Below are positions 1 through 64,000 of a DNA stretch of 64,000 nt, one piece after another. Below the pieces are notes generated by a model. That model was not told where the DNA came from. It saw only the letters and a program-made list of their open reading frames with translations, and searched no databases. The stretch's first letter is position 1, and the number at the start of each line of letters is the position of its first letter. The position numbers were made by a program, and so were the translations under genes. This stretch comes from a virus (taxonomy: Duplodnaviria; Caudoviricetes). Location of the stretch: positions 1,527 through 65,526 of the IMG/VR virus record IMGVR_UViG_2791355504_000004. The stretch is one strand, 5' to 3'.

Positions 1-78
1 TCTTTCTTTCTGAATATCCATCACAACCACCATAAATTTAATTTGATAAACACTGTTCCATTCACTACCAACATCACT

Positions 79-396
79 TCAAGCCACCAGATAACCCATT
101 CCATGTGATTCACCTTTAACAATATGCAGAATTTCCTTTTCTGCTTTTGCTGTGCAAGTCTGTTCAGGTGCTGCAAGGTGTCTTTCAAACTCAGCCCCAA
201 GTTCATGCGCTGCTGGATTGCCTGATAAGTCGGCACCTACACGCACATAGTGATGTGACTTTTTATAGGCCTTTTGCGCTTCGCGGCTTTTAGCTCTTGC
301 TGCAAAACCACCGTTTAATGCATTTACGTCATAACCTAGTTTTTCTAACCAGATTTTGAATTCTAAGAGGTTCTTTGGTTTGACTACTGCACGCAT
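79..396 (-). CDS. Phage hypothetical protein
   Basis: 105 aa ORF whose start overlaps the stop of the exonuclease gene; GAGGTGG RBS. Confidence 0.75.
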   Translation of the reverse strand: MRAVVKPKNLLEFKIWLEKLGYDVNALNGGFAARAKSREAQKAYKKSHHYVRVGADLSGNPAAHELGAEFERHLAAPEQTCTAKAEKEILHIVKGESHGMGYLVA

Positions 397-1079
397 TAAG
401 CCACCTCATTTTGTAAAGCTTTTCGCAAATAGGGATCGAGATCATCTTGACGAAGCAACCAGGATACATAGCTAGGTTCAAGATCCTTAATTGCTGTGCC
501 TTTATGCTTGCCGAATGTAATAAACTTAGGAATTCTTGCAGTCTCAGACATTAGGTAAAGTGAGCTTATATCTCTAATCCCAAGCTGTTGAACCAATGCC
601 TTAAGCAGCACACCAGTAAAATAAATGTCAGCCTTCGCATTATGAGCATGTCGAAGATGCTTACGAGCTAACTCCAAATCATCCATTACGTGGTAGTACA
701 TCGCAGTCAGGTTGTGCGGTAGATCAGGCCAAACCATTCGAGATAAAGCCAAAGTACAGATACCTTTCACTTCCAAGTCTGGCTTACACTTCTGAATAGC
801 CTTTATGTCATAATCAATGTTGTGGCCAATCAGGTATTCAATGCCTTCTGGTATCTTGAAAGTTTCATAGCTCGGCTTATCGGCAATCTCTTTATCTAGG
901 ATGTGATGAGTTGCCAATGCACCTAGCGCGATAGGCTCAGGGCAAGAGAAAAACTCATCAAACACCTGATCCTGTTTAACAACCAACACCCCTTGCTCAA
1001 AAGAGCAAGGTGCGTAAGCGATTTCAATTGGATAACCGTTTAGATCATGGGTTTCGGTATCTAAGATCAATGCATTCAT
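396..1079 (-). CDS. DEDDh 3'-5' exonuclease (ExoX-like) with C-terminal FGKHKG domain
   Basis: ILDTET, GHNIDYD and HNAKAD ExoI-III motifs; FGKHKGT tail. Confidence 0.9.
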   Translation of the reverse strand: MNALILDTETHDLNGYPIEIAYAPCSFEQGVLVVKQDQVFDEFFSCPEPIALGALATHHILDKEIADKPSYETFKIPEGIEYLIGHNIDYDIKAIQKCKPDLEVKGICTLALSRMVWPDLPHNLTAMYYHVMDDLELARKHLRHAHNAKADIYFTGVLLKALVQQLGIRDISSLYLMSETARIPKFITFGKHKGTAIKDLEPSYVSWLLRQDDLDPYLRKALQNEVA

Positions 1080-1089
1080 AAATCAGCCC

Positions 1090-1824
1090 TCAGTATGGAA
1101 AGTCATCTTGAGGAACGTTGTTTAATATAGGTGGTACATCATCGTAGAAAGGATCAAATCCGCCTTGGTTGTAGCCATTGTTTTGGTTGAAACCTTGATT
1201 ATTATTGCCATATCCACCGCCATTGTTTTGCTGATAACCACCGTTTACATTCTTTGGTTTTCGAGTGGTAATAGGGTTTAACATCAAGGAGGCGAGTGAC
1301 TTTGGTAAAGCTTCAGGTGATGTTTTACGATCAATAATTTCCTTTGCCATAAGCTCGCTTTGAGCATGGAAGCAAGAGAAGAAATTCATCTGGAATTTCC
1401 AGTCACCGCTATTGTTTTGATAGTTTTCACGTTGGAGTAAAAGACCAACACGCTTACCAGTAATTTCAGGTGCAATGATGCAATTTTTTGTGATGCGCTC
1501 CTTTGCATCAAAGTCGTATTTTTCCAATGGTGCATTGGTTGGAGTCAAACCACGCACGCCAACACAAGCAAGCAGAGCATTGATTTTGTGAACACCACCT
1601 AAAGGCGTTCCATCTTTCTTTTCAGTCCAAATTGAGAAAGAAGCAGATTCTTTATTGTCGGTTTCAAATTCAATTTCAAAACCTGTGGTACCAGAATTCG
1701 CGGTGATGAATTCCATATGTTTAATGATGCCGACATATTTACCAGCTTCTTCGATACGTGCGCTGCTGTCTGCTTGTTTTGCTGATTCAGGGTTATAACC
1801 AAATTGTTTGTATTGCTGATTCAT
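1090..1824 (-). CDS. Single-stranded DNA-binding protein (DUF669-like)
   Basis: Follows a Sak4-like ATPase; G/N/Q-rich linker and acidic DDFPY tail. Confidence 0.75.
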   Translation of the reverse strand: MNQQYKQFGYNPESAKQADSSARIEEAGKYVGIIKHMEFITANSGTTGFEIEFETDNKESASFSIWTEKKDGTPLGGVHKINALLACVGVRGLTPTNAPLEKYDFDAKERITKNCIIAPEITGKRVGLLLQRENYQNNSGDWKFQMNFFSCFHAQSELMAKEIIDRKTSPEALPKSLASLMLNPITTRKPKNVNGGYQQNNGGGYGNNNQGFNQNNGYNQGGFDPFYDDVPPILNNVPQDDFPY

Positions 1825-1848
1825 GAAAAATTACTCCAAAATATTCAA

Positions 1849-2544
1849 TTAAGCGTGGTTAGCAGTTTGTTGCTGTTGGCTGTTTTGCGACTGAACTTGT
1901 GGATTAGGGATTCCGTAGAATTCGCAAATCGCAATATCCACTTCGTTTAAGTCATTTTCGATGTGGTCTTCTTTAAATAGATCAGCAGGTGCTTTAACAG
2001 TCGAATTGCCGTTATTTTTGGTCTGAAAAACATATTGACCATTGATCACAGCAGTTTGAAGACAAGTAGTCACCATGCCTTCGAGCGTGATTTTCTCGTC
2101 AAGCATTTTTCCAATTGTCTTAATTTTGGTTTTGCCCTGAGCGTCCTCTTCGGTGTGACTTAAAAGGTAGACCCGCTTGTGGTCATGGGCATTGATAGCT
2201 GCGTTGAACACATCCCATGCATTTCGACCAATCTCAGTGAACTTATCAAAACTCTTTTCAGAGCTTCGACGCATGAACTCATTCGCCATGACGTACTGGA
2301 AGTCATCAACAATAATTATCGGGCGCTTAGACTTAAGAATTACATCTATGATGAAATGCGGGTTGTCAGAGACAAGAATAGAACCTTGTTTGTTCTCAGG
2401 CGTGATGTATGTCCAGTTCGGTGAACGAAAAGGCAAAGGCTTTTTGATGACTTGAATCAACAACACATGTTGAGGATTTAGGTTTCTTAAGCTTGTGGTT
2501 TTGCCAGTACCAGACTGACCTATAATTAAAGTTGCAATACTCAT
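1849..2544 (-). CDS. Sak4-like AAA ATPase/recombinase
   Basis: Walker A GQSGTGKT, Walker B IIVDD. Confidence 0.85.
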   Translation of the reverse strand: MSIATLIIGQSGTGKTTSLRNLNPQHVLLIQVIKKPLPFRSPNWTYITPENKQGSILVSDNPHFIIDVILKSKRPIIIVDDFQYVMANEFMRRSSEKSFDKFTEIGRNAWDVFNAAINAHDHKRVYLLSHTEEDAQGKTKIKTIGKMLDEKITLEGMVTTCLQTAVINGQYVFQTKNNGNSTVKAPADLFKEDHIENDLNEVDIAICEFYGIPNPQVQSQNSQQQQTANHA

Positions 2545-2583
2545 TATTCATTACTCACTATTCATTCTAAGAATGGGTGGTGT

Positions 2584-2853
2584 TTATGCACCAACCCAGC
2601 CCATGCGTTTTTTGTATGCCCGACGATCTTGTGAAGGGATATGTGTGCGCTGTAGAACCTCGGCAAGCTTCTGGCGTTTCTGTGCTTCTTTAACCCATGG
2701 CAATGCTTCTAAGCTGTTACGTAAGTTGCTATTTAGAGTTTCCTGCTCGAGCAACCAATTAACGTAGCCATGGTTAAGATCAACAAGAGCAGTGCCTTTA
2801 AACTTTCCGAAGTTGATAACTTCTATTGTTTCCACTTGAGAGCTTGAATTCAT
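2584..2853 (-). CDS. Small FGK-motif (DUF3820-like) protein
   Basis: INFGKFKGT...YVNWLL resembles the C-terminus of the exonuclease at 396-1079. Confidence 0.75.
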   Translation of the reverse strand: MNSSSQVETIEVINFGKFKGTALVDLNHGYVNWLLEQETLNSNLRNSLEALPWVKEAQKRQKLAEVLQRTHIPSQDRRAYKKRMGWVGA

Positions 2854-3122
2854 GGCTTAACTCCCGCTTTAACAAGGTGTTCAGTTTGAGCAGCAGTTTG
2901 ATGACGATCAGCAGAACAACTAGTGATTCCAGAAAGGATTACGGTGCATATAGTGATAGCTACTAATGCAGCAGTAGCTAAACCTGATGATTTGTATTGC
3001 ACTGTGTTTTCAGGAGTAGGGTGCTGGTATAAGCACGCTGTTGTTTTACTTTTGTTTGTCGTACGCTCTTGCGTTTGACTAAGGCATTCGATTTGTTTCA
3101 TACTTATCTCGCAAATTTGCAA
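2850..3122 (-). CDS. Phage hypothetical protein with one hydrophobic segment
   Basis: ATGA-type overlap with the next gene; true start probably the internal ATG (MKQIE). Confidence 0.6.
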   Translation of the reverse strand: MQICEISMKQIECLSQTQERTTNKSKTTACLYQHPTPENTVQYKSSGLATAALVAITICTVILSGITSCSADRHQTAAQTEHLVKAGVKP

Positions 3123-3177
3123 AGCCCTGATATCCGTCGAAAGTCATCGGGGCTTTTTTTCGCCTATTGTTTATGTG

Positions 3178-4026
3178 TTATGCCGTGAATGTACCGATAC
3201 GAACTTCATTGTCTGGAAGCAGCTCAATAACCTTGTCTTTGAACTCTTGAATGATCTCGTTGCGAAGAATTTCTTCTTTGACGATTTGAAGGGCAAACAC
3301 AGGACTACCATCTGAGTCATTGGTGAGTAAGCGCAACTTGATTGTCTTCTCGTCCAATCCAACGTATGCAGTGTCTTTAATTTCAAAATACGCAGGTAAT
3401 TTTCCAACTGTCGTTGATGCTTCAACGTTCTCTAATACAGAGCGAGACTCGCTTAAATTATTAACTTGGCTTTCAGTTGTAGACGTTGCGTTGATCTTCA
3501 TATTGCGCACGGCATTCAATGCTTCACCAATTGAGATGGTTTCATTATTTGGCGTAAGGGCCACGAAAACACCAGCCCAATCTTCCAGTAAAGTTGCAAA
3601 GCTTTTTTGATTAAACTTGCCATCTTTAATTTTGTTGAGCTTTTCCCAAACTACAGTCGGTTCAAGCTTTAACGTCGCTTTGTGGTCGCAATGACCTTGA
3701 GCGAAGTCTTCTTGAGTGAAGTTTAAGATTGCAGTTGCAGCTACGTTTTTATGGTCCACAAATACAAGGGCAGTTTTTGGTGCAACATATGGTTCACCAG
3801 CAGAGCAAATCACGTTCGTTGGACCAGCTTCTGAATGCTCTAATACATAGCTTTTGAAATCTTCAAAAGAAGGAGTGGTCAAAACACCACGCGCACGATT
3901 GCGGCCATTTAAGAATTGTTCTAAATCAGCGAGTTTATAGTTCTCATGAACCGCTACAAGTTGACCACGATCAAGTTGCTGGACAGGTTTAGCAAGTTCA
4001 ACGATATCTTTAGCTGAGTTTTCCAT
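3178..4026 (-). CDS. YfdQ/DUF2303-family protein
   Basis: DLEQFL..RNRARG, GHCDH, FATLLEDW motifs; paired with an upstream YfdP-like gene. Confidence 0.85.
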   Translation of the reverse strand: MENSAKDIVELAKPVQQLDRGQLVAVHENYKLADLEQFLNGRNRARGVLTTPSFEDFKSYVLEHSEAGPTNVICSAGEPYVAPKTALVFVDHKNVAATAILNFTQEDFAQGHCDHKATLKLEPTVVWEKLNKIKDGKFNQKSFATLLEDWAGVFVALTPNNETISIGEALNAVRNMKINATSTTESQVNNLSESRSVLENVEASTTVGKLPAYFEIKDTAYVGLDEKTIKLRLLTNDSDGSPVFALQIVKEEILRNEIIQEFKDKVIELLPDNEVRIGTFTA

Positions 4027-4086
4027 TTTAAGTACCTTACTGGTTGGATTTGAAAAAGTTGTTAGAAAGAAAGTAGGGAAGATGCT

Positions 4087-4428
4087 TTACGCGTCTTCGT
4101 GCTGGTTGTGTTCTTCAAATAATTGGCTGGTGTGATTTGCAAACAGGGTTACGTCACCGCCAGCATTGAAATGCATTGGAGATTTTGAAGTTGTGTCTTC
4201 AGTACGTTTGCCTTTAGCCGTTGGCTCAAGGTAAGCAAGGGTGTGCGCGATTTCGACCTGGCTAGAATCACCGATACGGGAAATATCCAGCGTGATTTTG
4301 ATTTGACCTTTTTTGTTGTTCTTTACAACGCCTTCGGCAACCATGCTGATAACAGCACCTAATTGGTTTGCGAAGACACCGCCGCTTAGATCGCCGATGA
4401 ATTGTTTTGCATTAGTGGGTTTTGACAT
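4087..4428 (-). CDS. YfdP-like phage protein, first gene of the leftward early operon
   Basis: FIGDLSGGVF...KKGQIKITLD...PTAKGKRTED pattern; adjacent to the YfdQ-like gene. Confidence 0.8.
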   Translation of the reverse strand: MSKPTNAKQFIGDLSGGVFANQLGAVISMVAEGVVKNNKKGQIKITLDISRIGDSSQVEIAHTLAYLEPTAKGKRTEDTTSKSPMHFNAGGDVTLFANHTSQLFEEHNQHEDA

Positions 4429-4464
4429 TTTATTCACTCACATTGGGTTGGTGTGTGAGATAAA

Positions 4465-4525
4465 TATCGCATTACCGATATTTATAGTCAATAGGAAATC
4501 CGATATTTTTATGGAAATTCCGATT
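4465..4525. promoter_or_regulatory. OL: three CI operator-like sites upstream of the leftward operon
   Basis: TATCGCATTACCGATA (4465-4480), AATAGGAAATCCGATA (4490-4505), TATGGAAATTCCGATT (4510-4525); same 16-bp imperfect palindrome family as the cI-cro sites. Confidence 0.8.
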
Positions 4526-4565
4526 TTATGTTTTAATAGGCAAAATAAAACCTGCACAGGGCAGG

Positions 4566-4781
4566 TTGTATGGGGCGATTAAAATGTTAGTAGATCAAGA
4601 TAAATCAATAGTTTTTATGGCTCGCACACCTAATGGTCACGAGTATAAAGTTTTTTCAGATGGCACAGTAGACGGATTTGAAAGTGGTATACGAGTCTTT
4701 AACTATTGGTTGCCTGTATATCAATCTGAGCAAGCATTACGGAAAAAGGCGACTAAGCAAAGTAGCGTCACCGACCAATAA
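4566..4781 (+). CDS. Small hypothetical protein, convergent with the kinase operon
   Basis: Protein-like ORF; true start probably ATG at 4584; 3' end overlaps 4737-5036. Confidence 0.45.
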   Translation: MYGAIKMLVDQDKSIVFMARTPNGHEYKVFSDGTVDGFESGIRVFNYWLPVYQSEQALRKKATKQSSVTDQ

Positions 4782-5036
4782 GTTCCCAATTTCATTTTTT
4801 GATGGTTGATCGCATGGTGTTGCATTAAACATTAAAGCAATTGGTTTTGCTTCAGGGGAGAAATAAAAATGAACACCGTTATATTCTTCCATTCTTGAAA
4901 AAATTGAGGAATGGGAGTTGCCACCCATTGATAAGTCTAATGCAAAGACAGCATCTGAATAGCGATTTGACTCACTTGCTGCCAGCATTAGATCATCAAT
5001 ATACTTGTAGTACCAAGTTGTCACATTAAACTCCAA
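4737..5036 (-). CDS. Hypothetical protein, third gene downstream of cI
   Basis: 99 aa ORF co-oriented with the kinase and DUF3037-like genes. Confidence 0.6.
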   Translation of the reverse strand: MEFNVTTWYYKYIDDLMLAASESNRYSDAVFALDLSMGGNSHSSIFSRMEEYNGVHFYFSPEAKPIALMFNATPCDQPSKNEIGNLLVGDATLLSRLFP

Positions 5037-5067
5037 TTTTATGAATTATTAGGACTCTGCAGAATAT

Positions 5068-5976
5068 CTAGTTAAATAGATCGGGTGCTGGCGCTGATTT
5101 TTTAGCCCAGCTAAGAATATTGTCAGAAATAGCTGATTCTTCGTAATATTTTTGATGTTCAATTTCATTCATTTCTAATTTCCATTCAAATTCTTTTAAG
5201 AAATTAGCTCTTTTTTCCTGTTCTTGCTCTGGTAGTAAGCTTAATGAATAATCATTAGGTAATAAGGTAAATAGAATCGCATCTTCACCAAGACCACATT
5301 TTTTAGCTAGTTGAAGGTCTGTAAGGGCAGTGAGGCAGTTCACTTCAAACTTGTCATATGTTTTATAAATAGTTGAATTAATATTACCAACTTGCTTTGT
5401 ACCATTTGGACGAATCGGTAAATCAATTTGATGTATATCTTTACCAATTTTAATATCTAACCAAGATTTTTCAGGGAAAATATTATAAACATCGTCACCA
5501 ATTTGACTAAAAATTCGAGATTTAATATTGGTTATTAAGTTTGATGTTCTGTATGTAGGGAAACGATCTGCTATTTCATTGGGTACATCGTGAGGCTTAC
5601 CAAAAGGCACAACACGATAGAATAATTTATCAAGTATAGCTTGTGTTGATTCACCACTAGCATAACCGCGATGATCAAGAATTAATTGGGGAGAAACCGA
5701 TTTCTTCCAATCCCTTTTTAATAAATACTCAATTAAATCTATAGCTAACTCTAGGTTATTAGATATATCAGTACCATATACACATTCCAGTCGCCCGTAA
5801 TCTTCAATAAATTTAGTATGTATAAATCCATTTTCTTCTAGAAAAACACCAATGGCGATTTGCTCATTACTAATAAGATCTGGTGTCCAACGTATTTGAG
5901 TCCAACGACCATCAACTACAGATTCTTGAGGTTGATTTTTTTTAAATTTTTCTTCTAAGCCTTTGAAATTATTCAT
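5068..5976 (-). CDS. DUF3037-like protein (partner of HipA-like kinase)
   Basis: N-terminal WTQIRWTPDLISNEQIAIGVFL pattern; 4 nt downstream of the kinase. Confidence 0.65.
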   Translation of the reverse strand: MNNFKGLEEKFKKNQPQESVVDGRWTQIRWTPDLISNEQIAIGVFLEENGFIHTKFIEDYGRLECVYGTDISNNLELAIDLIEYLLKRDWKKSVSPQLILDHRGYASGESTQAILDKLFYRVVPFGKPHDVPNEIADRFPTYRTSNLITNIKSRIFSQIGDDVYNIFPEKSWLDIKIGKDIHQIDLPIRPNGTKQVGNINSTIYKTYDKFEVNCLTALTDLQLAKKCGLGEDAILFTLLPNDYSLSLLPEQEQEKRANFLKEFEWKLEMNEIEHQKYYEESAISDNILSWAKKSAPAPDLFN

Positions 5977-5980
5977 AGTA

Positions 5981-6919
5981 TCAACTCAATGGACGAGTAA
6001 TTGCATGGGATGAAAGAAATGTATCACACCTTTCACCGAATTTCTCTAAGCTCTGGGCACGTTGTTTTAAAAAGGTTAAGACTGTTTCCAAAGCTAAATA
6101 AGAAGGTAATTCTTCTATACCAGTTTCAATTATTTCATCCCCAATTAGATCTTGAAGATGTGTTTTCAACTCATTTTCAACTTTTTGAAATGCTTTTTGA
6201 TGTTCTAGTTTTGCTAACTCAAGTTCCTGCATCGTATTCTCATATTGGAATAACCCCGCCGATGCATTTCTATCATGTAATAGTTTTAAGTGTATATTGT
6301 TGGCGAATCCAATATGAGAACAATCGTAATTTAATAATTGAGATTCTTTCCAATCACCGCCATGCAAACATTCACCATGATCTATAAGGCTGAACGTTTT
6401 ATCTGGAAGGTGGATTGAATTACCCATATTTCTATCGGTATTTAAAATCCAATCATCGAATGCAATTAAATTTGATAAGTACTCCCAATCTTTCATACAT
6501 GAACTAAAGTATTCAACCATTACATTCATAATTGAAGGATTATTTTCAATTTCAATCCTAAGATTTTTCCCTTTTATGTCTTCAGTTACCCATGCAAATG
6601 TAAAGCCTCTATATCGATCAACCTCACTAAGTAAGTTGACAAAGTTAGGATCAAGTATTTTAGTTTCGAGTAATAGAAAACCAGCCCTAGGGGGCATAGG
6701 TAAATTTAGAGCTTTACCCAAAAGGTATCCAATCATTTCATTAATTAGACTTCTGGGTTTATTACCTGCATAAATTTTTACCCAGGAGTCTCTTTCAACC
6801 CCATCATTCCATTTTATGCTTGCCATATGAGTAGCCCCTGAGACACCATCAGTTGCACCTCTGAGATACTCAATATAATCTGAAGATTGTAAATATTGAA
6901 TTATTTGTGGTTCTATCAT
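5981..6919 (-). CDS. HipA-like Ser/Thr kinase
   Basis: VK lysine, NE glutamate, FDDWILNTDRNMGN catalytic loop, LIDHG motif. Confidence 0.88.
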   Translation of the reverse strand: MIEPQIIQYLQSSDYIEYLRGATDGVSGATHMASIKWNDGVERDSWVKIYAGNKPRSLINEMIGYLLGKALNLPMPPRAGFLLLETKILDPNFVNLLSEVDRYRGFTFAWVTEDIKGKNLRIEIENNPSIMNVMVEYFSSCMKDWEYLSNLIAFDDWILNTDRNMGNSIHLPDKTFSLIDHGECLHGGDWKESQLLNYDCSHIGFANNIHLKLLHDRNASAGLFQYENTMQELELAKLEHQKAFQKVENELKTHLQDLIGDEIIETGIEELPSYLALETVLTFLKQRAQSLEKFGERCDTFLSSHAITRPLS

Positions 6920-6965
6920 TTTTATTATTACCTCTTAAATTAATGAATAGGATACTTATATTCTA

Positions 6966-7628
6966 TTAACTTCTTCTTACTCGTTTTGGACGTGAACCGC
7001 CAAGTGGTCTAAATGCGTCGATTACCAAGCCAACCAATTCCATACCATCTTGGAACTCAATAATATTTGGCTGAAAGTTTGGGTTAAGTGCCTGTAAATA
7101 TTTACGATCATCACTTTCAATAACTAATTTCTTAAACGTTGCATCTGTATTATGACGTACAACAATCAAATCTTCCGACAGCAAATCACATACCTGAAAT
7201 GCAGGATTTACTAGAATATAATCACCATCTTGATAAGTTGGATAATTACTAATACCTACAACTTTTAAGTAAAAACAACCATCTGGGTCATCAGAACTTA
7301 AAGGGGGAAGCCATTCAGCAATTTCTGAAGGGTTTATTGATTCTACAGATGTCATTGATCCAGCTTGAACCCAGGATAAAACAGGTAATAATTTTGAAGT
7401 AACGGGTGCAACATTATTATCAAACTTTTTAATGACTCCTGTTTTTAATTCTTCGGCTGACACACCTAAAGCACTAGCTAATTCAAGAATTGAACCTGTT
7501 GATTTTGCTATACCAGTTTCAAGGTCAGAAATAACAGATTGGTTTACACCTGATTTTTGAGCAAGAGCCTTTTGAGTCATTTTTTTTGACTTACGTATCG
7601 CTTTTAGATTTTCACCTAAAGTAGCCAT
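6966..7628 (-). CDS. cI: CI-like repressor (XRE HTH plus S24 peptidase)
   Basis: HTH MTQKALAQKSGVNQSVISDLE; VQAG autocleavage site; S...TFKKL catalytic dyad. Confidence 0.95.
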   Translation of the reverse strand: MATLGENLKAIRKSKKMTQKALAQKSGVNQSVISDLETGIAKSTGSILELASALGVSAEELKTGVIKKFDNNVAPVTSKLLPVLSWVQAGSMTSVESINPSEIAEWLPPLSSDDPDGCFYLKVVGISNYPTYQDGDYILVNPAFQVCDLLSEDLIVVRHNTDATFKKLVIESDDRKYLQALNPNFQPNIIEFQDGMELVGLVIDAFRPLGGSRPKRVRRS

Positions 7629-7649
7629 AGAAAATTTCCTTAAGTTCAC

Positions 7650-7712
7650 TATCGGAATTCTGATACAAATTGCAATCGGATTGGCTATTGTTTAAATATC
7701 GGAAAACCTATA
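7650..7712. promoter_or_regulatory. OR: three operator sites between cI and cro
   Basis: TATCGGAATTCTGATA (7650-7665), AATCGGATTGGCTATT (7674-7689), TATCGGAAAACCTATA (7697-7712). Confidence 0.82.
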
Positions 7713-7739
7713 TATTTATTCAAATTAATGGAGTTTCGT

Positions 7740-7934
7740 ATGAATCAGTGGCAAACAATGATCTCTGAATTAAGAGAAAAGGGGCTCACACAAACTCAAA
7801 TTGCAGCAGAAATTGAATGTTCTCAAAACTATGTAAGTGATTTAGAGCGAGGTGTTTGTGGGAAACGTATTTCTTATCAGTTAGGTAAGAAATTAGAAGC
7901 CCTTTGGGAGAAGCACCAGCCCAGAAAAATTTAA
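7740..7934 (+). CDS. cro: Cro-like HTH protein
   Basis: Divergent from cI; LTQTQIAAEIECSQNYVSDLERG HTH. Confidence 0.9.
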   Translation: MNQWQTMISELREKGLTQTQIAAEIECSQNYVSDLERGVCGKRISYQLGKKLEALWEKHQPRKI

Positions 7935-7966
7935 AAGCACAACCAACGAGTTAAAAAGGAAATCTT

Positions 7967-8293
7967 ATGGAAACAAAAATAATGCTTCTATTCAGCAAAA
8001 AACTGTTGGCTCCCATGTCAACACGTGTACCGCTGGAAGTCCAAGAGATCATTGATACTTTGGCTGAAAGCCAAGGTAGTGACCGTGCTAAGTGGTTAAG
8101 AGATGCCATAGATAAAAAGATTGAACTGGAGACAGGTCAATCATCATCTGAGCACTTAGAAAAATCAAAGAATACAAAGTATCCCAGCGTATTCACGAAT
8201 GTATTCAAGAAATTTAATACTTTTTTGAAGGCATTAAAAAAGCCCGATGGTCTAGATCGAGCTTCAAGTATTCATCATCTGTCGGGAAAATGA
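7967..8293 (+). CDS. Ribbon-helix-helix-like regulator in the cII position
   Basis: MSTRVPLEVQEIIDTLAE...RAKWLRDAI resembles an RHH domain. Confidence 0.6.
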   Translation: METKIMLLFSKKLLAPMSTRVPLEVQEIIDTLAESQGSDRAKWLRDAIDKKIELETGQSSSEHLEKSKNTKYPSVFTNVFKKFNTFLKALKKPDGLDRASSIHHLSGK

Positions 8294-8577
8294 ACATGAC
8301 TAATTTAACAGAACATAAGTGCGCTGGCAAATGTCCAGAATTTAACGGGGAACAGTGCAATCACTGTTTGATCCAGCAAATTGAAAAACGTGAATTTGAA
8401 TTGGGCGTTGCACCAGATGATGCGTATTTCATCGGTATTGATTTAGCTGCTGATGGGGAAGATAAGTCAGTTGAAATAGCTTATTGCGGAATATCTAAAA
8501 AATACTGTACTTGCCCAAACGGTGTACAGATTTGCTTACATGAACATGGTGGTGCAGTGGTGGAGGTACAACCATGA
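8290..8577 (+). CDS. Cys-rich phage hypothetical protein
   Basis: ATGA-coupled ORF with several Cys pairs. Confidence 0.65.
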   Translation: MNMTNLTEHKCAGKCPEFNGEQCNHCLIQQIEKREFELGVAPDDAYFIGIDLAADGEDKSVEIAYCGISKKYCTCPNGVQICLHEHGGAVVEVQP

Positions 8578-9179
8578 AAGAACGTCCGATTCTATTTAAT
8601 GCCCCAATGGTCAAAGCAATTTTGGAAGGTCGTAAGACTCAGACTCGTCGTTCTATAAGTCCGCAACCGTCATTAGTGATGGGTGAGGGTAAGCATTCAA
8701 CTTATGCTTACCGTGGTGGTATGTATGCATTGGATTTATACGCAAGCAATTCAAATATTTTAAGCAAGTGTCCATTTGGGAAAATTGGTGATCGTCTTTG
8801 GGTACGTGAAACATTCCGCTTATTTGATTCAGAGGAATGCCCACATGCTGATTTTCCTTGTGGTTGCCCTAGTTGGGGAACTCCACTGTATCGAGCATCA
8901 CATGATTGTGGTGATGGTGAAAAGTGGACTCCATCAATTCACATGCCACGCTCGGCAAGTCGCATTTTGCTCGAAATTACCAAAATTCGTGTAGAGCGAC
9001 TTCAAGACATATCTGAATCAGACTATTTAAAAGAAGGTGTGGGATCACCAATCTTACGTTACTGCAAAAAGCCTAAATTTATGCAGTTATGGGAATCAAT
9101 AAACGGTGCAGATTCTTGGGCTGCAAATCCATGGGTATGGGTTGTTGAATTTAAAGTTATCCAAGGCGGTGCAGCATGA
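8574..9179 (+). CDS. ASCH/PUA-like phage protein
   Basis: MVKAILEGRKTQTRR, GDRLWVRETF, WTPSIHMPR, NPWVWVVEF. Confidence 0.85.
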   Translation: MKERPILFNAPMVKAILEGRKTQTRRSISPQPSLVMGEGKHSTYAYRGGMYALDLYASNSNILSKCPFGKIGDRLWVRETFRLFDSEECPHADFPCGCPSWGTPLYRASHDCGDGEKWTPSIHMPRSASRILLEITKIRVERLQDISESDYLKEGVGSPILRYCKKPKFMQLWESINGADSWAANPWVWVVEFKVIQGGAA

Positions 9180-9343
9180 GAAATCACTTCAGTGGTTATT
9201 GTTATTACTGCACGCACTTCGTTGCAAAAGGTGCAGGGCATTTTGAAAAGCGCCAAGACACTAAAGGTTTTCGTGTCATTCGTGCTGAGTGTGTTTTCAA
9301 ACAGCGGGAAGAAAAGCAAAAAGCGAGTGGGGTGGTGGCATGA
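9176..9343 (+). CDS. Small hypothetical protein (55 aa, CYYC motif), not in ORF track
   Basis: ATGA overlaps at both ends; MRNHFSGYCYYC... Confidence 0.6.
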   Translation: MRNHFSGYCYYCTHFVAKGAGHFEKRQDTKGFRVIRAECVFKQREEKQKASGVVA

Positions 9344-9900
9344 TTGAAAAAATCACCCTGACCAAAATTGGTCCATATCAAGAGCATTGGGCAACTATTT
9401 ATATTGACCCAAACAACTCATACAGTGCTGGTGGTGGCCGTATCACAGTTGTAATGGGTGACTATGTTGGGAGTGCTTTTTTCTCTCATGTGGGTCAACC
9501 AACTTTTAAAGAGTTTATTGCTCAATGTGATCCAGAATATTTAATTAGAAAGCTATTCAAAGTTGATCAGTGGATTCCTGTTGAAAATGGTGAGGAATTT
9601 ATTGAATACGTTGCTCTTGAACGTCTAGATGCTATTAAAGAACATCGCTCATCAGGCACAGTTACTAAAGCTGCACTACGCGAGTTATACGATGAATTGA
9701 AGAGTAGTGAGTTCACTAATACATCTCATCTCTATGACATTTTGTATAAAACCGAAAGAGAGACCATGGAATCAATTTTTGGTGATGATTGGTGGTTTGA
9801 GCTTAACCCAAGCAAGATCAATCGAATTTATACGTTTTTAGATTCAATGCTGACTGATGTGATTGCTGAATTTAAGAAATTAAATGAGGTGACAGCATGA
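9340..9900 (+). CDS. Phage hypothetical protein
   Basis: Start at ATGA overlap with GGTGG RBS. Confidence 0.75.
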   Translation: MIEKITLTKIGPYQEHWATIYIDPNNSYSAGGGRITVVMGDYVGSAFFSHVGQPTFKEFIAQCDPEYLIRKLFKVDQWIPVENGEEFIEYVALERLDAIKEHRSSGTVTKAALRELYDELKSSEFTNTSHLYDILYKTERETMESIFGDDWWFELNPSKINRIYTFLDSMLTDVIAEFKKLNEVTA

Positions 9901-10109
9901 ACCTACGTCACCCTAAAATCCGTTCTCGTTTTAAGCCTGGTCAGATCGTCCGTTTGGATGGCTGGGCTTATAGCGTGGCTGCAACTATGCATATCGATAA
10001 CTGTGAAATTGTGCATGTATGTGCCAAGTTCCGTTGGTCATTTGGTCCTGATATTTCGGCACGTACCGTCACTGCAAAACAATTGGTTTTGATGCGAGGT
10101 GTTGCATGA
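9897..10109 (+). CDS. Phage hypothetical protein
   Basis: ATGA-coupled, GAGGTG RBS. Confidence 0.7.
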   Translation: MNLRHPKIRSRFKPGQIVRLDGWAYSVAATMHIDNCEIVHVCAKFRWSFGPDISARTVTAKQLVLMRGVA

Positions 10110-10615
10110 TCAATAACACCTCAATTCTTGCTCTAACTGACATTATCCAATTGCCTGAAGCAGAACGCTTACAGGCGATTAAAAACAGCTTTGGTGATAA
10201 GTCTCATGATGAACTGTTGGGCTTGCTTGGTAATGTTCTGAATATAGCTGTGAATTACGCTCAATCATGTGATGAGACTCTTTATCTGCACATGGTAACG
10301 AATGGCGGTATGCATCCTTATTCGATTGAAAAGCTAATCTCACCTAGTTTCCATGGTGCTTTGAATGGGCTGATCCTGTCACAAAAGGCACCTAATCAAG
10401 AGGTGCTATGCGAATCATGTGCTTATCGCTGCGGAACTTTAGCAAATCATTGTCTTACAACTCAATCTGATTTGGCTCATGCTTTGGAATCGGATGCGGT
10501 GTTTTATTGCCATAAAGATATTGAGAATCTGGATTGCCCGACCAGTGAAGACAAGAAACGTATGAAGCCATGCAAAGGGTGGGCGCAGCATGTGAAGAAC
10601 AAGGGGGATTTATGA
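10106..10615 (+). CDS. Phage hypothetical protein, Cys/His-containing
   Basis: CESCAYR, FYCHK, CKGW potential Zn ligands. Confidence 0.75.
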   Translation: MINNTSILALTDIIQLPEAERLQAIKNSFGDKSHDELLGLLGNVLNIAVNYAQSCDETLYLHMVTNGGMHPYSIEKLISPSFHGALNGLILSQKAPNQEVLCESCAYRCGTLANHCLTTQSDLAHALESDAVFYCHKDIENLDCPTSEDKKRMKPCKGWAQHVKNKGDL

Positions 10616-10688
10616 AAGAACTCCACAAAACTTTGCTGTTCATTTTCATGTTGTTTGGGGCTGCTTTAATTCGATTTGGGGGTGTGGC

Positions 10689-12236
10689 GTGAATTTCAAC
10701 TTACTCCCTCACGAATTAATTATAGATAACTTTGCTGGTGGTGGCGGAACCAGCACTGGTTTAGAACAGGCCTTCAAACGCCCTGTTGATGTTGCTATCA
10801 ATCATGATCCAAAAGCACTTGCAATGCATCGAGTAAACCATCCTGACACCAAGCATTATTGCGAAAGTGTTTGGGATGTAGACCCAATTGAAGTTACTGG
10901 TAATCAACCTGTTGGGCTTGTTTGGCTATCACCTGATTGCAAACATTTTTCTAAAGCTAAAGGTGGCAAACCAGTTGAAAAGAAAATTCGTGGTTTAGCT
11001 TGGGTTGCACTTCGTTGGGCTGCCAAAGTTCGCCCTCGAGTAATCATGCTTGAGAATGTTGAAGAGTTTAAAACTTGGGGGCATCTCAACTCAAAAGGTA
11101 TGCCATGCCCTGTGCGAAAAGGAAGGACTTTTAATAGTTTTGTGAATGCCTTGAAGAAGCAAGGTTATGAAGTCGATTATCGTGAGTTGCGTGCATGTGA
11201 TTATGGCTCACCCACTATTCGCAAGCGTTTCTTCCTGATTGCTCGTCGAGATGGTTTGCCAATCCAGTGGCCTGCACCTACACATGGTAGCCCTGATTCT
11301 ATCCTGGTGCAAAAAGGCAAGTTAAAACCATGGCGCACCGCTGCGGAATGTATTGACTGGTCAATTGAATGCCCAAGTATTTTCACACGCACACGTCCGC
11401 TTGCAACTGCAACACTTGAACGTATTGCAGGTGGACTTAAGAAGTTTGTTTTTGATAATCCAGATCCGTTCATTATTAATGGCATGGCACCAGTTTTAAC
11501 TGAGTGCGCAAATGCATCGAACAAACGGTCAATGCCAATTAATGAGCCGCTGCGGACTATCTGTGCGCAGACTAAAGGTGGACATCATGCATTGATTGCT
11601 CCAAGCCTAGTGGTAAATACATCAGGTCATCACGGGAATAATGTGATGAACCCTTTACACACAATTGCAACTGGTGGGCATCACGGCTTGGTGGCGGCTT
11701 TTTTGGCAAAGAACTACACAGGTGTTTTAGGTAGTTCAGCAAAAGAGCCTGTACATACGATTACAGCAAAGGACCACAACTCACTTGTCGTTAGTCATCT
11801 ATCAAAGATGAAGAATAACTGCATTGGGCAGGAACTCAGTGAGCCGATCCACACCATGACCACTGTAAACCAGTTTGCTGAAGTTCGGGCATTCCTCACT
11901 GCATTTTACGGAAATGAAAAAGATGGGAACTCTATTGGGGAGCCGCTGCGCACAATTCCAACACGTGACCGTTTTGGACTGGTCACTGTAGGTCAACAGC
12001 AATACCAAATTGTGGACATTGGCTTTCGTATGCTTCAACCGGTTGAGCTTTTTAAAGCACAAGGTTTTCCAGACTCCTATGTGTTTGAAAAAGGCCTAGA
12101 TGAGCATGGCAATGAAATCCGCCTAACCAAAACGGAACAGACACGCATGGTTGGCAATTCAGTTTGCCCTCAACTTTCACGCGCTTTGGTTGAAGCTAAT
12201 TTCAAACACGAAAGTAAGTATAGAGGGGCAGCATGA
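10689..12236 (+). CDS. Orphan C5 DNA cytosine methyltransferase
   Basis: FAGGGG, SPDC, ENV, RKR, GNSV motifs; internal EPL.TI repeats. Confidence 0.93.
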   Translation: MNFNLLPHELIIDNFAGGGGTSTGLEQAFKRPVDVAINHDPKALAMHRVNHPDTKHYCESVWDVDPIEVTGNQPVGLVWLSPDCKHFSKAKGGKPVEKKIRGLAWVALRWAAKVRPRVIMLENVEEFKTWGHLNSKGMPCPVRKGRTFNSFVNALKKQGYEVDYRELRACDYGSPTIRKRFFLIARRDGLPIQWPAPTHGSPDSILVQKGKLKPWRTAAECIDWSIECPSIFTRTRPLATATLERIAGGLKKFVFDNPDPFIINGMAPVLTECANASNKRSMPINEPLRTICAQTKGGHHALIAPSLVVNTSGHHGNNVMNPLHTIATGGHHGLVAAFLAKNYTGVLGSSAKEPVHTITAKDHNSLVVSHLSKMKNNCIGQELSEPIHTMTTVNQFAEVRAFLTAFYGNEKDGNSIGEPLRTIPTRDRFGLVTVGQQQYQIVDIGFRMLQPVELFKAQGFPDSYVFEKGLDEHGNEIRLTKTEQTRMVGNSVCPQLSRALVEANFKHESKYRGAA

Positions 12237-13138
12237 GCAACCAAGAAGTTGAAATTTGGATGCCTATCTATATAGGCGATATTCTTGCAAAAACTACACG
12301 AATGACCACCGAGCAAATCGGTGCGTCGTTTTTATTGATGATGGACTACTGGCGCAATGGTGCAATTCCTGATGATAACAATGTTATTGCCAGTGTTATC
12401 CGTATGTCAGTGACAAAGGCAAAAGCACTCAAACTGATCTTGGTTAATTCCAATTTATTTGAAGTAAATGATGGTCAAATGTCATCTAAGTATTTGGATG
12501 GATTAAAGAATCAAGCTGAGATTAATAAGTCTTCTAAATCTGAACGTGCAAAGAAAGCTGCTGAAGCACGCTGGAATAAAGAAAATGGTGATGCAACCAC
12601 TGGGCATAAAAATAGCAATGCTCAAGCATCCAATGAGCATGACCCAAGCAATGCTAATGCATATGCTCAAGCAATGCATGAGGATGCTCCAAGCAATGCT
12701 TATGCAATGCTTGAGGAATGCCCGTCATCGTCACCTTCATCTATTAATAATATATCTCTTACGCACGAGCAAAATTCAGCCGCTTCAAAACCAGAAATCG
12801 AAGACCGCTTTTCGTTTGATTTGGAAACAGCTAACACACGAATCAAGCTACGTGGCCTCAAGGAAATTACTCAGGATGAGTTGAATAAGCTTCTGGATGA
12901 CTTAAGGGCTGAGTATGGCCATAAAACCCAAATGGTGAAAAACCAGATTCTTGGGAAACTTGTTCAATGGGTTGAGCGCAGACAACAAACACCTTTGGCA
13001 TCACATGATAATCCGCAAGGTAGACCTAGGAATAAATCGCAATCTCAAAACCTGAACGTCAACGACGATTGGAACAACCAACCCAAAAACGATCAACCGT
13101 TTCACGGCACCGTCCAACTACCTGAGGGCATGATATGA
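12233..13138 (+). CDS. Replication initiator (DUF1376/YdaU-like)
   Basis: WMPIYIGD...TTRMT..QIGA..LLM N-terminus; internal iteron region; upstream of DnaC-like gene. Confidence 0.85.
   Translation: MSNQEVEIWMPIYIGDILAKTTRMTTEQIGASFLLMMDYWRNGAIPDDNNVIASVIRMSVTKAKALKLILVNSNLFEVNDGQMSSKYLDGLKNQAEINKSSKSERAKKAAEARWNKENGDATTGHKNSNAQASNEHDPSNANAYAQAMHEDAPSNAYAMLEECPSSSPSSINNISLTHEQNSAASKPEIEDRFSFDLETANTRIKLRGLKEITQDELNKLLDDLRAEYGHKTQMVKNQILGKLVQWVERRQQTPLASHDNPQGRPRNKSQSQNLNVNDDWNNQPKNDQPFHGTVQLPEGMI
12615..12721. repeat. Iteron cluster, probable replication origin
   Basis: Repeated (CAA)GCAATGC(T) units inside the initiator gene, as in lambda O. Confidence 0.75.
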
Positions 13139-13878
13139 ACGCACATTTTCAATTCAGTAATCATGCAGTCTCACAGGTTGTTTGTGAGCTGCACCAAGTT
13201 CAAAAACTTGTGGCAGGTGGGAATTTGATTTGCCCGATATGTGCAAGTGAATACGTGAATGCTGACCGATCTAAACACCAATCGGAAACAAATCGAGCAG
13301 TGTTTGAAAAACACATTGCAGGCGCAATGCTTCCAGATCGTCATGCACATTCGTCATTCTCGAATTACAAGACCACGACTCAAGGGCAAGCGAATGCATT
13401 GAGCCAATGCGCAAACTTTGCAAAACGCATTGCTGAAAAACAAAACTCAAATTTCATCATGGTTGGATCAACTGGGGTTGGTAAAACACACCTTGCTTGT
13501 GCAACGGCTAAGAACCTTCTGAAAATTGGGCTTAAAGCACGTTACATCACCAGTGAAGAAATTGCTCAACGGATCATGAACGCATGGGACAAGGATACCA
13601 AAGACCAGTCCGAGGAAGCCGTGATTTATGAGTTTGCTCAATACGATTTGTTGATCGTTGATGAGTATGGATTACATGACCGTGAAAAGCGCACTGAGCT
13701 TGTTCACAAAGTTTTAACCAAGCGATATGACTTCAAAAAACCAACCATGCTGGTTTCCAACTTCACCTTGAAAAAATTACGTGATGACCTTGGGGACCGA
13801 TTATGGTCGCGCTTCCAGCACGATGGCTTAAGCGTAGTTGAGTGTAATTGGGCTGATGCTAGGGTGAGTGGGCAATGA
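13135..13878 (+). CDS. DnaC/IstB-like helicase loader ATPase
   Basis: GSTGVGKT, LLIVDE, SN, DRLWSR motifs. Confidence 0.9.
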   Translation: MNAHFQFSNHAVSQVVCELHQVQKLVAGGNLICPICASEYVNADRSKHQSETNRAVFEKHIAGAMLPDRHAHSSFSNYKTTTQGQANALSQCANFAKRIAEKQNSNFIMVGSTGVGKTHLACATAKNLLKIGLKARYITSEEIAQRIMNAWDKDTKDQSEEAVIYEFAQYDLLIVDEYGLHDREKRTELVHKVLTKRYDFKKPTMLVSNFTLKKLRDDLGDRLWSRFQHDGLSVVECNWADARVSGQ

Positions 13879-14060
13879 AACGAAAAATGAAGCAGCGCGT
13901 AATACAGCAGCGTAGGCAGCAACGAAATATTCAAGCAATGCTCAGTAATTCACATTGCCAACATGGGTTCGACATTGCATGCCTGATTTGTGGATTTGGA
14001 CAGAAAGATGGCAAACGAGTTTGGCACGATTGGACCAAGAAAAAAGAGGAGGTTGCATGA
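13875..14060 (+). CDS. Small hypothetical protein
   Basis: ATGA-coupled; CQH...CLIC motif. Confidence 0.6.
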   Translation: MKRKMKQRVIQQRRQQRNIQAMLSNSHCQHGFDIACLICGFGQKDGKRVWHDWTKKKEEVA

Positions 14061-14452
14061 CAAATTATTTATCTCCTACACAGATTAAAAGACTTGTACA
14101 TCAACGTGAAAACAAGCCTAAAACACCAAAGTATGAAAATCATAAAGTTGTAATTGATGGGGAAAAAGTTGCTGATTCAAAGCATGAATATAACCGATTA
14201 ACTGAGCTGCAAATTTTGGCACGTTCAGGTGAGATTAAAGATTTACAAACACAGGTTCGCTACAAGCTGATTCCAGCACAGAAAATTTGTGGTGTGAAAG
14301 TTCGTGGTACCGATTATGTAGCGGACTTTGTGTATTGGACCAAAGATGATCAATTCGTTTGTGAAGATGCCAAGGGGCATAAAACTGCGGATTACATCAT
14401 TAAACGCAAGTTGATGAAGTTGATTCACGGTATTGACGTAGTTGAAGTTTAA
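14057..14452 (+). CDS. DUF1064-family PD-(D/E)XK nuclease
   Basis: DSKHE, YVADFVY, EDAKG motifs. Confidence 0.88.
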   Translation: MTNYLSPTQIKRLVHQRENKPKTPKYENHKVVIDGEKVADSKHEYNRLTELQILARSGEIKDLQTQVRYKLIPAQKICGVKVRGTDYVADFVYWTKDDQFVCEDAKGHKTADYIIKRKLMKLIHGIDVVEV

Positions 14453-14469
14453 GAGCGATTTAGGGGAGT

Positions 14470-14934
14470 ATGACAATGAAGTCTAACGCTGAAACAATCC
14501 TTGAAGCCATTGAGGATTTACACAATCAAGAGCAGATCGTTACACGAGAAACCCTGTCACAACTGACGGGTTTAAAGCTTTCAATTGTAGATGATCGTTT
14601 GAGTTATCTTGTCGATAGCGGTCAGATTATTCGTGTTCAGCGTGGTGTATTCATTCCAGCCCCGAAACATCGCCCTGCAAGATTGATGTCTAAAATGGTA
14701 TTGCCAGATGGTACCGTTAAAATTGAAATAGGGGATGATGAAATACTGACACTAACTCCCCGAGAAGCACGTCATTTGGGTAATTTAATGGTTGCTGAAG
14801 CAATGCAGTACGCCAATATTGAAATGGGCCATCACATGGCAATACTTCAGAGTGAGGTGTCAGGGCAAGTTCGTAAATTATCGAAACAAGTAAGTGATTT
14901 ATTGGATGTAGGGAAGCAGGGTGAGTTGTTATAA
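14470..14934 (+). CDS. Winged-helix protein, candidate late-gene activator
   Basis: VTRETLSQLTGL..SIVDDRL..LVDSGQIIRVQRGVF wHTH; last gene of the early operon. Confidence 0.65.
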   Translation: MTMKSNAETILEAIEDLHNQEQIVTRETLSQLTGLKLSIVDDRLSYLVDSGQIIRVQRGVFIPAPKHRPARLMSKMVLPDGTVKIEIGDDEILTLTPREARHLGNLMVAEAMQYANIEMGHHMAILQSEVSGQVRKLSKQVSDLLDVGKQGELL

Positions 14935-15005
14935 CTCTAACTATCTTTGATACATATTTACGTGTTAAATTAAAACTTTTATCCGAAATTTATAGAGAGC
15001 TTGTT

Positions 15006-15221
15006 ATGGCAATTATGACGATATTGCGCTTACCAACTGAGGTTGAACTTAATTCACATCTTTTGGAATCAGATACTTTTTTTAAAGCGTTTAACAAAAA
15101 TATATGCTCAGATAATAATTTTTCAGCGCATGTCATAGACAATGGGGACGGAACATACGATTTAGATGGATGGACTATTACTGATGAAGATGAGGATGAT
15201 TGGTTTAAGATTATCAAATAA
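15006..15221 (+). CDS. Small acidic moron protein
   Basis: 71 aa, D/E-rich C-terminus, followed by its own terminator. Confidence 0.65.
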   Translation: MAIMTILRLPTEVELNSHLLESDTFFKAFNKNICSDNNFSAHVIDNGDGTYDLDGWTITDEDEDDWFKIIK

Positions 15222-15248
15222 ATGAAAATCCATTAATACAGTTTCATC

Positions 15249-15273
15249 AAAAGCACTTATTGTGCTTTTTTTT
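15249..15273 (+). terminator. Rho-independent terminator
   Basis: AAAAGCAC-ttatt-GTGCTTTT plus T run. Confidence 0.75.
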
Positions 15274-15280
15274 ATGTCCC

Positions 15281-15294
15281 CCCTCTAAGGTTAG
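15281..15294 (+). promoter_or_regulatory. Late-promoter motif copy 1
   Basis: CCCTCTAAGGTTAG upstream of terS. Confidence 0.75.
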
Positions 15295-15345
15295 ACCTCC
15301 CCACATATATACATGATCATTAAACCAATATGAGGTTTGGTGATC

Positions 15346-16011
15346 ATGGCTGAAAAAAAAGTAATTGATTGGGAAAAAATCGAACTCGATTATCGAGCAG
15401 GCATTAAGTCTCTACGTCAAATTGCAGGTGAGCATGATATTGCAGAATCAGGCATTAGACGTAGAGCAAAGCAATACGAATGGGTTCGTGATCTATCAGA
15501 AAAAATCAAAGCTAAAGCAGATGACATTGTGCGCAAGGAGAGTGTGCGCAGTGTTGTGCGCACGAAAACGACCATTTCAGAAAAAGAGACTATTGATGCT
15601 AATGCCAATGAAGTAGCGTCAGTTCGATTAGCGCATCGTAAGGATATTCAACGTTCACGAAAGATTGCCATGAGTCTTTTTGATGAGCTTGAAATGATGG
15701 TCGGTCAAGAGAATGTCAGATTGCTTGAAATGTTGGGTGAGCTTATGTGGACACCTGATGATAAAGGCAATGACAAAGTAAATGACCTTTACATGAAGAT
15801 CATATCAATGCCTGGTCGCGTAAAGTCCATGAAGGATTTAAGCGACACACTCAAAACATTGATTGCTTTAGAACGTCAAGCATTTGGTCTTGATGATGAG
15901 AACAATAAACCTGTTGATGCACTGACCGCATTACTTGAACGAGTGAGCACAGGGAATAGCTCTGCGTTTAAACCAATTGCCGATGATCCTGAATATGGAG
16001 CATCTACATGA
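15346..16011 (+). CDS. terS: Terminase small subunit
   Basis: DWEKIELDYRAGIKSLRQIA...IRRRAK..W N-terminal HTH; upstream of terL. Confidence 0.88.
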   Translation: MAEKKVIDWEKIELDYRAGIKSLRQIAGEHDIAESGIRRRAKQYEWVRDLSEKIKAKADDIVRKESVRSVVRTKTTISEKETIDANANEVASVRLAHRKDIQRSRKIAMSLFDELEMMVGQENVRLLEMLGELMWTPDDKGNDKVNDLYMKIISMPGRVKSMKDLSDTLKTLIALERQAFGLDDENNKPVDALTALLERVSTGNSSAFKPIADDPEYGAST

Positions 16012-16099
16012 ATATAACGATCAACCGCCCATACCAATTTAATTTCATTCACGTACACGCTTTGGAAATGCACCAACGTTGTGCAAAATGGAGTGAAAA

Positions 16100-17767
16100 T
16101 TGATTTATAACACTAACTTACAGCCACTACCGACAAATGCCGAGGAGCTTGAACGCTGCTTGGCAGATCCTATTTGGCGTATTTTTAGTGGCTGTCTATA
16201 TAAGATTAAAATTAAGGGTGATGACTTTGTTAATGAGTTCGGGCAAGTAGAAGAAGCTCCAACTTTTGAATTGCCTTTTAAACCGAATGATGCACAAAAG
16301 AAATTCTTAAATCGATTGTGGTACCGCAATATTATTTTGAAAGCACGTCAGTTAGGCTTCACCACATTGATATGTATTCTTTGGTTAGACCATGCGTTGT
16401 TTAATGCTAATCAGCATTGTGGCGTTATTGCCCAGAACTTAGAAACTGTTGGTGATATTTTTAGCGATAAGATTAAATTTGCCTATGACAACTTACCACC
16501 TGAAATATTAGAACGCTTTCCACTCAAAACGAATAATGGTACCGAGATGGAGTTTGCGCATAACGGTTCTAAAATTTCAGTGGCTACATCTTTCCGTGGC
16601 GGCACAATGCACCGCTTACTTATTTCGGAATACGGTAAGATTTGCGCCCAATCACCTGGTAAAGCCAAAGAGGTTCGTACAGGTTCATTACCAGCAGTTC
16701 CAACAACAGGGATTTGTGTCATTGAATCTACTGCTGAAGGTCGTGGTGGTGACTTCTTTGATAAGGTTCAGATCGCACAGAAGAACTTTGCATCACGTAA
16801 AAAGCTCACTCCAAAAGACTTTAGACTACATTTTTATGGTTGGTGGGAAGAACCGAAGTACCGCATTGATTCAACTGAAGTCATCATTACTCAAAAAGAC
16901 CATAATATTTTTGATCATATTGAAATTGTCGTATCCCGAAACTTGGGTAAGAAGATCAAGATCGATCCAGATCAACGCGCTTGGTATGTATCGACCCGTG
17001 ATAATGATCTATCTGGTGATCAAGCTTTAATGTGGCAAGAATATCCTTCATTCCCTGATGAAGCATTTCAGGTCAGTACAGAAGGAAACTACTACGCTAA
17101 AGATATGCTCGAGTTGCGTAAACGTAGTGGTATTACTCAAATTGAAGTTTTAGATGTACCTACGTGTACGTTTTGGGATATTGGCAACCATGATGGTTGT
17201 GCAATTTGGTTTCATCAAATGATGAATCAACAAGATCGCTTTATTGATTATGAAGAAGATCATTTTCAAGATTTACGTCATTACGTAAAACTTATTAAAG
17301 ATAAGCCTTATATCTACCATACCCATTATTTACCGCATGATGCAGCACATCAACGGCTTGGTGATTACAACAAGTCAGTATTAGAAATGCTGGAAGAATT
17401 ATTACCTGGTCATAATTTTGTGGTGATTCCACGTATCACATTGCTTACGACAGGTATTCAACAGACCCGACGACACTTGAAGAATGCTTGGTTTGATGAA
17501 GAACGTTGCAAATTGGGTATCGAACGTATTGAAGGTTATAAGAAAAAGTTTAACCAACAGGCCAACATGTTTATTGATCAGCCTGATAAATCTAACGGAT
17601 GTTCTGAAGGTGCCGATGCACTTAGACAATGGGCACAAGCCAAAGATGCTGGCTTGCTTGGTGATTATGTCTATACAGCTAGTCTTACTGGCATGAATCA
17701 AGATACAACACATCAAAATCCACATGGTTATGTCGAAGCACCTGCACCAGATTGGCGAGCAATATAA
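16100..17767 (+). CDS. terL: Terminase large subunit
   Basis: ILKARQLGFTT Walker A, ISE Walker B, ESTA motif, WDIG and ADA nuclease motifs. Confidence 0.95.
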   Translation: MIYNTNLQPLPTNAEELERCLADPIWRIFSGCLYKIKIKGDDFVNEFGQVEEAPTFELPFKPNDAQKKFLNRLWYRNIILKARQLGFTTLICILWLDHALFNANQHCGVIAQNLETVGDIFSDKIKFAYDNLPPEILERFPLKTNNGTEMEFAHNGSKISVATSFRGGTMHRLLISEYGKICAQSPGKAKEVRTGSLPAVPTTGICVIESTAEGRGGDFFDKVQIAQKNFASRKKLTPKDFRLHFYGWWEEPKYRIDSTEVIITQKDHNIFDHIEIVVSRNLGKKIKIDPDQRAWYVSTRDNDLSGDQALMWQEYPSFPDEAFQVSTEGNYYAKDMLELRKRSGITQIEVLDVPTCTFWDIGNHDGCAIWFHQMMNQQDRFIDYEEDHFQDLRHYVKLIKDKPYIYHTHYLPHDAAHQRLGDYNKSVLEMLEELLPGHNFVVIPRITLLTTGIQQTRRHLKNAWFDEERCKLGIERIEGYKKKFNQQANMFIDQPDKSNGCSEGADALRQWAQAKDAGLLGDYVYTASLTGMNQDTTHQNPHGYVEAPAPDWRAI

Positions 17768-17776
17768 GGAAAAGCT

Positions 17777-20065
17777 ATGTTTACTCAAGAAGATACACCT
17801 GTAAATGAGCAGATTAGCGATGATGAAACGCTCAGTCTGGAAGAATTGACCGAGATCATGAATGAAATTGAGGAACAACCTCACTGGCGACATACTGCTG
17901 ATAAAGAGATGGACTATGCCGACGGTAACCAATTAGATACTGAGTTGCTGAATCGCATGAAGACTATAGGCATTCCGCCTGCAGTCGAAGACAGAATTAG
18001 TCCAGCATTGCTGTCTATTCAAGGTTATGAGTTGCAGACTCGTACAGATTGGCGCGTTAAGGCCAATGGTGAAACTGGTGGTGATGATGTTGCCGATGCA
18101 CTCAATTATAAATTGAATCAGGCAGAGCGATTATCTAAAGCAGACAAAGCATGCAGTGATGCGTTTAAACCACAGATTGGTTGTGGCTTAGGCTGGGTTG
18201 AAGTGAAGCGAGAGCAAGATCCATTTAAATATCCTTACCGATGTGTTGTAGTTCACCGTAATGAAATTCATTGGGATATGAAGTCTACAGAGCCTGATCT
18301 ATCCGATGCCCGCTGGTTACGTCGAACTCGTTGGATTCACCCTAAACGTTTAATGAATGCGTTTCCTCAGCATAAAGAGCTGATTGAAACCGTTGGGCGA
18401 TATGGTGGTTCATGGTGGCAACAATCTGAAGTATTAGATGGTGGATCAAGCACAGGCTTACAAAATGCATGGCTTGATGCGCGGTCATATACGATCAGTG
18501 AACAGTACTGGTATAACCCAACCTCTAAAGAGGTGAATGTCATTGAGGTTTGGTACCGTCGTTGGGTGCGTGTGCCAGTGATGAAGTTTGCCGATGGTCG
18601 CGTGGTTGAATATGACTCTAAAAATATGGCTCATGACTTGGCAATTTATCAAGGTGTTGCGCGTGTAGAAATGGCAACAATCTCTAAGCTACGACGTTCA
18701 TATTGGCTTGGTCCACATCTTTTACATGATAGTCCTTCACCATATTCACACCATTATTTCCCTTATGTACCGTTTTTTGGGTTCCGTGAAGATAATACTG
18801 GCATCCCTTATGGCTTTGTTCGTGGGATGAAGTACAGTCAGGATAGTATCAATTCAGGTATATCTAAACTGCGTTGGGGCATGAGCGTTACTCGTGTTGA
18901 ACGTACCAAAGGTGCAGTGGCCATGACCGATGAACAATTACGTCGGCAAGTTGCTCGGCCTGATGCGGATATCGTATTAGATGCAGCACACATGGCTAGA
19001 CCTGGTTCTAGATTTGAAGTTAAGCGTGATTATCAATTGTCACAGCAACACTTTCAGTTGATTAGCGATAATCGAGCTGCAATTGAGCAAGTCAGTAATA
19101 TTACTTCGGGGTTCCAAGGTAAAAAGGGTAATGCGACTTCTGGGAAGCAAGAGCAGTTACAGATCGAGCAATCTAATCAAACCTTAATGAAGATGATGGA
19201 TAACTTCCGTGAAGCACGTACGCTCATTGGTGAAATGTTACTGTCAATGATTGTTGAGGATATGGGAACAGGGCAGCAGACCATCATTATTGAAGGTGAT
19301 GCTGTCCGTGAGGATCGAACAGTTATTATCAACAAGCCTGAGGTTGATGAACATGGTTATCCTTATGTGAGTAATGATGTTCAACGTACACGATTGAAAG
19401 TAGTCCTTGATGATGTACCAAGTACCAGCACATTCCGAGAGCAACAGCTTAATGCCTTGTCTGAGATTGTGAAGTCTCTACCTCAAGAGGTTCAAGTGGC
19501 AGTATTGCCTTATGTCATGGCATTGACCGATATTCCGTTTAAGAAGGACATTATTGAATCTATTCGTCAAGCTACACAGGCACCAACACCTGAACAAGTT
19601 GAGCAACAAATTAAGGAAGCTGTTGATAAAGCACTTGCCGAAGCTGGTATTGATTTGAAACGTCGTGAGCTCGAACTCAAGGAACGTAAAGCAGTAAGCG
19701 AAATTAGAGAAATAGACGCACGTTCAGTACAAATTGGTGTACAAGCTGCATATTCAGCAATGCAAGGTGGTTCACAGGTAGCAATGATGCCACAGATTGC
19801 AACTATTGCAGACGAGATTATGAAAGGTGCAGGTTATCAGCGACCTAATCCGGGTGGTGATGATCCAAACTTCCCAACCGCAGAACAGACAGCAGTGCGT
19901 GATGTACGTTCACCATATTTAGAAGGTGAAGGGGCGCAGTTAGGAAGTGAAGGACTGGTAGAGGTGCAACAGAATACCAGTCCAATGAATCCAGCAGTAC
20001 CGAAGCTGGGAGGTACAGGAATGCAGGGGATTGAGACGGAGAGGACTTCTGATAATTTGCAGTGA
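17777..20065 (+). CDS. Portal protein (P22-like)
   Basis: 762 aa after terL; YADGNQ, FPYVPFFG, QDSIN, NATSG motifs. Confidence 0.9.
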   Translation: MFTQEDTPVNEQISDDETLSLEELTEIMNEIEEQPHWRHTADKEMDYADGNQLDTELLNRMKTIGIPPAVEDRISPALLSIQGYELQTRTDWRVKANGETGGDDVADALNYKLNQAERLSKADKACSDAFKPQIGCGLGWVEVKREQDPFKYPYRCVVVHRNEIHWDMKSTEPDLSDARWLRRTRWIHPKRLMNAFPQHKELIETVGRYGGSWWQQSEVLDGGSSTGLQNAWLDARSYTISEQYWYNPTSKEVNVIEVWYRRWVRVPVMKFADGRVVEYDSKNMAHDLAIYQGVARVEMATISKLRRSYWLGPHLLHDSPSPYSHHYFPYVPFFGFREDNTGIPYGFVRGMKYSQDSINSGISKLRWGMSVTRVERTKGAVAMTDEQLRRQVARPDADIVLDAAHMARPGSRFEVKRDYQLSQQHFQLISDNRAAIEQVSNITSGFQGKKGNATSGKQEQLQIEQSNQTLMKMMDNFREARTLIGEMLLSMIVEDMGTGQQTIIIEGDAVREDRTVIINKPEVDEHGYPYVSNDVQRTRLKVVLDDVPSTSTFREQQLNALSEIVKSLPQEVQVAVLPYVMALTDIPFKKDIIESIRQATQAPTPEQVEQQIKEAVDKALAEAGIDLKRRELELKERKAVSEIREIDARSVQIGVQAAYSAMQGGSQVAMMPQIATIADEIMKGAGYQRPNPGGDDPNFPTAEQTAVRDVRSPYLEGEGAQLGSEGLVEVQQNTSPMNPAVPKLGGTGMQGIETERTSDNLQ

Positions 20066-20107
20066 AGTAATAAATTCCAAAACCAATCCTACTTATTTTA
20101 ATACACT

Positions 20108-20134
20108 AAAAAAACCCACTTTAAAGTGAGTTTT
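20108..20134. terminator. Bidirectional terminator between portal and TIR genes
   Basis: AAAAAACCCACTTTAAAGTGAGTTTT hairpin with A/T flanks. Confidence 0.6.
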
Positions 20135-20148
20135 CTCGTGGTAATATC

Positions 20149-20964
20149 TTAACCTAAGAGCAGTTCTTTTGGATATTTAGGATCAAATTCATAAAGTAGA
20201 TCTAAAGGATGCTCATCGGTATTAAATCTTAAATGGCTAACCCAGGTTCTTAGCTCTTCATTATCTAAATCAAAGTCTGAATCTGGTGTAGGGTATGCAA
20301 ACTTTGCATCTTTAATAATCAAGGATGCATCTTCAGCAATTCTAATATCATCATAACTTTCCAAAGAAGGTCTTAAAAATCTGTTTGGAACATTGCGCTT
20401 TACTAAGTTCGCAAATTGCAATTCTGAAAATATCCATGGAGATGAAATATATTTATTTTCAGTCAATAAATTTTGTATATTGATAGAATTATCAGTACCA
20501 AGGAATAATAAGAGTTCGCAGCTATCAATCACGCGATGAAGAGCTGCATTCAAAATCATGAATACATTAGCTGTAGTATGGTTTCGTTTTTCGTAACTGT
20601 AAGTATGTGTTTGACTTTGATAGCAATATTTATCGTCAATTTTTCTTAATAAATCGTATGCGTTTGCCCATACACCAGAGTCTACAAAAACCTTTAATTT
20701 TGTATGGTATTCGATTTTTGCCGCAAGCTTAATTACATTTTCTTGATCAGCATGAGAATGGGATAAAAATATATCTGGTTTAACATTCGAAAATAGCTCA
20801 TTGTTGATTTTCTCAACATCAAAAACCTCATTTTCATTTAAAAGAAGGTTCTCTATATTAATTAAAATTTCATTATTTTTTGATTTGTATTCTTCTAAAG
20901 CTTTTGAAGGTAAAGGCCCATATAAAGAAAAATCAAAATTTTTAACATGAATAGCTTTGAACAT
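20149..20964 (-). CDS. TIR-domain protein
   Basis: DIFLSHSHAD, VFVDS, SSPWIFSE (catalytic Glu present). Confidence 0.88.
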   Translation of the reverse strand: MFKAIHVKNFDFSLYGPLPSKALEEYKSKNNEILINIENLLLNENEVFDVEKINNELFSNVKPDIFLSHSHADQENVIKLAAKIEYHTKLKVFVDSGVWANAYDLLRKIDDKYCYQSQTHTYSYEKRNHTTANVFMILNAALHRVIDSCELLLFLGTDNSINIQNLLTENKYISSPWIFSELQFANLVKRNVPNRFLRPSLESYDDIRIAEDASLIIKDAKFAYPTPDSDFDLDNEELRTWVSHLRFNTDEHPLDLLYEFDPKYPKELLLG

Positions 20965-21402
20965 TTATTTAACCCCTAAATAATATGCAGCCAGCGTGCA
21001 TAAAAATAATGAAACTTGAAAGTAGGAAAATGAGTATGTTTTAAAAAAAACCTCCAAAAATTTAGGACGATTTGCTTTTAATGTATGTTCATTGATCACT
21101 AGATCTGTTGTGAGAATGGAATTCTGGATTACAACTTGATTATAGATGTTTATAAATGTTTTTTCCTGGTATAAATAATAAGCATGAAAAGATGCTAGAA
21201 ATATCCACGGGAAAAAGAACATCCATAAACTTGGATTTTCAACATTCTCTGAGACTGAAAAAGCTAGTAAAGCTGACATTAAAGTAATATTTGCGGTCAT
21301 TAGAACTAACACGCTATTTGATAGTCGGCTGATAATCCCTTGTAGAAATCCCAAATAAGCAATTTTAAGTTCAGTGCTTTCAGAACTTGAATTGTTTGCC
21401 AT
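20965..21402 (-). CDS. Multi-pass membrane protein paired with TIR
   Basis: YLGFLQGIISRL...AYYLYQEKTF pattern, about 3 TM segments; stop abuts the TIR start. Confidence 0.8.
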   Translation of the reverse strand: MANNSSSESTELKIAYLGFLQGIISRLSNSVLVLMTANITLMSALLAFSVSENVENPSLWMFFFPWIFLASFHAYYLYQEKTFINIYNQVVIQNSILTTDLVINEHTLKANRPKFLEVFFKTYSFSYFQVSLFLCTLAAYYLGVK

Positions 21403-21527
21403 ATTGCTCCCCAAGTAAAAAAACATCTACTATATTGCATTTATTGGTTATAAATGCAATATAAGTCACTGATTTATTTTAATTGTGTATTTCAAAAAAA
21501 TTACGTATAAGCAAAAAATACCTACCC

Positions 21528-21541
21528 CCCTGTAAGGCTAA
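21528..21541 (+). promoter_or_regulatory. Late-promoter motif copy 2
   Basis: CCCTGTAAGGCTAA upstream of the scaffold gene. Confidence 0.75.
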
Positions 21542-21655
21542 CGCCATCATATCCAATTCCTAGACACTTGTCTCATGTTGAGCAATCAACAGCTAAACGC
21601 TAGATAACTCTAGCCATTCGCCTTTGCGGTCACAGCGATAAGTGATAGGACAGAC

Positions 21656-22699
21656 ATGGATATTACAGAGCAACAAAATGAGTTGATTGAAACGAATGGT
21701 GGTAAAGCATCACCTGAACTTGCAGCGCAGCTTTTAGAGCAAGCGTTAAATGGCGATACCGCAAATGCGGAAGAAGGTAGTCAGCCAGCAACTACCCAAG
21801 TTACAGAAGAAAATACCCCAAAAGTTGAAGGTCAAGACGATACGCAACAGCCAAATGATGCTCAAGCACAACAGCAACAACAGGTCGATGAAAGTCAGTT
21901 AAATGCTGAAAATGCAGTGATTTTGGCGAAAGATGGGAAACATACTATTCCTTATGGCAAGTTAGTGGAAGCACGAAACTCAAGTCAGGAATGGAAGCAA
22001 AAGTTTGATGAAGCCCAACAACAATTGGCGCAACTTCAAGCTGATGCGCAGGAACGTAAAGATAACGGTCAAGCTGCAACAGTACAAGATAACCAAGTGG
22101 ACATTGCCCAACAAGCGATTGAGCAAGGTGTAGACCCTGCAATCTTCGGTGATTTTGACGAAAAAGGCTTAGCCGATGGTATTCAGAAACTTGTTGATAT
22201 GCGTGTATCAGCAATGGTGCAACAGCAATTACAAACTGCTTTAGCTCCGTTGCAACAACAGCAGCAAGTGAGTGCAGAACAGGCACACTTTAACGAAATC
22301 TTTACAGCACATCCTGATGCGGAATCCATTGTTGAATCGAAAGAGTTCAATGACTGGAAAGAAGCTCAACCAAGTTTTCTCAAAAATGCGTATGAGACAG
22401 TTTTAAACCAAGGTTCTGCTACACAAGTTGTAGAGCTATTAGGACTGTACAAGTCAAACACCCAATCAAGTCAACAAGCTGCTCAACCTGCCGAAGATGC
22501 AGTCAAGGCAGTAGCGCAAAAAGCTGTGAGTCAGGCTCAAACACCACCACCGAACAGTCTTAGTGATTTGCCCGCTGGAAGTCCTGCTGGCGTTTCCCGT
22601 GATGAGCGTTTGGCAGCAATGTCGCCAATGCAACTTTCCGAGGAAATGCAGAATTGGACACCTGACCAGATCGAGCAATTTCTAAATCGACGTGTTTAA
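21656..22699 (+). CDS. Capsid scaffolding protein
   Basis: Acidic, Q-rich coiled coil between portal and capsid; AHPDA motif. Confidence 0.8.
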   Translation: MDITEQQNELIETNGGKASPELAAQLLEQALNGDTANAEEGSQPATTQVTEENTPKVEGQDDTQQPNDAQAQQQQQVDESQLNAENAVILAKDGKHTIPYGKLVEARNSSQEWKQKFDEAQQQLAQLQADAQERKDNGQAATVQDNQVDIAQQAIEQGVDPAIFGDFDEKGLADGIQKLVDMRVSAMVQQQLQTALAPLQQQQQVSAEQAHFNEIFTAHPDAESIVESKEFNDWKEAQPSFLKNAYETVLNQGSATQVVELLGLYKSNTQSSQQAAQPAEDAVKAVAQKAVSQAQTPPPNSLSDLPAGSPAGVSRDERLAAMSPMQLSEEMQNWTPDQIEQFLNRRV

Positions 22700-22725
22700 A
22701 CAAACGTGATGAGAGTATTTGAAAA

Positions 22726-24012
22726 ATGACTAAAACTAATGCCGCTTATGGTGACAAAACAAATATGGTGCAACAGGCCGTTGGCTTGTTTGCTACTCAC
22801 ATGCAGCGTAACGGTACGCTTAACCTGTTGGCAGGAAAAATGCCCAAAGGTGAAGCTGGTGCTGAAGCGACTTTACGTAAACAAACCACTCAGCACATGC
22901 CTATTGTTCGTGTTCAGGACTTAGGTAAGAGTAAAGGGGATGAGGTTACATTCCACTTGCTTAACCCTGTTGGTGCTTATCCGATCATGGGTTCAGCTTA
23001 TGCTGAAGGTCGTGGTACTGGTATGTCACTGAATGAAGATCGTCTACGTGTGAATCAAGCGCGTTTCCCAGTTGATTTGGGTAATGTGATGTCACAGATT
23101 CGTAGTCCTGCTGATCTTCGTCGTTTAGGCCGTCCAGTTGCACAAAATTTAATGGATCGCTATTGCGACCAGTCATTGATTGTTCATATGGCAGGTGCAC
23201 GTGGTTCTCACGACAACATTGAATGGGTTATTCCTAAAGACAGTCACCAGAATTTCAATGAAATCATGGTGAACCGTGTTAAGGCCCCAACCAAAAACCG
23301 TCATTATGTTGTAGATGGTGCAGGTGTACAGAGCGTTAAAGCAAATGCAGGTGAGCTAGATATTGCATCTACTGACTTATTCACCATGGATTCAGTTGAT
23401 TCCATGAAAACTGTGCTGGATCAAATCGCATTACCACCACCGATTTGTAAGTTTGAAGGTGATGTAGCAGCGGAAGATTCACCTTTACGCGTGTGGCTTG
23501 TATCACCTGCGCAGTACAACAAATTTGCTGCACAACCTGGTTTCCGTTCTTTCCAATCATCTGCATTTGCTCGTGCAAGTCAGGCGAAACAGCATCCGCT
23601 TTTCTTAGGTGATGTTGGTCTGTGGAATGGCTTCATCATTCGTAAGTTGCCACGCCCAATCCGTTTCTATGCAGGTGACGATATTAATTATTGTGCTGCT
23701 TATGACTCTGAAACTGAATCTAAAGTGAAAGTACCTGCAAGTTTCGGCGAACAATTTGCCGTTGACCGTTCAATTATCTTGGGTGGTCAGGCAATTGCAG
23801 AAGCATTTGCTGCAAGTGACAAGTCTGGTGTTCCGTTCTTCTGGTCCGAAAAAGATCTCGACCATGGCGATAAATGGGAACTTTTGATCGGTTCGATTCG
23901 TGGTACCTCAAAAATCCGTTTTGCCGTGAATACAGGTGAGCGTACTGAGTTTACCGACTATGGCGTAACCGTTGTTGATACCGCTGTGCCAATCATTGGT
24001 GCTAATCAGTAA
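22726..24012 (+). CDS. Major capsid protein (N4-gp56/DUF4043 type)
   Basis: DLGKSKGDEVTF, HPLFLG.VG.WNG, LGGQA motifs. Confidence 0.9.
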   Translation: MTKTNAAYGDKTNMVQQAVGLFATHMQRNGTLNLLAGKMPKGEAGAEATLRKQTTQHMPIVRVQDLGKSKGDEVTFHLLNPVGAYPIMGSAYAEGRGTGMSLNEDRLRVNQARFPVDLGNVMSQIRSPADLRRLGRPVAQNLMDRYCDQSLIVHMAGARGSHDNIEWVIPKDSHQNFNEIMVNRVKAPTKNRHYVVDGAGVQSVKANAGELDIASTDLFTMDSVDSMKTVLDQIALPPPICKFEGDVAAEDSPLRVWLVSPAQYNKFAAQPGFRSFQSSAFARASQAKQHPLFLGDVGLWNGFIIRKLPRPIRFYAGDDINYCAAYDSETESKVKVPASFGEQFAVDRSIILGGQAIAEAFAASDKSGVPFFWSEKDLDHGDKWELLIGSIRGTSKIRFAVNTGERTEFTDYGVTVVDTAVPIIGANQ

Positions 24013-24076
24013 TTGTTTTAGGTGTGTCCATTATTGGATTCACCTCATCTCATTCTCATGCATGGAGAGATTTAAA

Positions 24077-24553
24077 ATGGCGACAATTAAGAAGAAGCAA
24101 AGTCGTTATGGTCAATACGGTGGTTTTTCACCTTATGGCAACGTCACAGCTTTGATTTTTGCATTAGCAACAAATTCAACGGGTGCAGTAGTTGATTCAG
24201 ATACAACCGCACCAGTAGCCAGTGGTGATGTTATTGATTTAGGTGAATTGCCAGAAGGTATGCGTCTTGATGATGCCCAAATCCTGATTAAAACAGGTAT
24301 GACCGCAACGGTTAAGGGATCCCTAGGTTTTAAATATACCGATGGCATTAACAGTACGGCAGTTCCAGAAGATGCTGCTTATTTCATTAATGCTGGTGAT
24401 ATTGCAACAGCAGGTCGATTACGTGCAAATACAGGGAAATTGGTCACACTGCCAAAGCCTGCACGACTCATCTTAACAACAAGTACCGCAGCCAATGATA
24501 AAGCTAGTGACATTCAAGTAATTGTCAGTGGTGAATTGACTGGTCCTCGTTAA
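24077..24553 (+). CDS. Probable capsid decoration protein
   Basis: After capsid gene; GDVIDLGELPEGMR motif. Confidence 0.7.
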   Translation: MATIKKKQSRYGQYGGFSPYGNVTALIFALATNSTGAVVDSDTTAPVASGDVIDLGELPEGMRLDDAQILIKTGMTATVKGSLGFKYTDGINSTAVPEDAAYFINAGDIATAGRLRANTGKLVTLPKPARLILTTSTAANDKASDIQVIVSGELTGPR

Positions 24554-24621
24554 TGGTTTGATGGTGTGGATTTCGGGTTTTCACACCATCTTTTTTATTC
24601 TGAACTACTCACGGTGATGAA

Positions 24622-25512
24622 ATGAAATCGATTGCAATTGCGATGATGTGCCATGCGATTAATGCAGCATACTGCCAATCAATGGGTGATGACAGCCAAC
24701 CAACATGGGATGATGCCCCTGAAGCCCATAAGCAAAGTTTACTTGCTGGTGTTAAAATGCATCTCGCCAATCCTGATGCTACTCCTGAACAGTCTCATGA
24801 GTCTTGGTACAAAGTAAAAGAAGCTGAAGGTTGGAAGTATGGTGAAGTAAAAGACTTGGAGAAGAAGGAACACCCATGTTTTTTACCATACGCAGAATTG
24901 CCAGCAGAACAAAAGGCTAAGGATTATTTGTTCCGTACCACAGTACATTTGGTGAAAAATTTCCCTGATTCTGATGAATACCTTGCATTGAGCGCGGAAG
25001 TTGTCAATTTACGCCAAAAGGTAGAACAGCAAAAGTCAGTGGCAATTCGTACTGCTACTGTTACGCCTACGGAAAGTATCCAAAAAGCAGCTGGTGTAGC
25101 AATCCAGTATGTAGGGAATAAATCTTTGTACACGGACCACTTGTATAATTCTGCTTTAACCTTTGAACAAGGTCAGGTGCGTTCTATTCCAAGTGATTTA
25201 GCAACAAAGTTTTTAAAGCATCCTGAGTTTAAAGCTTATGAGGGTGAGCCTGAATCGACTTCAGGTGAAACTACTGAGCAAGTATCAGATGATACGTCTA
25301 GTATTCTCAATCGCTCTAAAGAAAAACAGCAGGAAGAAGTTGATAAAGAAAATCAAATCTTTGACGAAATTGAAACTGTCGGAAAAATGACGAAAGCTGG
25401 TCTGATCCAGTATGCTCAAGAAAAGTATGACCAGAAACTTAGCCCACAAAAAAATCTTGATGAACTGAAAGAATCAGTCACTCAATTGATTCATCGATTT
25501 GGAGTGGTGTAA
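24622..25512 (+). CDS. RyR-repeat-like domain phage protein
   Basis: HESW..K...GWKYG...K.HPC..PY..LP..QK.KD motif. Confidence 0.8.
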   Translation: MKSIAIAMMCHAINAAYCQSMGDDSQPTWDDAPEAHKQSLLAGVKMHLANPDATPEQSHESWYKVKEAEGWKYGEVKDLEKKEHPCFLPYAELPAEQKAKDYLFRTTVHLVKNFPDSDEYLALSAEVVNLRQKVEQQKSVAIRTATVTPTESIQKAAGVAIQYVGNKSLYTDHLYNSALTFEQGQVRSIPSDLATKFLKHPEFKAYEGEPESTSGETTEQVSDDTSSILNRSKEKQQEEVDKENQIFDEIETVGKMTKAGLIQYAQEKYDQKLSPQKNLDELKESVTQLIHRFGVV

Positions 25513-26186
25513 TGCAATTAAGCGACCTGATTAGCCGTTTTCGTACATTAGCCAACGATAAGGTAGAACCATACTTTATTGATGATGAAAGTGTCATTGA
25601 TTGGCTTAATGATGCAGTGAATGAAGCCTGTATACGTGGTCGCTTATTGCTAGAAAGTCATAATCCTGATGTATGTCATATTGATGTGACGACTGGTACA
25701 GCTAAATATCCACTACATGAATCATTGTATGAATTAAGCCGAATCTGGTTTGAACCAACAGATGGCAGTAGAGGCTCATACTTGGCTTTAATGTCTGCTG
25801 AGAATCTGGACCATCGATATAAGTGTGATAACTGGAAGATGATGCAGGGTGTACCTCAGTTTGCGATTCAGGATGATAATGGTATTCGGCTTGTACCAAT
25901 TCCATCAATTGAGGGTGAATTGCAATTAGAAGGCTATCGTATTCCTTTGACACCATTGCAAAATGATACAGATATTCCAGAGATCAATCAGATTCACCAT
26001 GTTCATTTGATACAGTGGGTTTTGCATCAAGCATTTAATGTGCCTGATGCTGAATTCTTTGACCCAAATCGGTCAGCATTGGCAGAACAAGCATTTACTG
26101 AATACTTTGGACCGCGACCAGATAGTGATTTACGTCGAACCACACGTGAAGATGTACCGCACAATGTAGTTCCTTTCATGCCATGA
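25512..26186 (+). CDS. Head-tail adaptor protein
   Basis: DWLNDAVNEAC and PEI...HH..L..W motifs; position. Confidence 0.75.
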   Translation: MQLSDLISRFRTLANDKVEPYFIDDESVIDWLNDAVNEACIRGRLLLESHNPDVCHIDVTTGTAKYPLHESLYELSRIWFEPTDGSRGSYLALMSAENLDHRYKCDNWKMMQGVPQFAIQDDNGIRLVPIPSIEGELQLEGYRIPLTPLQNDTDIPEINQIHHVHLIQWVLHQAFNVPDAEFFDPNRSALAEQAFTEYFGPRPDSDLRRTTREDVPHNVVPFMP

Positions 26187-26206
26187 CTTGCTTGTGACAT
26201 AAGCAC

Positions 26207-26220
26207 CCCTGTAAGGCTAA
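26207..26220 (+). promoter_or_regulatory. Late-promoter motif copy 3
   Basis: CCCTGTAAGGCTAA followed 20 nt later by CATAAT. Confidence 0.75.
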
Positions 26221-26279
26221 AGCTTTTCAGGGGTTTTTTACATAATGACCTTATTCAATTCATTTAATCATGCACAAAG

Positions 26280-26474
26280 ATGGGCAAATTAATTCTTGAT
26301 ATACGACAAGGTGATGTTCTGAATATTGGTGGTTCTCAAGTTCGCTTAATTGTGAAATCAGGAAAGTCATCTCGTTTAGAAATCACCGCATCAAATGAAA
26401 TCGAAGTATTACTTGAGCGCAAGAGTGCTCCCTTAATTTTGGAGCACAATACGGATGGCAAACACACTATATGA
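26280..26474 (+). CDS. CsrA-fold-like small protein
   Basis: LILDIRQGDVLNIGG...RLEITASNEIEV parallels the CsrA beta-strand pattern. Confidence 0.55.
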   Translation: MGKLILDIRQGDVLNIGGSQVRLIVKSGKSSRLEITASNEIEVLLERKSAPLILEHNTDGKHTI

Positions 26475-26862
26475 CTTTGCACGTCAGCGTTTCTTGGAAG
26501 CACAGCTTAACTGGATGACCGACACAATCAAGGTCATTCTGGTTGATACAGGTGCATATACACCACAAACATCAGTACATCAATATTTATCTGATATTCC
26601 AACATCAGCCCGTATTGCAGGTCCAGTAACGCTTACTGCCAAAGCAACCACTGGTGGTGCAGCAGATGCAGCAGATTGTACTTTCCCAACCGTTTCAGGT
26701 GCATCTATTGAAGCTATTGTAATTTATGCAGATACAGGTACGGAAAGTACCAGTCCTTTAATTGCTTATATTGATACTGCTACAGGTCTACCAATTACTC
26801 CAAATGGTGGAGACATCATCGTAACGTGGGATAACGGTACAAACAAAATATTCAAAGTTTAA
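26455..26862 (+). CDS. Virion structural (tail) protein
   Basis: DAADCTF...LIAYID..GLPITPNGGDI motif; position. Confidence 0.7.
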   Translation: MANTLYDFARQRFLEAQLNWMTDTIKVILVDTGAYTPQTSVHQYLSDIPTSARIAGPVTLTAKATTGGAADAADCTFPTVSGASIEAIVIYADTGTESTSPLIAYIDTATGLPITPNGGDIIVTWDNGTNKIFKV

Positions 26863-26877
26863 TTGATAAGGTGGGAT

Positions 26878-27192
26878 ATGGAGGATAACCAAAAACCACC
26901 TACACAATCTGTAGGTGTTGCAGGTTTTAAGGCTGATTTATATGCAAATGATCAAATTAAAATTCATTGGCATAACTTGATTGGCTTACCAAAATTTCAA
27001 ATGTATGCGACTCAGATGTCTGGAAATAGTTATGGCGATATTGGCAACGTTATGGAATGGATAATGGGCTATGTACAGGATCGTATTCAATCGTATGGAG
27101 AGCAAAATTTCTTTGATGAATATGTCAAATGGCATAGCGAAAAAGGATATTGGAACAATGAAGATGTTTATGGCGCTCTAATTAAGCAATGA
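26878..27192 (+). CDS. Phage hypothetical protein
   Basis: AAGGTGG RBS; inside tail operon. Confidence 0.65.
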   Translation: MEDNQKPPTQSVGVAGFKADLYANDQIKIHWHNLIGLPKFQMYATQMSGNSYGDIGNVMEWIMGYVQDRIQSYGEQNFFDEYVKWHSEKGYWNNEDVYGALIKQ

Positions 27193-27202
27193 GGACAGTA
27201 AA

Positions 27203-27853
27203 ATGGAAATATTACCTTTTAAATATTACAGGCTTTATATAACAAAAAACGCAAATGGTAATAATGGTTATTTTTCCATGAATACTTTCAGTATGTATGA
27301 GGCAAATGAAAGTACTACTGACCTATGTATAGGTGCAACTGCAACCGCAAGTTCTGAAATAAATTCGACCAATAATGCACCTAAGGCAATTGATAATAAT
27401 GCATCGACGTACTGGGAAACAGCATCAACTTCTGGTGATAAATGGTTCAAAGTTGAGCTACCTACTGCGAGAAAAGTCCGGAAATTAATAATTACTGCGA
27501 CCACTTACCAGGGGGAAATGCCGAGTGCATTTATTTTTCAGGGATCGAATGACAATGTAAATTGGGTAAATCTTAAGACAGTAAACAAAGGAACTTTTAG
27601 TTCACCTACTTCTTACACCGAGTTGTTAAGCACAGTTGTTGGAGGTAAAAGTGTTCTGGATAGTGGTGATCCTAGTTTAAAAGTGATTCTTTTCAATTGG
27701 CAGACCATGCAATACATCATTCATACAACACCTAATGCATCGGGTGACTGGTTTATATATTTGAATGATACAAGTGATGTATTAATTACACACATAGGGC
27801 CAGCTGGATATCAGCCAATAAGTGATGGACCCGTTACACCAATGGTGTATTAA
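27203..27853 (+). CDS. Discoidin/F5-8 type C domain protein, candidate receptor-binding protein
   Basis: ATASSE...KAID...YW, W.KVEL, FQGSND..NW motifs. Confidence 0.8.
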   Translation: MEILPFKYYRLYITKNANGNNGYFSMNTFSMYEANESTTDLCIGATATASSEINSTNNAPKAIDNNASTYWETASTSGDKWFKVELPTARKVRKLIITATTYQGEMPSAFIFQGSNDNVNWVNLKTVNKGTFSSPTSYTELLSTVVGGKSVLDSGDPSLKVILFNWQTMQYIIHTTPNASGDWFIYLNDTSDVLITHIGPAGYQPISDGPVTPMVY

Positions 27854-30800
27854 TGCCATTTTATGCACCACCATTATACGATAACGTAAATGTACGTTTA
27901 GAAGGAGGTTATATACCTCCCAGTGCTGTAGGTGGTGAAAAAACTCTTTCCCCTATTGGGCGATATGACTATAAGCCCTCACATTACAATAATGTTAATG
28001 CCTATTTAACCTCAGGATATATTCTTCCTAACCCAGTTGGGCAATCTAAAAGCCTATCTCGTACAGAGCACAGTGGTGCTTTGCCACAAACGATTTCTGT
28101 AATTGGTACTGAACACGCTGAAATAGGTCTCAATCGTGTCGATTTAAAGATATCGTACGTACTGCCAAATGGAGTGGAATACACTTCCATTGGTAATTTA
28201 CATATTAGAAATGCTGTAGAGAAAATATATGTAAATCATGATTACATCCCAAAAGCTGACATGCAGGTTAATCTTTCTGGTAATTATCAGATTAGTACTT
28301 CTGCTGTATTGAATCGACGTGGGAACTACGGTTTTTTTGGCTTTTCTTCAATTAACAACGTTAATAAAGAAGTTATCAGTGTCGGTATAAAGCAGTCAGA
28401 GTTTGGGTTATCAACGGTAATTCTTGCAAAAAGAACAATATCTGTATCTGGGTTTTTAACATCTCTGTTTGGCACTCCTTTAGTCAAAGATACATCTATT
28501 CACCCATTTGGTATAAATTCTTTAATTTTCAGCAATTTAATAATTTATAATTTACGCCAATATGTAAAAAATAATAGTTTTAACTCAACAGTATTTGGCT
28601 CAGCTTATGTTCAAGGTGGAGTTAAATTTGTCGTACCCAATGGACTTTTTGGAACTGTATGGGGTGCAAATAAAGTTATCAATACACGTGCAACTCAATA
28701 TGTGGTTGCTGAAGGTATTTCTAGCTTTACAGTTCCAAATCCTATTGTTTCTCCTAGATTTATCATAACGTCAGGAATTATTGGTACTATTTTTGGAGTT
28801 CCTTTTGTTCAAAGGAATCCAAGTCCTAAAGGCTTTATAAATACCAAGTATGGTATAGCATGGATTTCTCATAGCCCTCGCTACATTATGGCAAAGGCTG
28901 TTGAGTCATATATATCAGGCTACCCCAAAGTCTTTGATCCAACCCAAAATATATATGTCTCAGGCGTAAATACAATTATCACTGGTGGTGTTTTTGGTGA
29001 TATTGCCATCCGTAACCATCGAAGGGTTTTGAAAGTAAGTGGTTTTGATTCATATCAATTTGGTGATTGGTCTGTAGTTGAAAGTAATTTAAGGAACATT
29101 CATCAAAAAGGGGTTAATGCTCAAATATTTGGTGACAATGCGATACGGAATAAAACACCATCTATCATACCAATTGGAATCTCCTCATTTTCTGGAATAA
29201 ATTCTTCCATTGGCTATCGCATTCGTAATGTTAAGCCAAGTGGCTTGTATCAACCAAAATTTGGTATTCCAACTTTTACCAAGCCTCCAGAATTAAAACC
29301 TATTAGCATTTATTCAAGTGCTTTTGGTACATCATGGATTTCTCACAAGAATCGTATTGTTAGTGCTGGTTTTGGGAGTGAGTCTTTAATTTTTGGAGGG
29401 ATCAATGTCTGGCACTATACAAGGTATTTAAAGCTCAATGGAGTTATCAAGGATGAATACGGCATACCTCGTATAGAGCATGGTCGTAGAACATTACTTG
29501 TTAAAGGTTCCTTACATTCAGCATATGGGAATATTGTATGGCTTTCATATGCGGTACGTTCAATCGTCCCACCATCCATTGATTATCCAAAAATACCTAA
29601 CCATCGTGTAGGTGGAACACAACATGTTCATCTGAATGGGTACGTCGCAACATTATTTGGTAACCGTATAATCCCTGATTCCCATACAATTTATATGCAA
29701 GGATTCTCAAATGTCTTTGGTCTTGCCGATGTTAATTTATGGAAAAAATACATTAAACCAAATGGTTTCTTAACAATAGGGCAAGATGCAGGACATCGTT
29801 TTGGTACAGCTAAGTTTTGGAATTTAAGACAATACATTATTCAATTTTATGATGGTAATAGTGGATTAGTACCGCCTCTATGGACAGGTTGGACTAATAT
29901 AAATAACCGAAATAAATCAATTGGTGCAATAGGTGGTAATTTTACACGTATAGCTGAACCTACTATTGAGAATAAGGCACGACCGATATTGCCATCTGGT
30001 TTTGATTCATCATCAATCATCAGTAAATCAATGATTGCAGATCGGGTAAGAAATTTAAAATTACAAGGTATTGATACACCTTATATCAGTAGTTGGTCAG
30101 TAATATTTAACGCTGCAGCAGTATTAGCATCAAAGGGATTCAACTCACAGTCATTCGGCATAGCAAGTATTATTAATACTCGAAGATATTTTAATCGTAT
30201 TGGTAATTTTGAGAGTCTTGAAGTGGGTAAGCCAATGGTTGCTGATCGGATCAGAACCTTAAAGTTTGAGCAAAGATATACAATTTCCCCACCTTATATA
30301 CCAATTCATCGCATTGATTTGCATACTCGATATATAGATGAAGTTGGGCGTTTTGATAATCATCAAGCATTTGGTAATCCATCTTTGAGTATTCATTGGA
30401 ATATGATTACTCCACGTTGGACATTGAGAGACGCTTATGGCACACCAGTAGTCAAAAATATAACTCCTGAGTTGGGTACACGAGGTCGCAACAGCGAAGA
30501 ATTTGGTCAGACTAATATTCGTACACAATGGCGTGAGCTATTACATTTAGGCAGTCAAACGGTTGCATGGGGTAGAACTGAGATAGCATTTAGGGATCGA
30601 CAATTCTCAGTGAGTGGGTTTACTCAATGGGCTATACCGAGACACACAGTAACTAAGACAGGGGTTCCTCCTTACTACCCACAATATATATGGCTAGATG
30701 AAGTCGAGATTGATGGTAAGCAAAACAATGGGCATGGTATAGAGATACCAGAAAGGCAGGTTGCCTTTCCATCGGTTAAATCTAACGCAATATTCCCAAT

Positions 30801-31803
30801 TGGTTTTGTAGCGAGTAGTTATGGTAGCCATTACACACAATCTAATGGGATATTGGTACAACCTGGATTGCAAGAATTAACAATCGGTGATCATTTTATT
30901 GGTCTGAAAAATAGAACGATAACAGTACCTACGATTGGTGATTTGCTTCAAATCCAAAATGCGAAACCAAGAATATCCCCTTGGACTATATGGGCAACTG
31001 AAGATACCCCAAACCAAGCGAAACTTAATCATTCTGATTCGAAAGGTACTTTTCATCCGTTAAACAGTAATGGAGGAACACGACCAGCAGGTGAGATTTT
31101 TGGAAACTTAAATATATCTTTGCTACACCGCAAGTTTCCAATTGGTATGGGTAATCAAAGCAGTTTTGGTAATGGTCATAAAATTGATTTAAAACAACGT
31201 TACATCGTTCTGAAGGATTTTGGATTTAGAAGTCAGCGTATTGGGTTTCATGTTGTTGGCCCATTTGACCAAAATGTAATGCAATTCGATTCAAATGATA
31301 TGCAGGGTTTTGGATGGCCATCATTAAGTATTCCATATCGCGGTGCATTTTTCATTAAACCTAATGGTCTCAATTTTCCTACCTTTAACAGACCTACTGT
31401 AGATTTCTTTAATCGCACTATTAAGGCTCTTGGTAGTAACCATCTACAAATGGGGACTATTAAAAGTGGTGATAAACCTTATATGTGGCAAGGTTTGCGT
31501 GTTGGTGAGCTGATTAAGGGTAATTATGGTGGTTTTGAAAATGAAGTATTTGGAAATACCTTCATTTCATTAAAAGTCAGAAACCTTGAAGCACAAGGCT
31601 TTGAAAGTTTTGTGATGGAATATGACTATACACAGTTTGACAAACGTATGCGAGTTGTACGCCAAGAGTTACCTAAACCAAAACTGTTGATCAAGCCTGT
31701 AGGTGTTGATGCCTTATTCGTCACAGTGCCTAATATAAAGCCAGCAGTACATTACATTCGCCCAGATGGTAATGCTGATCAATTTAGAAAAGGAGCTTTT
31801 TAA
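27853..31803 (+). CDS. Large tail-associated protein with GxxxxxFG repeats
   Basis: 1316 aa with many degenerate G(F/I)xxxxFG repeats. Confidence 0.7.
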   Translation: MPFYAPPLYDNVNVRLEGGYIPPSAVGGEKTLSPIGRYDYKPSHYNNVNAYLTSGYILPNPVGQSKSLSRTEHSGALPQTISVIGTEHAEIGLNRVDLKISYVLPNGVEYTSIGNLHIRNAVEKIYVNHDYIPKADMQVNLSGNYQISTSAVLNRRGNYGFFGFSSINNVNKEVISVGIKQSEFGLSTVILAKRTISVSGFLTSLFGTPLVKDTSIHPFGINSLIFSNLIIYNLRQYVKNNSFNSTVFGSAYVQGGVKFVVPNGLFGTVWGANKVINTRATQYVVAEGISSFTVPNPIVSPRFIITSGIIGTIFGVPFVQRNPSPKGFINTKYGIAWISHSPRYIMAKAVESYISGYPKVFDPTQNIYVSGVNTIITGGVFGDIAIRNHRRVLKVSGFDSYQFGDWSVVESNLRNIHQKGVNAQIFGDNAIRNKTPSIIPIGISSFSGINSSIGYRIRNVKPSGLYQPKFGIPTFTKPPELKPISIYSSAFGTSWISHKNRIVSAGFGSESLIFGGINVWHYTRYLKLNGVIKDEYGIPRIEHGRRTLLVKGSLHSAYGNIVWLSYAVRSIVPPSIDYPKIPNHRVGGTQHVHLNGYVATLFGNRIIPDSHTIYMQGFSNVFGLADVNLWKKYIKPNGFLTIGQDAGHRFGTAKFWNLRQYIIQFYDGNSGLVPPLWTGWTNINNRNKSIGAIGGNFTRIAEPTIENKARPILPSGFDSSSIISKSMIADRVRNLKLQGIDTPYISSWSVIFNAAAVLASKGFNSQSFGIASIINTRRYFNRIGNFESLEVGKPMVADRIRTLKFEQRYTISPPYIPIHRIDLHTRYIDEVGRFDNHQAFGNPSLSIHWNMITPRWTLRDAYGTPVVKNITPELGTRGRNSEEFGQTNIRTQWRELLHLGSQTVAWGRTEIAFRDRQFSVSGFTQWAIPRHTVTKTGVPPYYPQYIWLDEVEIDGKQNNGHGIEIPERQVAFPSVKSNAIFPIGFVASSYGSHYTQSNGILVQPGLQELTIGDHFIGLKNRTITVPTIGDLLQIQNAKPRISPWTIWATEDTPNQAKLNHSDSKGTFHPLNSNGGTRPAGEIFGNLNISLLHRKFPIGMGNQSSFGNGHKIDLKQRYIVLKDFGFRSQRIGFHVVGPFDQNVMQFDSNDMQGFGWPSLSIPYRGAFFIKPNGLNFPTFNRPTVDFFNRTIKALGSNHLQMGTIKSGDKPYMWQGLRVGELIKGNYGGFENEVFGNTFISLKVRNLEAQGFESFVMEYDYTQFDKRMRVVRQELPKPKLLIKPVGVDALFVTVPNIKPAVHYIRPDGNADQFRKGAF

Positions 31804-31804
31804 A

Positions 31805-33028
31805 ATGGTAGCTTCGAAGTTATTTCCAATCGCTGGTATTAATAATGTTGACGCAGATGATGGGCTTCAGCAAGGTGGCGATTCACCTAGATTATATTTA
31901 CGTGATGCAGTTAATCTTGATATTACTGATACAGGTCGAGTGAAATTACGACAAGGTTCAGAAAAGGTCACCCCTTTAAAATATAAAAATGTCTGGCAAA
32001 GTCCATTACATAAAGATGTATTTGCAACTATAGAAGGTCAATTGGTCAAACTTAATCCTGAGACTTGGCAGCATGAAGTTTTGGCAAATATCGGACATGG
32101 ACAACTATGTTATGAAGTAATTAACAATCTTATTTATATCTCAAGTGAATTAGGTCTGTGGATATATAACGGAAAGAGTGTTCAGGCTTTAACGATTGAA
32201 ACACCAGCAATGCCAATCTTAACTCTGCTTGATAGTGGTGGATCATTAAAAAGTGGAACTTACAGTGTGGCGATTTCTTGGTTGCGCGAGCAACAAGAAT
32301 CAGCATTATCCCAAATAGCGTCAGATCAGATTGAACCTCTTGCAAATACCACTCTTGAAGATCAGGCTTTTGCCAGTATTCAGGTCAAATTACCTTTCTG
32401 TTTTGATCCCACGGTTACCCACGTCAGAATTTATGTTACAGAACGCAATGGAAGTGAATTAAAGTTTCATACAGATTATCCAATCAGTTTAAATTTGATC
32501 ACTATTTCTAGTTTGGATTTAGGGATGGCAGCACGGTTTAAGGGTTTATCACCTATGTCTACAGGTCGATATATGAAATATTGGCAAGGTCGTTTGCTTA
32601 CAGCCGATAAAAATATTTTACGGTTCTCAGAACCAATGGCCTACCATTTACATGATGAACGCTTTGGTTTTGTTGTCATGCCTCAACGCATTACCTTTAT
32701 CTTACCTGTTGATAGTGGAATCTGGGTTGGACAAGTTACGCATGTTGTTTTTCTGACTGGCACTAATCCAGCAGAAATGACATTTCAGTCGAAGACGTCT
32801 CTTGCGCCTGTACCAGATAGTGCAATTGAAATTGATACTAATGATATTGGTTCTGATATATCGCAAGGTGGGAATACGACTGCATTATGGCTCGCAGAGA
32901 ATGGTTATATTCTAGGGACTTCAAGTGGTCAGATTATTGAGTTGCAAGCTGGCATATTAAAAGGGATCACCGCAAAGTCTGGTAGGTCTGTAAGGCTAGG
33001 GAGAAGGGTTACAACGATTGTAACCTGA
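31805..33028 (+). CDS. Tail structural protein (nozzle-like)
   Basis: AGINN...LRDAVNLDI...G N-terminus; beta-rich. Confidence 0.65.
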   Translation: MVASKLFPIAGINNVDADDGLQQGGDSPRLYLRDAVNLDITDTGRVKLRQGSEKVTPLKYKNVWQSPLHKDVFATIEGQLVKLNPETWQHEVLANIGHGQLCYEVINNLIYISSELGLWIYNGKSVQALTIETPAMPILTLLDSGGSLKSGTYSVAISWLREQQESALSQIASDQIEPLANTTLEDQAFASIQVKLPFCFDPTVTHVRIYVTERNGSELKFHTDYPISLNLITISSLDLGMAARFKGLSPMSTGRYMKYWQGRLLTADKNILRFSEPMAYHLHDERFGFVVMPQRITFILPVDSGIWVGQVTHVVFLTGTNPAEMTFQSKTSLAPVPDSAIEIDTNDIGSDISQGGNTTALWLAENGYILGTSSGQIIELQAGILKGITAKSGRSVRLGRRVTTIVT

Positions 33029-33057
33029 TGTCATTGTTTACTTATAGGTATCAAACG

Positions 33058-33633
33058 ATGAACACCCAAGAATTAAAGAATGATTTACAAGCAGAAAATT
33101 ACCAGATGACTGAGCAAGGTATTTATTTTCCCAAGCAGGGCATTCTGGCTCAAGGTGAATATTTTGATCGTGTCAATGGTGGTGAATGGCAATCAACTCA
33201 TAACCTTGTGGTAAATGAAGGTCTTGCACATTTACTTAATGTTGCAATGGGCTCAAAAGCTAAATCTGCTGGATATTATCTTGCTTTATTTAGCGGTGCT
33301 ACTGCTCCAGCAGCAAACTGGACTGCTGCAAATTTTGCATCGGTTGCAGCTGAGATTGTGAGTTTGACAGAAGGGTATACCTCTGCAACACGACCACAAT
33401 GGACGCCAGCAGATACTTCAATAAATTCAATTGATAACTTCGCTTCTGTGGCTAAAGTGACTATTGCTACATCATCACAGCTTACGGTTACAGGCGCTGC
33501 TATGCTGACAAGTAGTACAAAAGGTGGAACAACAGGCACATTAATTTCAGCATCAAAGTATGCAGCAGCACGTGTATTCCAAGATGGTGATGAATATGAA
33601 ATCGGTTATCGCCTGAGCTTCACTGCGGCATAA
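33058..33633 (+). CDS. Tail structural protein
   Basis: NLVVNEG..HLL, EGY...R motifs. Confidence 0.65.
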   Translation: MNTQELKNDLQAENYQMTEQGIYFPKQGILAQGEYFDRVNGGEWQSTHNLVVNEGLAHLLNVAMGSKAKSAGYYLALFSGATAPAANWTAANFASVAAEIVSLTEGYTSATRPQWTPADTSINSIDNFASVAKVTIATSSQLTVTGAAMLTSSTKGGTTGTLISASKYAAARVFQDGDEYEIGYRLSFTAA

Positions 33634-33636
33634 CAG

Positions 33637-36228
33637 ATGCACAGTCCACGTCCTTATGGGCTTTTGGTGATTAATAGTGAACTAACGGAAAAAGATAGTT
33701 TATTTATTGATCATCAGCTAAAAAAGTTAAGTAATCAGAAAGCCCTATCAAATTTAGAAAGCATCAGGCAAGTCAAGGATTTGCCTGATGGTGGTTATGT
33801 CATATTGCAAGATATGGGCGGTATTTTAAAAGCAATCGCTTATAAAGATGCAATTGAAGATATTCAGTACGATGGAACTGCAAAACCTTATATCCCTATG
33901 CTTTTTAGTGGTGTAATTTTAAAAGCAAGAGTAAATCGAGATGAAGGGGTTGCTCTAAAAATCACAGAACAATGCCGTAGAAGACTAATTCAATATTCAG
34001 ATCAAAAAAAAATACCAGCAAAAGAATTAAGGTTACAGCGATTTGTCATTGAGCCGAATTTAAATTTAGTACCAGAATTTGTGCCTAATAATAGTAATAG
34101 CGAACTAATTACAACACAGTATGTACAACAACGACCTACGTGGTATAGCGGTGCAATGGCAGAGGTGATGCAGATTGTTGGTGGATTTGGAAAGCTAGAA
34201 TTAAAGAAATTACCTCAAAATGATTTAGAGCGCGCACAGTTTTCTATACCAGATCAATATATTGAGTCTATTTCTGAAGAAATCTACGGAATCCGATTAC
34301 CTGGATACAACGGTATTCCATCACTTGGCGGTCAATTTCAATATGACTATAAGTTTACCCGAAGCCATGGGATTACATTTGATCGTAAAAATAAGCCATG
34401 GTTGATACGAATTGGACCATCTGGCATATACGCCATGCCGTTACCTGTAATCCCAGCTACAACTACAGATTCATTTCGAGAATACATGGATGATGTAAGT
34501 GACCTTGAAATTCTTTCGATTCTAGATAGATTTAGAGGAATACCAAGTGGTGAAGGGTTTCCTCAAGGTGACGGATTTGAAGCATGGCGTAGAGCTGGGG
34601 TAGTTATTAAGGTCACTGATACCTCAGATTTTTATTCTCATAGCCCATATTTTCCAGCTTGTGGTTGGAGTTTTAATTTTAATGGTACCGAAGGATTCAA
34701 TACTTGCTATAGCTATGACAACGATGGGGTAATTATAGGTAAGTCATATCAGGTGAGCTTAGATTTTAATCCCGCTGAAAATCATGGATGGATTAAACGT
34801 AAGGAAGTAAAAGAAGAATATCGAGATGTAATTTCAACATACTTAAAACAACTCTTCGAATTGCTAGAAAACGGGACAGATAAATCCAAAGCCATCATGT
34901 ACAAGTTGCGTCGTGTTCCTCAAGAAGATTTATATCAATATGCTTTGGCTAGTTTAAGAAGTCCAGAAGGAGTTACTTCTAAAGATATAGATTATTGGGA
35001 CAATTTAGAAATTAAACCAATTGCTGAATTGATCGGGAAAGTTTCAAAAGTGAGTGAGGGCGCCCTGTACCATACAGCGAAGCCAAAGTTTCAACCCCAA
35101 ATTAAGTTTCCAAGTGTTGAACTTCACGGCTGTATTTCTTTTGATTTTAGACCCTTAACAGAAAATAGTGTACCTGCTGGATACATCGCTAAATGTGACA
35201 CCATTATGTTTGGGTACTATATTGGGAATAACTTAAAAGTCGTCAAATATTTCTATGATACTCGCGGCTATGTTCAAGATGAGATATCAAATTTTGAACC
35301 AGTTATGACTGTAGGTAACTGGGAGAAAACAGAAACTGAAGGTACTACTACAATACAAGGTCACTTCTACACAACGGATTTAGATTTAAGACAAGCATTA
35401 TCACCAACAACCACACATACCAAGATTAAAGGTGAAGATAAAGGATTTGATAGCCAACCATTTTTCAGTTTTGATGATTACTTTTGGCGACCAGGTACAA
35501 TTTGGCGTAATCGTTATTATACCCACCTTACTCAAGTGACTAAGACTGAATATGAGTCTTTAGATGTTGCGATATGCATTCCATATTTTAATCGCTGCGC
35601 TGATATTACTGCTTATCAACTCAATATCTTGAGTAATAATCAAACTGAGTCTTTAAGTCTAAAATCCATGCGTGACCCGACCAGTTATCGTTACTGGACT
35701 CATGACAATATTCTAGCTTGGGCAGGTGGATTAGAAGTCATGAAAGGGAAGCCAACACCAGTAGATGGTAATCCTGTATGGGTAGAAATTGAAAACTACA
35801 ATCCTACAGTATATTCAGATTTTGCTGATCAAGGCAGTTGGTTACCAGGATTGCCTTATGACATAACTTGGTTAGTACACCCAAATAAGAATCAGTGGAA
35901 TCATTCAGGTGGTGGTGGCGCACCAAAAATTAAAGAATATTTAAAGACAATAACTTTACCCAATAATTCTAATGGATCGGTGTATTGCTCACTGATAGAA
36001 ACTTTTAAACAAGTACATACACGTGTTCCGAATTATTTCTATTTTACTGGTTCTCCTGATGAATTTGGAGAAGTCTTTTATAGAGACGCCTGTAAGGTTG
36101 TATTTGGAGATAGTGAATATGCCAACATATCTGAATTCGATCAGAATAATCGTCGCTATAAGTGGGGGTATTCTAGTTTAGTTGAAGATAAGTCCGCATA
36201 TCATTTTATTGGAGTAATTAATGAATGA
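33637..36228 (+). CDS. Large virion structural protein
   Basis: 863 aa ORF in the tail operon. Confidence 0.65.
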   Translation: MHSPRPYGLLVINSELTEKDSLFIDHQLKKLSNQKALSNLESIRQVKDLPDGGYVILQDMGGILKAIAYKDAIEDIQYDGTAKPYIPMLFSGVILKARVNRDEGVALKITEQCRRRLIQYSDQKKIPAKELRLQRFVIEPNLNLVPEFVPNNSNSELITTQYVQQRPTWYSGAMAEVMQIVGGFGKLELKKLPQNDLERAQFSIPDQYIESISEEIYGIRLPGYNGIPSLGGQFQYDYKFTRSHGITFDRKNKPWLIRIGPSGIYAMPLPVIPATTTDSFREYMDDVSDLEILSILDRFRGIPSGEGFPQGDGFEAWRRAGVVIKVTDTSDFYSHSPYFPACGWSFNFNGTEGFNTCYSYDNDGVIIGKSYQVSLDFNPAENHGWIKRKEVKEEYRDVISTYLKQLFELLENGTDKSKAIMYKLRRVPQEDLYQYALASLRSPEGVTSKDIDYWDNLEIKPIAELIGKVSKVSEGALYHTAKPKFQPQIKFPSVELHGCISFDFRPLTENSVPAGYIAKCDTIMFGYYIGNNLKVVKYFYDTRGYVQDEISNFEPVMTVGNWEKTETEGTTTIQGHFYTTDLDLRQALSPTTTHTKIKGEDKGFDSQPFFSFDDYFWRPGTIWRNRYYTHLTQVTKTEYESLDVAICIPYFNRCADITAYQLNILSNNQTESLSLKSMRDPTSYRYWTHDNILAWAGGLEVMKGKPTPVDGNPVWVEIENYNPTVYSDFADQGSWLPGLPYDITWLVHPNKNQWNHSGGGGAPKIKEYLKTITLPNNSNGSVYCSLIETFKQVHTRVPNYFYFTGSPDEFGEVFYRDACKVVFGDSEYANISEFDQNNRRYKWGYSSLVEDKSAYHFIGVINE

Positions 36229-37565
36229 CTTTATATCGTGATGATATTCAGGAAACGATTGCGTATTCCAATAATACAATTGGTAAGTCGAAGGCTATAA
36301 CCGAAGAATTGATAAGAATTCGAGAAGATTCACTACACCGACTTACCGTGTTTTCTGGGAACATTGTTATTGTTAGTGATGAGTTAATTGATTCAGCTAT
36401 TTTTCCTGTCAAAGATACAGTCAATGTGATAGATCAGTTTACTGGCCGTAAACGACACGTAGATTTTATTTATGATGAAATTATTGTTTCAGATAATTTT
36501 AAGAATCGTCTCCGTGCAAGATCATTGATTCAGGACAACATTAGCTCTACATCAACACAAAAAGATAAGCTTCGCAATTTGAATATTGAAAGATTGCTTA
36601 TTGTTGAGAATATAAATACTAAAAAATATAGCTTGTCTCAATTAAATGAATTTTTAAAAGTCAAAGATGCTTTTAGAGCAACCGCGCATTTAAAAGATTT
36701 AATTTCTGACGGCATTGATATTTATGATGCTTCTTTAAAATTTAAATTACGAGCATTTACTAACGAGCATATTGTTTATCAAGATGATTACAGACTAAGA
36801 AAAATAGCACGATCAACAATCACAGAAACATTAAAGGCACAGGGTAGCTGTGTCGCTCGATATTCTGACTATATTGTTGATCAGATACACTGTTCAGAAC
36901 AATTCACTCAGCGCAAGATAGTTAAACAGCGCGTAATTGATACGATTTATGTCGCGGAAGTTTTAAAGCTTCAGCGAAAATCTAAAGACAGTATTTATGA
37001 AGTTTTGAATCCATCTGATTTTAGTCTAGGTAAAAACTTTGCCAAGCAACTCATTAATGATCTTATCTTTATTGAAGAAGATTCTTCAAAAGAAAAACAA
37101 TATGGGAATGCATGGACAGCAAATGTTGATACTTGGGCAATGAGTCGTTATCAAGACTATGGTTTTAGTGAACTGTCTGTAATTGATGGTGTTCTCTATG
37201 GTGTTACTGATGATGGCTTATATAAATTGGATGCCAAAGAATCAATAGATGCCAAATTAGTAACAGGTCAATTGGATTTGGGGCAAGGAAGCCTAATTCA
37301 TCCTTTAGGTGCATATCTCGAATATGAGCTATCAGGAAATTCAAAAAAGTTAGAAATAGGTGTGGGCACTACCCAAAGTGGAAATAAGCAAACTTATTAC
37401 TATTTATTACCCATAGAAAAAGCAGATTACATGACGAATGGCCGTATTTTATTTGGACGCGGTTTACGAGGTCGTCACTTTGCATTTGAAGTCAAAATAT
37501 CAGGTGAGCACTGTTACATCAATGACCTAAGTATTGATTTCGCTGCGACTAAACGGAGAGTTTAA
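36225..37565 (+). CDS. Virion structural protein
   Basis: 446 aa, ATGA-coupled; C-terminal GRGLRGRHF motif. Confidence 0.65.
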   Translation: MTLYRDDIQETIAYSNNTIGKSKAITEELIRIREDSLHRLTVFSGNIVIVSDELIDSAIFPVKDTVNVIDQFTGRKRHVDFIYDEIIVSDNFKNRLRARSLIQDNISSTSTQKDKLRNLNIERLLIVENINTKKYSLSQLNEFLKVKDAFRATAHLKDLISDGIDIYDASLKFKLRAFTNEHIVYQDDYRLRKIARSTITETLKAQGSCVARYSDYIVDQIHCSEQFTQRKIVKQRVIDTIYVAEVLKLQRKSKDSIYEVLNPSDFSLGKNFAKQLINDLIFIEEDSSKEKQYGNAWTANVDTWAMSRYQDYGFSELSVIDGVLYGVTDDGLYKLDAKESIDAKLVTGQLDLGQGSLIHPLGAYLEYELSGNSKKLEIGVGTTQSGNKQTYYYLLPIEKADYMTNGRILFGRGLRGRHFAFEVKISGEHCYINDLSIDFAATKRRV

Positions 37566-37566
37566 A

Positions 37567-40077
37567 ATGACAATTACTGTTCCTCAAATTGATGTTGTCA
37601 CAAAAGAAGTCACAGAGAAACTCGATTACTTTGAAAATAAAGTAAATGGTTACGCAAATGATGTATCCGATGCGCTCAGAGATCTAACTAATATTTCGGT
37701 AACTGAGATTTTGCCACCTTCAAATTTAGCTAAACCTGATGAGAGTGGATTTGAACCATTAAATGGGCTTTCTGTACCTGAATTAATCATTGATCGACCA
37801 TCACCACCAGTCATCAATTTAGATATTCAACCACCAAAAGAGATGATTGCCCCTGAATTTTTGGGACTAGAGATTGCTATTCCAGATGCACCTATCTTTA
37901 GTGAAGACTTATCTACGCCGAGTTTTATTGATGCTTCCACATTGCCCGATGTAGACACTACAATTAATCTGCCAACTGCACCTACTTTCAATGTCCTAAA
38001 CTTTGATGCAGGTTTAATGCCTGAGAAAGTTAATTTAAGTGACCTCATAAGAGACTTGGATTTAAGCGATTTGGAATTGCCAGCAACACCTGAAGCACCA
38101 ATTTTGAATCTGCCTACAGCACCAAGCATGGGTATCATTTCGGTTCCATTAAGACCTGAAATTAATGATGATGTTGAAATGCCTAGTGCACCAACCATTG
38201 TTATCCCAGAAATGGATGTAATGGAGAAAATTCAATTGCCTGATTTCAAATATGAAGAAGTTCCTGTCTTTGAAGGTCGGCCTCCTGAGTTTAATATTAC
38301 GATCCCAGATAACATTGATGCTTTGATCTCAGATGCAAGTAAGGTGGCAAAGCAAGACTATTATGCATTTAATACTGAAAGTGCAATTAAACCATTAGTT
38401 TTGGAAATACGCTCATGGCTCGATGGAAGTCATACAGGGCTTGGATTACCCGAAGCGGTTGAACAATCACTATTTAATCGTGCGAGAGAACGGACAAGTC
38501 GAGAGACTGAACGCGCAGTGCAAGAAGCTGTCACAGAGTGGGCAAGTCGTGGTTTCTCAATGCCACAAGGTATGCTAGCAAAGCAGGTCAGTGATATTCG
38601 TGATCAGGGAAAACTTGTTATAGCGGATTTAAACCGTGACATTTTAATTCAGTCATTTGATAAGCAATTAGAGCATATCCGTTTCCTTACTGAGCAAGGT
38701 ATGGCATTGGAAAAAATGAAGCAAGATATGTGGCTTGCTTATGTTTCTAATACGATGGAGTTAGCTAAGTTTCAAATCGATAGTAAAATCAATGTTTTGA
38801 ATGCTCAGATTAGTATATTTAATGCTCAAAATACTGCGTTTGAAAGTTTAATTACAGTTTATAAAACCAAAGTTGAAACTGCACTTTCTCGTATTACAGC
38901 TTACAAGACATTGCTTGATGCTCAGGCGGTTATTGGACAAATTAACCAACAGAAAGTTGATGTTTTTAAAGCCAAAATTGAAGCAGTTATGACCAATGTT
39001 GAGGTATATAAAGCATTGGTGCAAGGTGCGACTGCACGAGCTGGATTGATTGCGACTAAATTTGATGCGTATAAATCTGAGGTTCAAGCTTACTCAGAGC
39101 AGATAGGAGCTGAAAAGCTTAAAGTTGAAGCTTATGATTCACAAATCAAAGCTGAAACCTCAAAAGCATCAATGTATGAATCTCTCGCTCGTATGTATGC
39201 AGCAACGGTAGATGGTGTAACTGCTAAAGCGAATGTGAAATCTAAGCAAATAGAGCTAAACCTTGAAGCTGCACGTGTAAAAATATCTGAATATCAAGCA
39301 AATATTGAAGCATATAAAGCAGAAATTGATGCAAAAATGGGGGTTATTCAAAGCAATACATCAGCATTCAATTCACAAGTAGAGTTGTTTAAAGCACAAG
39401 CAGACGTTGAAACATCCAGAGTGAATACACAAGCAAGTGTAATAGACTCAATTTCACGTACTAAAATTTCTTTTGCTGATGCGCAAGCCAAGTTCGCTGA
39501 AATGAGAATGCGTGTTGGCATTGCAAATAGTGAATCATTGGCTAGATTTGCTGATATGAAATCACGTACAGCTATTGCAGTATCAGAAGCGCATTCACGA
39601 TATGCCGACCTAAGTTTAAGAACGACTATTGCGAATGCGGATGTTTATAACCGTTATATTGAATCACAATCTCGCGTTTCTATTTCAAATGCTGAGATGC
39701 AAGCCCGTTATGCGGACATGAACAGCAGAACCAATATTGCTTTTGCAGAGACTCAATCACGTTACAACGATATGATTCTTCGTACGCAAATTGCCAATGC
39801 TGAAACCAAAGCGCGTTATGCAGATATGAATGTCCGTACCAATATTGCATTTTCTGAAATGCAGTTAAAAGAGTACGAGGCCAAGATGCAGAATGCGATT
39901 CAAAAAGCGCAACTTGCTTTAGAAGCAGCTAAAGCAGTGGGGCAGTTCTCGTCTCAATTGGCTGCTGGTGCAATGTCGGCAATGCATGTATCAGCGAGTA
40001 TTGGAGCTAATGCTTCTATTGGTGGTAGTGTTTCTGAAGGAACTAGTACAACTACGAGTCATAATTATAGTTATTAA
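37567..40077 (+). CDS. Long helical virion/ejection protein with Pro-rich N-terminus and 18-aa repeats
   Basis: ASRGFSMPQG motif, long coiled coil, tandem ARYADM..RT.IA repeats. Confidence 0.7.
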   Translation: MTITVPQIDVVTKEVTEKLDYFENKVNGYANDVSDALRDLTNISVTEILPPSNLAKPDESGFEPLNGLSVPELIIDRPSPPVINLDIQPPKEMIAPEFLGLEIAIPDAPIFSEDLSTPSFIDASTLPDVDTTINLPTAPTFNVLNFDAGLMPEKVNLSDLIRDLDLSDLELPATPEAPILNLPTAPSMGIISVPLRPEINDDVEMPSAPTIVIPEMDVMEKIQLPDFKYEEVPVFEGRPPEFNITIPDNIDALISDASKVAKQDYYAFNTESAIKPLVLEIRSWLDGSHTGLGLPEAVEQSLFNRARERTSRETERAVQEAVTEWASRGFSMPQGMLAKQVSDIRDQGKLVIADLNRDILIQSFDKQLEHIRFLTEQGMALEKMKQDMWLAYVSNTMELAKFQIDSKINVLNAQISIFNAQNTAFESLITVYKTKVETALSRITAYKTLLDAQAVIGQINQQKVDVFKAKIEAVMTNVEVYKALVQGATARAGLIATKFDAYKSEVQAYSEQIGAEKLKVEAYDSQIKAETSKASMYESLARMYAATVDGVTAKANVKSKQIELNLEAARVKISEYQANIEAYKAEIDAKMGVIQSNTSAFNSQVELFKAQADVETSRVNTQASVIDSISRTKISFADAQAKFAEMRMRVGIANSESLARFADMKSRTAIAVSEAHSRYADLSLRTTIANADVYNRYIESQSRVSISNAEMQARYADMNSRTNIAFAETQSRYNDMILRTQIANAETKARYADMNVRTNIAFSEMQLKEYEAKMQNAIQKAQLALEAAKAVGQFSSQLAAGAMSAMHVSASIGANASIGGSVSEGTSTTTSHNYSY

Positions 40078-40124
40078 TCTTCAAAATTTTTGGTATGTAT
40101 TATTCAATGTATTACATACTTAAA

Positions 40125-40391
40125 TTACTTAAAATTTAACATGCAAAATTGTAAAAGCTCCTTTTCAATATCTTGAAAAGGAACTGATTCTAAATAGATA
40201 AATTCTACCCATTCATTTGCAACTTGTCTTTGCTGACATATTATATTTTCTAAATTTAATTCAGCTTCTTCTATATTTCTGATTGTGCTTTGAAGCCTTG
40301 AGATATATGTGTTGAAAATGACCACGTTTTTATCGTTAAGGGATTGAGCAATATCAATTATATGATCTTCAATGTGGTGTATTTTAAACAT
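40125..40391 (-). CDS. AT-rich moron, hypothetical protein
   Basis: 88 aa; GGTAGAGAG upstream of start; opposite strand to late genes. Confidence 0.55.
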   Translation of the reverse strand: MFKIHHIEDHIIDIAQSLNDKNVVIFNTYISRLQSTIRNIEEAELNLENIICQQRQVANEWVEFIYLESVPFQDIEKELLQFCMLNFK

Positions 40392-40508
40392 GATTTTTGC
40401 TTGTCTCTCTACCTAATTTCTGATTATTTGTAATTTATAGTTACCCAAATTTACATGAAGTTCCATCATAAGTATATTGATTGTTAATTTTAAAGCGATT
40501 TATGCATT

Positions 40509-41105
40509 ATGTTAGATAAAATTAAATCATTGTTTTCTAAAAAAAGCGTGAGTATATACCAAACCGAATTTAATTCAGCGGTTAAGCTGACGAATAAGTT
40601 ATGTTTAGGTAATTACAAATACTTTAAAAATAGTAACTTCAGCTATTTTGATGATCAAGAAAATGTTTTAAATTTAATCAGATTTCTCAAAAGTGAAGGA
40701 TGGGATATTAGGAATTTAAAATTAGATCGAGAATGTTTAACTATTCACTACAATATAAAACAATACATTGACGAATTTTATAAAATTGATAGCATACTTA
40801 CGATTGGTTATATAGAAAGTTCTCACGATAAACAATTTTATGAATCAATTGAGCAAAGGCTTTCAAATTTGGAAAACCCAATAAACTCAGCTGAAAATCA
40901 TCTAATCCATGCTTGGCTAACTTTGCCAAATTTAGAAATATTAGATTTTACTTATTTTACAACTGAGGCTGTAAAAACTAATAACCCTGAGAGATATGGT
41001 CATGTTTTTGCGAAACACGGTGATGATGATTTATTACACAGATATAAACCACAGTTAGTTGGTGTTGAATATCTAATAAAAGCAGGATATGTAAAGAACC
41101 AATAA
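40509..41105 (+). CDS. AT-rich moron, hypothetical protein
   Basis: 198 aa with C..HY and HAW...ILDFT motifs. Confidence 0.7.
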   Translation: MLDKIKSLFSKKSVSIYQTEFNSAVKLTNKLCLGNYKYFKNSNFSYFDDQENVLNLIRFLKSEGWDIRNLKLDRECLTIHYNIKQYIDEFYKIDSILTIGYIESSHDKQFYESIEQRLSNLENPINSAENHLIHAWLTLPNLEILDFTYFTTEAVKTNNPERYGHVFAKHGDDDLLHRYKPQLVGVEYLIKAGYVKNQ

Positions 41106-41119
41106 CCCTGTAAGGCTAA
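41106..41119 (+). promoter_or_regulatory. Late-promoter motif copy 4
   Basis: CCCTGTAAGGCTAA upstream of the ejection protein gene. Confidence 0.75.
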
Positions 41120-41174
41120 CTAATAAAACAAATACTGAATAACCATACATGATATTTATAGTTGAGTAAGTGTC

Positions 41175-43103
41175 ATGTACGGCTTAAAAAAACGTTCAAA
41201 GCAAGATGAAAGTGGACAAATTCAAGGTGCAGGTACTGGCACTTCTGATGATATTAAAAAAACGGTACCCAGTGGCAGCTACATTATGCCTGCTGATTCT
41301 ACCCAAAAGATTGGGATTGATAATTTAAAAAATATGGGGAGTCCCACACCAGTCAATCTCAGTAACGGTGAATTCCAACTCTCGCCTGACCAAGTTCATT
41401 CGGTGGGTGTGCAAACACTTAATGCCATGAAAGATCAGACGCACATGCCTGTTGATCAACCTCAATTGGGTTTTAAGCCTGGCCAGAATAAACCTGAGTT
41501 ATTTTTTGCGAATGGTGGATTGGTATCAAGCCCTTATCCAAGCGCAGATGATATTCGACGAGCCCAACAAAATAGAGTTGGTGGGCCACAAATGCGTGAT
41601 GTCACACCAATTAATCGTCAACTTCCAGCAACATCAACTACACCTTCAACAACTAGCTCACCATCTGCAAGTCCAAGTAATACAGCACCAGCACAAGGTA
41701 GTAGTTTTGGTGCGGGGTTTAGTTCATTACGTCAAGGTATTAACCGTGCTGCAAATAGTAAACTTGGTAAATTGGGTACAGTTGGTGCTTTGGCAAGTAC
41801 AGGCTTTGCTGTAGGCGATACACCAACAGAACAATATCGTGAGCGTTTCGGTTTGGGTGATTATAATCCTGATGATTCTGATGGTATGCGATTTGCAAAA
41901 GATCTTGGTGTACGTGCTTTAGGTGCTGCATCTGATCTAGGTGTTGCCATGACATTAGGTCAGGCTGGTCGGTTTTATGCTGATAAACAACGTATTGCAA
42001 GTGAAGCAAAAGCAGCTCAACCTGAATTTAATGCTAAACAGAATAATCCAAATCCTGTTGTAAATAATCCATTTGGTAATCCTAAAGCACCACCTGTAAC
42101 TCAAACACAGCCTGAAGTCCAAACTCAATCAAGCACTGTACAGAATTCTGATCCTTATGTTATTCAGCAAAAAGGAAATAGCTTTAGTTATGCTAATCCT
42201 GGTGCAGCTGCCCAAGCACGAGCAGATGGAGTTCGAGAAGGTGAAGGGTTGGGCTTTAAAGTACGCCCTGCAAATGATCCTAAAGGTGTAGCAAATTTCA
42301 TGCAGAATACACGTGAGATGGGACCATCTGAACAACAGATTCAAAATGCAATCGCTCAACGTGAAATGAATTTAGGCTTGGGTATGCAAGGTTATGGCAA
42401 TAATTCTGTTCAGGCACCTCAGCGTAATGATGCACAGGAGGCAGAGCGCCAATCTGTAATTAAAGCAGCCAGTACACCAATTGCTGGTGCCAGAGGACTG
42501 ACAGCTAATCAAATCCGCACTTTATCTGATTTACAGCAAGGTGAGGATAATCGTGCGAGTCAACGTTATACGACTGATGCAAACAACGTCGCTGCTTTAC
42601 AGCGTGAAGCTATGGGGCAAGCTGGACAGAATTATCGTACAGAACTAGGTGAGCAAGGTACAAATAACCGATTTAATGCAAATTTAGGTTTTGATGCACA
42701 AAAGTTTCAAGCTACCAATGATTTGGCAAACCGAGAATTTAATTTAAATGCTACTGAGAAAGGCTTTGGGATTCGTAACTCGCAACGCTTAGAAAAATTG
42801 TATGAACAATATGATTCTGCGAAATCCGATGAAGATCGTAAATCAATTCAAGAAAAAATTAACCGTTATACAGGTAGTAAAGCTGATACAGGAAAAGATC
42901 GTTATATGACTGTAGGTGGTGGTCAAGAGTGGAATGAAAAGTCTGGAACTATGGTAAATAGACCTCAACAGTTATTTGATACACAATCTCAGCGGTTTAT
43001 TGATACGCCACAAGGAAAAACTGCACAACGAGCTGTTGGTACAATTTCTAAAGTAGGCGACAAAACCGCTGTTTGGGATGGTAAGGACTGGGTTCAACAG
43101 TAA
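41175..43103 (+). CDS. Probable DNA ejection (internal virion) protein
   Basis: GAGTGTSDDI/LSNGEF/FANGG motifs; low-complexity Q/A/N/G-rich; precedes the giant internal protein gene. Confidence 0.7.
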   Translation: MYGLKKRSKQDESGQIQGAGTGTSDDIKKTVPSGSYIMPADSTQKIGIDNLKNMGSPTPVNLSNGEFQLSPDQVHSVGVQTLNAMKDQTHMPVDQPQLGFKPGQNKPELFFANGGLVSSPYPSADDIRRAQQNRVGGPQMRDVTPINRQLPATSTTPSTTSSPSASPSNTAPAQGSSFGAGFSSLRQGINRAANSKLGKLGTVGALASTGFAVGDTPTEQYRERFGLGDYNPDDSDGMRFAKDLGVRALGAASDLGVAMTLGQAGRFYADKQRIASEAKAAQPEFNAKQNNPNPVVNNPFGNPKAPPVTQTQPEVQTQSSTVQNSDPYVIQQKGNSFSYANPGAAAQARADGVREGEGLGFKVRPANDPKGVANFMQNTREMGPSEQQIQNAIAQREMNLGLGMQGYGNNSVQAPQRNDAQEAERQSVIKAASTPIAGARGLTANQIRTLSDLQQGEDNRASQRYTTDANNVAALQREAMGQAGQNYRTELGEQGTNNRFNANLGFDAQKFQATNDLANREFNLNATEKGFGIRNSQRLEKLYEQYDSAKSDEDRKSIQEKINRYTGSKADTGKDRYMTVGGGQEWNEKSGTMVNRPQQLFDTQSQRFIDTPQGKTAQRAVGTISKVGDKTAVWDGKDWVQQ

Positions 43104-43107
43104 TACG

Positions 43108-43127
43108 TAGTCACCTTCTGGTGACTA
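43108..43127. terminator. Hairpin after ejection gene, upstream of CRISPR leader
   Basis: TAGTCACC-ttct-GGTGACTA. Confidence 0.55.
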
Positions 43128-43139
43128 TTAATTACATTG

Positions 43140-43279
43140 CATTTGCCCACCAATATTTTATGACTCTTTAATTGCTTAATAAAATCAATAGGTTATAAAC
43201 GTGAGTTAAAACTTTGGTCTTTTATGGATTTTTAGTATTAACTCGCTGTTATAACTTTATTTTTTGCTATAAAATTACT
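43140..43279 (+). promoter_or_regulatory. Type I-F CRISPR leader
   Basis: AT-rich ~140 bp; IHF consensus WATCAANNNNTTR = AATCAATAGGTTA at 43183-43195; extended -10-like TGCTATAAA next to the first repeat. Confidence 0.8.
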
Positions 43280-44207
43280 GTTCACTGCCATATAGGCAGC
43301 TTAGAAATTTTACTCCTAGCACTCCAAATGTTAAGCGTAGTTCACTGCCATATAGGCAGCTTAGAAATGCAGGGTTAAATGCAACAGCAGTACCATATGG
43401 TTCACTGCCATATAGGCAGCTTAGAAATAACTCCATCCATCCTGCACCAAGCCACTTCTGTTCACTGCCATATAGGCAGCTTAGAAATTACGAATCAGGT
43501 CAATACGCAGAGGTTTTGCGTTCACTGCCATATAGGCAGCTTAGAAATGAACGATAATTTCAGGAAATTGTGTTTCTTGGTTCACTGCCATATAGGCAGC
43601 TTAGAAAGCAAAGAAAGGCGAGAAGGGCGACCAAGGTATGTTCACTGCCATATAGGCAGCTTAGAAAATAAAAAAAGTTTACACGCTCATCGGTAGCCGG
43701 TTCACTGCCATATAGGCAGCTTAGAAATGATTCGTAAGGCATTCCTTAAGCTCCTGCAAGTTCACTGCCATATAGGCAGCTTAGAAATTCCTATTGATTC
43801 TCTTAACCCACTGCAGAACGTTCACTGCCATATAGGCAGCTTAGAAATTAAGAATCTCAACCAATCCTGCGAACGTCATGTTCACTGCCATATAGGCAGC
43901 TTAGAAAACCAACAAATGGCTCAACCCATTTTGTAATTCGTTCACTGCCATATAGGCAGCTTAGAAAATGAAGAATCAAAAGGTCAAGTTGGTCTATTGG
44001 TTCACTGCCATATAGGCAGCTTAGAAAGATCAGGGATGAATCAACAAAGCTATTTGTCAGTTCACTGCCATATAGGCAGCTTAGAAAACTTCATAAAAGC
44101 CTGCTTTTGTAAAATTGTCGTTCACTGCCATATAGGCAGCTTAGAAAATAATAAGTAAAAGCTATTTGATGCGTTCCTTGTTCACTGCCATATAGGCAGC
44201 TTAGAAA
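43280..44207 (+). CRISPR. Type I-F CRISPR array, 16 identical 28-bp repeats and 15 unique 32-bp spacers; no cas genes in window
   Basis: GTTCACTGCCATATAGGCAGCTTAGAAA every 60 bp from 43280 to 44180; CTGCC/GGCAG Cas6f-type hairpin. Confidence 0.99.
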
Positions 44208-44262
44208 ATCTAAAGATTATTTATATAACACCTAAACTGGTCATGGGAAAAAGCATAAAAAT

Positions 44263-44286
44263 AAAGCGACCTAATTGGTCGCTTTT
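44263..44286 (+). terminator. Terminator downstream of the array
   Basis: AAAGCGACC-taatt-GGTCGCTTTT. Confidence 0.75.
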
Positions 44287-44361
44287 GTTCACTTTTTATA
44301 TTGATAAACTATTTATAAAAGTGAAAAATAAAAATCTACTTTATAAACAGATGAATCTATT

Positions 44362-44571
44362 ATGATTAATTATGAATTAATTTTTGAAGAACTCCATGCT
44401 ATGCAACCCAAAGGAGTGAAATTTTTTAAAGATCATACATCACAAGAGTTTGAAGAATTAAATAACTTTCTAGAAGATAATCAATTTGAACTTGGAATAG
44501 AGATAAAACCCCATAGGGAGAGTCAAACTGGTCATCGAGCTATAGATGCAATTCTGGTTAAAAAGTTATGA
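44362..44571 (+). CDS. Small hypothetical protein
   Basis: 69 aa ORF between two terminators. Confidence 0.6.
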   Translation: MINYELIFEELHAMQPKGVKFFKDHTSQEFEELNNFLEDNQFELGIEIKPHRESQTGHRAIDAILVKKL

Positions 44572-44598
44572 TTTTTTGGGCTGAAAAATTTCAAAAAG

Positions 44599-44626
44599 AT
44601 ACCCCACAACTTAGATTGTGGGGTAT
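44599..44626. terminator. Bidirectional terminator
   Basis: ATACCCCACAA...TTGTGGGGTAT. Confidence 0.75.
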
Positions 44627-44631
44627 TTGTT

Positions 44632-45492
44632 TTACTTACTCGCTAAATATCTACCAGTTGTGAGTAATTCATTGCCATACACAAAATCAAGTAATCCGTC
44701 GAATTTTTTAGCAAACTCTGCAAGATTTATAGGGTAGTAGCCTTTAAGTAATGGCATGGCTGATAATTGCCCATCATCTCTGACTTGTACAAACCAAGAG
44801 TGGTAGTGACCACCGTTATATTCATTGTTGATTTGCTGTGCCACCTGAATGACTTGTTGAGGATATGGCAGGGCTTCGACTTCCTGTTTTTCAGATTTGG
44901 CTTTAATTTCCATTGTTTCTAAATAGTGAACTGCTTCTGGGAAATGGATTGCCAATAACTCAGCATAACGTGGAATTTTAAAGTGACGATTATGTCTAGC
45001 CCACATCTCAGCAAAGATTTTGCGCTCACCGCCTGAACGACGAGAAACAATTTCATGCAACAAGGCTTGCTGTTCTGGTGAGATGGATTGGCGGTCATTG
45101 ATTTTCCACTGCATTACCAAAGCATCGTAAGCACGAATCACAATCAAGTGGAACTTTGCGGAGATCCACATTGCATATGCGTAAACTATTTCTTTGACAG
45201 CGTACGTCCCACGATTATTACCACCATTGATTACTTTTACAGCACTTCTCATATTTGAGAAGTGGTTGTTTTCAATAAGGCTCATATCCGAGACTTGTTC
45301 AATCTCTTTAATTAACTCTTGAATTTGCTCAACACGTAAAAAGTTAGATGGCTTATGCTTAGCAAGATTGCCACTTGCTTTATGTAAATCAGCAAGTGAA
45401 TATCGCCCATCTTCGTCTTGGCGAATAATGAGTTCACCAATTACTAAAGGTTGGTTGTTTGGATTTAAAAGATTTTGTTGTATAGTAGTCAT
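44632..45492 (-). CDS. ant: Antirepressor (KilA-N domain plus C-terminal Ant-type domain)
   Basis: IRQDEDGRYSLADLHKAS, GTY...YAMWIS..F; W.R...HF....Y.EL. Confidence 0.88.
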   Translation of the reverse strand: MTTIQQNLLNPNNQPLVIGELIIRQDEDGRYSLADLHKASGNLAKHKPSNFLRVEQIQELIKEIEQVSDMSLIENNHFSNMRSAVKVINGGNNRGTYAVKEIVYAYAMWISAKFHLIVIRAYDALVMQWKINDRQSISPEQQALLHEIVSRRSGGERKIFAEMWARHNRHFKIPRYAELLAIHFPEAVHYLETMEIKAKSEKQEVEALPYPQQVIQVAQQINNEYNGGHYHSWFVQVRDDGQLSAMPLLKGYYPINLAEFAKKFDGLLDFVYGNELLTTGRYLASK

Positions 45493-45573
45493 GTTGACTT
45501 TCCTGTAAGTTGTTGACACATAAAACCTTGTTAATTCTTGGCGGAAGGCAAGGTTTTTTTGTGCCTGTTGATT

Positions 45574-45735
45574 TCATGCTTTTGCACTCTCTTGGGTTAG
45601 TAAAAGTTCAACAGCCTTATTCATTAAATAATTCATTGAACGCTCTTCTTTTTTAGCCTTTTCTTTCAAAGACTCATGCAATTCACCTTCTAGGCGGAAT
45701 CGCACATCTGTGGATTTTTTTTGCTTATTACTCAT
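45574..45735 (-). CDS. Arc-like RHH repressor (53 aa), not in ORF track
   Basis: Manual translation MSNKQKKSTDVRFRLEGELHESLKEKAKKEERSMNYLMNKAVELLL; AGGTGAG RBS. Confidence 0.85.
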   Translation of the reverse strand: MSNKQKKSTDVRFRLEGELHESLKEKAKKEERSMNYLMNKAVELLLTQESAKA

Positions 45736-45750
45736 AGTTCTCACCTAATT

Positions 45751-45836
45751 GCCACACTTTGTGGCGTTTGATAACTATAGCCACACTTTGTGGTAATGTA
45801 AATAGATCAAGACAACATTTTGCCACTTTTTGTGGC
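45751..45836. promoter_or_regulatory. Three palindromic operators between the divergent RHH genes
   Basis: GCCACACTTTGTGGC (45751), GCCACACTTTGTGGT (45780), GCCACTTTTTGTGGC (45822). Confidence 0.85.
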
Positions 45837-45847
45837 ATGAGGAATTT

Positions 45848-46174
45848 ATGAGCAACCAAGCTGACCACACAATTGTTAGATTGCGCGTTCCGCCTGAACT
45901 AAAATTAAAAATTGAAAAGTCGGCTGAAGACAATAATCGCTCTCAAAGCGCAGAAATGGTTTCGCGCCTTGAAAATAGCTTTATTTCAACTAGAGTTGCA
46001 TCGGACCCATATAAAAGAATGCTACTAGCTGTTATAGCGCAAGTTGTTGCGGAACAAGCAGATAAGGAAAAACCATCCTTCCAAGAAGCTATTGATAAAA
46101 TTACAAAAGCAATCATGGTAGATGAAGAGTGGTTTGATAAAGTTAATGGTCAATTAAAAAACCAAAAAAAGTAA
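45848..46174 (+). CDS. Arc/Mnt-like RHH repressor
   Basis: VRLRVPPELKLKIEKSA..NNRS..AEMV.RL. Confidence 0.88.
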   Translation: MSNQADHTIVRLRVPPELKLKIEKSAEDNNRSQSAEMVSRLENSFISTRVASDPYKRMLLAVIAQVVAEQADKEKPSFQEAIDKITKAIMVDEEWFDKVNGQLKNQKK

Positions 46175-46226
46175 GTCACTGGTGACTAAAATGCCGACTT
46201 AAAGTCGGCTTTAATTTCTTTTTAAA

Positions 46227-46835
46227 TTAATTACACTGCAATTGCCCACCAATATCTCGGCACATACGACCATTATTATAATAAGTGCCACTATTGCCAT
46301 TATAACGGTTGCCTTGATTATCCCAGCATCCAGATCCATCACAGTTAGTCATATGGGTTGGTGTTGGTGCTTGTGGCATTGGTGCTGAGTAAGAGTTATT
46401 TGAGTTTGAATAACTATCACCACTAGAAACATTTACACCATTCATTGCCGCAAGAGTATTGCGTTGATTAGCAGTTAACCCTTTTGAATTCTTATATGGT
46501 GTGCTCGCTTCATTAATAATTTTCTGTCTCAATGCTTCATTTTCAGCAGAACGTACCTGTTGACGTGTTTGGCTATAACTAGAGGTAGTATTATTTTGGT
46601 AAGGATTTACATAAGTATTTGGAATTGATGCATTTGATTTGAAAGTCTGTTTTTGTGTTTCCGTGGGTGTTCCTAAAGAGCGGATAGTTTCTATTTTTTG
46701 TTCTTTCATTCCTTGAGGTGGTTTTTTTCTGGAGTATGTAACATTACCTTTAGCATCAACCCATTTATAAATTTGTTGTGCATTCAAGTTAAAGGATAGA
46801 AGGATAGATAAAATTAGTATGAAATGTTTTAACAT
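46227..46835 (-). CDS. Exported DUF4124-like protein with a segment resembling the phage ejection protein
   Basis: Signal peptide ending LNA; IYKWVDAKGNVTYS..PP motif; Cys-containing C-terminus. Confidence 0.82.
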   Translation of the reverse strand: MLKHFILILSILLSFNLNAQQIYKWVDAKGNVTYSRKKPPQGMKEQKIETIRSLGTPTETQKQTFKSNASIPNTYVNPYQNNTTSSYSQTRQQVRSAENEALRQKIINEASTPYKNSKGLTANQRNTLAAMNGVNVSSGDSYSNSNNSYSAPMPQAPTPTHMTNCDGSGCWDNQGNRYNGNSGTYYNNGRMCRDIGGQLQCN

Positions 46836-46894
46836 CTGGATTCTCTATTTCTGATTATTATCATTTAAGATTGCTTTTTGAGCATTTTCAATAC

Positions 46895-46908
46895 CCCTCT
46901 AAGGTTAG
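46895..46908 (+). promoter_or_regulatory. Late-promoter motif copy 5
   Basis: CCCTCTAAGGTTAG followed 20 nt later by CATGAT. Confidence 0.75.
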
Positions 46909-46959
46909 ACCATTTTTAATATAAAAAACATGATAGACGCATAATATTAGGAGTGCGTC

Positions 46960-49900
46960 ATGTCTGAGCAAAACCAAATTGATTGGGAAAAAGGGGAAAT
47001 TCAAGAACCAAGTCAAACTGATTGGGATTCTGGGGTAATTTCTCAATCGAAGGAAAAGAAGGAAAAAGGTTTTCTTGGACAAGCAAAAGATCATACTATT
47101 TCATTTGTAGGTAAAGGTGCTGTAGCTGGCGGGCAAATATTGGTTGGACTTTCTGATTTAATGTCTGATGGTGCGACTGGCAAGGTTTTATCTGAAAAAT
47201 TTGGTTATGACCCGAAAGCTACTAATCAAGAAATGACCAGATGGCAAACTCCACAATTACAAGAACAAATAAATCAAAAAGCCCAACTTCCTATACAAAA
47301 AATAGAAGAGGAAGATGACATTCCAACAACAGTTGGGAAGCTCTTTAATAACTCAAAAGAATATTTGAAATTCTACAAAGACAATCCCGCAATGATTAGC
47401 AATAGTGTTGCAGAATCCTTAATTCCAATAGGAGTTAGTGCTGCACTTGGTCGAGGTACAGGTATTGCTAATCCTATTGTTGCTGCTTCGGTTGGCGAGG
47501 GTATTGGAATGGCGGGCAGCCAAGCTGAACAAATTCGCCAAGAGACTGTAGATGGACGCTTAACAGCAGATCAATCCTTAGCAAGTGCAACAACAGGTGC
47601 CCTTGGCGGGTTGATTGGCTTTGCTGGTGGTCGTCTTGCCCAGAAAATGGGAATTGGTGATGTAGATACCATGCTTGTAACGGGGCGAGCTGGTCCAGCA
47701 GAAATTGCTGGTGAGATTGCTTCAATGCCTGCGAAGTCTTTACCTCGTCGTATGGTTGAAGGTGCTATTTCAGAAGGATTTTTAGAAGAATTACCCCAAT
47801 CCGTTTCTGAACAAATTTTACAGAACTTGGCATTAGATAAGCCTTGGAGTGACGGTATTGAAGATGCCGCTGTCATGGGCACATTGGCTGGTATGGCAAT
47901 GGGTGGTGGTGCCAATATCTTGTCTGGCCATAATGCTGAAAATGAACAGCAACGAGCGATAGAAAAAAATAAGGAGCTGTCTGAAGCTGAATATCAAAAA
48001 ACCTTGCTAGATGAATACCATCTACGTTCGCAACAGGAACAAGAGAAGGTTTGGAATGCAAAAGATGATGAGAATTTTTTAGCTAATATATCTCATCATA
48101 TCAATAATATGAATGGACGATACCTGAATCAACCCACAGAGGAAATGGGTGATTTAGGTAACCAGATTGGTACAAGTATTAATCCCAACTTACTTGAATT
48201 TAATTCAAATAATGATCCTGATGCACCAATTAATCCTAATCCAACAAACACACCTAACCCAGATAGCCCACTTTCTCCGAGTGGTGGAAACTATTTTGAT
48301 GATACTCAAACACAGTTACAGCTACCGTCAGAACGCTTGGGTATTAATCCAAGTGATGGACCAATGTCATCAGCAGCAGCTTTGGCGGTGGATAGTGGTG
48401 CTTCACCAGTTGCACAATTAAGTTTTACCCCAGAACAACAGGATAGTAATTCGCCATTAAGTGATGCTGTACCATCTAATTACCAATCGCTACTTGATAG
48501 CCAGACAAACCAATCACAGATTGATTATCTTGAACAACAGTTTACAGATGCTAAAAGTGTGCCTAAAAAGGCCGAGATTCGTAAACAAATTGATGAACTC
48601 AAAACTAGCAATCCCATTACTGAAAATCAGACAAAACCTGTATTTAATACTGACGCTAATCTTTCTGTTGGGTCACTTCCTTGGTCAAAGGATATTGCTA
48701 GTCAGGCTTTACAGCAGTATCAGGGTGATACCAATTCGTTAGAGCAAACAAATCAATCTTTAACGGGAAAAGGCGCAGCGACTGATCTTATTTACTATAA
48801 AAACTCACCATCATTTAGTAATGTTGAAGTTGTTGATGCAGGTGATAAATCGATTGTTAAGTTGACCAATGCTAAGACAGGTCAAGTGGTTGAGCGTGAG
48901 TATCCGCAGGAGTTGTCACGATTTAATCAGTTCTTGGAGGGTACGGTAAATCAAAGTACAGAACAATTAGATATTCCACCAGAAACAAAACAAGTTTCAA
49001 CGATCGTACCGCTAAGTGAACAACTTACTCAGCTTGAACAACAGTTCTCAGCAGCTAAGACTGTTCCGCAGAAAGCCAAATTGCGTAGACAGATCGAAAC
49101 TTTGAAACAAGGGAATAATACATTCAATCCCGAAGTATTGGACCATGGTGTTTTAAATGTGCCTTTAGCTAAACGCGGTAATATTGATGCCCAAATTGAT
49201 CAATACAAGTCTGAGCAAAGTAAATTATTAAAAGATCAAAGTGAAACCAAAAAAAATGAACATAAGGCAGCTCAGAATCAAGCAAAGCCTTTGTTTGAAG
49301 CATTAACAGCAGAACATATTAATACTTATGCAAATAAGGCTGGAATCAATGCTGCAAATGCTAAATCAGAATTAAAAAGCATGGCGCATTGGCAACCTCA
49401 AAAAGCAATGAAGGTTTTTGAGGCTTTAAAGTCAATTTCGGAATCGAATTCATCTCCAATTGACACGAATGCACATGAAGCGGCTACGAGTCCACAAAAT
49501 GATTTACCAGCACCAACACAAGCGCAGATTGAAGCTGGCAATTATAAAAAGGGGCACATTAAAGTTCAGGGCTTAGATATAGCTGTTGAAAACCCTCGGG
49601 GTTCATCTCGTTCAGGTAAACGACCTGATGGAACAGAATGGTCGCATGAAATGAGTGACCACTATGGATACATCAAACGGACTACTGGTGCCGATAATGA
49701 GCACATTGATACTTATATAGGGAGTAACCCAGATTCAAACCAGGTATTCATTGTAGATCAGCTTGACCAAAAAACAGGTAACTTTGATGAGCACAAGGTT
49801 ATGCTTGGATTTAACAGTCAGGAAGATGCTACCACAGCATATAAATCAAACTTTGATAATGGATGGATAGTAGGTCCTATCCGTACTATGGATATGGAAC

Positions 49901-51981
49901 AGTTTAAAAACTGGCTTAAAAATGAGGATACCTCAAAACCTGCCAATGAAATAAAGGCTGATTCCCTTATCACTCACGGTGCGAATGTTAAAGCGCAATC
50001 CGAACAAGGCTTAAATACTTATACTCAGATTCAATCTGATTCAGGCTTAACCCATAGCATCCCTAGCAAACTAATGGATCAGGTACATAAGTTAGGCAGT
50101 ATTGCGAATGACTTGTCGAGCATAAAAACGGAAGGTGTAAAAACCAATGTGCTGTATGGCAAACGATTGTTGGCCAAGATTGCAAAGCTTAATCCTGATG
50201 TGCAGGTGCACATTGTTTCTGATTTGATCAATATTAAAGACAAAACTACTCGATCTAGACTTAGTTCAGGTGGTTTTTATATCCCTGATCAGAACATTTT
50301 GTATATTTATCCTAAGACGGAACTTTGGGAAGGTTCAGTTTTAGAGCTAATAAACCATGAGTTGACACATACTGTCACAGAGCAATCGATTACCAAAAAC
50401 CAAGTATCCAATGAAAATTTAGATAAACTTGAACAATTTAGAAGTATTCTAGGGGAATATATTTGGAATCAAGGTGAGAACCTTGATGAAAATATGGCTG
50501 AAAGATTGCGTTATGCATATGAGCAGGACTTTCCTCATGAATTACTTGCGGTGAGTGCTGCTGAAACCAATGTGCGTGAAGTTTTTAAAACAATGCTTGG
50601 TCAGGATGGATTCAAGCAATTAGATGCAATATTTACCGAAATTTCTACCAATCAGTTCAAAGAGAAACGAGATGATCGATTATCCACACGAGGTCAAAGT
50701 CAGCAGCCGAGTCGAGATCGCGCAGAAAATATATCAACAAGCGACACCAGAACAGCAAAATCAGATGGAGCCACTGCTCACTCAAGTGATGGAGTTACAG
50801 TCTCAACCGCAGACAAATCATCAGGAACGAAAGAAAGTTCAGCACGAGCTGCTCAAATTAATGAATCAAATGGCTCATATTCTGACAACGGACGTAAAAG
50901 TGTTTTCAAAGATTCAGGAAGGGGTAGCAGAGAAGCACTGGGAGGAATATCTGAAGAAGATAAACAGTTAAAAAAGAATAATGAAAAGAAACGTTTTAGC
51001 CATGCTAATAAAGCAGTTGAATCATCTACAGTAGCTCAAATTCGAGAAGTCTTGGTTAACCATTTTGGGGAAAAGACAATCAATGAGCTTGAACGTCAGG
51101 GTAAGCTTGAAATTATTCAAGACTATGCTGTAGATGGAGTAGAAGGATTTTATTACAACGGTAAAGCCGTTCTTATTGCATCAAATCTTACTCTTGAAAG
51201 TGCTGTGCCAACATTCTTACATGAGTTGGGTGGCCATGCTGGTTTTCAAAATATGATGAACCAGGAGCAATATAAGGAGTTAATGCGTCAGTTTGATAAG
51301 TTGGTCGAACAAGGTAATCCAGTTGCTATGGCGGCTAAATTACTTGCAGAACGCGAACAAGGCAGCGTTCGCCAACAACTTGAATATTTACCATATCTAT
51401 TAACGCTTTCATCAACGATGCAGCAACGTAATGTAATTCAACGCAATGCTCTTCAAAAATTGATCCGCAATATCGTCGCATATGTGAAAGCATGGGCATT
51501 TGATCGATTTGGTATAAATCTAAACCTAAATCCAGATGATATATTGGCGTTATCGGAACGCATGATTAAACAGATTGAACGCCAGACCTCAATGGATACT
51601 GTTCGCCAAAAATATCAGGGCACGAGTCAATGGATGACTGCTCCCAATGGGGCGAAGACGCATCTGTCAGAACAGCAATGGTTGCAGGTTCGTACGCCAG
51701 AATTTAAGAAATGGTTTGGTGACTGGGAAAATGATGCAGAGAATTCCTCTCAGATCTTAGATGAGAATGGGGAACCTAAGGTTGTCTATCATGGTACTTC
51801 CAGTGAATTTAATGAGTTTAGAAAAGGTCATGGTTTATTAGGTGAGGGTATTTATTTAACTGATAGTTTTGATACTGCTGATATGTACGCCAATGTCCGT
51901 GGTAAAAATGGTTTTGTATTACCTTTATTCGTGAATATTCGCAATGCATTTAAAACGACTGGTAATGTCTCTCGAGATTAA
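46960..51981 (+). CDS. Large polyvalent internal virion protein, N-terminal part (InPase-like, zincin-like, start of ART-like domain), ending at an in-frame TAA
   Basis: EAGNYKKGH...HYGYI...GAD..HID; HELTH and HELGGH; RTPEFKKWFGDW...GEPKVVYHGT. Confidence 0.85.
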   Translation: MSEQNQIDWEKGEIQEPSQTDWDSGVISQSKEKKEKGFLGQAKDHTISFVGKGAVAGGQILVGLSDLMSDGATGKVLSEKFGYDPKATNQEMTRWQTPQLQEQINQKAQLPIQKIEEEDDIPTTVGKLFNNSKEYLKFYKDNPAMISNSVAESLIPIGVSAALGRGTGIANPIVAASVGEGIGMAGSQAEQIRQETVDGRLTADQSLASATTGALGGLIGFAGGRLAQKMGIGDVDTMLVTGRAGPAEIAGEIASMPAKSLPRRMVEGAISEGFLEELPQSVSEQILQNLALDKPWSDGIEDAAVMGTLAGMAMGGGANILSGHNAENEQQRAIEKNKELSEAEYQKTLLDEYHLRSQQEQEKVWNAKDDENFLANISHHINNMNGRYLNQPTEEMGDLGNQIGTSINPNLLEFNSNNDPDAPINPNPTNTPNPDSPLSPSGGNYFDDTQTQLQLPSERLGINPSDGPMSSAAALAVDSGASPVAQLSFTPEQQDSNSPLSDAVPSNYQSLLDSQTNQSQIDYLEQQFTDAKSVPKKAEIRKQIDELKTSNPITENQTKPVFNTDANLSVGSLPWSKDIASQALQQYQGDTNSLEQTNQSLTGKGAATDLIYYKNSPSFSNVEVVDAGDKSIVKLTNAKTGQVVEREYPQELSRFNQFLEGTVNQSTEQLDIPPETKQVSTIVPLSEQLTQLEQQFSAAKTVPQKAKLRRQIETLKQGNNTFNPEVLDHGVLNVPLAKRGNIDAQIDQYKSEQSKLLKDQSETKKNEHKAAQNQAKPLFEALTAEHINTYANKAGINAANAKSELKSMAHWQPQKAMKVFEALKSISESNSSPIDTNAHEAATSPQNDLPAPTQAQIEAGNYKKGHIKVQGLDIAVENPRGSSRSGKRPDGTEWSHEMSDHYGYIKRTTGADNEHIDTYIGSNPDSNQVFIVDQLDQKTGNFDEHKVMLGFNSQEDATTAYKSNFDNGWIVGPIRTMDMEQFKNWLKNEDTSKPANEIKADSLITHGANVKAQSEQGLNTYTQIQSDSGLTHSIPSKLMDQVHKLGSIANDLSSIKTEGVKTNVLYGKRLLAKIAKLNPDVQVHIVSDLINIKDKTTRSRLSSGGFYIPDQNILYIYPKTELWEGSVLELINHELTHTVTEQSITKNQVSNENLDKLEQFRSILGEYIWNQGENLDENMAERLRYAYEQDFPHELLAVSAAETNVREVFKTMLGQDGFKQLDAIFTEISTNQFKEKRDDRLSTRGQSQQPSRDRAENISTSDTRTAKSDGATAHSSDGVTVSTADKSSGTKESSARAAQINESNGSYSDNGRKSVFKDSGRGSREALGGISEEDKQLKKNNEKKRFSHANKAVESSTVAQIREVLVNHFGEKTINELERQGKLEIIQDYAVDGVEGFYYNGKAVLIASNLTLESAVPTFLHELGGHAGFQNMMNQEQYKELMRQFDKLVEQGNPVAMAAKLLAEREQGSVRQQLEYLPYLLTLSSTMQQRNVIQRNALQKLIRNIVAYVKAWAFDRFGINLNLNPDDILALSERMIKQIERQTSMDTVRQKYQGTSQWMTAPNGAKTHLSEQQWLQVRTPEFKKWFGDWENDAENSSQILDENGEPKVVYHGTSSEFNEFRKGHGLLGEGIYLTDSFDTADMYANVRGKNGFVLPLFVNIRNAFKTTGNVSRD
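50672..50971 (+). CDS. Candidate overprinted gene (99 aa, +1 frame) inside the polyvalent protein gene
   Basis: Helical protein-like sequence coinciding with an S/R/G-rich linker of the main frame; AGAGAAACGAG upstream of ATG. Confidence 0.5.
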   Translation: MIDYPHEVKVSSRVEIAQKIYQQATPEQQNQMEPLLTQVMELQSQPQTNHQERKKVQHELLKLMNQMAHILTTDVKVFSKIQEGVAEKHWEEYLKKINS

Positions 51982-52017
51982 GTTGTAGAAGCCACCCGAT
52001 CAGGCAAGTATCAAGGG

Positions 52018-54843
52018 GTGGTTCATCATTTTGATGATCATGAGTATATTGTTGCTCTTGAGTCTAATCAGGTCAAAATGGCTGAAGGGAATACTGGTAC
52101 ATTCAATAGTGAAAGTGCAGATATTCGATTCAGCCGTTCTGCGAAGGATATTATTGATAAACTTGGTAAAGACCTTAAAGGTACTACGGTCCAATCAATT
52201 AAAGATAAAACTGGTTATAAGTTTACTGATTGGTTGGGTATTAGTTTATCGGCTCTAGGTCGTCGTCAACTCACTGAGATTTACAGTAAAATTTTGCCAC
52301 AGCTAAATAAATATAATGAACTGGCTACTCAAATGGATGCGGATAAGAATGATGCTGGTGCAGAAGCTGATAGCATTGTTCGGGAATGGTCGAACCTTAA
52401 AGATGAAGAGCAACTTGCAGAGCTTATGCATGATGCAACTTTGGCAATGATTGATCCCGTAAAACCTTATAAATCTGGTGATAATAAAGCGAAGTATCAG
52501 CAGCTATTACATGCATACAACGACCTGACTCCAGAAGCTCAAGCGATGTATAAAAATGCGCGTGATGCCTATAAAAAACATTACACCAAAGTACATCAGG
52601 CCATTAAAGAACGGATTATGCGCGCCGAACTTTCGAGTGAAAAGAAAGCCGATTTAATGAAGCAAATGGATGACAATTTCTTTAATGGTCGGATTAAAGG
52701 TGTTTATTTTCCATTAGCACGCTTCGGTAAATATGTGGTTTTGATGCATAACCAAAATGGGCAAATCGAAAGTGTAAGTCGTGCAGAAACCATGGCAGAG
52801 GCACAGCGTTTACGTTCTGAATTGATGCAGAAATATCCACACTTCAAAGTAGACCGTGTCATTTTAGATAAAGAATTTAATGCATCACGTGATGGCGTAG
52901 GCCGTGGCTTTATGACCAGTTTATTTGCAGAAGTAGACAATCTTGGATTATCAACAGCAGAGCAGGCTGAATTTGAAGATACATTGAGTCAATTGTATTT
53001 GTCTTCTATGCCAGATTTAAGTTGGGCAAAACATGGTATTCATCGTAAAGGCACTGCTGGATTTAGTCAGGATGCACGTCGGGCATTTGCGCAAAATATG
53101 TTTCATGGAGCAGGGTATCTCGCTAAACTGCGATATGGCGATCAGTTAGCACAGCAGCTTGATGATATGCAGAAATATGCATCTGAACAAAGCAAGCTAA
53201 ATGACAGTTATGACCAGCCTACGGCTCAACGTGTCATTGATGAAATGAACAAATGCCATGACAATTTAATGAATCCTAAATCTCATCCATTATCGAGTGC
53301 TTTAACCAGTTTAGGCTTTATTTATTACCTTGGCTTGTCACCAGCTTCAGCATTGGTCAACTTATCGCAGACAGCATTAGTCGCGTATCCGATTATGGGT
53401 GCCAAATGGGATTTCGATAAAGCAGCCCAAGAGTTGTTGAAGGCATCAAATGATTTTAGAAAAGGGGTTGAGTTCCACAAAGTGAAATGGGAGGGAACTA
53501 AAACCGACCTTTATAAAACCATGAGTGCAGACATTTCTAAATTCCTGAGCAAGGATGAAAAGCAGGCTTACGATGATGCTGTAGCTAGAGGTGTGATTGA
53601 TGTTACACAGGCACATGATTTAGCTGGTATTGCACAAGGTGAAGATAGTGGTGTGATGTGGAAGACACGTCCAATTATGCGTGCAGCAAGTGTGATGTTT
53701 CACCATGCAGAGAGATTTAACCGAGAAGTTACTTTTATAGCTGCATATCGATTAGCTCGAAAAGCAGGTTCAAGCCATGATTCAGCCTTTGATCAAGCGG
53801 TTGATGTAACCTATAAAGGTCATTTTGACTATAGCTCAGGAAACCGCCCACGTATTATGCAGGGCAATGTTGCTAAGGTCCTTCTGCTGTTTAAACAGTT
53901 TGGCCAGAACATGATTTACACATTAGCGCGTCAGACCTATCAATCAATTAAAGCTGAAACAGCAGCAGAGCGAAAAGAAGCTCGTAAAACACTTGGGGCA
54001 ATTTTAGCAATGCATGCAACATTTGCTGGTACGCTTGGTTTACCAATGGTAGGGATGCTGTTATCTGTAGCATCATGGATGGGTGGAGATGACGACGATC
54101 CTTGGGATGCAGAAGTTGCATTACGGAACTATCTAGCTGAAGCTTTTGGACCAACTATTTCAAATCTATTAATGAAAGGTGCACCTCGTGCACTGACACC
54201 TCTCGATATGTCGGGACGCGTAGGTATTAATAATTTGTTATTACCAGATGTACAAGAAGGTCTTGAAGGTAAACGTTGGGCTGAATCTGCTATGGCTGGT
54301 GCATTAGGCCCTGTTGCAGGTATAGGCCTGAATGTTGCGAAAGGTGCACAAGAAATTTCAGAAGGGCATAATTTACGTGGCATAGAAACGATGCTTCCAG
54401 TGTTCTTAAAGAACTTTGCCAAAACTTATCGTTATGGTGAGGAAGGTGTACAGGACAAAACGGGTGTATCCATCATGGACGAAGTCAGTTCAATGGATTT
54501 ACTTGTCCAAGGTATGGGTTTTTCTCCATCTGATGTACGCACGGCCAATGAAGGTAAATCAGCAATTTATCAGCTTGATAAAAAATTAAATGAACGTCGT
54601 GGTCGCTTAATGGCTTTATGGTCCAGAGCCAAATTGATGGATGATCAAAATGAGATGGACGAAATTTGGGAAGAAATTCAAGGATTCAATGAAAGAAATC
54701 CATCTCGTCGTATCACTCGAGTCAATTTGAATCAGAGTTATAAGAATCGTCAACGTCGTATTGATCGTTCTGAAGATGGCATTTATTTGTCACGGAATAG
54801 ACAAGATGCCCGAAGTGCCGGTTATTTTGCATTTGGTGAGTAG
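52018..54843 (+). CDS. Large polyvalent protein, C-terminal part with PLxRFG domain; same frame as 46960-51981
   Basis: YFPLARFGKY motif; in frame after a single TAA. Confidence 0.85.
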   Translation: MVHHFDDHEYIVALESNQVKMAEGNTGTFNSESADIRFSRSAKDIIDKLGKDLKGTTVQSIKDKTGYKFTDWLGISLSALGRRQLTEIYSKILPQLNKYNELATQMDADKNDAGAEADSIVREWSNLKDEEQLAELMHDATLAMIDPVKPYKSGDNKAKYQQLLHAYNDLTPEAQAMYKNARDAYKKHYTKVHQAIKERIMRAELSSEKKADLMKQMDDNFFNGRIKGVYFPLARFGKYVVLMHNQNGQIESVSRAETMAEAQRLRSELMQKYPHFKVDRVILDKEFNASRDGVGRGFMTSLFAEVDNLGLSTAEQAEFEDTLSQLYLSSMPDLSWAKHGIHRKGTAGFSQDARRAFAQNMFHGAGYLAKLRYGDQLAQQLDDMQKYASEQSKLNDSYDQPTAQRVIDEMNKCHDNLMNPKSHPLSSALTSLGFIYYLGLSPASALVNLSQTALVAYPIMGAKWDFDKAAQELLKASNDFRKGVEFHKVKWEGTKTDLYKTMSADISKFLSKDEKQAYDDAVARGVIDVTQAHDLAGIAQGEDSGVMWKTRPIMRAASVMFHHAERFNREVTFIAAYRLARKAGSSHDSAFDQAVDVTYKGHFDYSSGNRPRIMQGNVAKVLLLFKQFGQNMIYTLARQTYQSIKAETAAERKEARKTLGAILAMHATFAGTLGLPMVGMLLSVASWMGGDDDDPWDAEVALRNYLAEAFGPTISNLLMKGAPRALTPLDMSGRVGINNLLLPDVQEGLEGKRWAESAMAGALGPVAGIGLNVAKGAQEISEGHNLRGIETMLPVFLKNFAKTYRYGEEGVQDKTGVSIMDEVSSMDLLVQGMGFSPSDVRTANEGKSAIYQLDKKLNERRGRLMALWSRAKLMDDQNEMDEIWEEIQGFNERNPSRRITRVNLNQSYKNRQRRIDRSEDGIYLSRNRQDARSAGYFAFGE

Positions 54844-54977
54844 TAAAAAAGTCACCTTATGGTGGCTATTTTTTAGAAAAATGGCAACTATAAAAAAAGG
54901 ATAATGAAAGGTTTGCGTAAAGCATATACAATAATAAAGTATTTACTTTTGCTAATGGAAGTATTTGTATTTACGAA

Positions 54978-55316
54978 ATGGAGAATAGTATGCATTTTGA
55001 AGCTGAAGATTTCACAGTAGAAGATGCTCTTGGTGTAGTTTTGGTACGAAGAGAAAAAACTCCATCTGGCCGAATTACACAGGTAATAGCACCTGCTGGG
55101 GAAGATCAAGCTAAAATTGGTGTTGTTTACTTAAAATCGAATTCGCATTTAATAAATTCAAAAAGAATATCAGGTGGTGCGGCACGATTATTAAGATCAT
55201 CAAGTCCTGTAACCGTAATAGGAGTCGAAGCTCTTCGTACCTTCGCTTTTGATATTGAAAATGTGAATGAAGCATTTGATAAGGCTATGAAAAAGCATGT
55301 CAGAACAGTTGCGTGA
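54978..55316 (+). CDS. Moron hypothetical protein
   Basis: 112 aa; overlaps the next gene. Confidence 0.65.
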   Translation: MENSMHFEAEDFTVEDALGVVLVRREKTPSGRITQVIAPAGEDQAKIGVVYLKSNSHLINSKRISGGAARLLRSSSPVTVIGVEALRTFAFDIENVNEAFDKAMKKHVRTVA

Positions 55317-55911
55317 TCCAAATTTAAGCTGGGTTTATCAAGAACTAACAAAAGATGATAATGGTAATTTCAATTTAGTAAATAATATTGCTTATATATT
55401 GTATAAGCAAAGGAAAATTGAATTTTATCAATCTCATAATGGGCATCCTACAACAGAACAGTTAAGAACTTTTCAAGAATCTTATATGCTTGCTGGGGTA
55501 ATTAAGGGATTAAGGGATGAATCTGCATCAATTGTTCAGGATATATTAAAAGCTAGTTTGGCGAGCAAAGTGAGAGAGGTTGAGGTACGTCTATCTACCA
55601 CTTTAGAAGCAGAAATGAAAACAGAACTAGCTACACTTAAAACTGAGTTAAGCGGTAATCATACCCAATTAAAAACATTGTTAGATACAGCAACTCAAAT
55701 TCGTGAATCAAATCATTCTAGCTTAATTAGCGGACTTGATGGTTTGTCATCACGTGGTTGGAAATGGTGGTTTGCTGAAATTGGAAAAGGAGCTTTAATA
55801 ACAATTGCTAGCACAATTTTATTGTGGTTGATATTTGTTGCAGTAACTTCTGGGAAAGAAAAACAAACTGATTTTCAGGACACGCATTTGCCTGAGAAAC
55901 AAAAAAGCTAA
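55297..55911 (+). CDS. Moron protein with coiled coil and C-terminal TM helix
   Basis: IAYILYKQRKIEF...PT.EQL..F N-terminus; hydrophobic GALITIASTILLWLIFVAV. Confidence 0.75.
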   Translation: MSEQLRDPNLSWVYQELTKDDNGNFNLVNNIAYILYKQRKIEFYQSHNGHPTTEQLRTFQESYMLAGVIKGLRDESASIVQDILKASLASKVREVEVRLSTTLEAEMKTELATLKTELSGNHTQLKTLLDTATQIRESNHSSLISGLDGLSSRGWKWWFAEIGKGALITIASTILLWLIFVAVTSGKEKQTDFQDTHLPEKQKS

Positions 55912-55956
55912 AAGAAAAGCCACCATAAGGTGGCTTTTCTTTAGGTGCCTTTTGAA

Positions 55957-56205
55957 TTAGCTTTGAATATTACTCTCAGCCTCATATTGCTCACTTTTAC
56001 TTTTGTGATCGTCAACAAAAGATTCAGCAAGATACTGTGTGATTTCTAGCAATGTCTGATTATGAAAAACTTTTCCACATTCTAGATTTTGCTTAACTGT
56101 TGAAACGAGAGTGGCTATCCATGACAGATGACTTTCAGCAAGTGCGTGAGCATCTGCAATATCACCTGCATCATACGATTTGACTTGCTCAGTTGATTGT
56201 TCCAT
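55957..56205 (-). CDS. Small phage hypothetical protein
   Basis: Acidic helical ORF; exact start uncertain. Confidence 0.6.
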   Translation of the reverse strand: MEQSTEQVKSYDAGDIADAHALAESHLSWIATLVSTVKQNLECGKVFHNQTLLEITQYLAESFVDDHKSKSEQYEAESNIQS

Positions 56206-56946
56206 ACTTTCCAACGTTGATATTCCTGTATTAACAAATCAAGAGCCCTTAACTTTGCCGAGGGAAGGGTTCTTGAACTTTCTTCTTTAGCACATCTTAA
56301 AATCATGCTGTGCCTCTCAAAATATAATAAAAAAGACATAATAATTTTTCACCCCATCATTTTAACGACCCCATTGCTCACCCAATTTTTAAATGAATCT
56401 ACATGAAACTTACATAAACTGCAAGATCAAAGCAGCATTAATTTTTACTAAAAATTCTGGTTAACTTGAAACATGGCATAAGTCAACATAAATGCTCTAT
56501 TGTATAAATCATTATAAACACTAAATTGTATAAACACGAAATCCATTTATATTCATTTATATTTTTGAGCATCTAAGCATCATGATGTCTATGCATCTAT
56601 ACATCGAGATGCTAATGCGTTTTTATTTACACATAAGTGCATGAATGCAATGAAGATTGTGTTCAAATGAACATGGTGTTCAAATGAACAAAAAGCATTA
56701 AAAAATGAAATTCAAAATCGAATTATTAGTTAATAAAACAAATAGTAATTTTGTTTTGTTAATTCAAATTTGATTTAATAAGTTTTAATATACATTATCT
56801 TAATGAATTGTAAATCCATTAAGATAATGGTTTTTTATTATGAATTAAATAAACAAATAATCATTTTATTAATCTAATTAAAATGCGATTAGTGTTAATT
56901 ATGAATGATTATTAAAATATAATTGTAATTATGAATAGACTTTACC

Positions 56947-56960
56947 CCCTGTAAGGTTAG
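56947..56960 (+). promoter_or_regulatory. Late-promoter motif copy 6
   Basis: CCCTGTAAGGTTAG upstream of the holin gene. Confidence 0.75.
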
Positions 56961-57019
56961 CTAAAAATTTGCCTTTCCATAAAACTCTATGCAATAACGT
57001 AGAGCTATTGGGGCAACTT

Positions 57020-57400
57020 ATGCAAGAGAATACAATTCCTTGGATTATAAAGATAATTCCAGCCGTCGCAGGGGCAATTTTGGCTCTTGTTTTGAGTGGC
57101 GACATTGATAAAGATGCAAAAATTAAAATTACTTTAGGGGTTATTGGTAAGTTTTTATTTAGCGTTTCCGTTAGCTTGTATGGCGGTGCTGCATTCATTG
57201 AATATTATGAATTGTCAAAATATTCGCATATGGCGCAAGGTTTTGTGATGTTGATTTTTGCTGTTTTTGGATTATTAGCAATCGGAATTTTGTACCAATC
57301 AATTGCATTAATGCAAGGTAAACCATTATCAGAGGTCATTAGCGAAATTAAGTCTGCCTTTATTTCCATCATTAGCAATGGGAAAGGTGGTGAGCAATGA
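57020..57400 (+). CDS. Holin
   Basis: Three TM segments; overlaps the endolysin start. Confidence 0.8.
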   Translation: MQENTIPWIIKIIPAVAGAILALVLSGDIDKDAKIKITLGVIGKFLFSVSVSLYGGAAFIEYYELSKYSHMAQGFVMLIFAVFGLLAIGILYQSIALMQGKPLSEVISEIKSAFISIISNGKGGEQ

Positions 57401-57942
57401 ACATTGAGCAATTCTTAACTGAATTAATTATACGAGAAGGTGGTTACGTTAATGATCCGACTGATCGTGGTGGTGCTACCAAATATGGCATTACTGAGGC
57501 GGTAGCCCGAGCAAATGGCTACAAAGGTCACATGAAGGATTTGCCTATTGAGTTAGCAAAATCCATTTATAGAAAACAATACTGGACATCACCGAGCTTT
57601 GATCAAGTGAATACTATCAATGCCAAGATAGCAGAAGAGTTGCTTGATACAGGCGTGAACTGTGGTGTGGCTTTTGCTAAACCACTTTTACAACGTGCAC
57701 TAAATTTGCTGAATAACCAAGGCAAGGAAGGCTGGCCAGATTTAGCTGTAGATGGCATATATGGTCCAGCAACGTTATCAGCTTTAAAAACTTACTTGGC
57801 TAAGCGTGGTAGAGAGGGTGAAACCGCTTTATTGCGTGTTTTGAATATCTTGCAAGGCAATCGTTACATTGAAATTGCTGAGCGCAATCCATCTCAAGAG
57901 AAGTACTTTTATGGATGGGTATTGAACCGGGTGGTGATCTGA
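57397..57942 (+). CDS. Endolysin, glycoside hydrolase family 108 with PG-binding domain
   Basis: EGGYVNDPTDRGGATKYGIT, DTGVNCG, VDGIYGPAT. Confidence 0.93.
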   Translation: MNIEQFLTELIIREGGYVNDPTDRGGATKYGITEAVARANGYKGHMKDLPIELAKSIYRKQYWTSPSFDQVNTINAKIAEELLDTGVNCGVAFAKPLLQRALNLLNNQGKEGWPDLAVDGIYGPATLSALKTYLAKRGREGETALLRVLNILQGNRYIEIAERNPSQEKYFYGWVLNRVVI

Positions 57943-57985
57943 TAACATTCAACAAGCATCTGCTCGATCAATATCTACGTATTCA

Positions 57986-58927
57986 ATGACAGTGCCTTTT
58001 GATGGGTGGGATATATTCCCTGATCATGTTGCTTTAGGTAGGTCGGCCATTATAAATGCTAAAAAGGATGCACTTGCATCAACAGCCGTACTTACAGCTG
58101 ATGCGGCTCAAGTGGCTAAAGTATTAGGGAAAGGGGTTGCGGGATATGCACTATCAGTAGCAGTTGAGCAGTTGTTAGGAGCTGTTGATTGGGTGTTGGA
58201 TCCTGCGAATAATCAGATTAAATATAAACCAAAAATAGAAAGCCAGTATATTTACACTCCTGCAGCATGGGGGAATGGAACATATTTCTCGACGCCGCAG
58301 CAAGCTTGTGAATATTCACTATCGCTCATTCAAAAAATGCGACCGGATATAGGATACTCAAGTGTCAGTTTGGATGATAAAGACTGTATTTACGTTTCAC
58401 CCTATGGAGTGGAAAGATTATTATATGTTAAGAAGGTTAATCCTGATTATGATGGCAATTCTGAAAAATATCTGTCCTTAGAAACTGTTGCTCAAAAAGT
58501 AATTGAAAATGCAGATGCTGGAAGTCTAGATGCTCAAGTGGCCACAATGGCGGCAGCCGCAGAGAAACTTGCAGATGCTGCAAATGATGAAGAGATAGAG
58601 CAAGCGATTGTGGATCAATTGGAGAATAATGCCAAATGTCCAAGTGGTATAATGAGTGAAAAAGGGCAATGCTGGGAGTGCACCAAAGAAGATTACCCAG
58701 TAATTACTCAGAGAACCAAATTAGCCAAAGTAGAAACTGCTCGTTTAGGTAAGTGTTTGCCTGAAATGGACAATACAGCATTATTTATAAGAATTAACGC
58801 TTTTAATGAGTTTGTCCAAGCTAGAGTAAATGAAAATTCTTGCTGGGCTCCTCTAGATCCAGGACATGTTCAGCAAGAGCAAGATGGTAGAAATGGGGCT
58901 TTAAAATGTACAAATTATCTCAAGTAG
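57986..58927 (+). CDS. Chimeric protein: inovirus pIII/TspB-like N-terminal fragment plus Ntox16-like C-terminal domain
   Basis: VAGYALSVAVEQLLGAVDWVLDPANNQIKY; C-terminal AR...N.C...DPGH...C pattern. Confidence 0.55.
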   Translation: MTVPFDGWDIFPDHVALGRSAIINAKKDALASTAVLTADAAQVAKVLGKGVAGYALSVAVEQLLGAVDWVLDPANNQIKYKPKIESQYIYTPAAWGNGTYFSTPQQACEYSLSLIQKMRPDIGYSSVSLDDKDCIYVSPYGVERLLYVKKVNPDYDGNSEKYLSLETVAQKVIENADAGSLDAQVATMAAAAEKLADAANDEEIEQAIVDQLENNAKCPSGIMSEKGQCWECTKEDYPVITQRTKLAKVETARLGKCLPEMDNTALFIRINAFNEFVQARVNENSCWAPLDPGHVQQEQDGRNGALKCTNYLK

Positions 58928-59517
58928 ACCAAATTTTTATTCAAGAGCTGCATGATGCTTTTGATGATGTTCATTTGGAAGATAGATTTACTCTCTTAGA
59001 AGAGGACTTTGCAGATACTAGTTACTTGAGAAGGTATCCTCATCAACAGCCTTATGATTTGAATGCTGTAGATTATTTTTCGAAGAGCAATCTACTCAAT
59101 GAAATAAAAAACAGTGACTTATTGGTTGGTGAAAAAAATGATTTAATTTTAGCAATTAATGAAGAGCAACGAGTTATTAATCATTATCGAACATGGGGAG
59201 TTGTACCATTTGAGTATTTGAATAAGTACGCACATGGATTTTACTTCATTACACCTGAGGCATATGTATTTTACACACCCGTTTTAATTTTAAACTTAGT
59301 TTTAAACCCAGAATTTTTTAAAGGTGTGGCTTTTGATAAGTGGCTTTCAAGATTATTAATGGAAGTAAATGAACATAACTCATTAACTTTATTTAATAAT
59401 AATCAGTCAAGATTAATAAAAAAATTTCTCAGTAATATTTTATTAAATAAATCTATTATTGATTTTATAGAGGCTGGAGACGTCAAAAGAGCCCTAGAAA
59501 AAATAAATAAAAATTAA
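58906..59517 (+). CDS. DUF6714-like putative immunity protein
   Basis: AFDDVHL...FYFITPEAYVFYTP pattern; overlaps the 3' end of the candidate toxin gene. Confidence 0.55.
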   Translation: MYKLSQVDQIFIQELHDAFDDVHLEDRFTLLEEDFADTSYLRRYPHQQPYDLNAVDYFSKSNLLNEIKNSDLLVGEKNDLILAINEEQRVINHYRTWGVVPFEYLNKYAHGFYFITPEAYVFYTPVLILNLVLNPEFFKGVAFDKWLSRLLMEVNEHNSLTLFNNNQSRLIKKFLSNILLNKSIIDFIEAGDVKRALEKINKN

Positions 59518-59616
59518 TCATTGATGTAGTTTATGGGGTAAAAGATCTATCAGGTTTTTTACCCCATTTTCAGGTTTCTAAATTATGCTTAAACAATACA
59601 TCATGATAAAGACAAA

Positions 59617-59901
59617 ATGAACATTACAAAAATTATTGCAGGGATCATTATTACATTCATGCTCGTAGGGTTGTGGGCTGCGAATGCGTCACAAACTCGA
59701 AATATTGATCCTGAGTGTGGCTTTGAAGATGGAAGTGAACAATGCAATGGCTATTTGTATGCAAAGTACAACCAGTTAAAAAGAATTGATCAATGTGATG
59801 ATGATAAAGTTGATCCAGAGATGCAGATTAATAAGGTCTTCATACAAGGCTGTGAGAGCTTTTTTTCAAAAAACTCTCAAGAGAAATACCCTCTTAGTTG
59901 A
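59617..59901 (+). CDS. Small exported Cys-containing protein
   Basis: N-terminal hydrophobic segment, four Cys. Confidence 0.65.
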   Translation: MNITKIIAGIIITFMLVGLWAANASQTRNIDPECGFEDGSEQCNGYLYAKYNQLKRIDQCDDDKVDPEMQINKVFIQGCESFFSKNSQEKYPLS

Positions 59902-59966
59902 AATGATAAAGCCCTTCTAAAAGAGCTCTATTCTAAGAATCTACACCTTGAATCTAAAATGATTTA

Positions 59967-60632
59967 TCAGGGAGCTGCTTTAGGCAAAGACGAAATTAAT
60001 TTAGCTTCATAGTCATTTAAAACATTGTCAATATTTTCAATCCATTTTGTACCATTGGCAACTTGTGCTGATCTAACGACTTTGCTGTAAACATGAATTG
60101 GTTCAGCTGGCGATTTCTTCGTATTGATGATATCAGTATCAATTTCAGAGTGAATTTTAATAGATGCAAATCCTGGTTGGAACCAAGACCAGAATTTATT
60201 AATTTTAATGTTTAAAACTAAGTCCGCATTCGCTCGGTTAGCGGCAGTATCTTCAAGAACTTCATAGCCTGATTTCTTAAGTGCTAAAGTTGTACGCTTC
60301 TTTAATAATTCAGAAACAGTTTCTTTCTCTAAAAGAATATCACCTAAAGCTTTTCCATAACTGTTTCGCTTTCGAGCTACAGCTTTTGCTTTTTCTTCTG
60401 CCGTAGCCTTAGCTAAACCATCTTTTAAAGATGGGATATCAGCAGTTGGTGGTTTATCTTGGAAAGTCCTGTGATCTTCAACAAGTGCAATAATCACTTT
60501 TTTAGAATTAGCAACTTCTTGTGTGGAAACTTGGTTAGGGGTTGGAACTTGGATAAGTCCACGAGATGTTGCACATCCCGAAAGCGTAGTGATTAATAAT
60601 CCCAAAGTTAGTATTAGAAAAGAATGTTTCAC
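59967..60632 (-). CDS. Lipoprotein (YajG-like) moron
   Basis: Lipobox LSGC; ARKRNSYGKALGD motif. Confidence 0.8.
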   Translation of the reverse strand: MKHSFLILTLGLLITTLSGCATSRGLIQVPTPNQVSTQEVANSKKVIIALVEDHRTFQDKPPTADIPSLKDGLAKATAEEKAKAVARKRNSYGKALGDILLEKETVSELLKKRTTLALKKSGYEVLEDTAANRANADLVLNIKINKFWSWFQPGFASIKIHSEIDTDIINTKKSPAEPIHVYSKVVRSAQVANGTKWIENIDNVLNDYEAKLISSLPKAAP

Positions 60633-60781
60633 AAAAATCCCTCAATATTTATATAGTTAGATGAAACCGCATAAATATAAAGAAACAGCATAAAGATTGA
60701 AAGATCATTATTCGTATTAATTGGAAAGTCTTTAAGTTTTTTCTAAGTGATAAAAACCCTTACTAAGGTAAGGGTTTTCGT

Positions 60782-61084
60782 TTAAAAGTGACTATAGCTT
60801 TCTTTGTAGTAAATAAATTTAAGTTGTTGAAATGCGATATACCCCCCTAAAAGCGTTGGCACCATATAAGTAGCGAAAAATACGACTTGGAATTCCGTAA
60901 AGTGTTCGCTTATGTACTGACCAAAATTAGGATAAAGGAACACAGCTCCTTTAAGTATGGTTGGGGCGACGTTAAGGAATGCGTAAGAAACTGCGACCCC
61001 AAACAATGCAATACCTACCGCCTGAGCCTTACCACTTAAAAAGCAGTTAGATACCCAAACAAAAAATCTAATTATCAAATCCAT
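60782..61084 (-). CDS. Small membrane protein
   Basis: 2-3 hydrophobic segments; AGAGGG RBS; downstream terminator 60753-60778. Confidence 0.7.
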   Translation of the reverse strand: MDLIIRFFVWVSNCFLSGKAQAVGIALFGVAVSYAFLNVAPTILKGAVFLYPNFGQYISEHFTEFQVVFFATYMVPTLLGGYIAFQQLKFIYYKESYSHF

Positions 61085-61187
61085 AGAAATCCCTCTTTAA
61101 TTTAGAACTTATTATATTGCTCATAATTTAACAAACATAAAGAGGGATTTGCATTAGAGCGTTAATTGGTGCCGCACTCATCAGATG

Positions 61188-62204
61188 TCATGCTGCAACT
61201 AACATCTTTGCAATTTCAGAAGCAGTAGGATTGTAATATGTGTTTACAAGTACGCTAATGGTTTTATGCCCTGTAATTTTAGCGAGAATTTCGACAGGTA
61301 GCTTATAGTTATGCACAAACCGAGTGATTGCTTCATGGCGTGTATCATGGAAATGAATTTTACCATCTAGGCCAACACGACGAAGATTGCGCTCCCAAAC
61401 TAATCTGAATGAATTCGATGTATGAGGGATGAGGCGATAATCACCTTCTGGAATATCAATCCACGTTAGCATTTCTTTAGCTCGAGCAGTTAATGGTACA
61501 TCACGATTGGTACCGTTTTTGGTATCAAATAGTTTGATGTAATCTTCAAATATATGCTCTTTACGTATACCTAAAATTTCACCTTTACGCATTGCTGTTT
61601 CAAGCGCGAATAAGAAGCCCCACGCAATAAAGTGCCTTGGTTGGGTTGGTTCTTTACCCCAGTGGTAATCCAACCCTTTTAAAATGGTTTCTTCATCTTC
61701 TTTAAATATACGTTGATGACGTGCAGGTGGGGTAGTTGGCTTTGAAATTTCTTTAAAGGGGTTATCTTTCGTCAAAAATAACTCTTTGCGGGCATAGTCA
61801 AATACAGAGCTGTACAAACCCATTTGACGAATGACAGTTCCTGATTTAACAGATTTAAGACGTTTATCTCGCCATTGCTTTACTTTGATAGGGGATAGAT
61901 CATGAATAGATTCTTCTGCTAAATCACCCCATTGGCTTTTTAAAGACTTAAGTTGCTGCAAAATAAAGGCAGCACTTTTCATTCTTTTACCAACTTCATT
62001 GTAGTATTGGTCAAGAAGGGAGTAAAAAGAGATATGAATTTTTTCAGCTTCCTCGGATTGAGGAGCTGAAGATTGTAGTTCGAGTAGTTTCTTTGCCGCC
62101 CATTGTTCGCATTCTTGAGCTGTATCTCGGGTCGCTGTGAAGCGATTTCCTTTGTAGCGAACAACAATACGCCAAGCATTGCCGCGTTTGACAGGTTTTT
62201 GCAT
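61188..62204 (-). CDS. int: Tyrosine recombinase (prophage integrase)
   Basis: TAMRKGEI (R), TKNG (K), FHDTRH, GHK, YY catalytic set; GGAG RBS before MQKP. Confidence 0.95.
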   Translation of the reverse strand: MQKPVKRGNAWRIVVRYKGNRFTATRDTAQECEQWAAKKLLELQSSAPQSEEAEKIHISFYSLLDQYYNEVGKRMKSAAFILQQLKSLKSQWGDLAEESIHDLSPIKVKQWRDKRLKSVKSGTVIRQMGLYSSVFDYARKELFLTKDNPFKEISKPTTPPARHQRIFKEDEETILKGLDYHWGKEPTQPRHFIAWGFLFALETAMRKGEILGIRKEHIFEDYIKLFDTKNGTNRDVPLTARAKEMLTWIDIPEGDYRLIPHTSNSFRLVWERNLRRVGLDGKIHFHDTRHEAITRFVHNYKLPVEILAKITGHKTISVLVNTYYNPTASEIAKMLVAA

Positions 62205-62216
62205 ATACACTCCAAA

Positions 62217-62282
62217 TTTCTGGTGTCGCAACGGCACCAAAATTTAGAAAAGGACAAAAGACCCTAACTTTTTTGGTGTCGG
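62217..62282. promoter_or_regulatory. Candidate integrase arm-type sites in the att region
   Basis: TGGTGTCG at 62221 and 62274, inverted CGGCACCAAAA at 62232, related TTGGTGCCGCA at 61166. Confidence 0.5.
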
Positions 62283-62414
62283 TGCGGAAATATAAAGCGT
62301 TTTTTAATGCGAAATTTGATTATTTTGAATAACCAAAGCTGACCTATCGACAATAAAAAACAAGCCGAAAAGTCCTAAAAACCTTTCAGCTTATTGATTT
62401 TAAAGAATAAATTT

Positions 62415-62490
<76 letters not shown>

Positions 62491-62554
62491 AATATGGATG
62501 TGCATTATAGAGAGTTTAATTTTACTGTCAACTCTCTATAATGCAATTGCTGAA

Positions 62555-63976
62555 TTAATCAGCACGACGCCATACAGTACCTTGGCGTGTATCTTCCAAA
62601 ACCACACCCTGATCCAATAGTGACTGACGAATGCCGTCAGCTTTTGCGAAATCCTTCGCTTTCTTCGCATCTTGACGTTGTTGAATGAGATCTTCAATGT
62701 CTGCTTCAGACAAGCCTAAAGCTTCTTGCCCAATATCTGACTTTAAAAACTCTTTAACGTCATGCTGTACCAGACCTAGAATGTTGGTGAGGTGACGCAA
62801 CGTTGAATAATAAATTGCTGCTTGTTCAGCATTTTCTTCTTTGACTGAACGATTGAGCTCTTTGTTAATTTCAAACAACACAGCAATTGCTTCGGCGGTA
62901 TTAAAGTCATCACGCATTGCAGCATTAAAACGTTCAACCAAAGCATTATCTAGCTGTTCAACCACATTGGTGCCGTATATTTGTTGATAGGCTTTGAATG
63001 AATGGTAGAAACGGCTTAATGTAGTTTTTGCTTCTTTTAAAGCCACATCTGAGAAGTTCACTGGGCTACGATAGTGTGAAGACACAATAAAGTAACGAAT
63101 GACTTCAGGATGGAATTTATCCATTACATCACGGATGGTGAAGAAGTTGCCTAAAGACTTCGACATTTTTTCGCCATCCACGTTAATAAAGCCCACGTGC
63201 ATCCAATAATTTACATATTGTTCGCCTGTCGATGCTTCACTTTGGGCAATTTCATTTTCATGGTGTGGGAACATGAGGTCCGAACCACCACCATGAATGT
63301 CAAAATGGTTGCCTAAGCAGCATGTTGACATGGCAGAACATTCAATATGCCAACCCGGACGGCCATTGCCCCAAGGCGAAGCCCAAGCAGGCTCATTTTC
63401 TTTGGCATGTTTCCAGAGTACGAAGTCGAAAGGATGTTTTTTCTCAACTTCCACATCAACGCGTTCCGATGCACCTGCTTGCATATCGTCAAGTTTACGA
63501 CCTGAAAGACGACCATATTTTGCAAATTTTTCTACTTGGAAATATACATCACCATTAGTTGCAGGGTAGGCTGTACCTTTATTAACCAAATTACCAATCA
63601 TGCTTTGCATTTGGTCAATATACTCTGTCGCGCGTGGTGCTTCATCGGGGTGTAAACAGCCCAAATTCTCAGCATCTTCATTCATAGCTTGAATAAAGCG
63701 GTCGGTAAGCGCAGTAATGCTTTCACCATTTTCGTTGGCGCGTTTAATAATTTTGTCGTCAATATCAGTAATGTTACGAACGTATTTGACGTTCCAGCCC
63801 TGACTACGTAAAAAACGAATGATATAGTCGAATGCAACCATTACACGCGCATGTCCAATATGACAGTAGTCGTAGACGGTCATGCCGCAGACATACATGT
63901 CGATATGACCTTCTTTACGCGGTACAAATTCTACTTTTTTACGTTGCTCTGAATTGTAAAGAACAAAAGGTTGCAT
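62555..63976 (-). CDS. cysS: Cysteine--tRNA ligase (host gene)
   Basis: [25 protein letters not shown] motifs. Confidence 0.98.
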
Positions 63977-64000
63977 AGGGCTTACATATTGCGATAACAA

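What the first reader, a model, noticed from the sequence alone, without database searches (positions are those of the whole stretch)
43140..44286. Prophage carries a complete, cas-less type I-F CRISPR transcription unit inside its virion gene region
Seen: a hairpin, an AT-rich leader with an IHF consensus and a -10-like element, 16 identical repeats, 15 unique spacers and a terminator, placed between an ejection protein gene and the antirepressor region. No cas genes occur in the 62 kb of prophage visible. Known: I-F spacer acquisition uses IHF-bound leaders, and phage-borne cas-less arrays are typically very short. Inference: the phage borrows host Csy/Cas6f/Cas1/Cas2-3 and keeps its own expandable, portable memory against competing phages. 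The absence of a degenerate terminal repeat suggests recent capture or trailer truncation.
Basis: partly seen in the sequence, partly recalled or inferred. Interest (0 to 1): 0.92.

Follow-up and report, generated by a model that had tools for sequence, protein, structure and literature searches.

The report
Prophage carrying a cas-less CRISPR array
A temperate Acinetobacter phage carries a full-length CRISPR array with its leader but no cas genes, apparently to turn its host's CRISPR machinery against rival phages; a rare but already known kind of phage weapon.

Summary
At 43280-44207 (+) lie 16 identical 28-nt type I-F repeats and 15 unique 32-nt spacers, preceded by a 134-nt leader and followed by a terminator-like hairpin. 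The array sits in a variable accessory slot of a tRNA-Gly-integrated Acinetobacter prophage. No cas gene was found in the whole 65.5-kb record.

The leader is 123/134 identical to the cas6f-to-array leader of a sister species. Homology starts 1-3 nt after the cas6f stop codon. Contigs of the probable source isolate confirm the phage-leader junction. They also show a chromosomal cas1...cas6f locus whose leader seems identical over about 106 nt.

Spacers 1 and 14 match tail genes of two unrelated prophages in a conspecific genome, both with the CC PAM. Spacers 4 and 8 overlap on opposite strands and supply each other's CC.

None of 23 related phages has the array. Three carry a two-repeat mini-array aimed at kin phages.

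Expression, interference and acquisition remain unshown. Cas-less prophage arrays of this size are already known in C. difficile, so this is a new member of a known kind.

The parts
41175..43103 (+). Upstream backbone gene (642 aa).
   Evidence: PHROG 11341 of unknown function; no Pfam hit. Homologues in 21 of 247 Acinetobacter species genomes and in 14 IMG/VR contigs.
43107..43128 (+). Stable hairpin right after the 642-aa gene stop codon, followed by a short conserved phage stretch up to 43149 (left junction).
   Evidence: -16.2 kcal/mol, z = -6.3. Window 43126-43150 recurs behind the homologous gene in four distant relatives, L063, L064, L065 and L067. Not called as a terminator, because it lacks a T-run.
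43146..43279 (+). CRISPR leader (134 nt) with an IHF consensus at 43183-43195.
   Evidence: 123/134 identical to the cas6f-array intergenic leader of G238, 121/134 to G156 and 118/134 to A. pragensis. Homology begins 1-3 nt after the cas6f stop codon. The IHF motif holds its position in 19 of 29 other upstream stretches.
43280..44207 (+). CRISPR array: 16 identical 28-nt type I-F repeats and 15 unique 32-nt spacers. The newest spacer is expected at the 43308 end.
   Evidence: The repeat hairpin CTGCC-ATATA-GGCAG folds at -7.8 kcal/mol.
44208..44295 (+). Trailer with a terminator-like hairpin (44263-44285) and a T-run; no degenerate terminal repeat.
   Evidence: hairpin of 9 pairs, 5 of them G-C, T-rich tails on both strands. 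(no further repeat-like 28-mer with up to 9 mismatches). (no match of 44208-44640 to any fetched locus).
44362..44571 (+). Small accessory gene (69 aa) in the same variable slot.
   Evidence: No PHROG or Pfam family. A 65%-identical homologue sits directly behind the 642-aa gene homologue in relative L110, which ties the right flank of the array to this phage slot.
44632..45519 (-). KilA-N / ORF6C antirepressor-type gene.
   Evidence: PHROG 2127 anti-repressor, E = 2.2e-58. Pfam KilA-N E = 6.1e-22 and ORF6C E = 1.1e-4.
45830..46174 (+). Arc-like repressor gene.
   Evidence: Pfam Arc, 24.6 bits against a cut-off of 20.4; Arc-like PHROG families.
46227..46835 (-). DUF4124 accessory gene (202 aa); last gene of the variable insert.
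   Evidence: Pfam DUF4124, E = 1.1e-10. Partial homologues occupy the same slot in L085, L102, L104, L108, L110 and L113.
46888..51981 (+). Backbone resumes: conserved promoter-like motif (about 46888-46910), then the polyvalent-protein gene (1673 aa).
   Evidence: Relatives align to 46888-46967 and onward. Pfam InPase and ART-PolyVal.
61188..62490 (-). Integrase (61188-62240) and tRNA-Gly(GCC) (62415-62490), marking the right prophage end. Host cysS follows.
   Evidence: Pfam Phage_integrase; ARAGORN. Homology to the prophage-free conspecific genome G233 starts at about 62409.

Best explanation
A temperate Acinetobacter phage, integrated at tRNA-Gly next to cysS, has captured a 'leader plus array' module from a type I-F CRISPR locus. 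The module comprises the whole cas6f-to-array intergenic leader and 16 repeats, cut off at the trailer end. It lies in a variable accessory slot between a 642-aa backbone gene and the polyvalent-protein gene.

The phage has no cas genes. In a lysogen, or in an infected cell, that has a compatible I-F system, I propose the following steps, all inferred. The array is transcribed from its leader. Host Cas6f cuts it at each repeat hairpin. The crRNAs are loaded into the host surveillance complex and guide Cas2/3 to destroy other temperate phages that carry matching protospacers with a CC PAM. This protects both the prophage and its host from competitors.

Because the leader keeps the conserved IHF site and matches the host's own leader, the host Cas1-Cas2/3 could also add spacers to it. 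That would make it an immune memory that travels with the virion.

What is shown: the array, the leader homology, the absence of cas in the phage, a cas1...cas6f locus in the probable host, and PAM-consistent targets in rival prophages.
For: Array and RNA family.

Prophage context.

The slot is variable. Among 9 species-genome relatives and 14 IMG/VR relatives, the 642-aa gene and the polyvalent gene are about 200-2450 nt apart, against 3.86 kb here. 0 of 23 carry an array there.

Leader: 123/134 identical to the I-Fv cas6f-linked leader of G238, starting just after the cas6f stop. The IHF motif is conserved in position.

Host Cas. In the likely source run X1, which holds 0.79 of the words of the stretch, a 52.6-kb contig covers the leader and the 3' part of cas6f (35 differences in 461 nt). 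It then carries 6503 nt in place of 4880 nt of the reference, and then covers the 5' end of cas2/3, cas1 and the flanking host genes.

Junction. A separate 25.9-kb X1 contig runs from the leader straight into the reverse complement of window 43120-43149. This confirms the phage-leader junction in an independent assembly. Both contigs stop at the same leader position, and a 118-nt contig spans the rest. This implies that the two leaders are identical over about 106 array-proximal nt.

Targets. Spacer 14 matches 32/32, and spacer 1 matches 31/32, in genome G233 (cysS region 98% identical to the window). Both protospacers are preceded by CC. They lie in a minor tail protein gene of a lambda-like prophage and in the tape-measure gene of a myovirus-like prophage. 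G233 itself has no such repeat and no Cas6f.

Spacer 4 and the reverse complement of spacer 8 overlap by 10 nt, and each supplies the other's CC. 0 of 300 shuffles reached an overlap of 9 or more.

No spacer matches the window itself.
Against: There are no data on transcription, crRNA processing, interference or acquisition. No RNA holder was listed.

The promoter scan found no sigma-70-like site on the + strand in the leader.

The central 6.5 kb of the host's cas locus is less than 80% like the I-Fv reference and was not read. It could be an I-F1 set, a diverged I-Fv set, or a disrupted operon.

That X1 is the host is an inference from word share.

The conspecific representative G233 lacks I-F altogether, so many hosts of this phage would leave the array inert.

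The array is a singleton. 0 of 23 relatives have it, and 0 other IMG/VR contigs contain the exact repeat. That fits a recent and possibly neutral capture.

11 of 15 spacers have no identified target and no PAM evidence (spacers 4 and 8 have PAM evidence only from their mutual overlap, not from an identified target). There was no full spacer match in INPHARED phages (10 records at E up to 1, the longest match 24-28 nt). There was none among the 40 listed of 47 PLSDB records, none in 14 related virus records, and spacer 4 matched 0 of 247 genus genomes.

Whether the spacers were acquired before or after capture is unknown.
Confidence: 0.68

Rival explanations
1. Neutral hitch-hiker. The leader-array module was picked up once by illegitimate recombination with a host CRISPR locus. 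It is carried as inert cargo and gives the phage no benefit.
For: It is a singleton. 0 of 23 related phages carry it and 0 other IMG/VR contigs hold the repeat. The trailer is truncated, with no terminal degenerate repeat. The conspecific genome G233 has no I-F system. No array in 247 species genomes shares its spacers; the best full-length identity is 72%, which is the level given by the repeats alone.
Against: All 16 repeats are identical. The leader is complete to within 1-3 nt of the cas6f stop and keeps the conserved IHF site. A terminator follows the array. The probable host has a cas1...cas6f locus with a matching leader. The identified targets are rival prophages of the same species. 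Three kin phages independently carry a mini-array at the neighbouring slot aimed at kin phages, which shows that this phage lineage does exploit I-F machinery.
Confidence: 0.17
2. Anti-CRISPR decoy. The array mainly serves to soak up Cas6f and the surveillance complex, or to dilute host crRNAs that target this phage. This would resemble repeat-based RNA anti-CRISPRs and the regulatory mini-arrays of prophages, rather than a weapon against competitors.
For: Prophage-borne I-F1 mini-arrays in A. baumannii and Moraxella are proposed to down-regulate cas genes (Shmakov et al. 2023 preprint, 10.1101/2023.03.03.530964, section 26 read). Sixteen Cas6f-binding hairpins on one transcript would compete for Cas proteins; this is my inference, not a tool result.
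Against: All 15 spacers are unique and of canonical 32-nt length. Four of them show correct PAMs, and two have near-perfect targets in rival phage tail genes. A decoy needs neither unique spacers nor a full acquisition leader.
Confidence: 0.07
3. Assembly chimera. The host has a chromosomal array with the same leader and repeat, and the assembler may have threaded that array, or part of it, into the prophage contig.
For: The host has a second, largely identical leader, and the Logan contigs break exactly there. The word share of the stretch in X1 is 0.79, not 1.
Against: The left junction lies in unique sequence, and an independent assembly recovered it: the loose end equals the reverse complement of 43120-43149. 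The right flank is unique. It leads into a 69-aa gene whose homologue occupies the same slot in relative L110. A false path would need two chimeric joins, one of them across a 28-nt repeat. A wastewater metagenome from a different study holds 0.69 of the words of the 2.1-kb stretch; I did not lay that run on the window.
Confidence: 0.05

Closest known systems
Cas-less CRISPR arrays of Clostridioides difficile phiC2-like prophages (type I-B); Hargreaves et al. 2014, PMC4173771, abstract and section 8 read
   Same: Arrays without cas genes sit inside prophages, in the structural gene region, next to ORF6N/Bro-N-type regulator genes. They have 7-24 spacers. The repeats belong to the host's family, the spacers match other phages and prophages of the same species, and processing by host Cas proteins is presumed.
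   Different: Here the type is I-F in Acinetobacter. There is a single array, a singleton within its phage lineage. Its complete leader can be traced to the cas6f-array intergenic region, and the probable host has a matching leader.
Virus-borne mini-CRISPR arrays used in interviral conflict; Medvedeva et al. 2019, PMC6858448 (abstract read); viral mini-arrays in Shmakov et al. 2023, 10.1101/2023.03.03.530964 (section 26 and passages read)
   Same: They are preceded by leaders, devoid of cas genes and dependent on host Cas, and their spacers are aimed at other viruses. The two-repeat units in relatives L077, L079 and L109 fit this kind exactly.
   Different: Those arrays have 1-2 spacers and mostly target close kin. 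Shmakov et al. explain the rarity of longer ones by loss of the leader region needed for acquisition. This array has 15 spacers and a full leader, and its identified targets are unrelated prophages. No spacer matched 14 related virus records.
Isolated type I-F arrays of Pseudomonas aeruginosa with CR2-like leaders; Malaluan and Dy 2026 preprint, PMC13142298 (abstract and section 7 read)
   Same: These are I-F arrays far from the cas genes, with leaders nearly identical to a cas-adjacent array. The preprint reports them as active in trans for interference and primed adaptation, and as spread horizontally in association with mobile elements.
   Different: Those I-F arrays lie at chromosomal sites such as ybaK-mmsR, not inside a phage genome. 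Only type I-E orphan arrays were reported there as embedded in putative prophages.
Vibrio phage ICP1 type I-F CRISPR-Cas (mentioned in Bernheim et al. 2019, PMC7145637, passages read; details recalled)
   Same: A phage uses type I-F CRISPR for its own benefit.
   Different: ICP1 carries its own cas genes and targets a host defence island (recalled). This phage has none and must rely on the host.

Membership tests
Type I-F CRISPR array (Rfam CRISPR-DR4 repeat family) | 28-nt repeat with the Cas6f-type 5-bp stem and 5-nt loop and the 3' CTTAGAAA handle, separated by 32-nt spacers | tested here: met
   16 of 16 repeats score 44.8 bits against a gathering score of 35. The hairpin folds at -7.8 kcal/mol. 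All 15 spacers are 32 nt. The exact repeat occurs in 44 genome stretches, 39 of them titled Acinetobacter.
Type I-F CRISPR array (Rfam CRISPR-DR4 repeat family) | Leader homologous to cas-adjacent I-F leaders, with an IHF site | tested here: met
   123/134 identical to the G238 leader next to Cas6f. IHF consensus at -97, at the same place in 19 of 29 other upstream stretches.
Type I-F CRISPR array (Rfam CRISPR-DR4 repeat family) | Protospacers flanked by the 5'-CC PAM (the PAM rule is recalled from the I-F literature) | tested here: met
   Spacers 1 and 14: CC in front of both protospacers. Spacers 4 and 8: mutual CC. The partial 28/32 match in G120 has AA instead.
Type I-F CRISPR array (Rfam CRISPR-DR4 repeat family) | Cognate cas genes next to the array | tested here: not met
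   No Cas1f, Cas2/3, Cas7fv, Cas5fv-position protein or Cas6f by tblastn. No Csy1 or Csy3. This makes it an isolated array. A cas1...cas6f locus exists elsewhere in the probable host.
Virus-borne mini-CRISPR array (interviral conflict) | 1-2 spacers, cas-less, with a leader, on a virus genome | tested here: not met
   It is cas-less, has a leader and is virus-borne, but it has 15 spacers. It works like this kind but is far longer.
Virus-borne mini-CRISPR array (interviral conflict) | Spacers target closely related viruses | tested here: not met
   No spacer match in 14 related IMG/VR records or in 9 related genome loci. The two identified targets are unrelated sipho- and myovirus-type prophages.
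Prophage-carried cas-less arrays (C. difficile type) | Multi-spacer array inside a prophage, no cas in the phage, host repeat family, spacers against other phages of the species | tested here: met
   The comparison rests on PMC4173771, section 8.
Repeat-based RNA anti-CRISPR or solitary repeat unit | Single or few repeats without bona fide PAM-consistent spacers (definition recalled) | tested here: not met
   16 repeats and 15 unique spacers, four of them with PAM evidence.

The most novel reading that the evidence does not exclude
The phage-borne array is not a frozen souvenir. It is a working acquisition site: because its leader is identical to the host's own over about 106 nt, host Cas1-Cas2/3 adds spacers to it, including by priming, as the overlapping opposite-strand spacers 4 and 8 hint. 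The phage then carries the updated memory to new cells. This lineage would be in a CRISPR arms race fought entirely with borrowed Cas proteins. Kin phages aim two-repeat mini-arrays at the start of the 642-aa gene, including this phage's copy (4 mismatches, GG on the + strand at 41181-41182). This phage in turn carries a 15-spacer arsenal against unrelated prophages.
Probability: 0.3. Interest if true: 0.75.

Novelty: new member of a known kind. Interest (0 to 1): 0.55.

Why it matters
Cas-less arrays on phages are rare. Bernheim et al. 2019 counted 212 CRISPRs in 26,987 prophages (PMC7145637, passages read). Long ones with an intact acquisition leader are thought to be rarer still (Shmakov et al. 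2023, passage read).

This case gives a clean natural system for three reasons. The capture breakpoint is mapped to within 1-3 nt of the cas6f stop codon. The probable host has a second copy of the same leader. Two targets are identified in prophages of the same species.

It therefore makes three questions directly testable in a non-model genus: whether a phage can use host Cas in trans, whether a phage-borne leader competes with the chromosomal one for new spacers, and whether immune memory spreads by lysogeny.

It also bears on phage-host predictions. A spacer found in a 'host' array may in fact belong to a prophage.

Tried and rejected
Spacer targets.
- BLAST of the whole array against INPHARED phages gave 10 records at E up to 1. 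None was a full spacer. The 26/28 and 24/24 matches of spacer 6 lie in genes annotated tail fiber protein, tail assembly protein or hypothetical protein in Pseudomonas, Vibrio and Xanthomonas phages and look like a conserved motif.
- Against PLSDB, 47 records matched. The 40 listed were all repeat or array matches; 7 were not listed.
- The genus-wide BLAST of the array was swamped by repeat matches (77 of 247 genomes). I therefore re-searched only 15 genomes with weak or few hits. Spacer hits hidden in array-bearing genomes may have been missed.
- Exact scans also found nothing: spacer 2 in IMG/VR gave 0, spacer 4 with up to 3 mismatches gave 0 of 247 genomes, and the left-junction 28-mer and the trailer 32-mer in JGI metagenomes gave 0 and 0.

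Attachment site. I found no direct repeat of 12 nt or more between 62200-62600 and the left 8 kb of the record. The left prophage border is therefore not defined.

Terminal repeats of chromosomal arrays. My scan allowed only up to 5 mismatches, so it cannot say how degenerate typical terminal repeats are. I dropped that comparison.

'Acinetobacter phage MD-2021a'. Its hit (H21) is a repeat pair between cas1 and a cas3-like gene. That looks like host DNA filed as phage, not a phage array.

Other small leader-bearing arrays (L026, L011, L028, L042). Their flanks encode TonB receptors, ThiF and dehydrogenases, so they are chromosomal, not prophage-borne.

RNA evidence. No RNA holder was listed. 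I laid no run on the window itself, so leader-end spacer polymorphism in runs X2-X7 is untested. Runs X21 and X22 laid nothing on the cas locus, which proves nothing.

Not used: structure prediction, complex prediction and the large protein searches, because the question did not turn on a protein. I did not ask for supplementary tables. Table S10 of Shmakov et al., a list of viral mini-arrays, might contain similar cases.

Literature. The searches showed no paper describing a long cas-less I-F array in an Acinetobacter prophage among the rows listed. That is not proof that none exists.
Full report
**1. The observation**

Window 43280-44207 (+) holds 16 exact copies of a 28-nt repeat at 60-nt spacing, with 15 different 32-nt spacers. 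A pattern search of the whole record gave 16 forward hits, 0 reverse hits and 0 for the reversed control. Each repeat matches Rfam CRISPR-DR4 on the + strand at 44.8 bits, against a gathering score of 35. The repeat folds into the 5-bp stem and 5-nt loop expected for Cas6f substrates. No further repeat-like 28-mer with up to 9 mismatches exists in the window, so there is no degenerate terminal repeat.

Upstream, a strong hairpin (43107-43128; -16.2 kcal/mol, z = -6.3) follows the stop codon of the 642-aa gene. Downstream, a terminator-like hairpin with a T-run lies at 44263-44285.

**2. The context is a prophage**

The window is bases 1527-65526 of a 65,526-nt IMG/VR provirus record that CheckV rates as 100% complete. 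The record encodes the following:
- a CI-like HTH/S24 repressor at 6966-7649;
- terminase, portal and major head protein;
- a block of large structural or unknown genes;
- a 1673-aa polyvalent protein with InPase and ART domains, followed by a 941-aa DarB-like/LPD39 protein;
- a GH108 lysin and an integrase at 61188-62240;
- tRNA-Gly(GCC) at 62415-62490, and then host cysS.

Homology to a prophage-free genome (G233, 98% identical) starts at about 62409. The array is thus about 18 kb inside the element. I could not define the left border.

**3. The slot is variable and the array is a singleton**

Homologues of the 642-aa gene occur in 21 of 247 Acinetobacter species genomes and in 14 IMG/VR contigs. 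I examined larger regions for the 9 best genome hits and for all 14 viral hits. In all 23, the gene order is the 847-aa gene, the 642-aa gene and the polyvalent gene. The gap between the last two is about 200-2450 nt there, against 3.86 kb here.

None of the 23 has a repeat in that gap. The 1.5-kb flanks of all 24 loci also showed none there.

The insert here comprises the leader-array unit, a 69-aa gene, a KilA-N/ORF6C antirepressor-type gene, an Arc-like gene and a DUF4124 gene. The 69-aa and DUF4124 genes recur in the same slot in some relatives, which ties the right flank of the array to this phage locus. The exact repeat occurs in no other IMG/VR contig.

**4. Origin of the module**

The exact repeat occurs in 44 stretches of the species-genome collection, 39 of them titled Acinetobacter. 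The 134 nt before repeat 1 (43146-43279) are 123/134 identical to the leader next to Cas6f in genome G238. The figures are 121/134 for G156 and 118/134 for A. pragensis. In G238 the homology starts 1-3 nt after the cas6f stop codon. The phage therefore holds the entire intergenic leader and nothing of cas6f.

The G238 locus is type I-Fv: Cas1f, a 982-aa Cas2/3, Cas7fv, a 336-aa protein in the Cas5fv position and Cas6f. For G156, only Cas6f, the 336-aa Cas5fv-position protein and part of Cas7fv were checked, and all match G238 at 97-99%.

An IHF consensus sits at -97, at the same place in 19 of 29 other upstream stretches. The stretches that lack it are mostly non-Acinetobacter loci or leaderless single repeats.

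The trailer (44208-44640) matches none of the fetched loci. No array in 247 species genomes shares spacers with this one; the best full-length identity is 72%, which is the level repeats alone give.

**5. No cas genes in the phage, but a cas locus in the probable host**

tblastn with the five G238 Cas proteins found nothing in the window or in the 1.5 kb to its left. Pfam Csy1 and Csy3 found nothing in the record. PADLOC on ten unannotated proteins found only a DEDDh exonuclease and weak helicase-type hits.

The conspecific representative G233 has neither the repeat (with up to 3 mismatches) nor Cas6f. The sister species G238 and G156 have both.

A run of 'organism A' (X1) holds 0.79 of the words of 42700-44800, and a wastewater metagenome from another study holds 0.69. 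I laid X1's contigs on the G238 cas locus at 80% likeness or more, with these results:
- A 52,650-nt contig covers the leader and the 3' 405 nt of cas6f. It then has 6503 nt in place of 4880 nt of the reference. It then covers the 5' end of cas2/3, all of cas1 and the flanking host genes.
- So the probable host has an I-F locus at the same chromosomal site, with a diverged or different middle. Its length would fit an I-F1 effector set; that is my inference.
- A second contig (25,899 nt) covers 54 nt of the leader and continues as the reverse complement of window 43120-43149. This recovers the phage-leader junction independently.
- Both contigs end at the same leader position, and a 118-nt contig spans the rest into repeat 1. 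This is the pattern expected if the two leaders are identical over about 106 array-proximal nt; again my inference.

**6. What the spacers target**

No spacer matches the window itself. Spacer 14 matches G233 at 32/32 and spacer 1 at 31/32, and both protospacers are preceded by CC. The targets are a minor tail protein gene (PHROG 30) in a lambda-like tail module and a tape-measure gene in a myovirus-like module with baseplate and tail fibre genes. These are two prophages unrelated to the carrier phage. A weaker copy of the spacer 14 site in G120 (28/32) has AA in place of CC.

Each then places CC in front of the other. In 300 shuffles the maximum overlap was 8, reached 4 times. Two spacers taken from opposite strands of one 54-nt target are typical of primed I-F adaptation; that statement rests on recalled knowledge.

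The remaining 11 spacers have no identified target.

**7. Kin phages use mini-arrays**

Three of the 23 relatives (L077, L079, L109) carry two degenerate repeats and one 31-nt spacer. The unit lies on the opposite strand, in the 224-nt gap between the 847-aa and 642-aa genes. The first repeat keeps the 3' handle and the second keeps the hairpin.

That spacer matches the ribosome-binding and start-codon region of the 642-aa gene in most other family members with 3-6 mismatches, always preceded by CC. This includes the window at 41150-41180, with 4 mismatches. The carriers themselves differ at that site.

This is the published mini-array pattern (Medvedeva et al. 2019, abstract read; Shmakov et al. 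2023, section 26 read). It shows that this phage lineage exploits I-F machinery.

**8. Mechanism and rivals**

The best reading (0.68) is a captured leader-array module that uses host Cas6f, the host surveillance complex and Cas2/3 in trans against competing temperate phages. It may also accept new spacers.

The rivals are:
- neutral cargo (0.17), favoured by the singleton status and by the Cas-less conspecific genome;
- a Cas-titrating or regulatory decoy (0.07), disfavoured by the unique, PAM-consistent spacers;
- an assembly chimera with the host's own array (0.05), disfavoured by the unique-sequence junctions on both sides and by the independent contig.

**9. Comparison with what is known**

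Cas-less arrays in prophages are rare but described. Bernheim et al. 2019 counted 212 CRISPRs in 26,987 prophages (passages read).

The closest case is the C. difficile phiC2-like prophages. Their arrays have 7-24 spacers, lie in the structural region next to ORF6N/Bro-N genes, have no cas genes and carry spacers against other phages (Hargreaves et al. 2014, section 8 read).

Isolated I-F arrays with cas-like leaders are reported to act in trans in P. aeruginosa, for both interference and primed adaptation (Malaluan and Dy 2026 preprint, abstract and section 7 read).

The listed results of my literature searches showed no long cas-less I-F array in an Acinetobacter prophage. I therefore class this as a new member of a known kind. 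Its value is as a well-defined test system rather than as a new principle.

Noticed in passing
L077 11997-12083 (+), L079 (reverse strand, about 10622-10708 of the reverse complement), L109 (reverse strand); target in window 41150-41182: Three related prophages carry a two-repeat, one-spacer I-F mini-array between the 847-aa and 642-aa genes. Its spacer matches the start region of the 642-aa gene of most kin phages with 3-6 mismatches and a CC PAM, including this window with 4 mismatches. The carriers differ at that site.
   Followed up: partly
window 15279-15298 and 46888-46910; also upstream of the 642-aa gene in relatives: A conserved motif (ATCCCCCTCTAAGGTTAGAC-like) recurs in front of late gene blocks and marks where the phage backbone resumes after the insert. 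It is probably a phage-specific promoter or activator site.
   Followed up: partly
G233:C14:407399-407430 (L125 10000-10031) and G233:C15:425362-425393 (L126 9963-9994): The conspecific representative genome lacks the I-F repeat and Cas6f, yet carries both prophages targeted by spacers 14 and 1. This fits the idea that the array would exclude exactly the phages that thrive in Cas-less strains of the species.
   Followed up: partly
window 46960-51981 and 52018-54843: The polyvalent protein is split into a 1673-aa ORF (InPase, ART-PolyVal) and a 941-aa ORF (LPD39, DarB-like PHROG) by a stop codon near 51979-51981. Whether this is a real break, readthrough or two genes is open.
   Followed up: no
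window 20149-21426 (-): Two antisense genes lie between the portal and scaffold genes. The 271-aa product has a weak TIR_2 match (E = 4.8e-4, 21 bits, below the 28-bit cut-off). It is a possible defence moron.
   Followed up: no
window 5981-6919 (-): A 312-aa protein next to the CI-like repressor has a weak HipA_2 kinase match (E = 4.7e-6, 26.5 bits, cut-off 27). No PADLOC hit.
   Followed up: no
window 57986-59517 (+): Downstream of the GH108 lysin, a 313-aa protein has a sub-threshold Ntox16 match (23.7 bits against 25). It is followed by a DUF6714 protein. This may be a toxin-immunity-like pair.
   Followed up: no
L021 and L048 (A. brisouii; G020:C1:1207507 and 1246919); L093 (G158) and L094 (G159): Solitary copies of the repeat, exact or with 1 mismatch, stand alone in genomes without a detected array at that place. 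G158 and G159 also lack Cas6f. They may be remnants of lost loci or solitary repeat units.
   Followed up: no
L014 1614-1701 (A. sichuanensis, 4.7-kb contig): A two-repeat unit lies between a Bro-N domain gene and an RNase_T-type exonuclease gene, which looks phage-like. Together with the KilA-N gene here and the Bro-N/ORF6N genes next to the C. difficile prophage arrays, this hints at a recurrent pairing of phage arrays with this regulator class.
   Followed up: partly
window 44028-44059 and 44148-44179: Spacers 13 and 15 share an 11-nt substring on the same strand (rough chance estimate about 0.02). They may derive from related targets.
   Followed up: no
phage collection records CAKLQF020000007.1 and CAKLQH020000006.1 (L152): Records named 'Acinetobacter phage MD-2021a' hold cas1, a cas3-like helicase gene and a repeat pair between them, plus an adenylate cyclase gene. 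They look like bacterial contigs filed as phage.
   Followed up: partly
L150 (G238:C1:2098340-2110000) against X1 contig record 2: The probable host's cas locus shares cas1 and the 3' end of cas6f with the I-Fv locus of the sister species. It has 6503 nt in place of the 4880-nt effector and cas2/3 part, which suggests a mosaic or subtype-swapped I-F locus at a conserved chromosomal site.
   Followed up: partly

Follow-up and report, generated by a model that had tools for sequence, protein, structure and literature searches.

The window, by which we mean the whole stretch of 64,000 nucleotides analysed here, makes up most of a 65,526-bp IMG/VR record that is classed there as a provirus and estimated by CheckV to be complete. 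On its plus strand, at positions 43280–44207, lies a type I-F CRISPR array of 16 identical 28-nt repeats and 15 spacers of 32 nt, a length found in all 15 spacers, as in type I-F. A CRISPR leader of 130 nt (43150–43279, plus strand) stands directly 5′ of the first repeat, and spacer 1, which adjoins it, is thus the newest spacer. The repeat folds into a 5-bp stem closed by a 5-nt loop and followed by eight unpaired nucleotides as a tail; in type I-F repeats, this 8-nt tail constitutes the 5′ handle of the crRNA and is associated with the Cas6f cut site. At the opposite end, 56 nt 3′ of the last repeat, a consensus scan alone picks out a terminator-like hairpin (44263–44285, plus strand).

The array is carried by a temperate Acinetobacter prophage that lacks cas genes. 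The genes upstream of it encode a P22-type portal, capsid, adaptor and large virion proteins, those downstream a KilA-N anti-repressor-like protein, an Arc-like protein, polyvalent proteins, an endolysin and a tyrosine integrase, and an S24 repressor is also present in the window. A Pfam scan detected no Cas family in 46 of the 47 window ORFs of at least 150 aa (an ORF at 16536–17030, nested in a larger one, was left out), and a cas operon would not fit into the first 1526 bp of the record, which precede the window. What appears to be the right end of the prophage (61188–64000) comprises the tyrosine integrase gene (61188–62240, minus strand) and a tRNA-Gly gene (62415–62490, minus strand), after which host sequence follows with cysS, the gene for cysteinyl-tRNA synthetase.

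Leader and array share a 3.8-kb segment (43104–46885) with the KilA-N anti-repressor-like gene, the Arc-like gene and a DUF4124 gene (Pfam). We regard this segment as a cargo insertion because the flanking tail and polyvalent-protein genes nearly adjoin in 4 of 14 related phages (L068, L069, L074 and L075), where the polyvalent-protein gene begins approximately 100–180 nt after the tail gene. The slot is thus nearly empty in these four and holds other cargo of about 1.2–3.9 kb in the rest; the array is absent from all 14. Directly after the slot, at 46960–54843, stand two very large ORFs of 1673 and 941 aa with polyvalent-protein domains (InPase, ART-PolyVal and LPD39). Elsewhere in the window, matches below the curated Pfam cut-offs weakly indicate a TIR domain and a HipA-like kinase at 20149–20964 and 5981–6919; these ORFs lie antisense to or beside core phage genes and are possible prophage defence cargo.

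Both the repeat and the leader resemble those of host chromosomal arrays. The exact repeat is present in 44 genome loci, nearly all of them from Acinetobacter, and an exact-match search found it in no other IMG/VR contig. Over its 130 nt the leader shares 91% identity with that of an A. pragensis array (L033) and 71–86% with those of 16 other loci from Acinetobacter and related bacteria. In two loci that carry the same exact repeat, the homologous leader lies directly 3′ of cas6f: in L052 (6701–7999), repeat and leader stand beside Cas_Csy4 (cas6f) and Cas_Csy3 (csy3), an arrangement of the I-F1 type, and in L031 (713–2356) beside Cas_Csy4 (cas6f) and Cas5fv_helical, of the I-F2 type. The leader homology begins at about the point where the intergenic region between cas6f and the array begins in the host loci. 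We note that one exact repeat with a homologous leader thereby serves operons of both the I-F1 and the I-F2 type in different Acinetobacter species. Among the 695 distinct spacers collected from the 44 genome loci with this repeat, none of the 15 prophage spacers was found. By its repeat, its spacer length, its PAM (see below) and the I-F loci that share its repeat, the array is type I-F; with the adjacent cas operon missing, it is an orphan.

Two of the spacers, spacer 4 (43488–43519) and spacer 8 (43728–43759), both read on the plus strand, had been predicted from the letters of the array to overlap on opposite strands and thereby to disclose each other's PAM. The overlap is borne out: the last 10 nt of the reverse complement of spacer 4 are the first 10 nt of spacer 8 (TGATTCGTAA), and among the 15 spacers, taken in either orientation, this is the only pair with a suffix-prefix overlap of at least 7 nt. 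When the 15 spacers were shuffled with their mononucleotide composition kept, an overlap of at least 10 nt arose in 19 of 20,000 shuffles. Within the merged sequence of 54 bp, the two bases 5′ of each protospacer are supplied by the other spacer, and they are CC both times, a dinucleotide that makes up 4.3% of dinucleotides on the real target.

That target is a natural contig. Spacer 8 has one exact match in the metagenome collection, in the locus L053, a stretch of 4572 bp from a 40,442-bp metagenome contig, and a script check confirms that L053 4334–4387 is identical to the 54-bp merge of spacers 4 and 8. The flank of the spacer 8 match therefore holds spacer 4, as it should if the merged sequence has a single contiguous source. 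Spacer 4 matches L053 4334–4365 on the minus strand and spacer 8 matches 4356–4387 on the plus strand, each with 0 mismatches and each with the CC PAM that the other spacer had foretold. The two protospacers are arranged head to head, one on each strand, with the same 10 bp at the PAM-proximal end of both, and the PAM of each falls at positions 11–12 of the other.

The genes of L053 are on the minus strand. An ORF of 322 aa (3402–4370) matches the PHROG family of major head proteins (E 2e-49), an ORF ending at 4374 matches families of virion proteins, and two collagen-like tail fibre genes come next. The 54-bp site takes in the final codons and the stop of the upstream virion gene and a short spacer with the ribosome-binding site, and then the major head gene from its ATG through the 12 codons that follow. 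Spacer 4 lies inside codons 2–12 of the head gene; spacer 8 runs from the end of the upstream virion gene across the ribosome-binding site and over head codons 1–5; and the 10 bp common to both comprise the end of codon 2 and codons 3–5. Bases 1 and 2 of the Pro-2 codon form the PAM of spacer 4, and the complement of bases 1 and 2 of the Gly-6 codon forms that of spacer 8. The original prediction had also read the merged site as an open frame, which lies on its plus strand. These 18 codons are indeed open, but it is the other strand that carries the genes, and the plus-strand peptide is rejected as a product of the target in favour of a junction between two minus-strand virion genes.

The target phage belongs to an uncultivated lineage with genomes of about 41 kb. 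Three relatives in IMG/VR (G248, G249 and L056) have head proteins that are 78–81% identical to that of the target, and two of the three are records of approximately 41.5 kb with terminal repeats. Among isolates, Proteus phages come nearest by head protein, with 57–62% identity. A search of the three relatives for a tyrosine integrase found none, so the target is perhaps no competing prophage. Between the window and the target phages, blastn aligns only six of the spacers and tblastx gives 0 matches at E below 1e-8, and it is because of this lack of protein-level similarity that we call the target unrelated to the carrier.

Spacers 4 and 8 are not alone on this contig. Spacer 5 (43548–43579) matches L053 4270–4301 on the plus strand with 0 mismatches and a CC PAM, in the major head gene; spacer 6 (43608–43639) matches 3190–3221 on the minus strand with 2 mismatches and a CC PAM, in a collagen-like tail fibre gene; spacer 7 (43668–43699) matches 92–123 on the plus strand with 0 mismatches and a CC PAM, in a virion structural gene; and spacer 12 (43968–43999) matches 3936–3967 on the minus strand, again in the major head gene and with 0 mismatches, with TC rather than CC as its 5′ flank (all four spacers being read on the plus strand of the window). 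Six of the 15 spacers (4, 5, 6, 7, 8 and 12) hence map within 4.3 kb of L053, and five of the six protospacers carry a 5′-CC flank, to be set against the CC frequency given above. This clustering partly reflects coverage, as 4572 of the 40,442 bp of the target contig were read. Were all 15 spacers spread evenly over the contig, at least five of the other 14 would fall in these 4572 bp with P = 0.015.

The relatives of the target extend the picture, as they carry collinear, diverged matches to spacers 2, 4, 5, 7, 8, 10 and 12. Two of these spacers are placed by the relatives. Spacer 2 (43368–43399, plus strand) finds protospacers with 4–5 mismatches and a CC PAM in G248, G249 and L056, approximately 330 nt upstream of the head gene, and spacer 10 (43848–43879, plus strand) matches G248 with 4 mismatches (flank CT) and G249 with 7 mismatches (flank CC), collinear with the other matches. 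In 40 sets of shuffled-spacer controls there was no match at 7 or fewer mismatches. Eight of the 15 spacers (2, 4, 5, 6, 7, 8, 10 and 12) thus point to one phage lineage and to about 7.4 kb of its structural module (in G248 coordinates). The earlier proposal that one locus of one invader had been sampled twice, through priming or conflict with a specific rival, is strengthened by both counts, that on the contig and that on the lineage.

The other seven spacers (1, 3, 9, 11, 13, 14 and 15) have no match at 6 or fewer mismatches in 440 kb of other loci, and none at 7 or fewer elsewhere in the window. Against sequenced phages, spacer 4 gives only partial chance matches, as does spacer 8, with matches of at most 20 nt; the whole array likewise yields chance matches only (E of at least 0.006), for instance 24–28 nt of spacer 6 to tail fibre genes of unrelated phages. 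Plasmids and 247 Acinetobacter genomes, of which 75 matched, returned other I-F arrays only and no protospacers when searched with the array as a whole. An exact match to spacer 8 is absent from IMG/VR and from the species genomes, and neither five genomes nor the 247 Acinetobacter genomes contain one at 3 or fewer mismatches.

The deviations from perfect matching are also of note. The two mismatches of spacer 6 stand at spacer positions 12 and 24, and both are synonymous third-codon positions. In type I complexes, every sixth position of the spacer is flipped out and left unpaired, and positions 12 and 24 are multiples of six. Spacer 12, the oldest of the eight, is the one with the TC flank, of which the T is the third base of a Gly codon; a CC variant there would therefore be synonymous (GGC/GGT). 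The relatives have TC or AC at this flank, and no CC variant was seen among them. We conjecture that the TC flank marks either a PAM-escape mutant or a priming site, a non-consensus flank being the kind that may prime rather than interfere. A slipped or flipped uptake of spacer 12 was considered and rejected, as no CC lies within 6 nt of the 5′ flank and the other end is flanked by TT.

Taken together, spacers 4 and 8 are probably separate I-F uptakes from a single site of a foreign phage, made by a primed or interference-driven route with a host I-F system used in trans. The need for a host system in trans follows from the prophage having no cas genes of its own, and spacer 4 is the younger of the two because it is nearer the leader. 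In the proposed sequence of events, the older spacer 8 would guide the host Csy complex to L053 4356–4387, Cas1:Cas2-3 would load on the displaced strand and travel 3′ to 5′, and the 32 bp beside the first GG met, inside the R-loop, would be captured as spacer 4. Spacers 12, 10, 8, 7, 6, 5, 4 and 2 could then be read as the record of repeated rounds on the same structural module. The array would be transcribed, processed and used by the resident host I-F system in trans, so that the lysogen, and with it the prophage, would be protected from the target phage.

We infer priming itself from geometry and clustering, and with it the order of events and the reliance on Cas proteins of the host. If spacer 8 is taken as the guide, the plus strand of L053 is the one displaced. 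Between 4321 and 4420 this strand contains only one GG, at 4366–4367, which is the PAM of spacer 4 and lies inside the R-loop, and the 32 bp 5′ of it are exactly the spacer 4 protospacer. The pair thus appears to have the geometry of a primer and its nearest product. In the work of Staals et al. (2016, PMC5059440), 60–65% of the protospacers acquired first were on the displaced strand near the priming protospacer, to its 5′ side, and spacers with a perfect match promoted further uptake in like manner; a distance gradient with a strand flip at the priming site is described by Vorontsova et al. (2015, PMC4678832). Two limits apply to this geometry. Spacers 7, 6 and 5 were acquired between spacers 8 and 4, and spacer 4 is therefore not literally the first uptake after spacer 8. 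In addition, where 394 CC sites stand in 4.5 kb and sampling is dense, an overlapping pair among six spacers is no rarity if clustering is taken as given. Applied to the whole series, the strand rule is followed with respect to the nearest older neighbour by five of seven later spacers and broken by spacers 7 and 5, which in this underpowered test is not significant (p about 0.23).

A separate question is where the array was when these spacers were taken up. Our tentative answer, held at somewhat less than even odds, is that the cas-less array is a live substrate of host I-F adaptation, with which the prophage builds primed memory against an unrelated phage and carries it between Acinetobacter hosts of the I-F1 and I-F2 kinds; uptake would then have occurred while the array was already in the phage. 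The strongest competitor, which we consider unlikely but still deserving of weight, holds that recombination brought the array into the prophage from a chromosomal I-F locus of a host, most or all of the spacers included, the prophage being a carrier only. Capture would account for a leader and a repeat that are host-like and for a homology that begins near the start of the cas6f–array intergenic region, and it accords with the position of the array in a variable 3.8-kb cargo island, with its absence from the site in every related phage and with the lack of the exact repeat in any other IMG/VR contig. Medvedeva et al. (2019, PMC6858448) point out that recombination with host arrays may supply mini-arrays of phages with spacers. 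Against capture, without deciding between the two routes, stands the comparison with the host loci, whose 695 spacers include no match to the 15 of the prophage, as does the retention of an intact 130-nt leader, which canonical adaptation needs.

Public sequencing runs show the array region in further samples. These runs were followed as Logan contigs only, through the pieces listed for each, and such contigs break at every repeat. An isolate (X1, word share 0.84) and a wastewater metagenome from another study (X2, word share 0.75) both contain the two flanks, together with several repeat-spacer-repeat units, at 0 differences; X1, possibly close to the source of the window, is not an independent sample. 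Two other runs hold the leader junction (X5, 43130–43307; X7, 43130–43209) and the trailer junction (from 44180) with 1 difference each, and among the pieces listed for them none covers the array spacers cleanly. In each of the four runs this repeat is also seen around other spacers, perhaps those of host arrays. At leader positions 43215, 43236, 43237 and 43245, X1 and X2 differ from the window and X5 has the letters of the window.

Priming itself has one competitor, in which the spacers are independent naive uptakes made during repeated infections and their cluster marks a hot spot, such as a DNA end or the first DNA injected. All mapped spacers do fall in one structural module, as a hot spot would have it, and the global strand test is not significant, with spacer 7 breaking the priming rule. 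We nevertheless consider this explanation improbable: in a native I-F system priming is more than 500 times as efficient as naive uptake (Staals et al. 2016, PMC5059440), the step from spacer 8 to spacer 4 has the geometry that is specifically expected of a displaced-strand scan, and the contig breakpoints differ in the three relatives, so that no fixed genome end can be placed beside the cluster. Finally, that the 10-nt overlap is a coincidence between unrelated spacers has nothing in its favour beyond the shortness of the overlap and can be dismissed, given its rarity in the shuffles, the CC at both revealed PAMs and, above all, a natural contig on which the two protospacers overlap exactly as predicted.

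The preferred reading, primed uptake with host Cas proteins, combines a known behaviour with a known setting: type I-F primed or targeted adaptation in a virus-borne array without cas genes. The case, though a clean natural example, is unlikely to surprise a CRISPR specialist. The behaviour resembles that described for Pectobacterium atrosepticum and Pseudomonas aeruginosa (Richter et al. 2014, PMC4117759; Vorontsova et al. 2015, PMC4678832; Staals et al. 2016, PMC5059440) in the 32-nt spacers, in the GG/CC PAM, in the clustering of spacers from one replicon near older protospacers and in the geometry of spacers 8 and 4. Unlike those assays, as set out there, the present case is a natural array in a prophage without cas genes, with protospacers that overlap by 10 bp. 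A limited literature search on overlapping spacers and CRISPR found no I-F paper on overlapping spacer pairs, which does not prove that there is none.

Among virus-borne arrays, the mini-arrays described by Medvedeva et al. (2019, PMC6858448) are similar, in the portion cited, in their viral location, the lack of cas genes, the repeats of host type and the spacers against another virus, and the prophage array, like them, has a host-like leader. They differ, on the same portion, in having 1–2 spacers against close relatives, whereas here 15 spacers, an unrelated target and a bacterial temperate carrier are found. A virus of A. baumannii with a I-F system directed against the prophage DgiS1 (Rubio et al., bioRxiv 10.1101/2023.09.20.558655) shares the genus, the I-F type, a mobile viral carrier and the concentration of spacers on one phage, to judge from the part of the preprint cited, where escape by PAM mutation is also discussed. 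That element brings its own cas genes, whereas the prophage here brings a leader and an array only. ICP1 likewise bears a I-F array with many spacers against one specific antagonist; unlike the prophage, it is a lytic phage with Cas proteins of its own and another repeat.

What the pair of spacers adds is that two spacers of one array can validate each other. Before any database match was known, their overlap had foretold how the target would read, which PAMs it would have and how the strands would lie, and the match bore out all three. Where the targets of an array are unsequenced, an overlap of this kind therefore offers an inexpensive check from within the array, both on whether acquisitions are real and on priming. 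The locus also appears to offer a natural example from Acinetobacter of a prophage that carries a leader and an array only and would rely on host Cas proteins, with over half of the memory in the array aimed at one unrelated phage. If spacer uptake by the array continues, prophages would act as mobile vehicles for adaptive immune memory.

A second, smaller array occurs among the related phages. In L072, at 5785–5871 on the minus strand, two degenerate I-F repeats enclose one 32-nt spacer, just upstream of the homologue of a 642-aa tail gene. The spacer does not match the L072 copy of that gene; it matches the first bases of the gene in 10 of the 14 loci of related phages (L072 being one of the 14) with 3–6 mismatches and a CC PAM, and in the window it matches 41149–41180 with 4 mismatches and a CC PAM. 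This is the classic pattern of exclusion between sibling phages.

What the first reader, a model, noticed from the sequence alone, without database searches (positions are those of the whole stretch)
46227..46835. Exported moron protein mimics a segment of the phage's own ejection protein: candidate decoy superinfection exclusion
Residues encoded at 46452-46538 (EALRQKIINEASTPYKNSKGLTANQRNTL) align without gaps to the ejection protein segment encoded at 42438-42524 (EAERQSVIKAASTPIAGARGLTANQIRTL), 17 of 29 identical. The rest of the two proteins appears unrelated. The moron has a signal peptide, runs opposite to the late genes and lies among ejection genes beside an immI-like region, the neighbourhood in which P22 encodes sieA. 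Inference: a periplasmic decoy that occupies the binding partner of that motif (a host envelope protein or another ejection subunit) and blocks DNA entry by related phages.
Basis: partly seen in the sequence, partly recalled or inferred. Interest (0 to 1): 0.85.

Follow-up and report, generated by a model that had tools for sequence, protein, structure and literature searches.

The report
Exported phage protein copying ejection-protein hairpin
A temperate Acinetobacter phage makes a small exported protein carrying a copy of a conserved helical hairpin from its own presumed DNA-ejection protein; it probably blocks DNA entry by rival phages, but this is untested.

Summary
Residues 95-131 of the 202-aa ORF match residues 417-453 of the 642-aa protein at 18 of 37 positions, E=3e-7.

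The window is an F116-like provirus. The ORF encodes a signal peptide, a DUF4124 domain, a linker, a helix-loop-helix module and a 4-Cys domain.

The module is conserved in both families. A profile of it searched against 1.84 billion proteins found 90 hits: 61 ejection-type, 18 small exported proteins, 11 unclassified of which 2 are spurious repeats. Host chromosomal paralogs lack the module.

In the ejection-protein model, the module caps a 105-residue helix and is the most confident region. Among near-identical morons it is the most variable segment.

Three results go against a simple self-matched decoy:
- A moron's module does not track its own phage's ejection allele (4596 of 20000 permutations scored as high).
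- Repeated exchange between the two families is not shown (AU p=0.37).
- The same genomic slot can hold proteins that share only the 4-Cys domain.

No expression or binding data exist.

Best reading (about 0.45): periplasmic interference with ejectosome assembly, which would be superinfection exclusion by mimicry. The scan has noted similar mimic morons on other DNA.

The parts
46227..46835 (-). Moron gene of 202 aa. Architecture: signal peptide, DUF4124, linker, hairpin module, linker, 4-Cys domain.
   Evidence: ORF; Pfam DUF4124; 113 homologues, those carrying a source name all Acinetobacter; architecture from the alignment and the model.
46779..46835 (-). Predicted signal peptide, residues 1-19, with cleavage after the nearly invariant A19.
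   Evidence: Sequence features; A19 is conserved in at least 90% of 37 homologues; residues 2-17 are helical in the model. No signal-peptide predictor was available.
46683..46805 (-). DUF4124 match, residues 11-51. The core is YKWVDxxGxxxYS.
   Evidence: Pfam PF13511, E=1.1e-10; Y23, K24, W25, V26, D27, G30 and Y34 are invariant.
46443..46553 (-). Shared helix-loop-helix module, residues 95-131.
   Evidence: BLASTP; helix 97-111, loop, helix 122-131; the most conserved internal segment of the family.
46230..46358 (-). C-terminal 4-Cys beta-rich domain, residues 160-202.
   Evidence: C165, C170, C192 and C201 are invariant; strands 162-201; it is the only part shared by all proteins found in this genomic slot.
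46193..46209 (.). Two-way terminator-like hairpin, 18 nt after the moron's stop codon.
41175..43103 (+). 642-aa presumed ejection (internal virion) protein, phrog_11341.
   Evidence: PHROG E=5.5e-136 with function unknown; lies directly before the giant protein in Pseudomonas phage PA8; weak tape-measure-like N-terminal motif; model.
42423..42533 (+). The module within the 642-aa protein, residues 417-453. G438, T443 and Q446 are invariant.
   Evidence: pLDDT 89-91 for residues 421-450.
42504..42818 (+). Predicted single long helix, residues 444-548, which the module caps.
46960..51981 (+). Giant multi-domain virion protein, divergent from the moron. Its counterpart in F116-group phages is the T7 IVP-D homologue.
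   Evidence: PHROG hits; passages of PMC4819975.
44632..46174 (.). immI-like cassette: KilA-N antirepressor (44632-45519, -) and two Arc/RHH genes (45574-45744, -; 45830-46174, +).

Best explanation
The gene encodes a periplasmic accessory ('moron') protein of an F116-like temperate phage.

Shown:
- Its chassis is a signal peptide, a DUF4124 domain and a 4-Cys domain. The same chassis exists as a host chromosomal protein in Acinetobacter.
- The phage version has an extra helix-loop-helix module in its linker. This module is homologous to the conserved hairpin that starts the long C-terminal helix of the phage's 642-aa internal protein.

Inferred:
- The 642-aa protein forms part of the periplasm-spanning DNA conduit after ejection, like P22 gp20 or T7 gp15.
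- Its hairpin sits at one end of the helical bundle and acts as a docking or assembly surface.
- The moron, made in the lysogen, presents the same hairpin in the periplasm. It either occupies the hairpin's partner or joins the incoming subunits, so the conduit of a superinfecting F116-like phage fails and its DNA does not enter.
- Loop length and second-helix residues would set which phages are excluded.
For: 1. Specificity. A profile of the module searched against 1.84 billion representative proteins gave 90 hits at E<=1e-3. Of these, 61 are ejection-type, 17 are small proteins with the 4-Cys domain, 1 is a truncated DUF4124 protein and 11 are unclassified. The unclassified set holds 3 ejection-type fragments, 5 ejection-like C-terminal proteins, 1 fragment of the small class and 2 spurious repeat proteins.

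2. Conservation. The module is present in 16 of 16 aligned ejection homologues. G438, T443 and Q446 are among only 19 invariant columns in 34 ejection-type sequences. It is also the most conserved internal segment of the moron family.

3. Phage linkage. All 20 phage records with a moron homologue also carry the 642-aa family, and none of the other records has a moron homologue. Full-length morons occur in 3 of 401 Moraxellaceae genomes, all 3 among the 13 genomes with the ejection gene. By my own arithmetic the hypergeometric p is about 3e-5. In 9 of the loci fetched through the moron (not all independent), it lies directly downstream of the ejection gene and convergent with it.

4. Host paralogs lack the module.

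5. Structure. The module is the best-predicted part of the ejection protein and caps a 105-residue helix of about 16 nm. A passage of PMC10883804 says Sf6 gp20 forms a 15-nm tube.

6. Diversification. P0004 and P0006 differ at 8 of 37 module columns but at only 1 of 171 elsewhere. P0014 and P0034 are identical at 19 of 37 module columns against 69 of 72 in the C-terminal part. Both families carry the same short-loop and long-loop (NGQ insert) alleles.

7. Stand-alone modularity. Seven small proteins carry two tandem copies. Five of 92 distinct small-protein modules are bracketed by a Cys pair, against 0 of 67 ejection-type modules. This suggests, but does not show, a periplasmic staple.

8. 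Gene setting. The gene is on the opposite strand, has its own terminator and lies next to an immI-like cassette. In PA8 it lies after the lysis genes and before the integrase.
Against: - No co-variation between a moron's module and its own phage's ejection allele: across 8 distinct pairs, 4596 of 20000 permutations scored at least as high.
- In genome G001 the moron has the long-loop allele and its own ejection protein the short one.
- The module tree is unresolved. The AU test does not reject a single origin of the small-protein modules (p=0.371), so repeated copying from ejection genes is not shown.
- Phages whose ejection protein is 78-80% identical to the window's, module included, carry in the same slot a membrane-anchored protein with the 4-Cys domain and no module (L099, L100). 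One homologue, P0111, lacks the module altogether. The 4-Cys domain may therefore be the working part.
- The mosaic between L086 and L087 extends beyond the module.
- The ejection role of the 642-aa protein rests on gene order, a weak tape-measure-like motif (E=0.0013) and a model with mean pLDDT 63.5.
- The moron model is poor, with mean pLDDT 54.8.
- No clear consensus promoter was found upstream.
Confidence: 0.45

Rival explanations
1. The protein changes the cell envelope or the phage receptor. Its DUF4124 and 4-Cys parts would act on an envelope machine such as type IV pili, the receptor of F116-type phages, giving exclusion at adsorption or some other lysogenic conversion. The hairpin would be only an oligomerisation or spacer element.
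For: - The only DUF4124 protein with a tested role, TfpC of N. gonorrhoeae, stabilises type IV pili (passages of bioRxiv 10.1101/2020.09.26.314724).
- The 4-Cys domain is the constant part of all proteins found in this slot.
- A host paralog with the same chassis lies beside tamB and two DUF4189 genes, which is an envelope setting.
- Prophage proteins that alter pili are a common form of exclusion in Pseudomonas (listings; abstracts only).
Against: - It does not explain why the module is found only in this protein class and in the ejection family.
- It does not explain why the module is the diversification hot spot.
- The TfpC authors themselves say DUF4124 alone does not define orthology.
- The receptor of this Acinetobacter phage is unknown. 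That F116 uses pili is recalled, not taken from any call.
Confidence: 0.22
2. The likeness reflects shared ancestry without any functional link. Under this reading, a helical hairpin moved once between neighbouring genes by domain shuffling. It now serves unrelated structural roles in each protein.
For: - The two genes are usually adjacent.
- A single origin of the small-protein modules is not rejected.
- There is no own-pair co-variation.
- The conserved residues (STP, G, LTxxQ) look like helix-stop and helix-cap signals. This is my own reading of the sequence.
Against: - The same core residues are held across Acinetobacter, Psychrobacter, Pseudomonas and more distant small proteins in both families.
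- Both families carry the same loop-length alleles.
- Variation is concentrated in the module.
Confidence: 0.15
3. The protein acts in the phage's own lytic cycle. For example, it might be a periplasmic factor made late that prevents progeny from wasting DNA on lysing cells, or that prepares the envelope. It would not be a lysogen-expressed exclusion protein.
For: In Pseudomonas phage PA8 the homologue has the same orientation as the late and lysis genes, and follows holin, endolysin and Rz.
Against: In the Acinetobacter phages the gene is antisense to the late genes and has its own terminator. Its presence is patchy among otherwise similar phages: 20 of 41 phage records with the ejection family have it.
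Confidence: 0.13
4. The match is a chance resemblance.
For: The match is short, at 37 residues.
Against: E=3e-7 for the pair. The HMM and profile searches recover only these two classes.
Confidence: 0.01

Closest known systems
Phage P22 SieA (superinfection exclusion A)
   Same: - It is a prophage gene in the ejection-gene and immI neighbourhood (the P22 gene order is recalled).
- It blocks DNA injection by relatives.
- Escape changes lie in the C-terminal regions of ejection proteins gp16 and gp20 (abstract of PMC10883804).
   Different: [quoted passage not shown]
- The window's protein has only a cleavable leader, carries DUF4124 and a 4-Cys domain, and matched no PHROG family.
- No exclusion has been shown for the window's protein.
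Phage P1 Sim and T4 Sp/Imm; HK97 gp15; Streptococcus phage TP-J34 Ltp (all recalled, except the Ltp abstract listed)
   Same: These are envelope-located phage proteins that stop DNA entry after adsorption. Sim is exported to the periplasm. Ltp and gp15 act against the tape measure protein.
   Different: None is known to copy a segment of the injected protein. No sequence relation was tested here.
TfpC (NGO0783) of Neisseria gonorrhoeae
   Same: A small envelope protein with an N-terminal leader plus DUF4124, followed by an extended linker and then a helical C-terminal part.
   Different: TfpC is a chromosomal pilus-stability factor. The passages read report no 4-Cys domain. Its sequence was not compared here, so orthology was not tested.
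Host chromosomal DUF4124 plus 4-Cys protein of Acinetobacter (L012, L015, L017, L021, L026, L081)
   Same: Same chassis: leader, YYKWVDAKG core, low-complexity linker and a 4-Cys C-terminal domain.
   Different: It is 24-29% identical, 152-161 aa long, has no hairpin module, and lies beside tamB rather than in a prophage (checked for L015 only).

Membership tests
Pfam DUF4124 (PF13511) | Match to the family model above the gathering score | tested here: met
   42 bits against a cut-off of 22, E=1.1e-10, residues 11-51.
Small exported 'DUF4124 - hairpin - 4-Cys' phage protein class (defined here) | A leader, one or two hairpin modules and a C-terminal 4-Cys domain | tested here: met
   The class comprises 17 representatives with the 4-Cys domain plus 113 close homologues.
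P22 SieA family | Integral inner-membrane protein homologous to SieA | tested here: not met
   The only hydrophobic segment is the N-terminal leader. No PHROG family matched and no PADLOC model matched. No direct comparison with a SieA sequence was made.
P22 SieA family | Blocks DNA injection by related phages | not testable with these tools
   This needs plating and DNA-entry assays.
TfpC orthologues | DUF4124 plus a TfpC-type C-terminal helical domain, and a role in type IV pili | not tested
   Only the DUF4124 match is shared.
phrog_11341 (the 642-aa protein) | Full-length match to the family profile | tested here: met
   E=5.5e-136, residues 1-619.
Podovirus ejection / internal virion protein (T7 gp15, P22 gp20 type) for the 642-aa protein | Encoded next to the IVP-D homologue | tested here: met
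   It lies directly upstream of the giant protein in PA8. In the window an inserted cassette separates the two. The giant protein of the F116 group is an IVP-D homologue (PMC4819975).
Podovirus ejection / internal virion protein (T7 gp15, P22 gp20 type) for the 642-aa protein | Extensively helical | tested here: inconclusive
   The C-terminal half is helical, with a 105-residue helix. Residues 133-214 and 281-324 are of low confidence and unstructured.
Podovirus ejection / internal virion protein (T7 gp15, P22 gp20 type) for the 642-aa protein | Present in virions and ejected | not testable with these tools
   No proteomic data were seen.

The most novel reading that the evidence does not exclude
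F116-like temperate phages carry a type-specific 'hairpin decoy'. This is a periplasmic protein built on a host envelope-protein chassis. It displays exchangeable alleles of the assembly hairpin of the ejectosome's periplasmic tube. Under this reading each prophage jams the DNA conduit of a chosen set of rival phages, and the hairpin alleles in the morons and ejection proteins evolve in an arms race. Exclusion by structural mimicry of an injected virion protein has not, to my knowledge, been described. In the literature searches, I saw no listed title or abstract start that describes it. Full texts were not read, apart from the abstract, outline and passages of PMC10883804.
Probability: 0.3. 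Interest if true: 0.85.

Novelty: new variant of a known kind. Interest (0 to 1): 0.66.

Why it matters
How podovirus ejection proteins assemble a conduit across the periplasm is poorly understood. The way exclusion proteins such as P22 SieA stop that assembly is also poorly understood.

A natural, soluble, stand-alone copy of one conserved element of an ejection protein would point directly at a critical assembly surface. It would give a simple genetic handle through allele swaps and escape mutants. It would also define a class of prophage immunity that is invisible to current defence-system catalogues: no PADLOC, PHROG-function or NCBIfam match was found.

The finding also shows a route by which phages could build such proteins. 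A host envelope protein serves as the scaffold, and a piece of the phage's own injection machinery is added as the specific part.

Tried and rejected
- **Near-identical DNA in phage records:** none found.
- **Fold searches of the 642-aa model:** nothing informative. PDB Foldseek gave 0 matches at E<=0.001. BFVD gave only 3 unnamed or uncharacterised viral proteins.
- **PDB sequence search with the moron profile:** 0 hits.
- **ESM Atlas search with the 4-Cys part:** only unnamed or DUF4124 clusters, plus Hexapep proteins at TM about 0.5. I take those as meaningless for a 50-residue stretch.
- **PADLOC and NCBIfam:** nothing for the moron except an RNase E low-complexity hit at 15 bits against a cut-off of 908.
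- **Promoter scan:** no consensus site on the - strand in 46836-46960. A weak TTGAAA-17-TTAAAT can be read by eye.
- **GC content:** the moron is only slightly lower than its neighbours, about 0.36 against 0.40-0.43. This is not diagnostic.
- **Own-pair co-variation:** not found.
- **Polyphyly of the small-protein modules:** not shown.
- **Cassette-only recombination:** not shown. The L086/L087 mosaic continues into the 3' part of the gene.
- **Context of non-Acinetobacter small proteins:** could not be obtained. The viral-contig scans with P0136 and P0199 returned only Acinetobacter- or Psychrobacter-type loci, or nothing. In the phage-record searches, only Pseudomonas phage records matched.
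- **RNA evidence:** no RNA holder was listed for window 44600-47100.
- **A resemblance of the 4-Cys domain's DGSGCW to the colicin TolB box:** this occurred to me from memory. I dropped it as untestable here.
- **Supplementary files:** closed. Virion proteomics of F116-group phages may sit in supplements I could not see.

Full report
**What the window is.** The window lies in a 65,526-base provirus record. Its large virion genes match families of Pseudomonas F116-type podoviruses (Hollowayvirus). The 642-aa protein is phrog_11341 at E=5.5e-136. tblastn finds it in 41 phage records, 37 of them Pseudomonas phages, including F116, H66, LKA5, phiC725A and PA8. The target ORF has 113 homologues, and those that carry a source name are all Acinetobacter. 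Between the 642-aa gene and the giant 1673-aa gene lie four things: a CRISPR array, a KilA-N antirepressor, two Arc-like genes and the target ORF.

**The observation.** The two peptides sit at the stated coordinates with 17 of 29 identical residues. BLASTP extends the match to 18 of 37 without gaps, E=3e-7, and nothing else in the two proteins is significant. DNA identity is 63 of 111. Only 9 of the 18 identical residues share a codon. This is therefore a likeness kept at protein level, not a recent duplication.

**Anatomy of the moron.** The parts, in order, are:
- a leader, residues 1-19, ending at a nearly invariant Ala;
- DUF4124, residues 11-51 by Pfam, E=1.1e-10;
- a low-complexity linker;
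- the module, modelled as helix 97-111, loop, helix 122-131;
- a second linker;
- a beta-rich domain with four invariant Cys, residues 160-202.

The model is poor overall, with mean pLDDT 54.8, so only the secondary structure is used. A two-way terminator follows the stop codon.

**The module is conserved in both families and found nowhere else.**
- In the moron family it is the most conserved internal segment. It is duplicated in tandem in P0005, P0010, P0019 and P0050, and it is missing in P0111.
- In the 642-aa family it is present in 16 of 16 aligned homologues. G438, T443 and Q446 are among only 19 invariant columns of 34 sequences.
- PA8 carries it in both gp60 (the moron homologue) and gp66.
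- An HMM built almost entirely from moron modules hit only moron-type and ejection-type ORFs, across six-frame translations of 100 loci plus the window.
- A balanced profile of 9 moron and 9 ejection segments (A2) was searched against 1.84 billion representative proteins. It gave 90 hits at E<=1e-3.

Using HMMs of the flanking domains, I classed those 90 hits as follows:
- 61 ejection-type;
- 17 small proteins with the 4-Cys domain;
- 1 truncated DUF4124 protein;
- 11 unclassified.

By eye, the 11 unclassified are 3 ejection-type fragments, 5 ejection-like C-terminal proteins, 1 small-class fragment and 2 unrelated repeat proteins. Because the profile was built from both families, hits to both are expected. 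The informative result is that nothing else is hit. A second informative result is that small proteins of quite different composition turn up. All have a leader or a lipobox, a DUF4124-like start, one or two modules and the 4-Cys end.

**Linkage to the phage.**
- All 20 phage records with a moron homologue are among the 41 that carry the 642-aa family.
- Searches with two distant small proteins again found only Pseudomonas phage records, all those listed already among the records that carry the 642-aa family.
- Among 401 Moraxellaceae genomes, 13 carry the 642-aa family. Three further genomes matched only its tape-measure-like N-terminal motif.
- Full-length morons occur in 3 of the 401 genomes, all 3 among those 13.
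- In nine of the loci fetched through the moron (not all independent), the moron lies directly downstream of the ejection gene and convergent with it. The window differs only in having the CRISPR and immI-like cassette inserted between them.
- In PA8 the gene lies after holin, endolysin, Rz and one more gene, just before the integrase. That is another typical accessory position.

**Origin of the chassis.** Many Acinetobacter chromosomes encode a 152-161-aa protein with the same leader, DUF4124 core, linker and a variant 4-Cys domain, but without the module. In the one locus whose neighbours were scanned (L015), it lies beside tamB and two DUF4189 genes. The phage protein therefore looks like a host envelope protein with a piece of the ejection protein added.

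**What the module is in the 642-aa protein.** The AlphaFold model has mean pLDDT 63.5, but residues 421-450 reach 89-91. It shows helix 419-433, a ten-residue loop, and then one helix from 444 to 548, followed by a small beta domain. A 105-residue helix is about 16 nm long. A passage of PMC10883804 states that Sf6 gp20 forms a 15-nm tube thought to be part of the periplasmic conduit.

Passages of PMC4819975 place the giant protein of the F116 group as the T7 IVP-D homologue. The same passages report that IVP-A and IVP-B candidates were not identifiable in this group. The N-terminus of the 642-aa family weakly matches tape measure proteins (E=0.0013). The ejection role is thus a reasonable inference, not a demonstrated fact.

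**Signs of an interface under pressure.** Among close moron relatives the module is where they differ. P0004 and P0006 differ at 8 of 37 module columns, 1 of 99 before it and 0 of 72 after it. P0014 and P0034 are identical at 19 of 37 module columns against 69 of 72 in the C-terminal part.

Both families carry the same two loop alleles, a short one (G-x-x-G-L-T) and a long one with an N-G-Q insert. Some moron modules are up to 74% identical to particular ejection-protein modules. That is more than the 51% between the moron types compared (P0014 against P0034 or P0036).

Five of 92 distinct small-protein modules are bracketed by a Cys pair. None of 67 ejection-type modules is. This would fit a disulfide that holds an isolated hairpin together in the periplasm, but the geometry was not checked.

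**Results that cut against the simple decoy story.**
- A moron's module is no closer to its own phage's ejection module than to others. In 8 distinct pairs, 4596 of 20000 permutations scored at least as high.
- In G001 the two alleles differ in loop length.
- The module tree of 152 rows and 34 columns is largely unresolved. A single origin of the small-protein modules is not rejected (log-likelihood difference 9.5, AU p=0.371).
- The L086/L087 mosaic has one breakpoint just before the loop, but divergence continues to the end of the gene.
- The same slot holds other proteins in other phages. These include a membrane-anchored 206-aa protein (L099, L100), zinc-ribbon-plus-membrane proteins (L093, L095) and Psychrobacter membrane proteins (L008, L097, L098). 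They share only the 4-Cys domain.
- The ejection proteins of L099 and L100 are 78-80% identical to the window's and carry the module.

The 4-Cys domain may therefore be the core effector and the module an optional specificity add-on. Lack of own-pair matching is not fatal, because an exclusion protein need not target its own phage type. It does, however, remove the one computational test that could have given positive support.

**Alternative readings.** DUF4124 is the family of TfpC, a gonococcal factor that keeps type IV pili extended (passages). F116-type phages use pili; this is recalled, not from a call. A receptor-level effect is therefore a serious rival. It does not explain why the module is exclusive to these two families. 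The other rivals are shared ancestry without function and a lytic-cycle role.

**Known systems and novelty.** P22 SieA is the closest functional analogue. It is a prophage protein that blocks the gp20/gp16 conduit (abstract). It is, however, an integral membrane protein, and no mimicry is reported for it. The searches listed no paper describing exclusion by copying part of an ejected protein (titles and abstract starts only). Earlier notes of this scan describe similar mimic morons in other phages, some with a four-Cys domain. These are unchecked AI notes on other DNA and are used only as leads.

**Verdict.** The mechanism is plausible but untested, and one proposed test, co-variation, came out negative. 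I could not obtain binding predictions, expression data or wider genomic context.

Noticed in passing
window 43280-44208: A CRISPR-like array: 16 repeats of a 28-nt unit with a 60-bp period, lying between the 642-aa gene and the antirepressor, with no cas genes nearby. It is already the subject of another finding of this scan.
   Followed up: partly
window 40509-41105 (+) and 40125-40391 (-): A very low-GC stretch (0.26-0.31) inside the virion block holds a 198-aa ORF and an antisense 88-aa ORF. Neither has a Pfam or PHROG match; there is only a weak PADLOC PDC-S05 hit at E=0.009. They may be further morons.
   Followed up: partly
window 41205-41330 (residues 11-52 of the 642-aa protein): The N-terminal GTGTSDD...GSYIMPAD motif is shared with tape measure proteins: PDB 8zdo_S at E=0.0013, and ORFs of 660-1311 aa in three Moraxellaceae genomes.
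   Followed up: partly
L093, L095, L096, L099, L100, L008, L097, L098 (slot next to the ejection gene): Other exported or membrane-anchored proteins end in the same 4-Cys domain but have quite different N-terminal parts, such as a zinc ribbon plus membrane segments, or a single anchor. Where the fetched locus also holds the ejection gene (five of the eight), they lie 0.1-5 kb from it. The 4-Cys domain also occurs in Betaproteobacteria (L010, L013, L016, L018, L019).
   Followed up: partly
L015 9974-10432 and the same gene in L012, L017, L021, L026, L081: A conserved Acinetobacter chromosomal protein of 152-161 aa with DUF4124 and a variant 4-Cys domain. In L015, the one locus whose neighbours were scanned, it lies downstream of tamB and two DUF4189 genes and upstream of aconitase B. 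Its function is unknown.
   Followed up: partly
L013 9413-11186: A Rhodocyclaceae contig carries two tandem paralogs of a leader plus DUF4124-like plus 4-Cys protein, 239 and 243 aa.
   Followed up: no
window 51979-52018: The giant protein is split into ORFs of 1673 and 941 aa. PA8 has a single gene for a protein of about 3780 aa. Another note of the scan covers this split.
   Followed up: no
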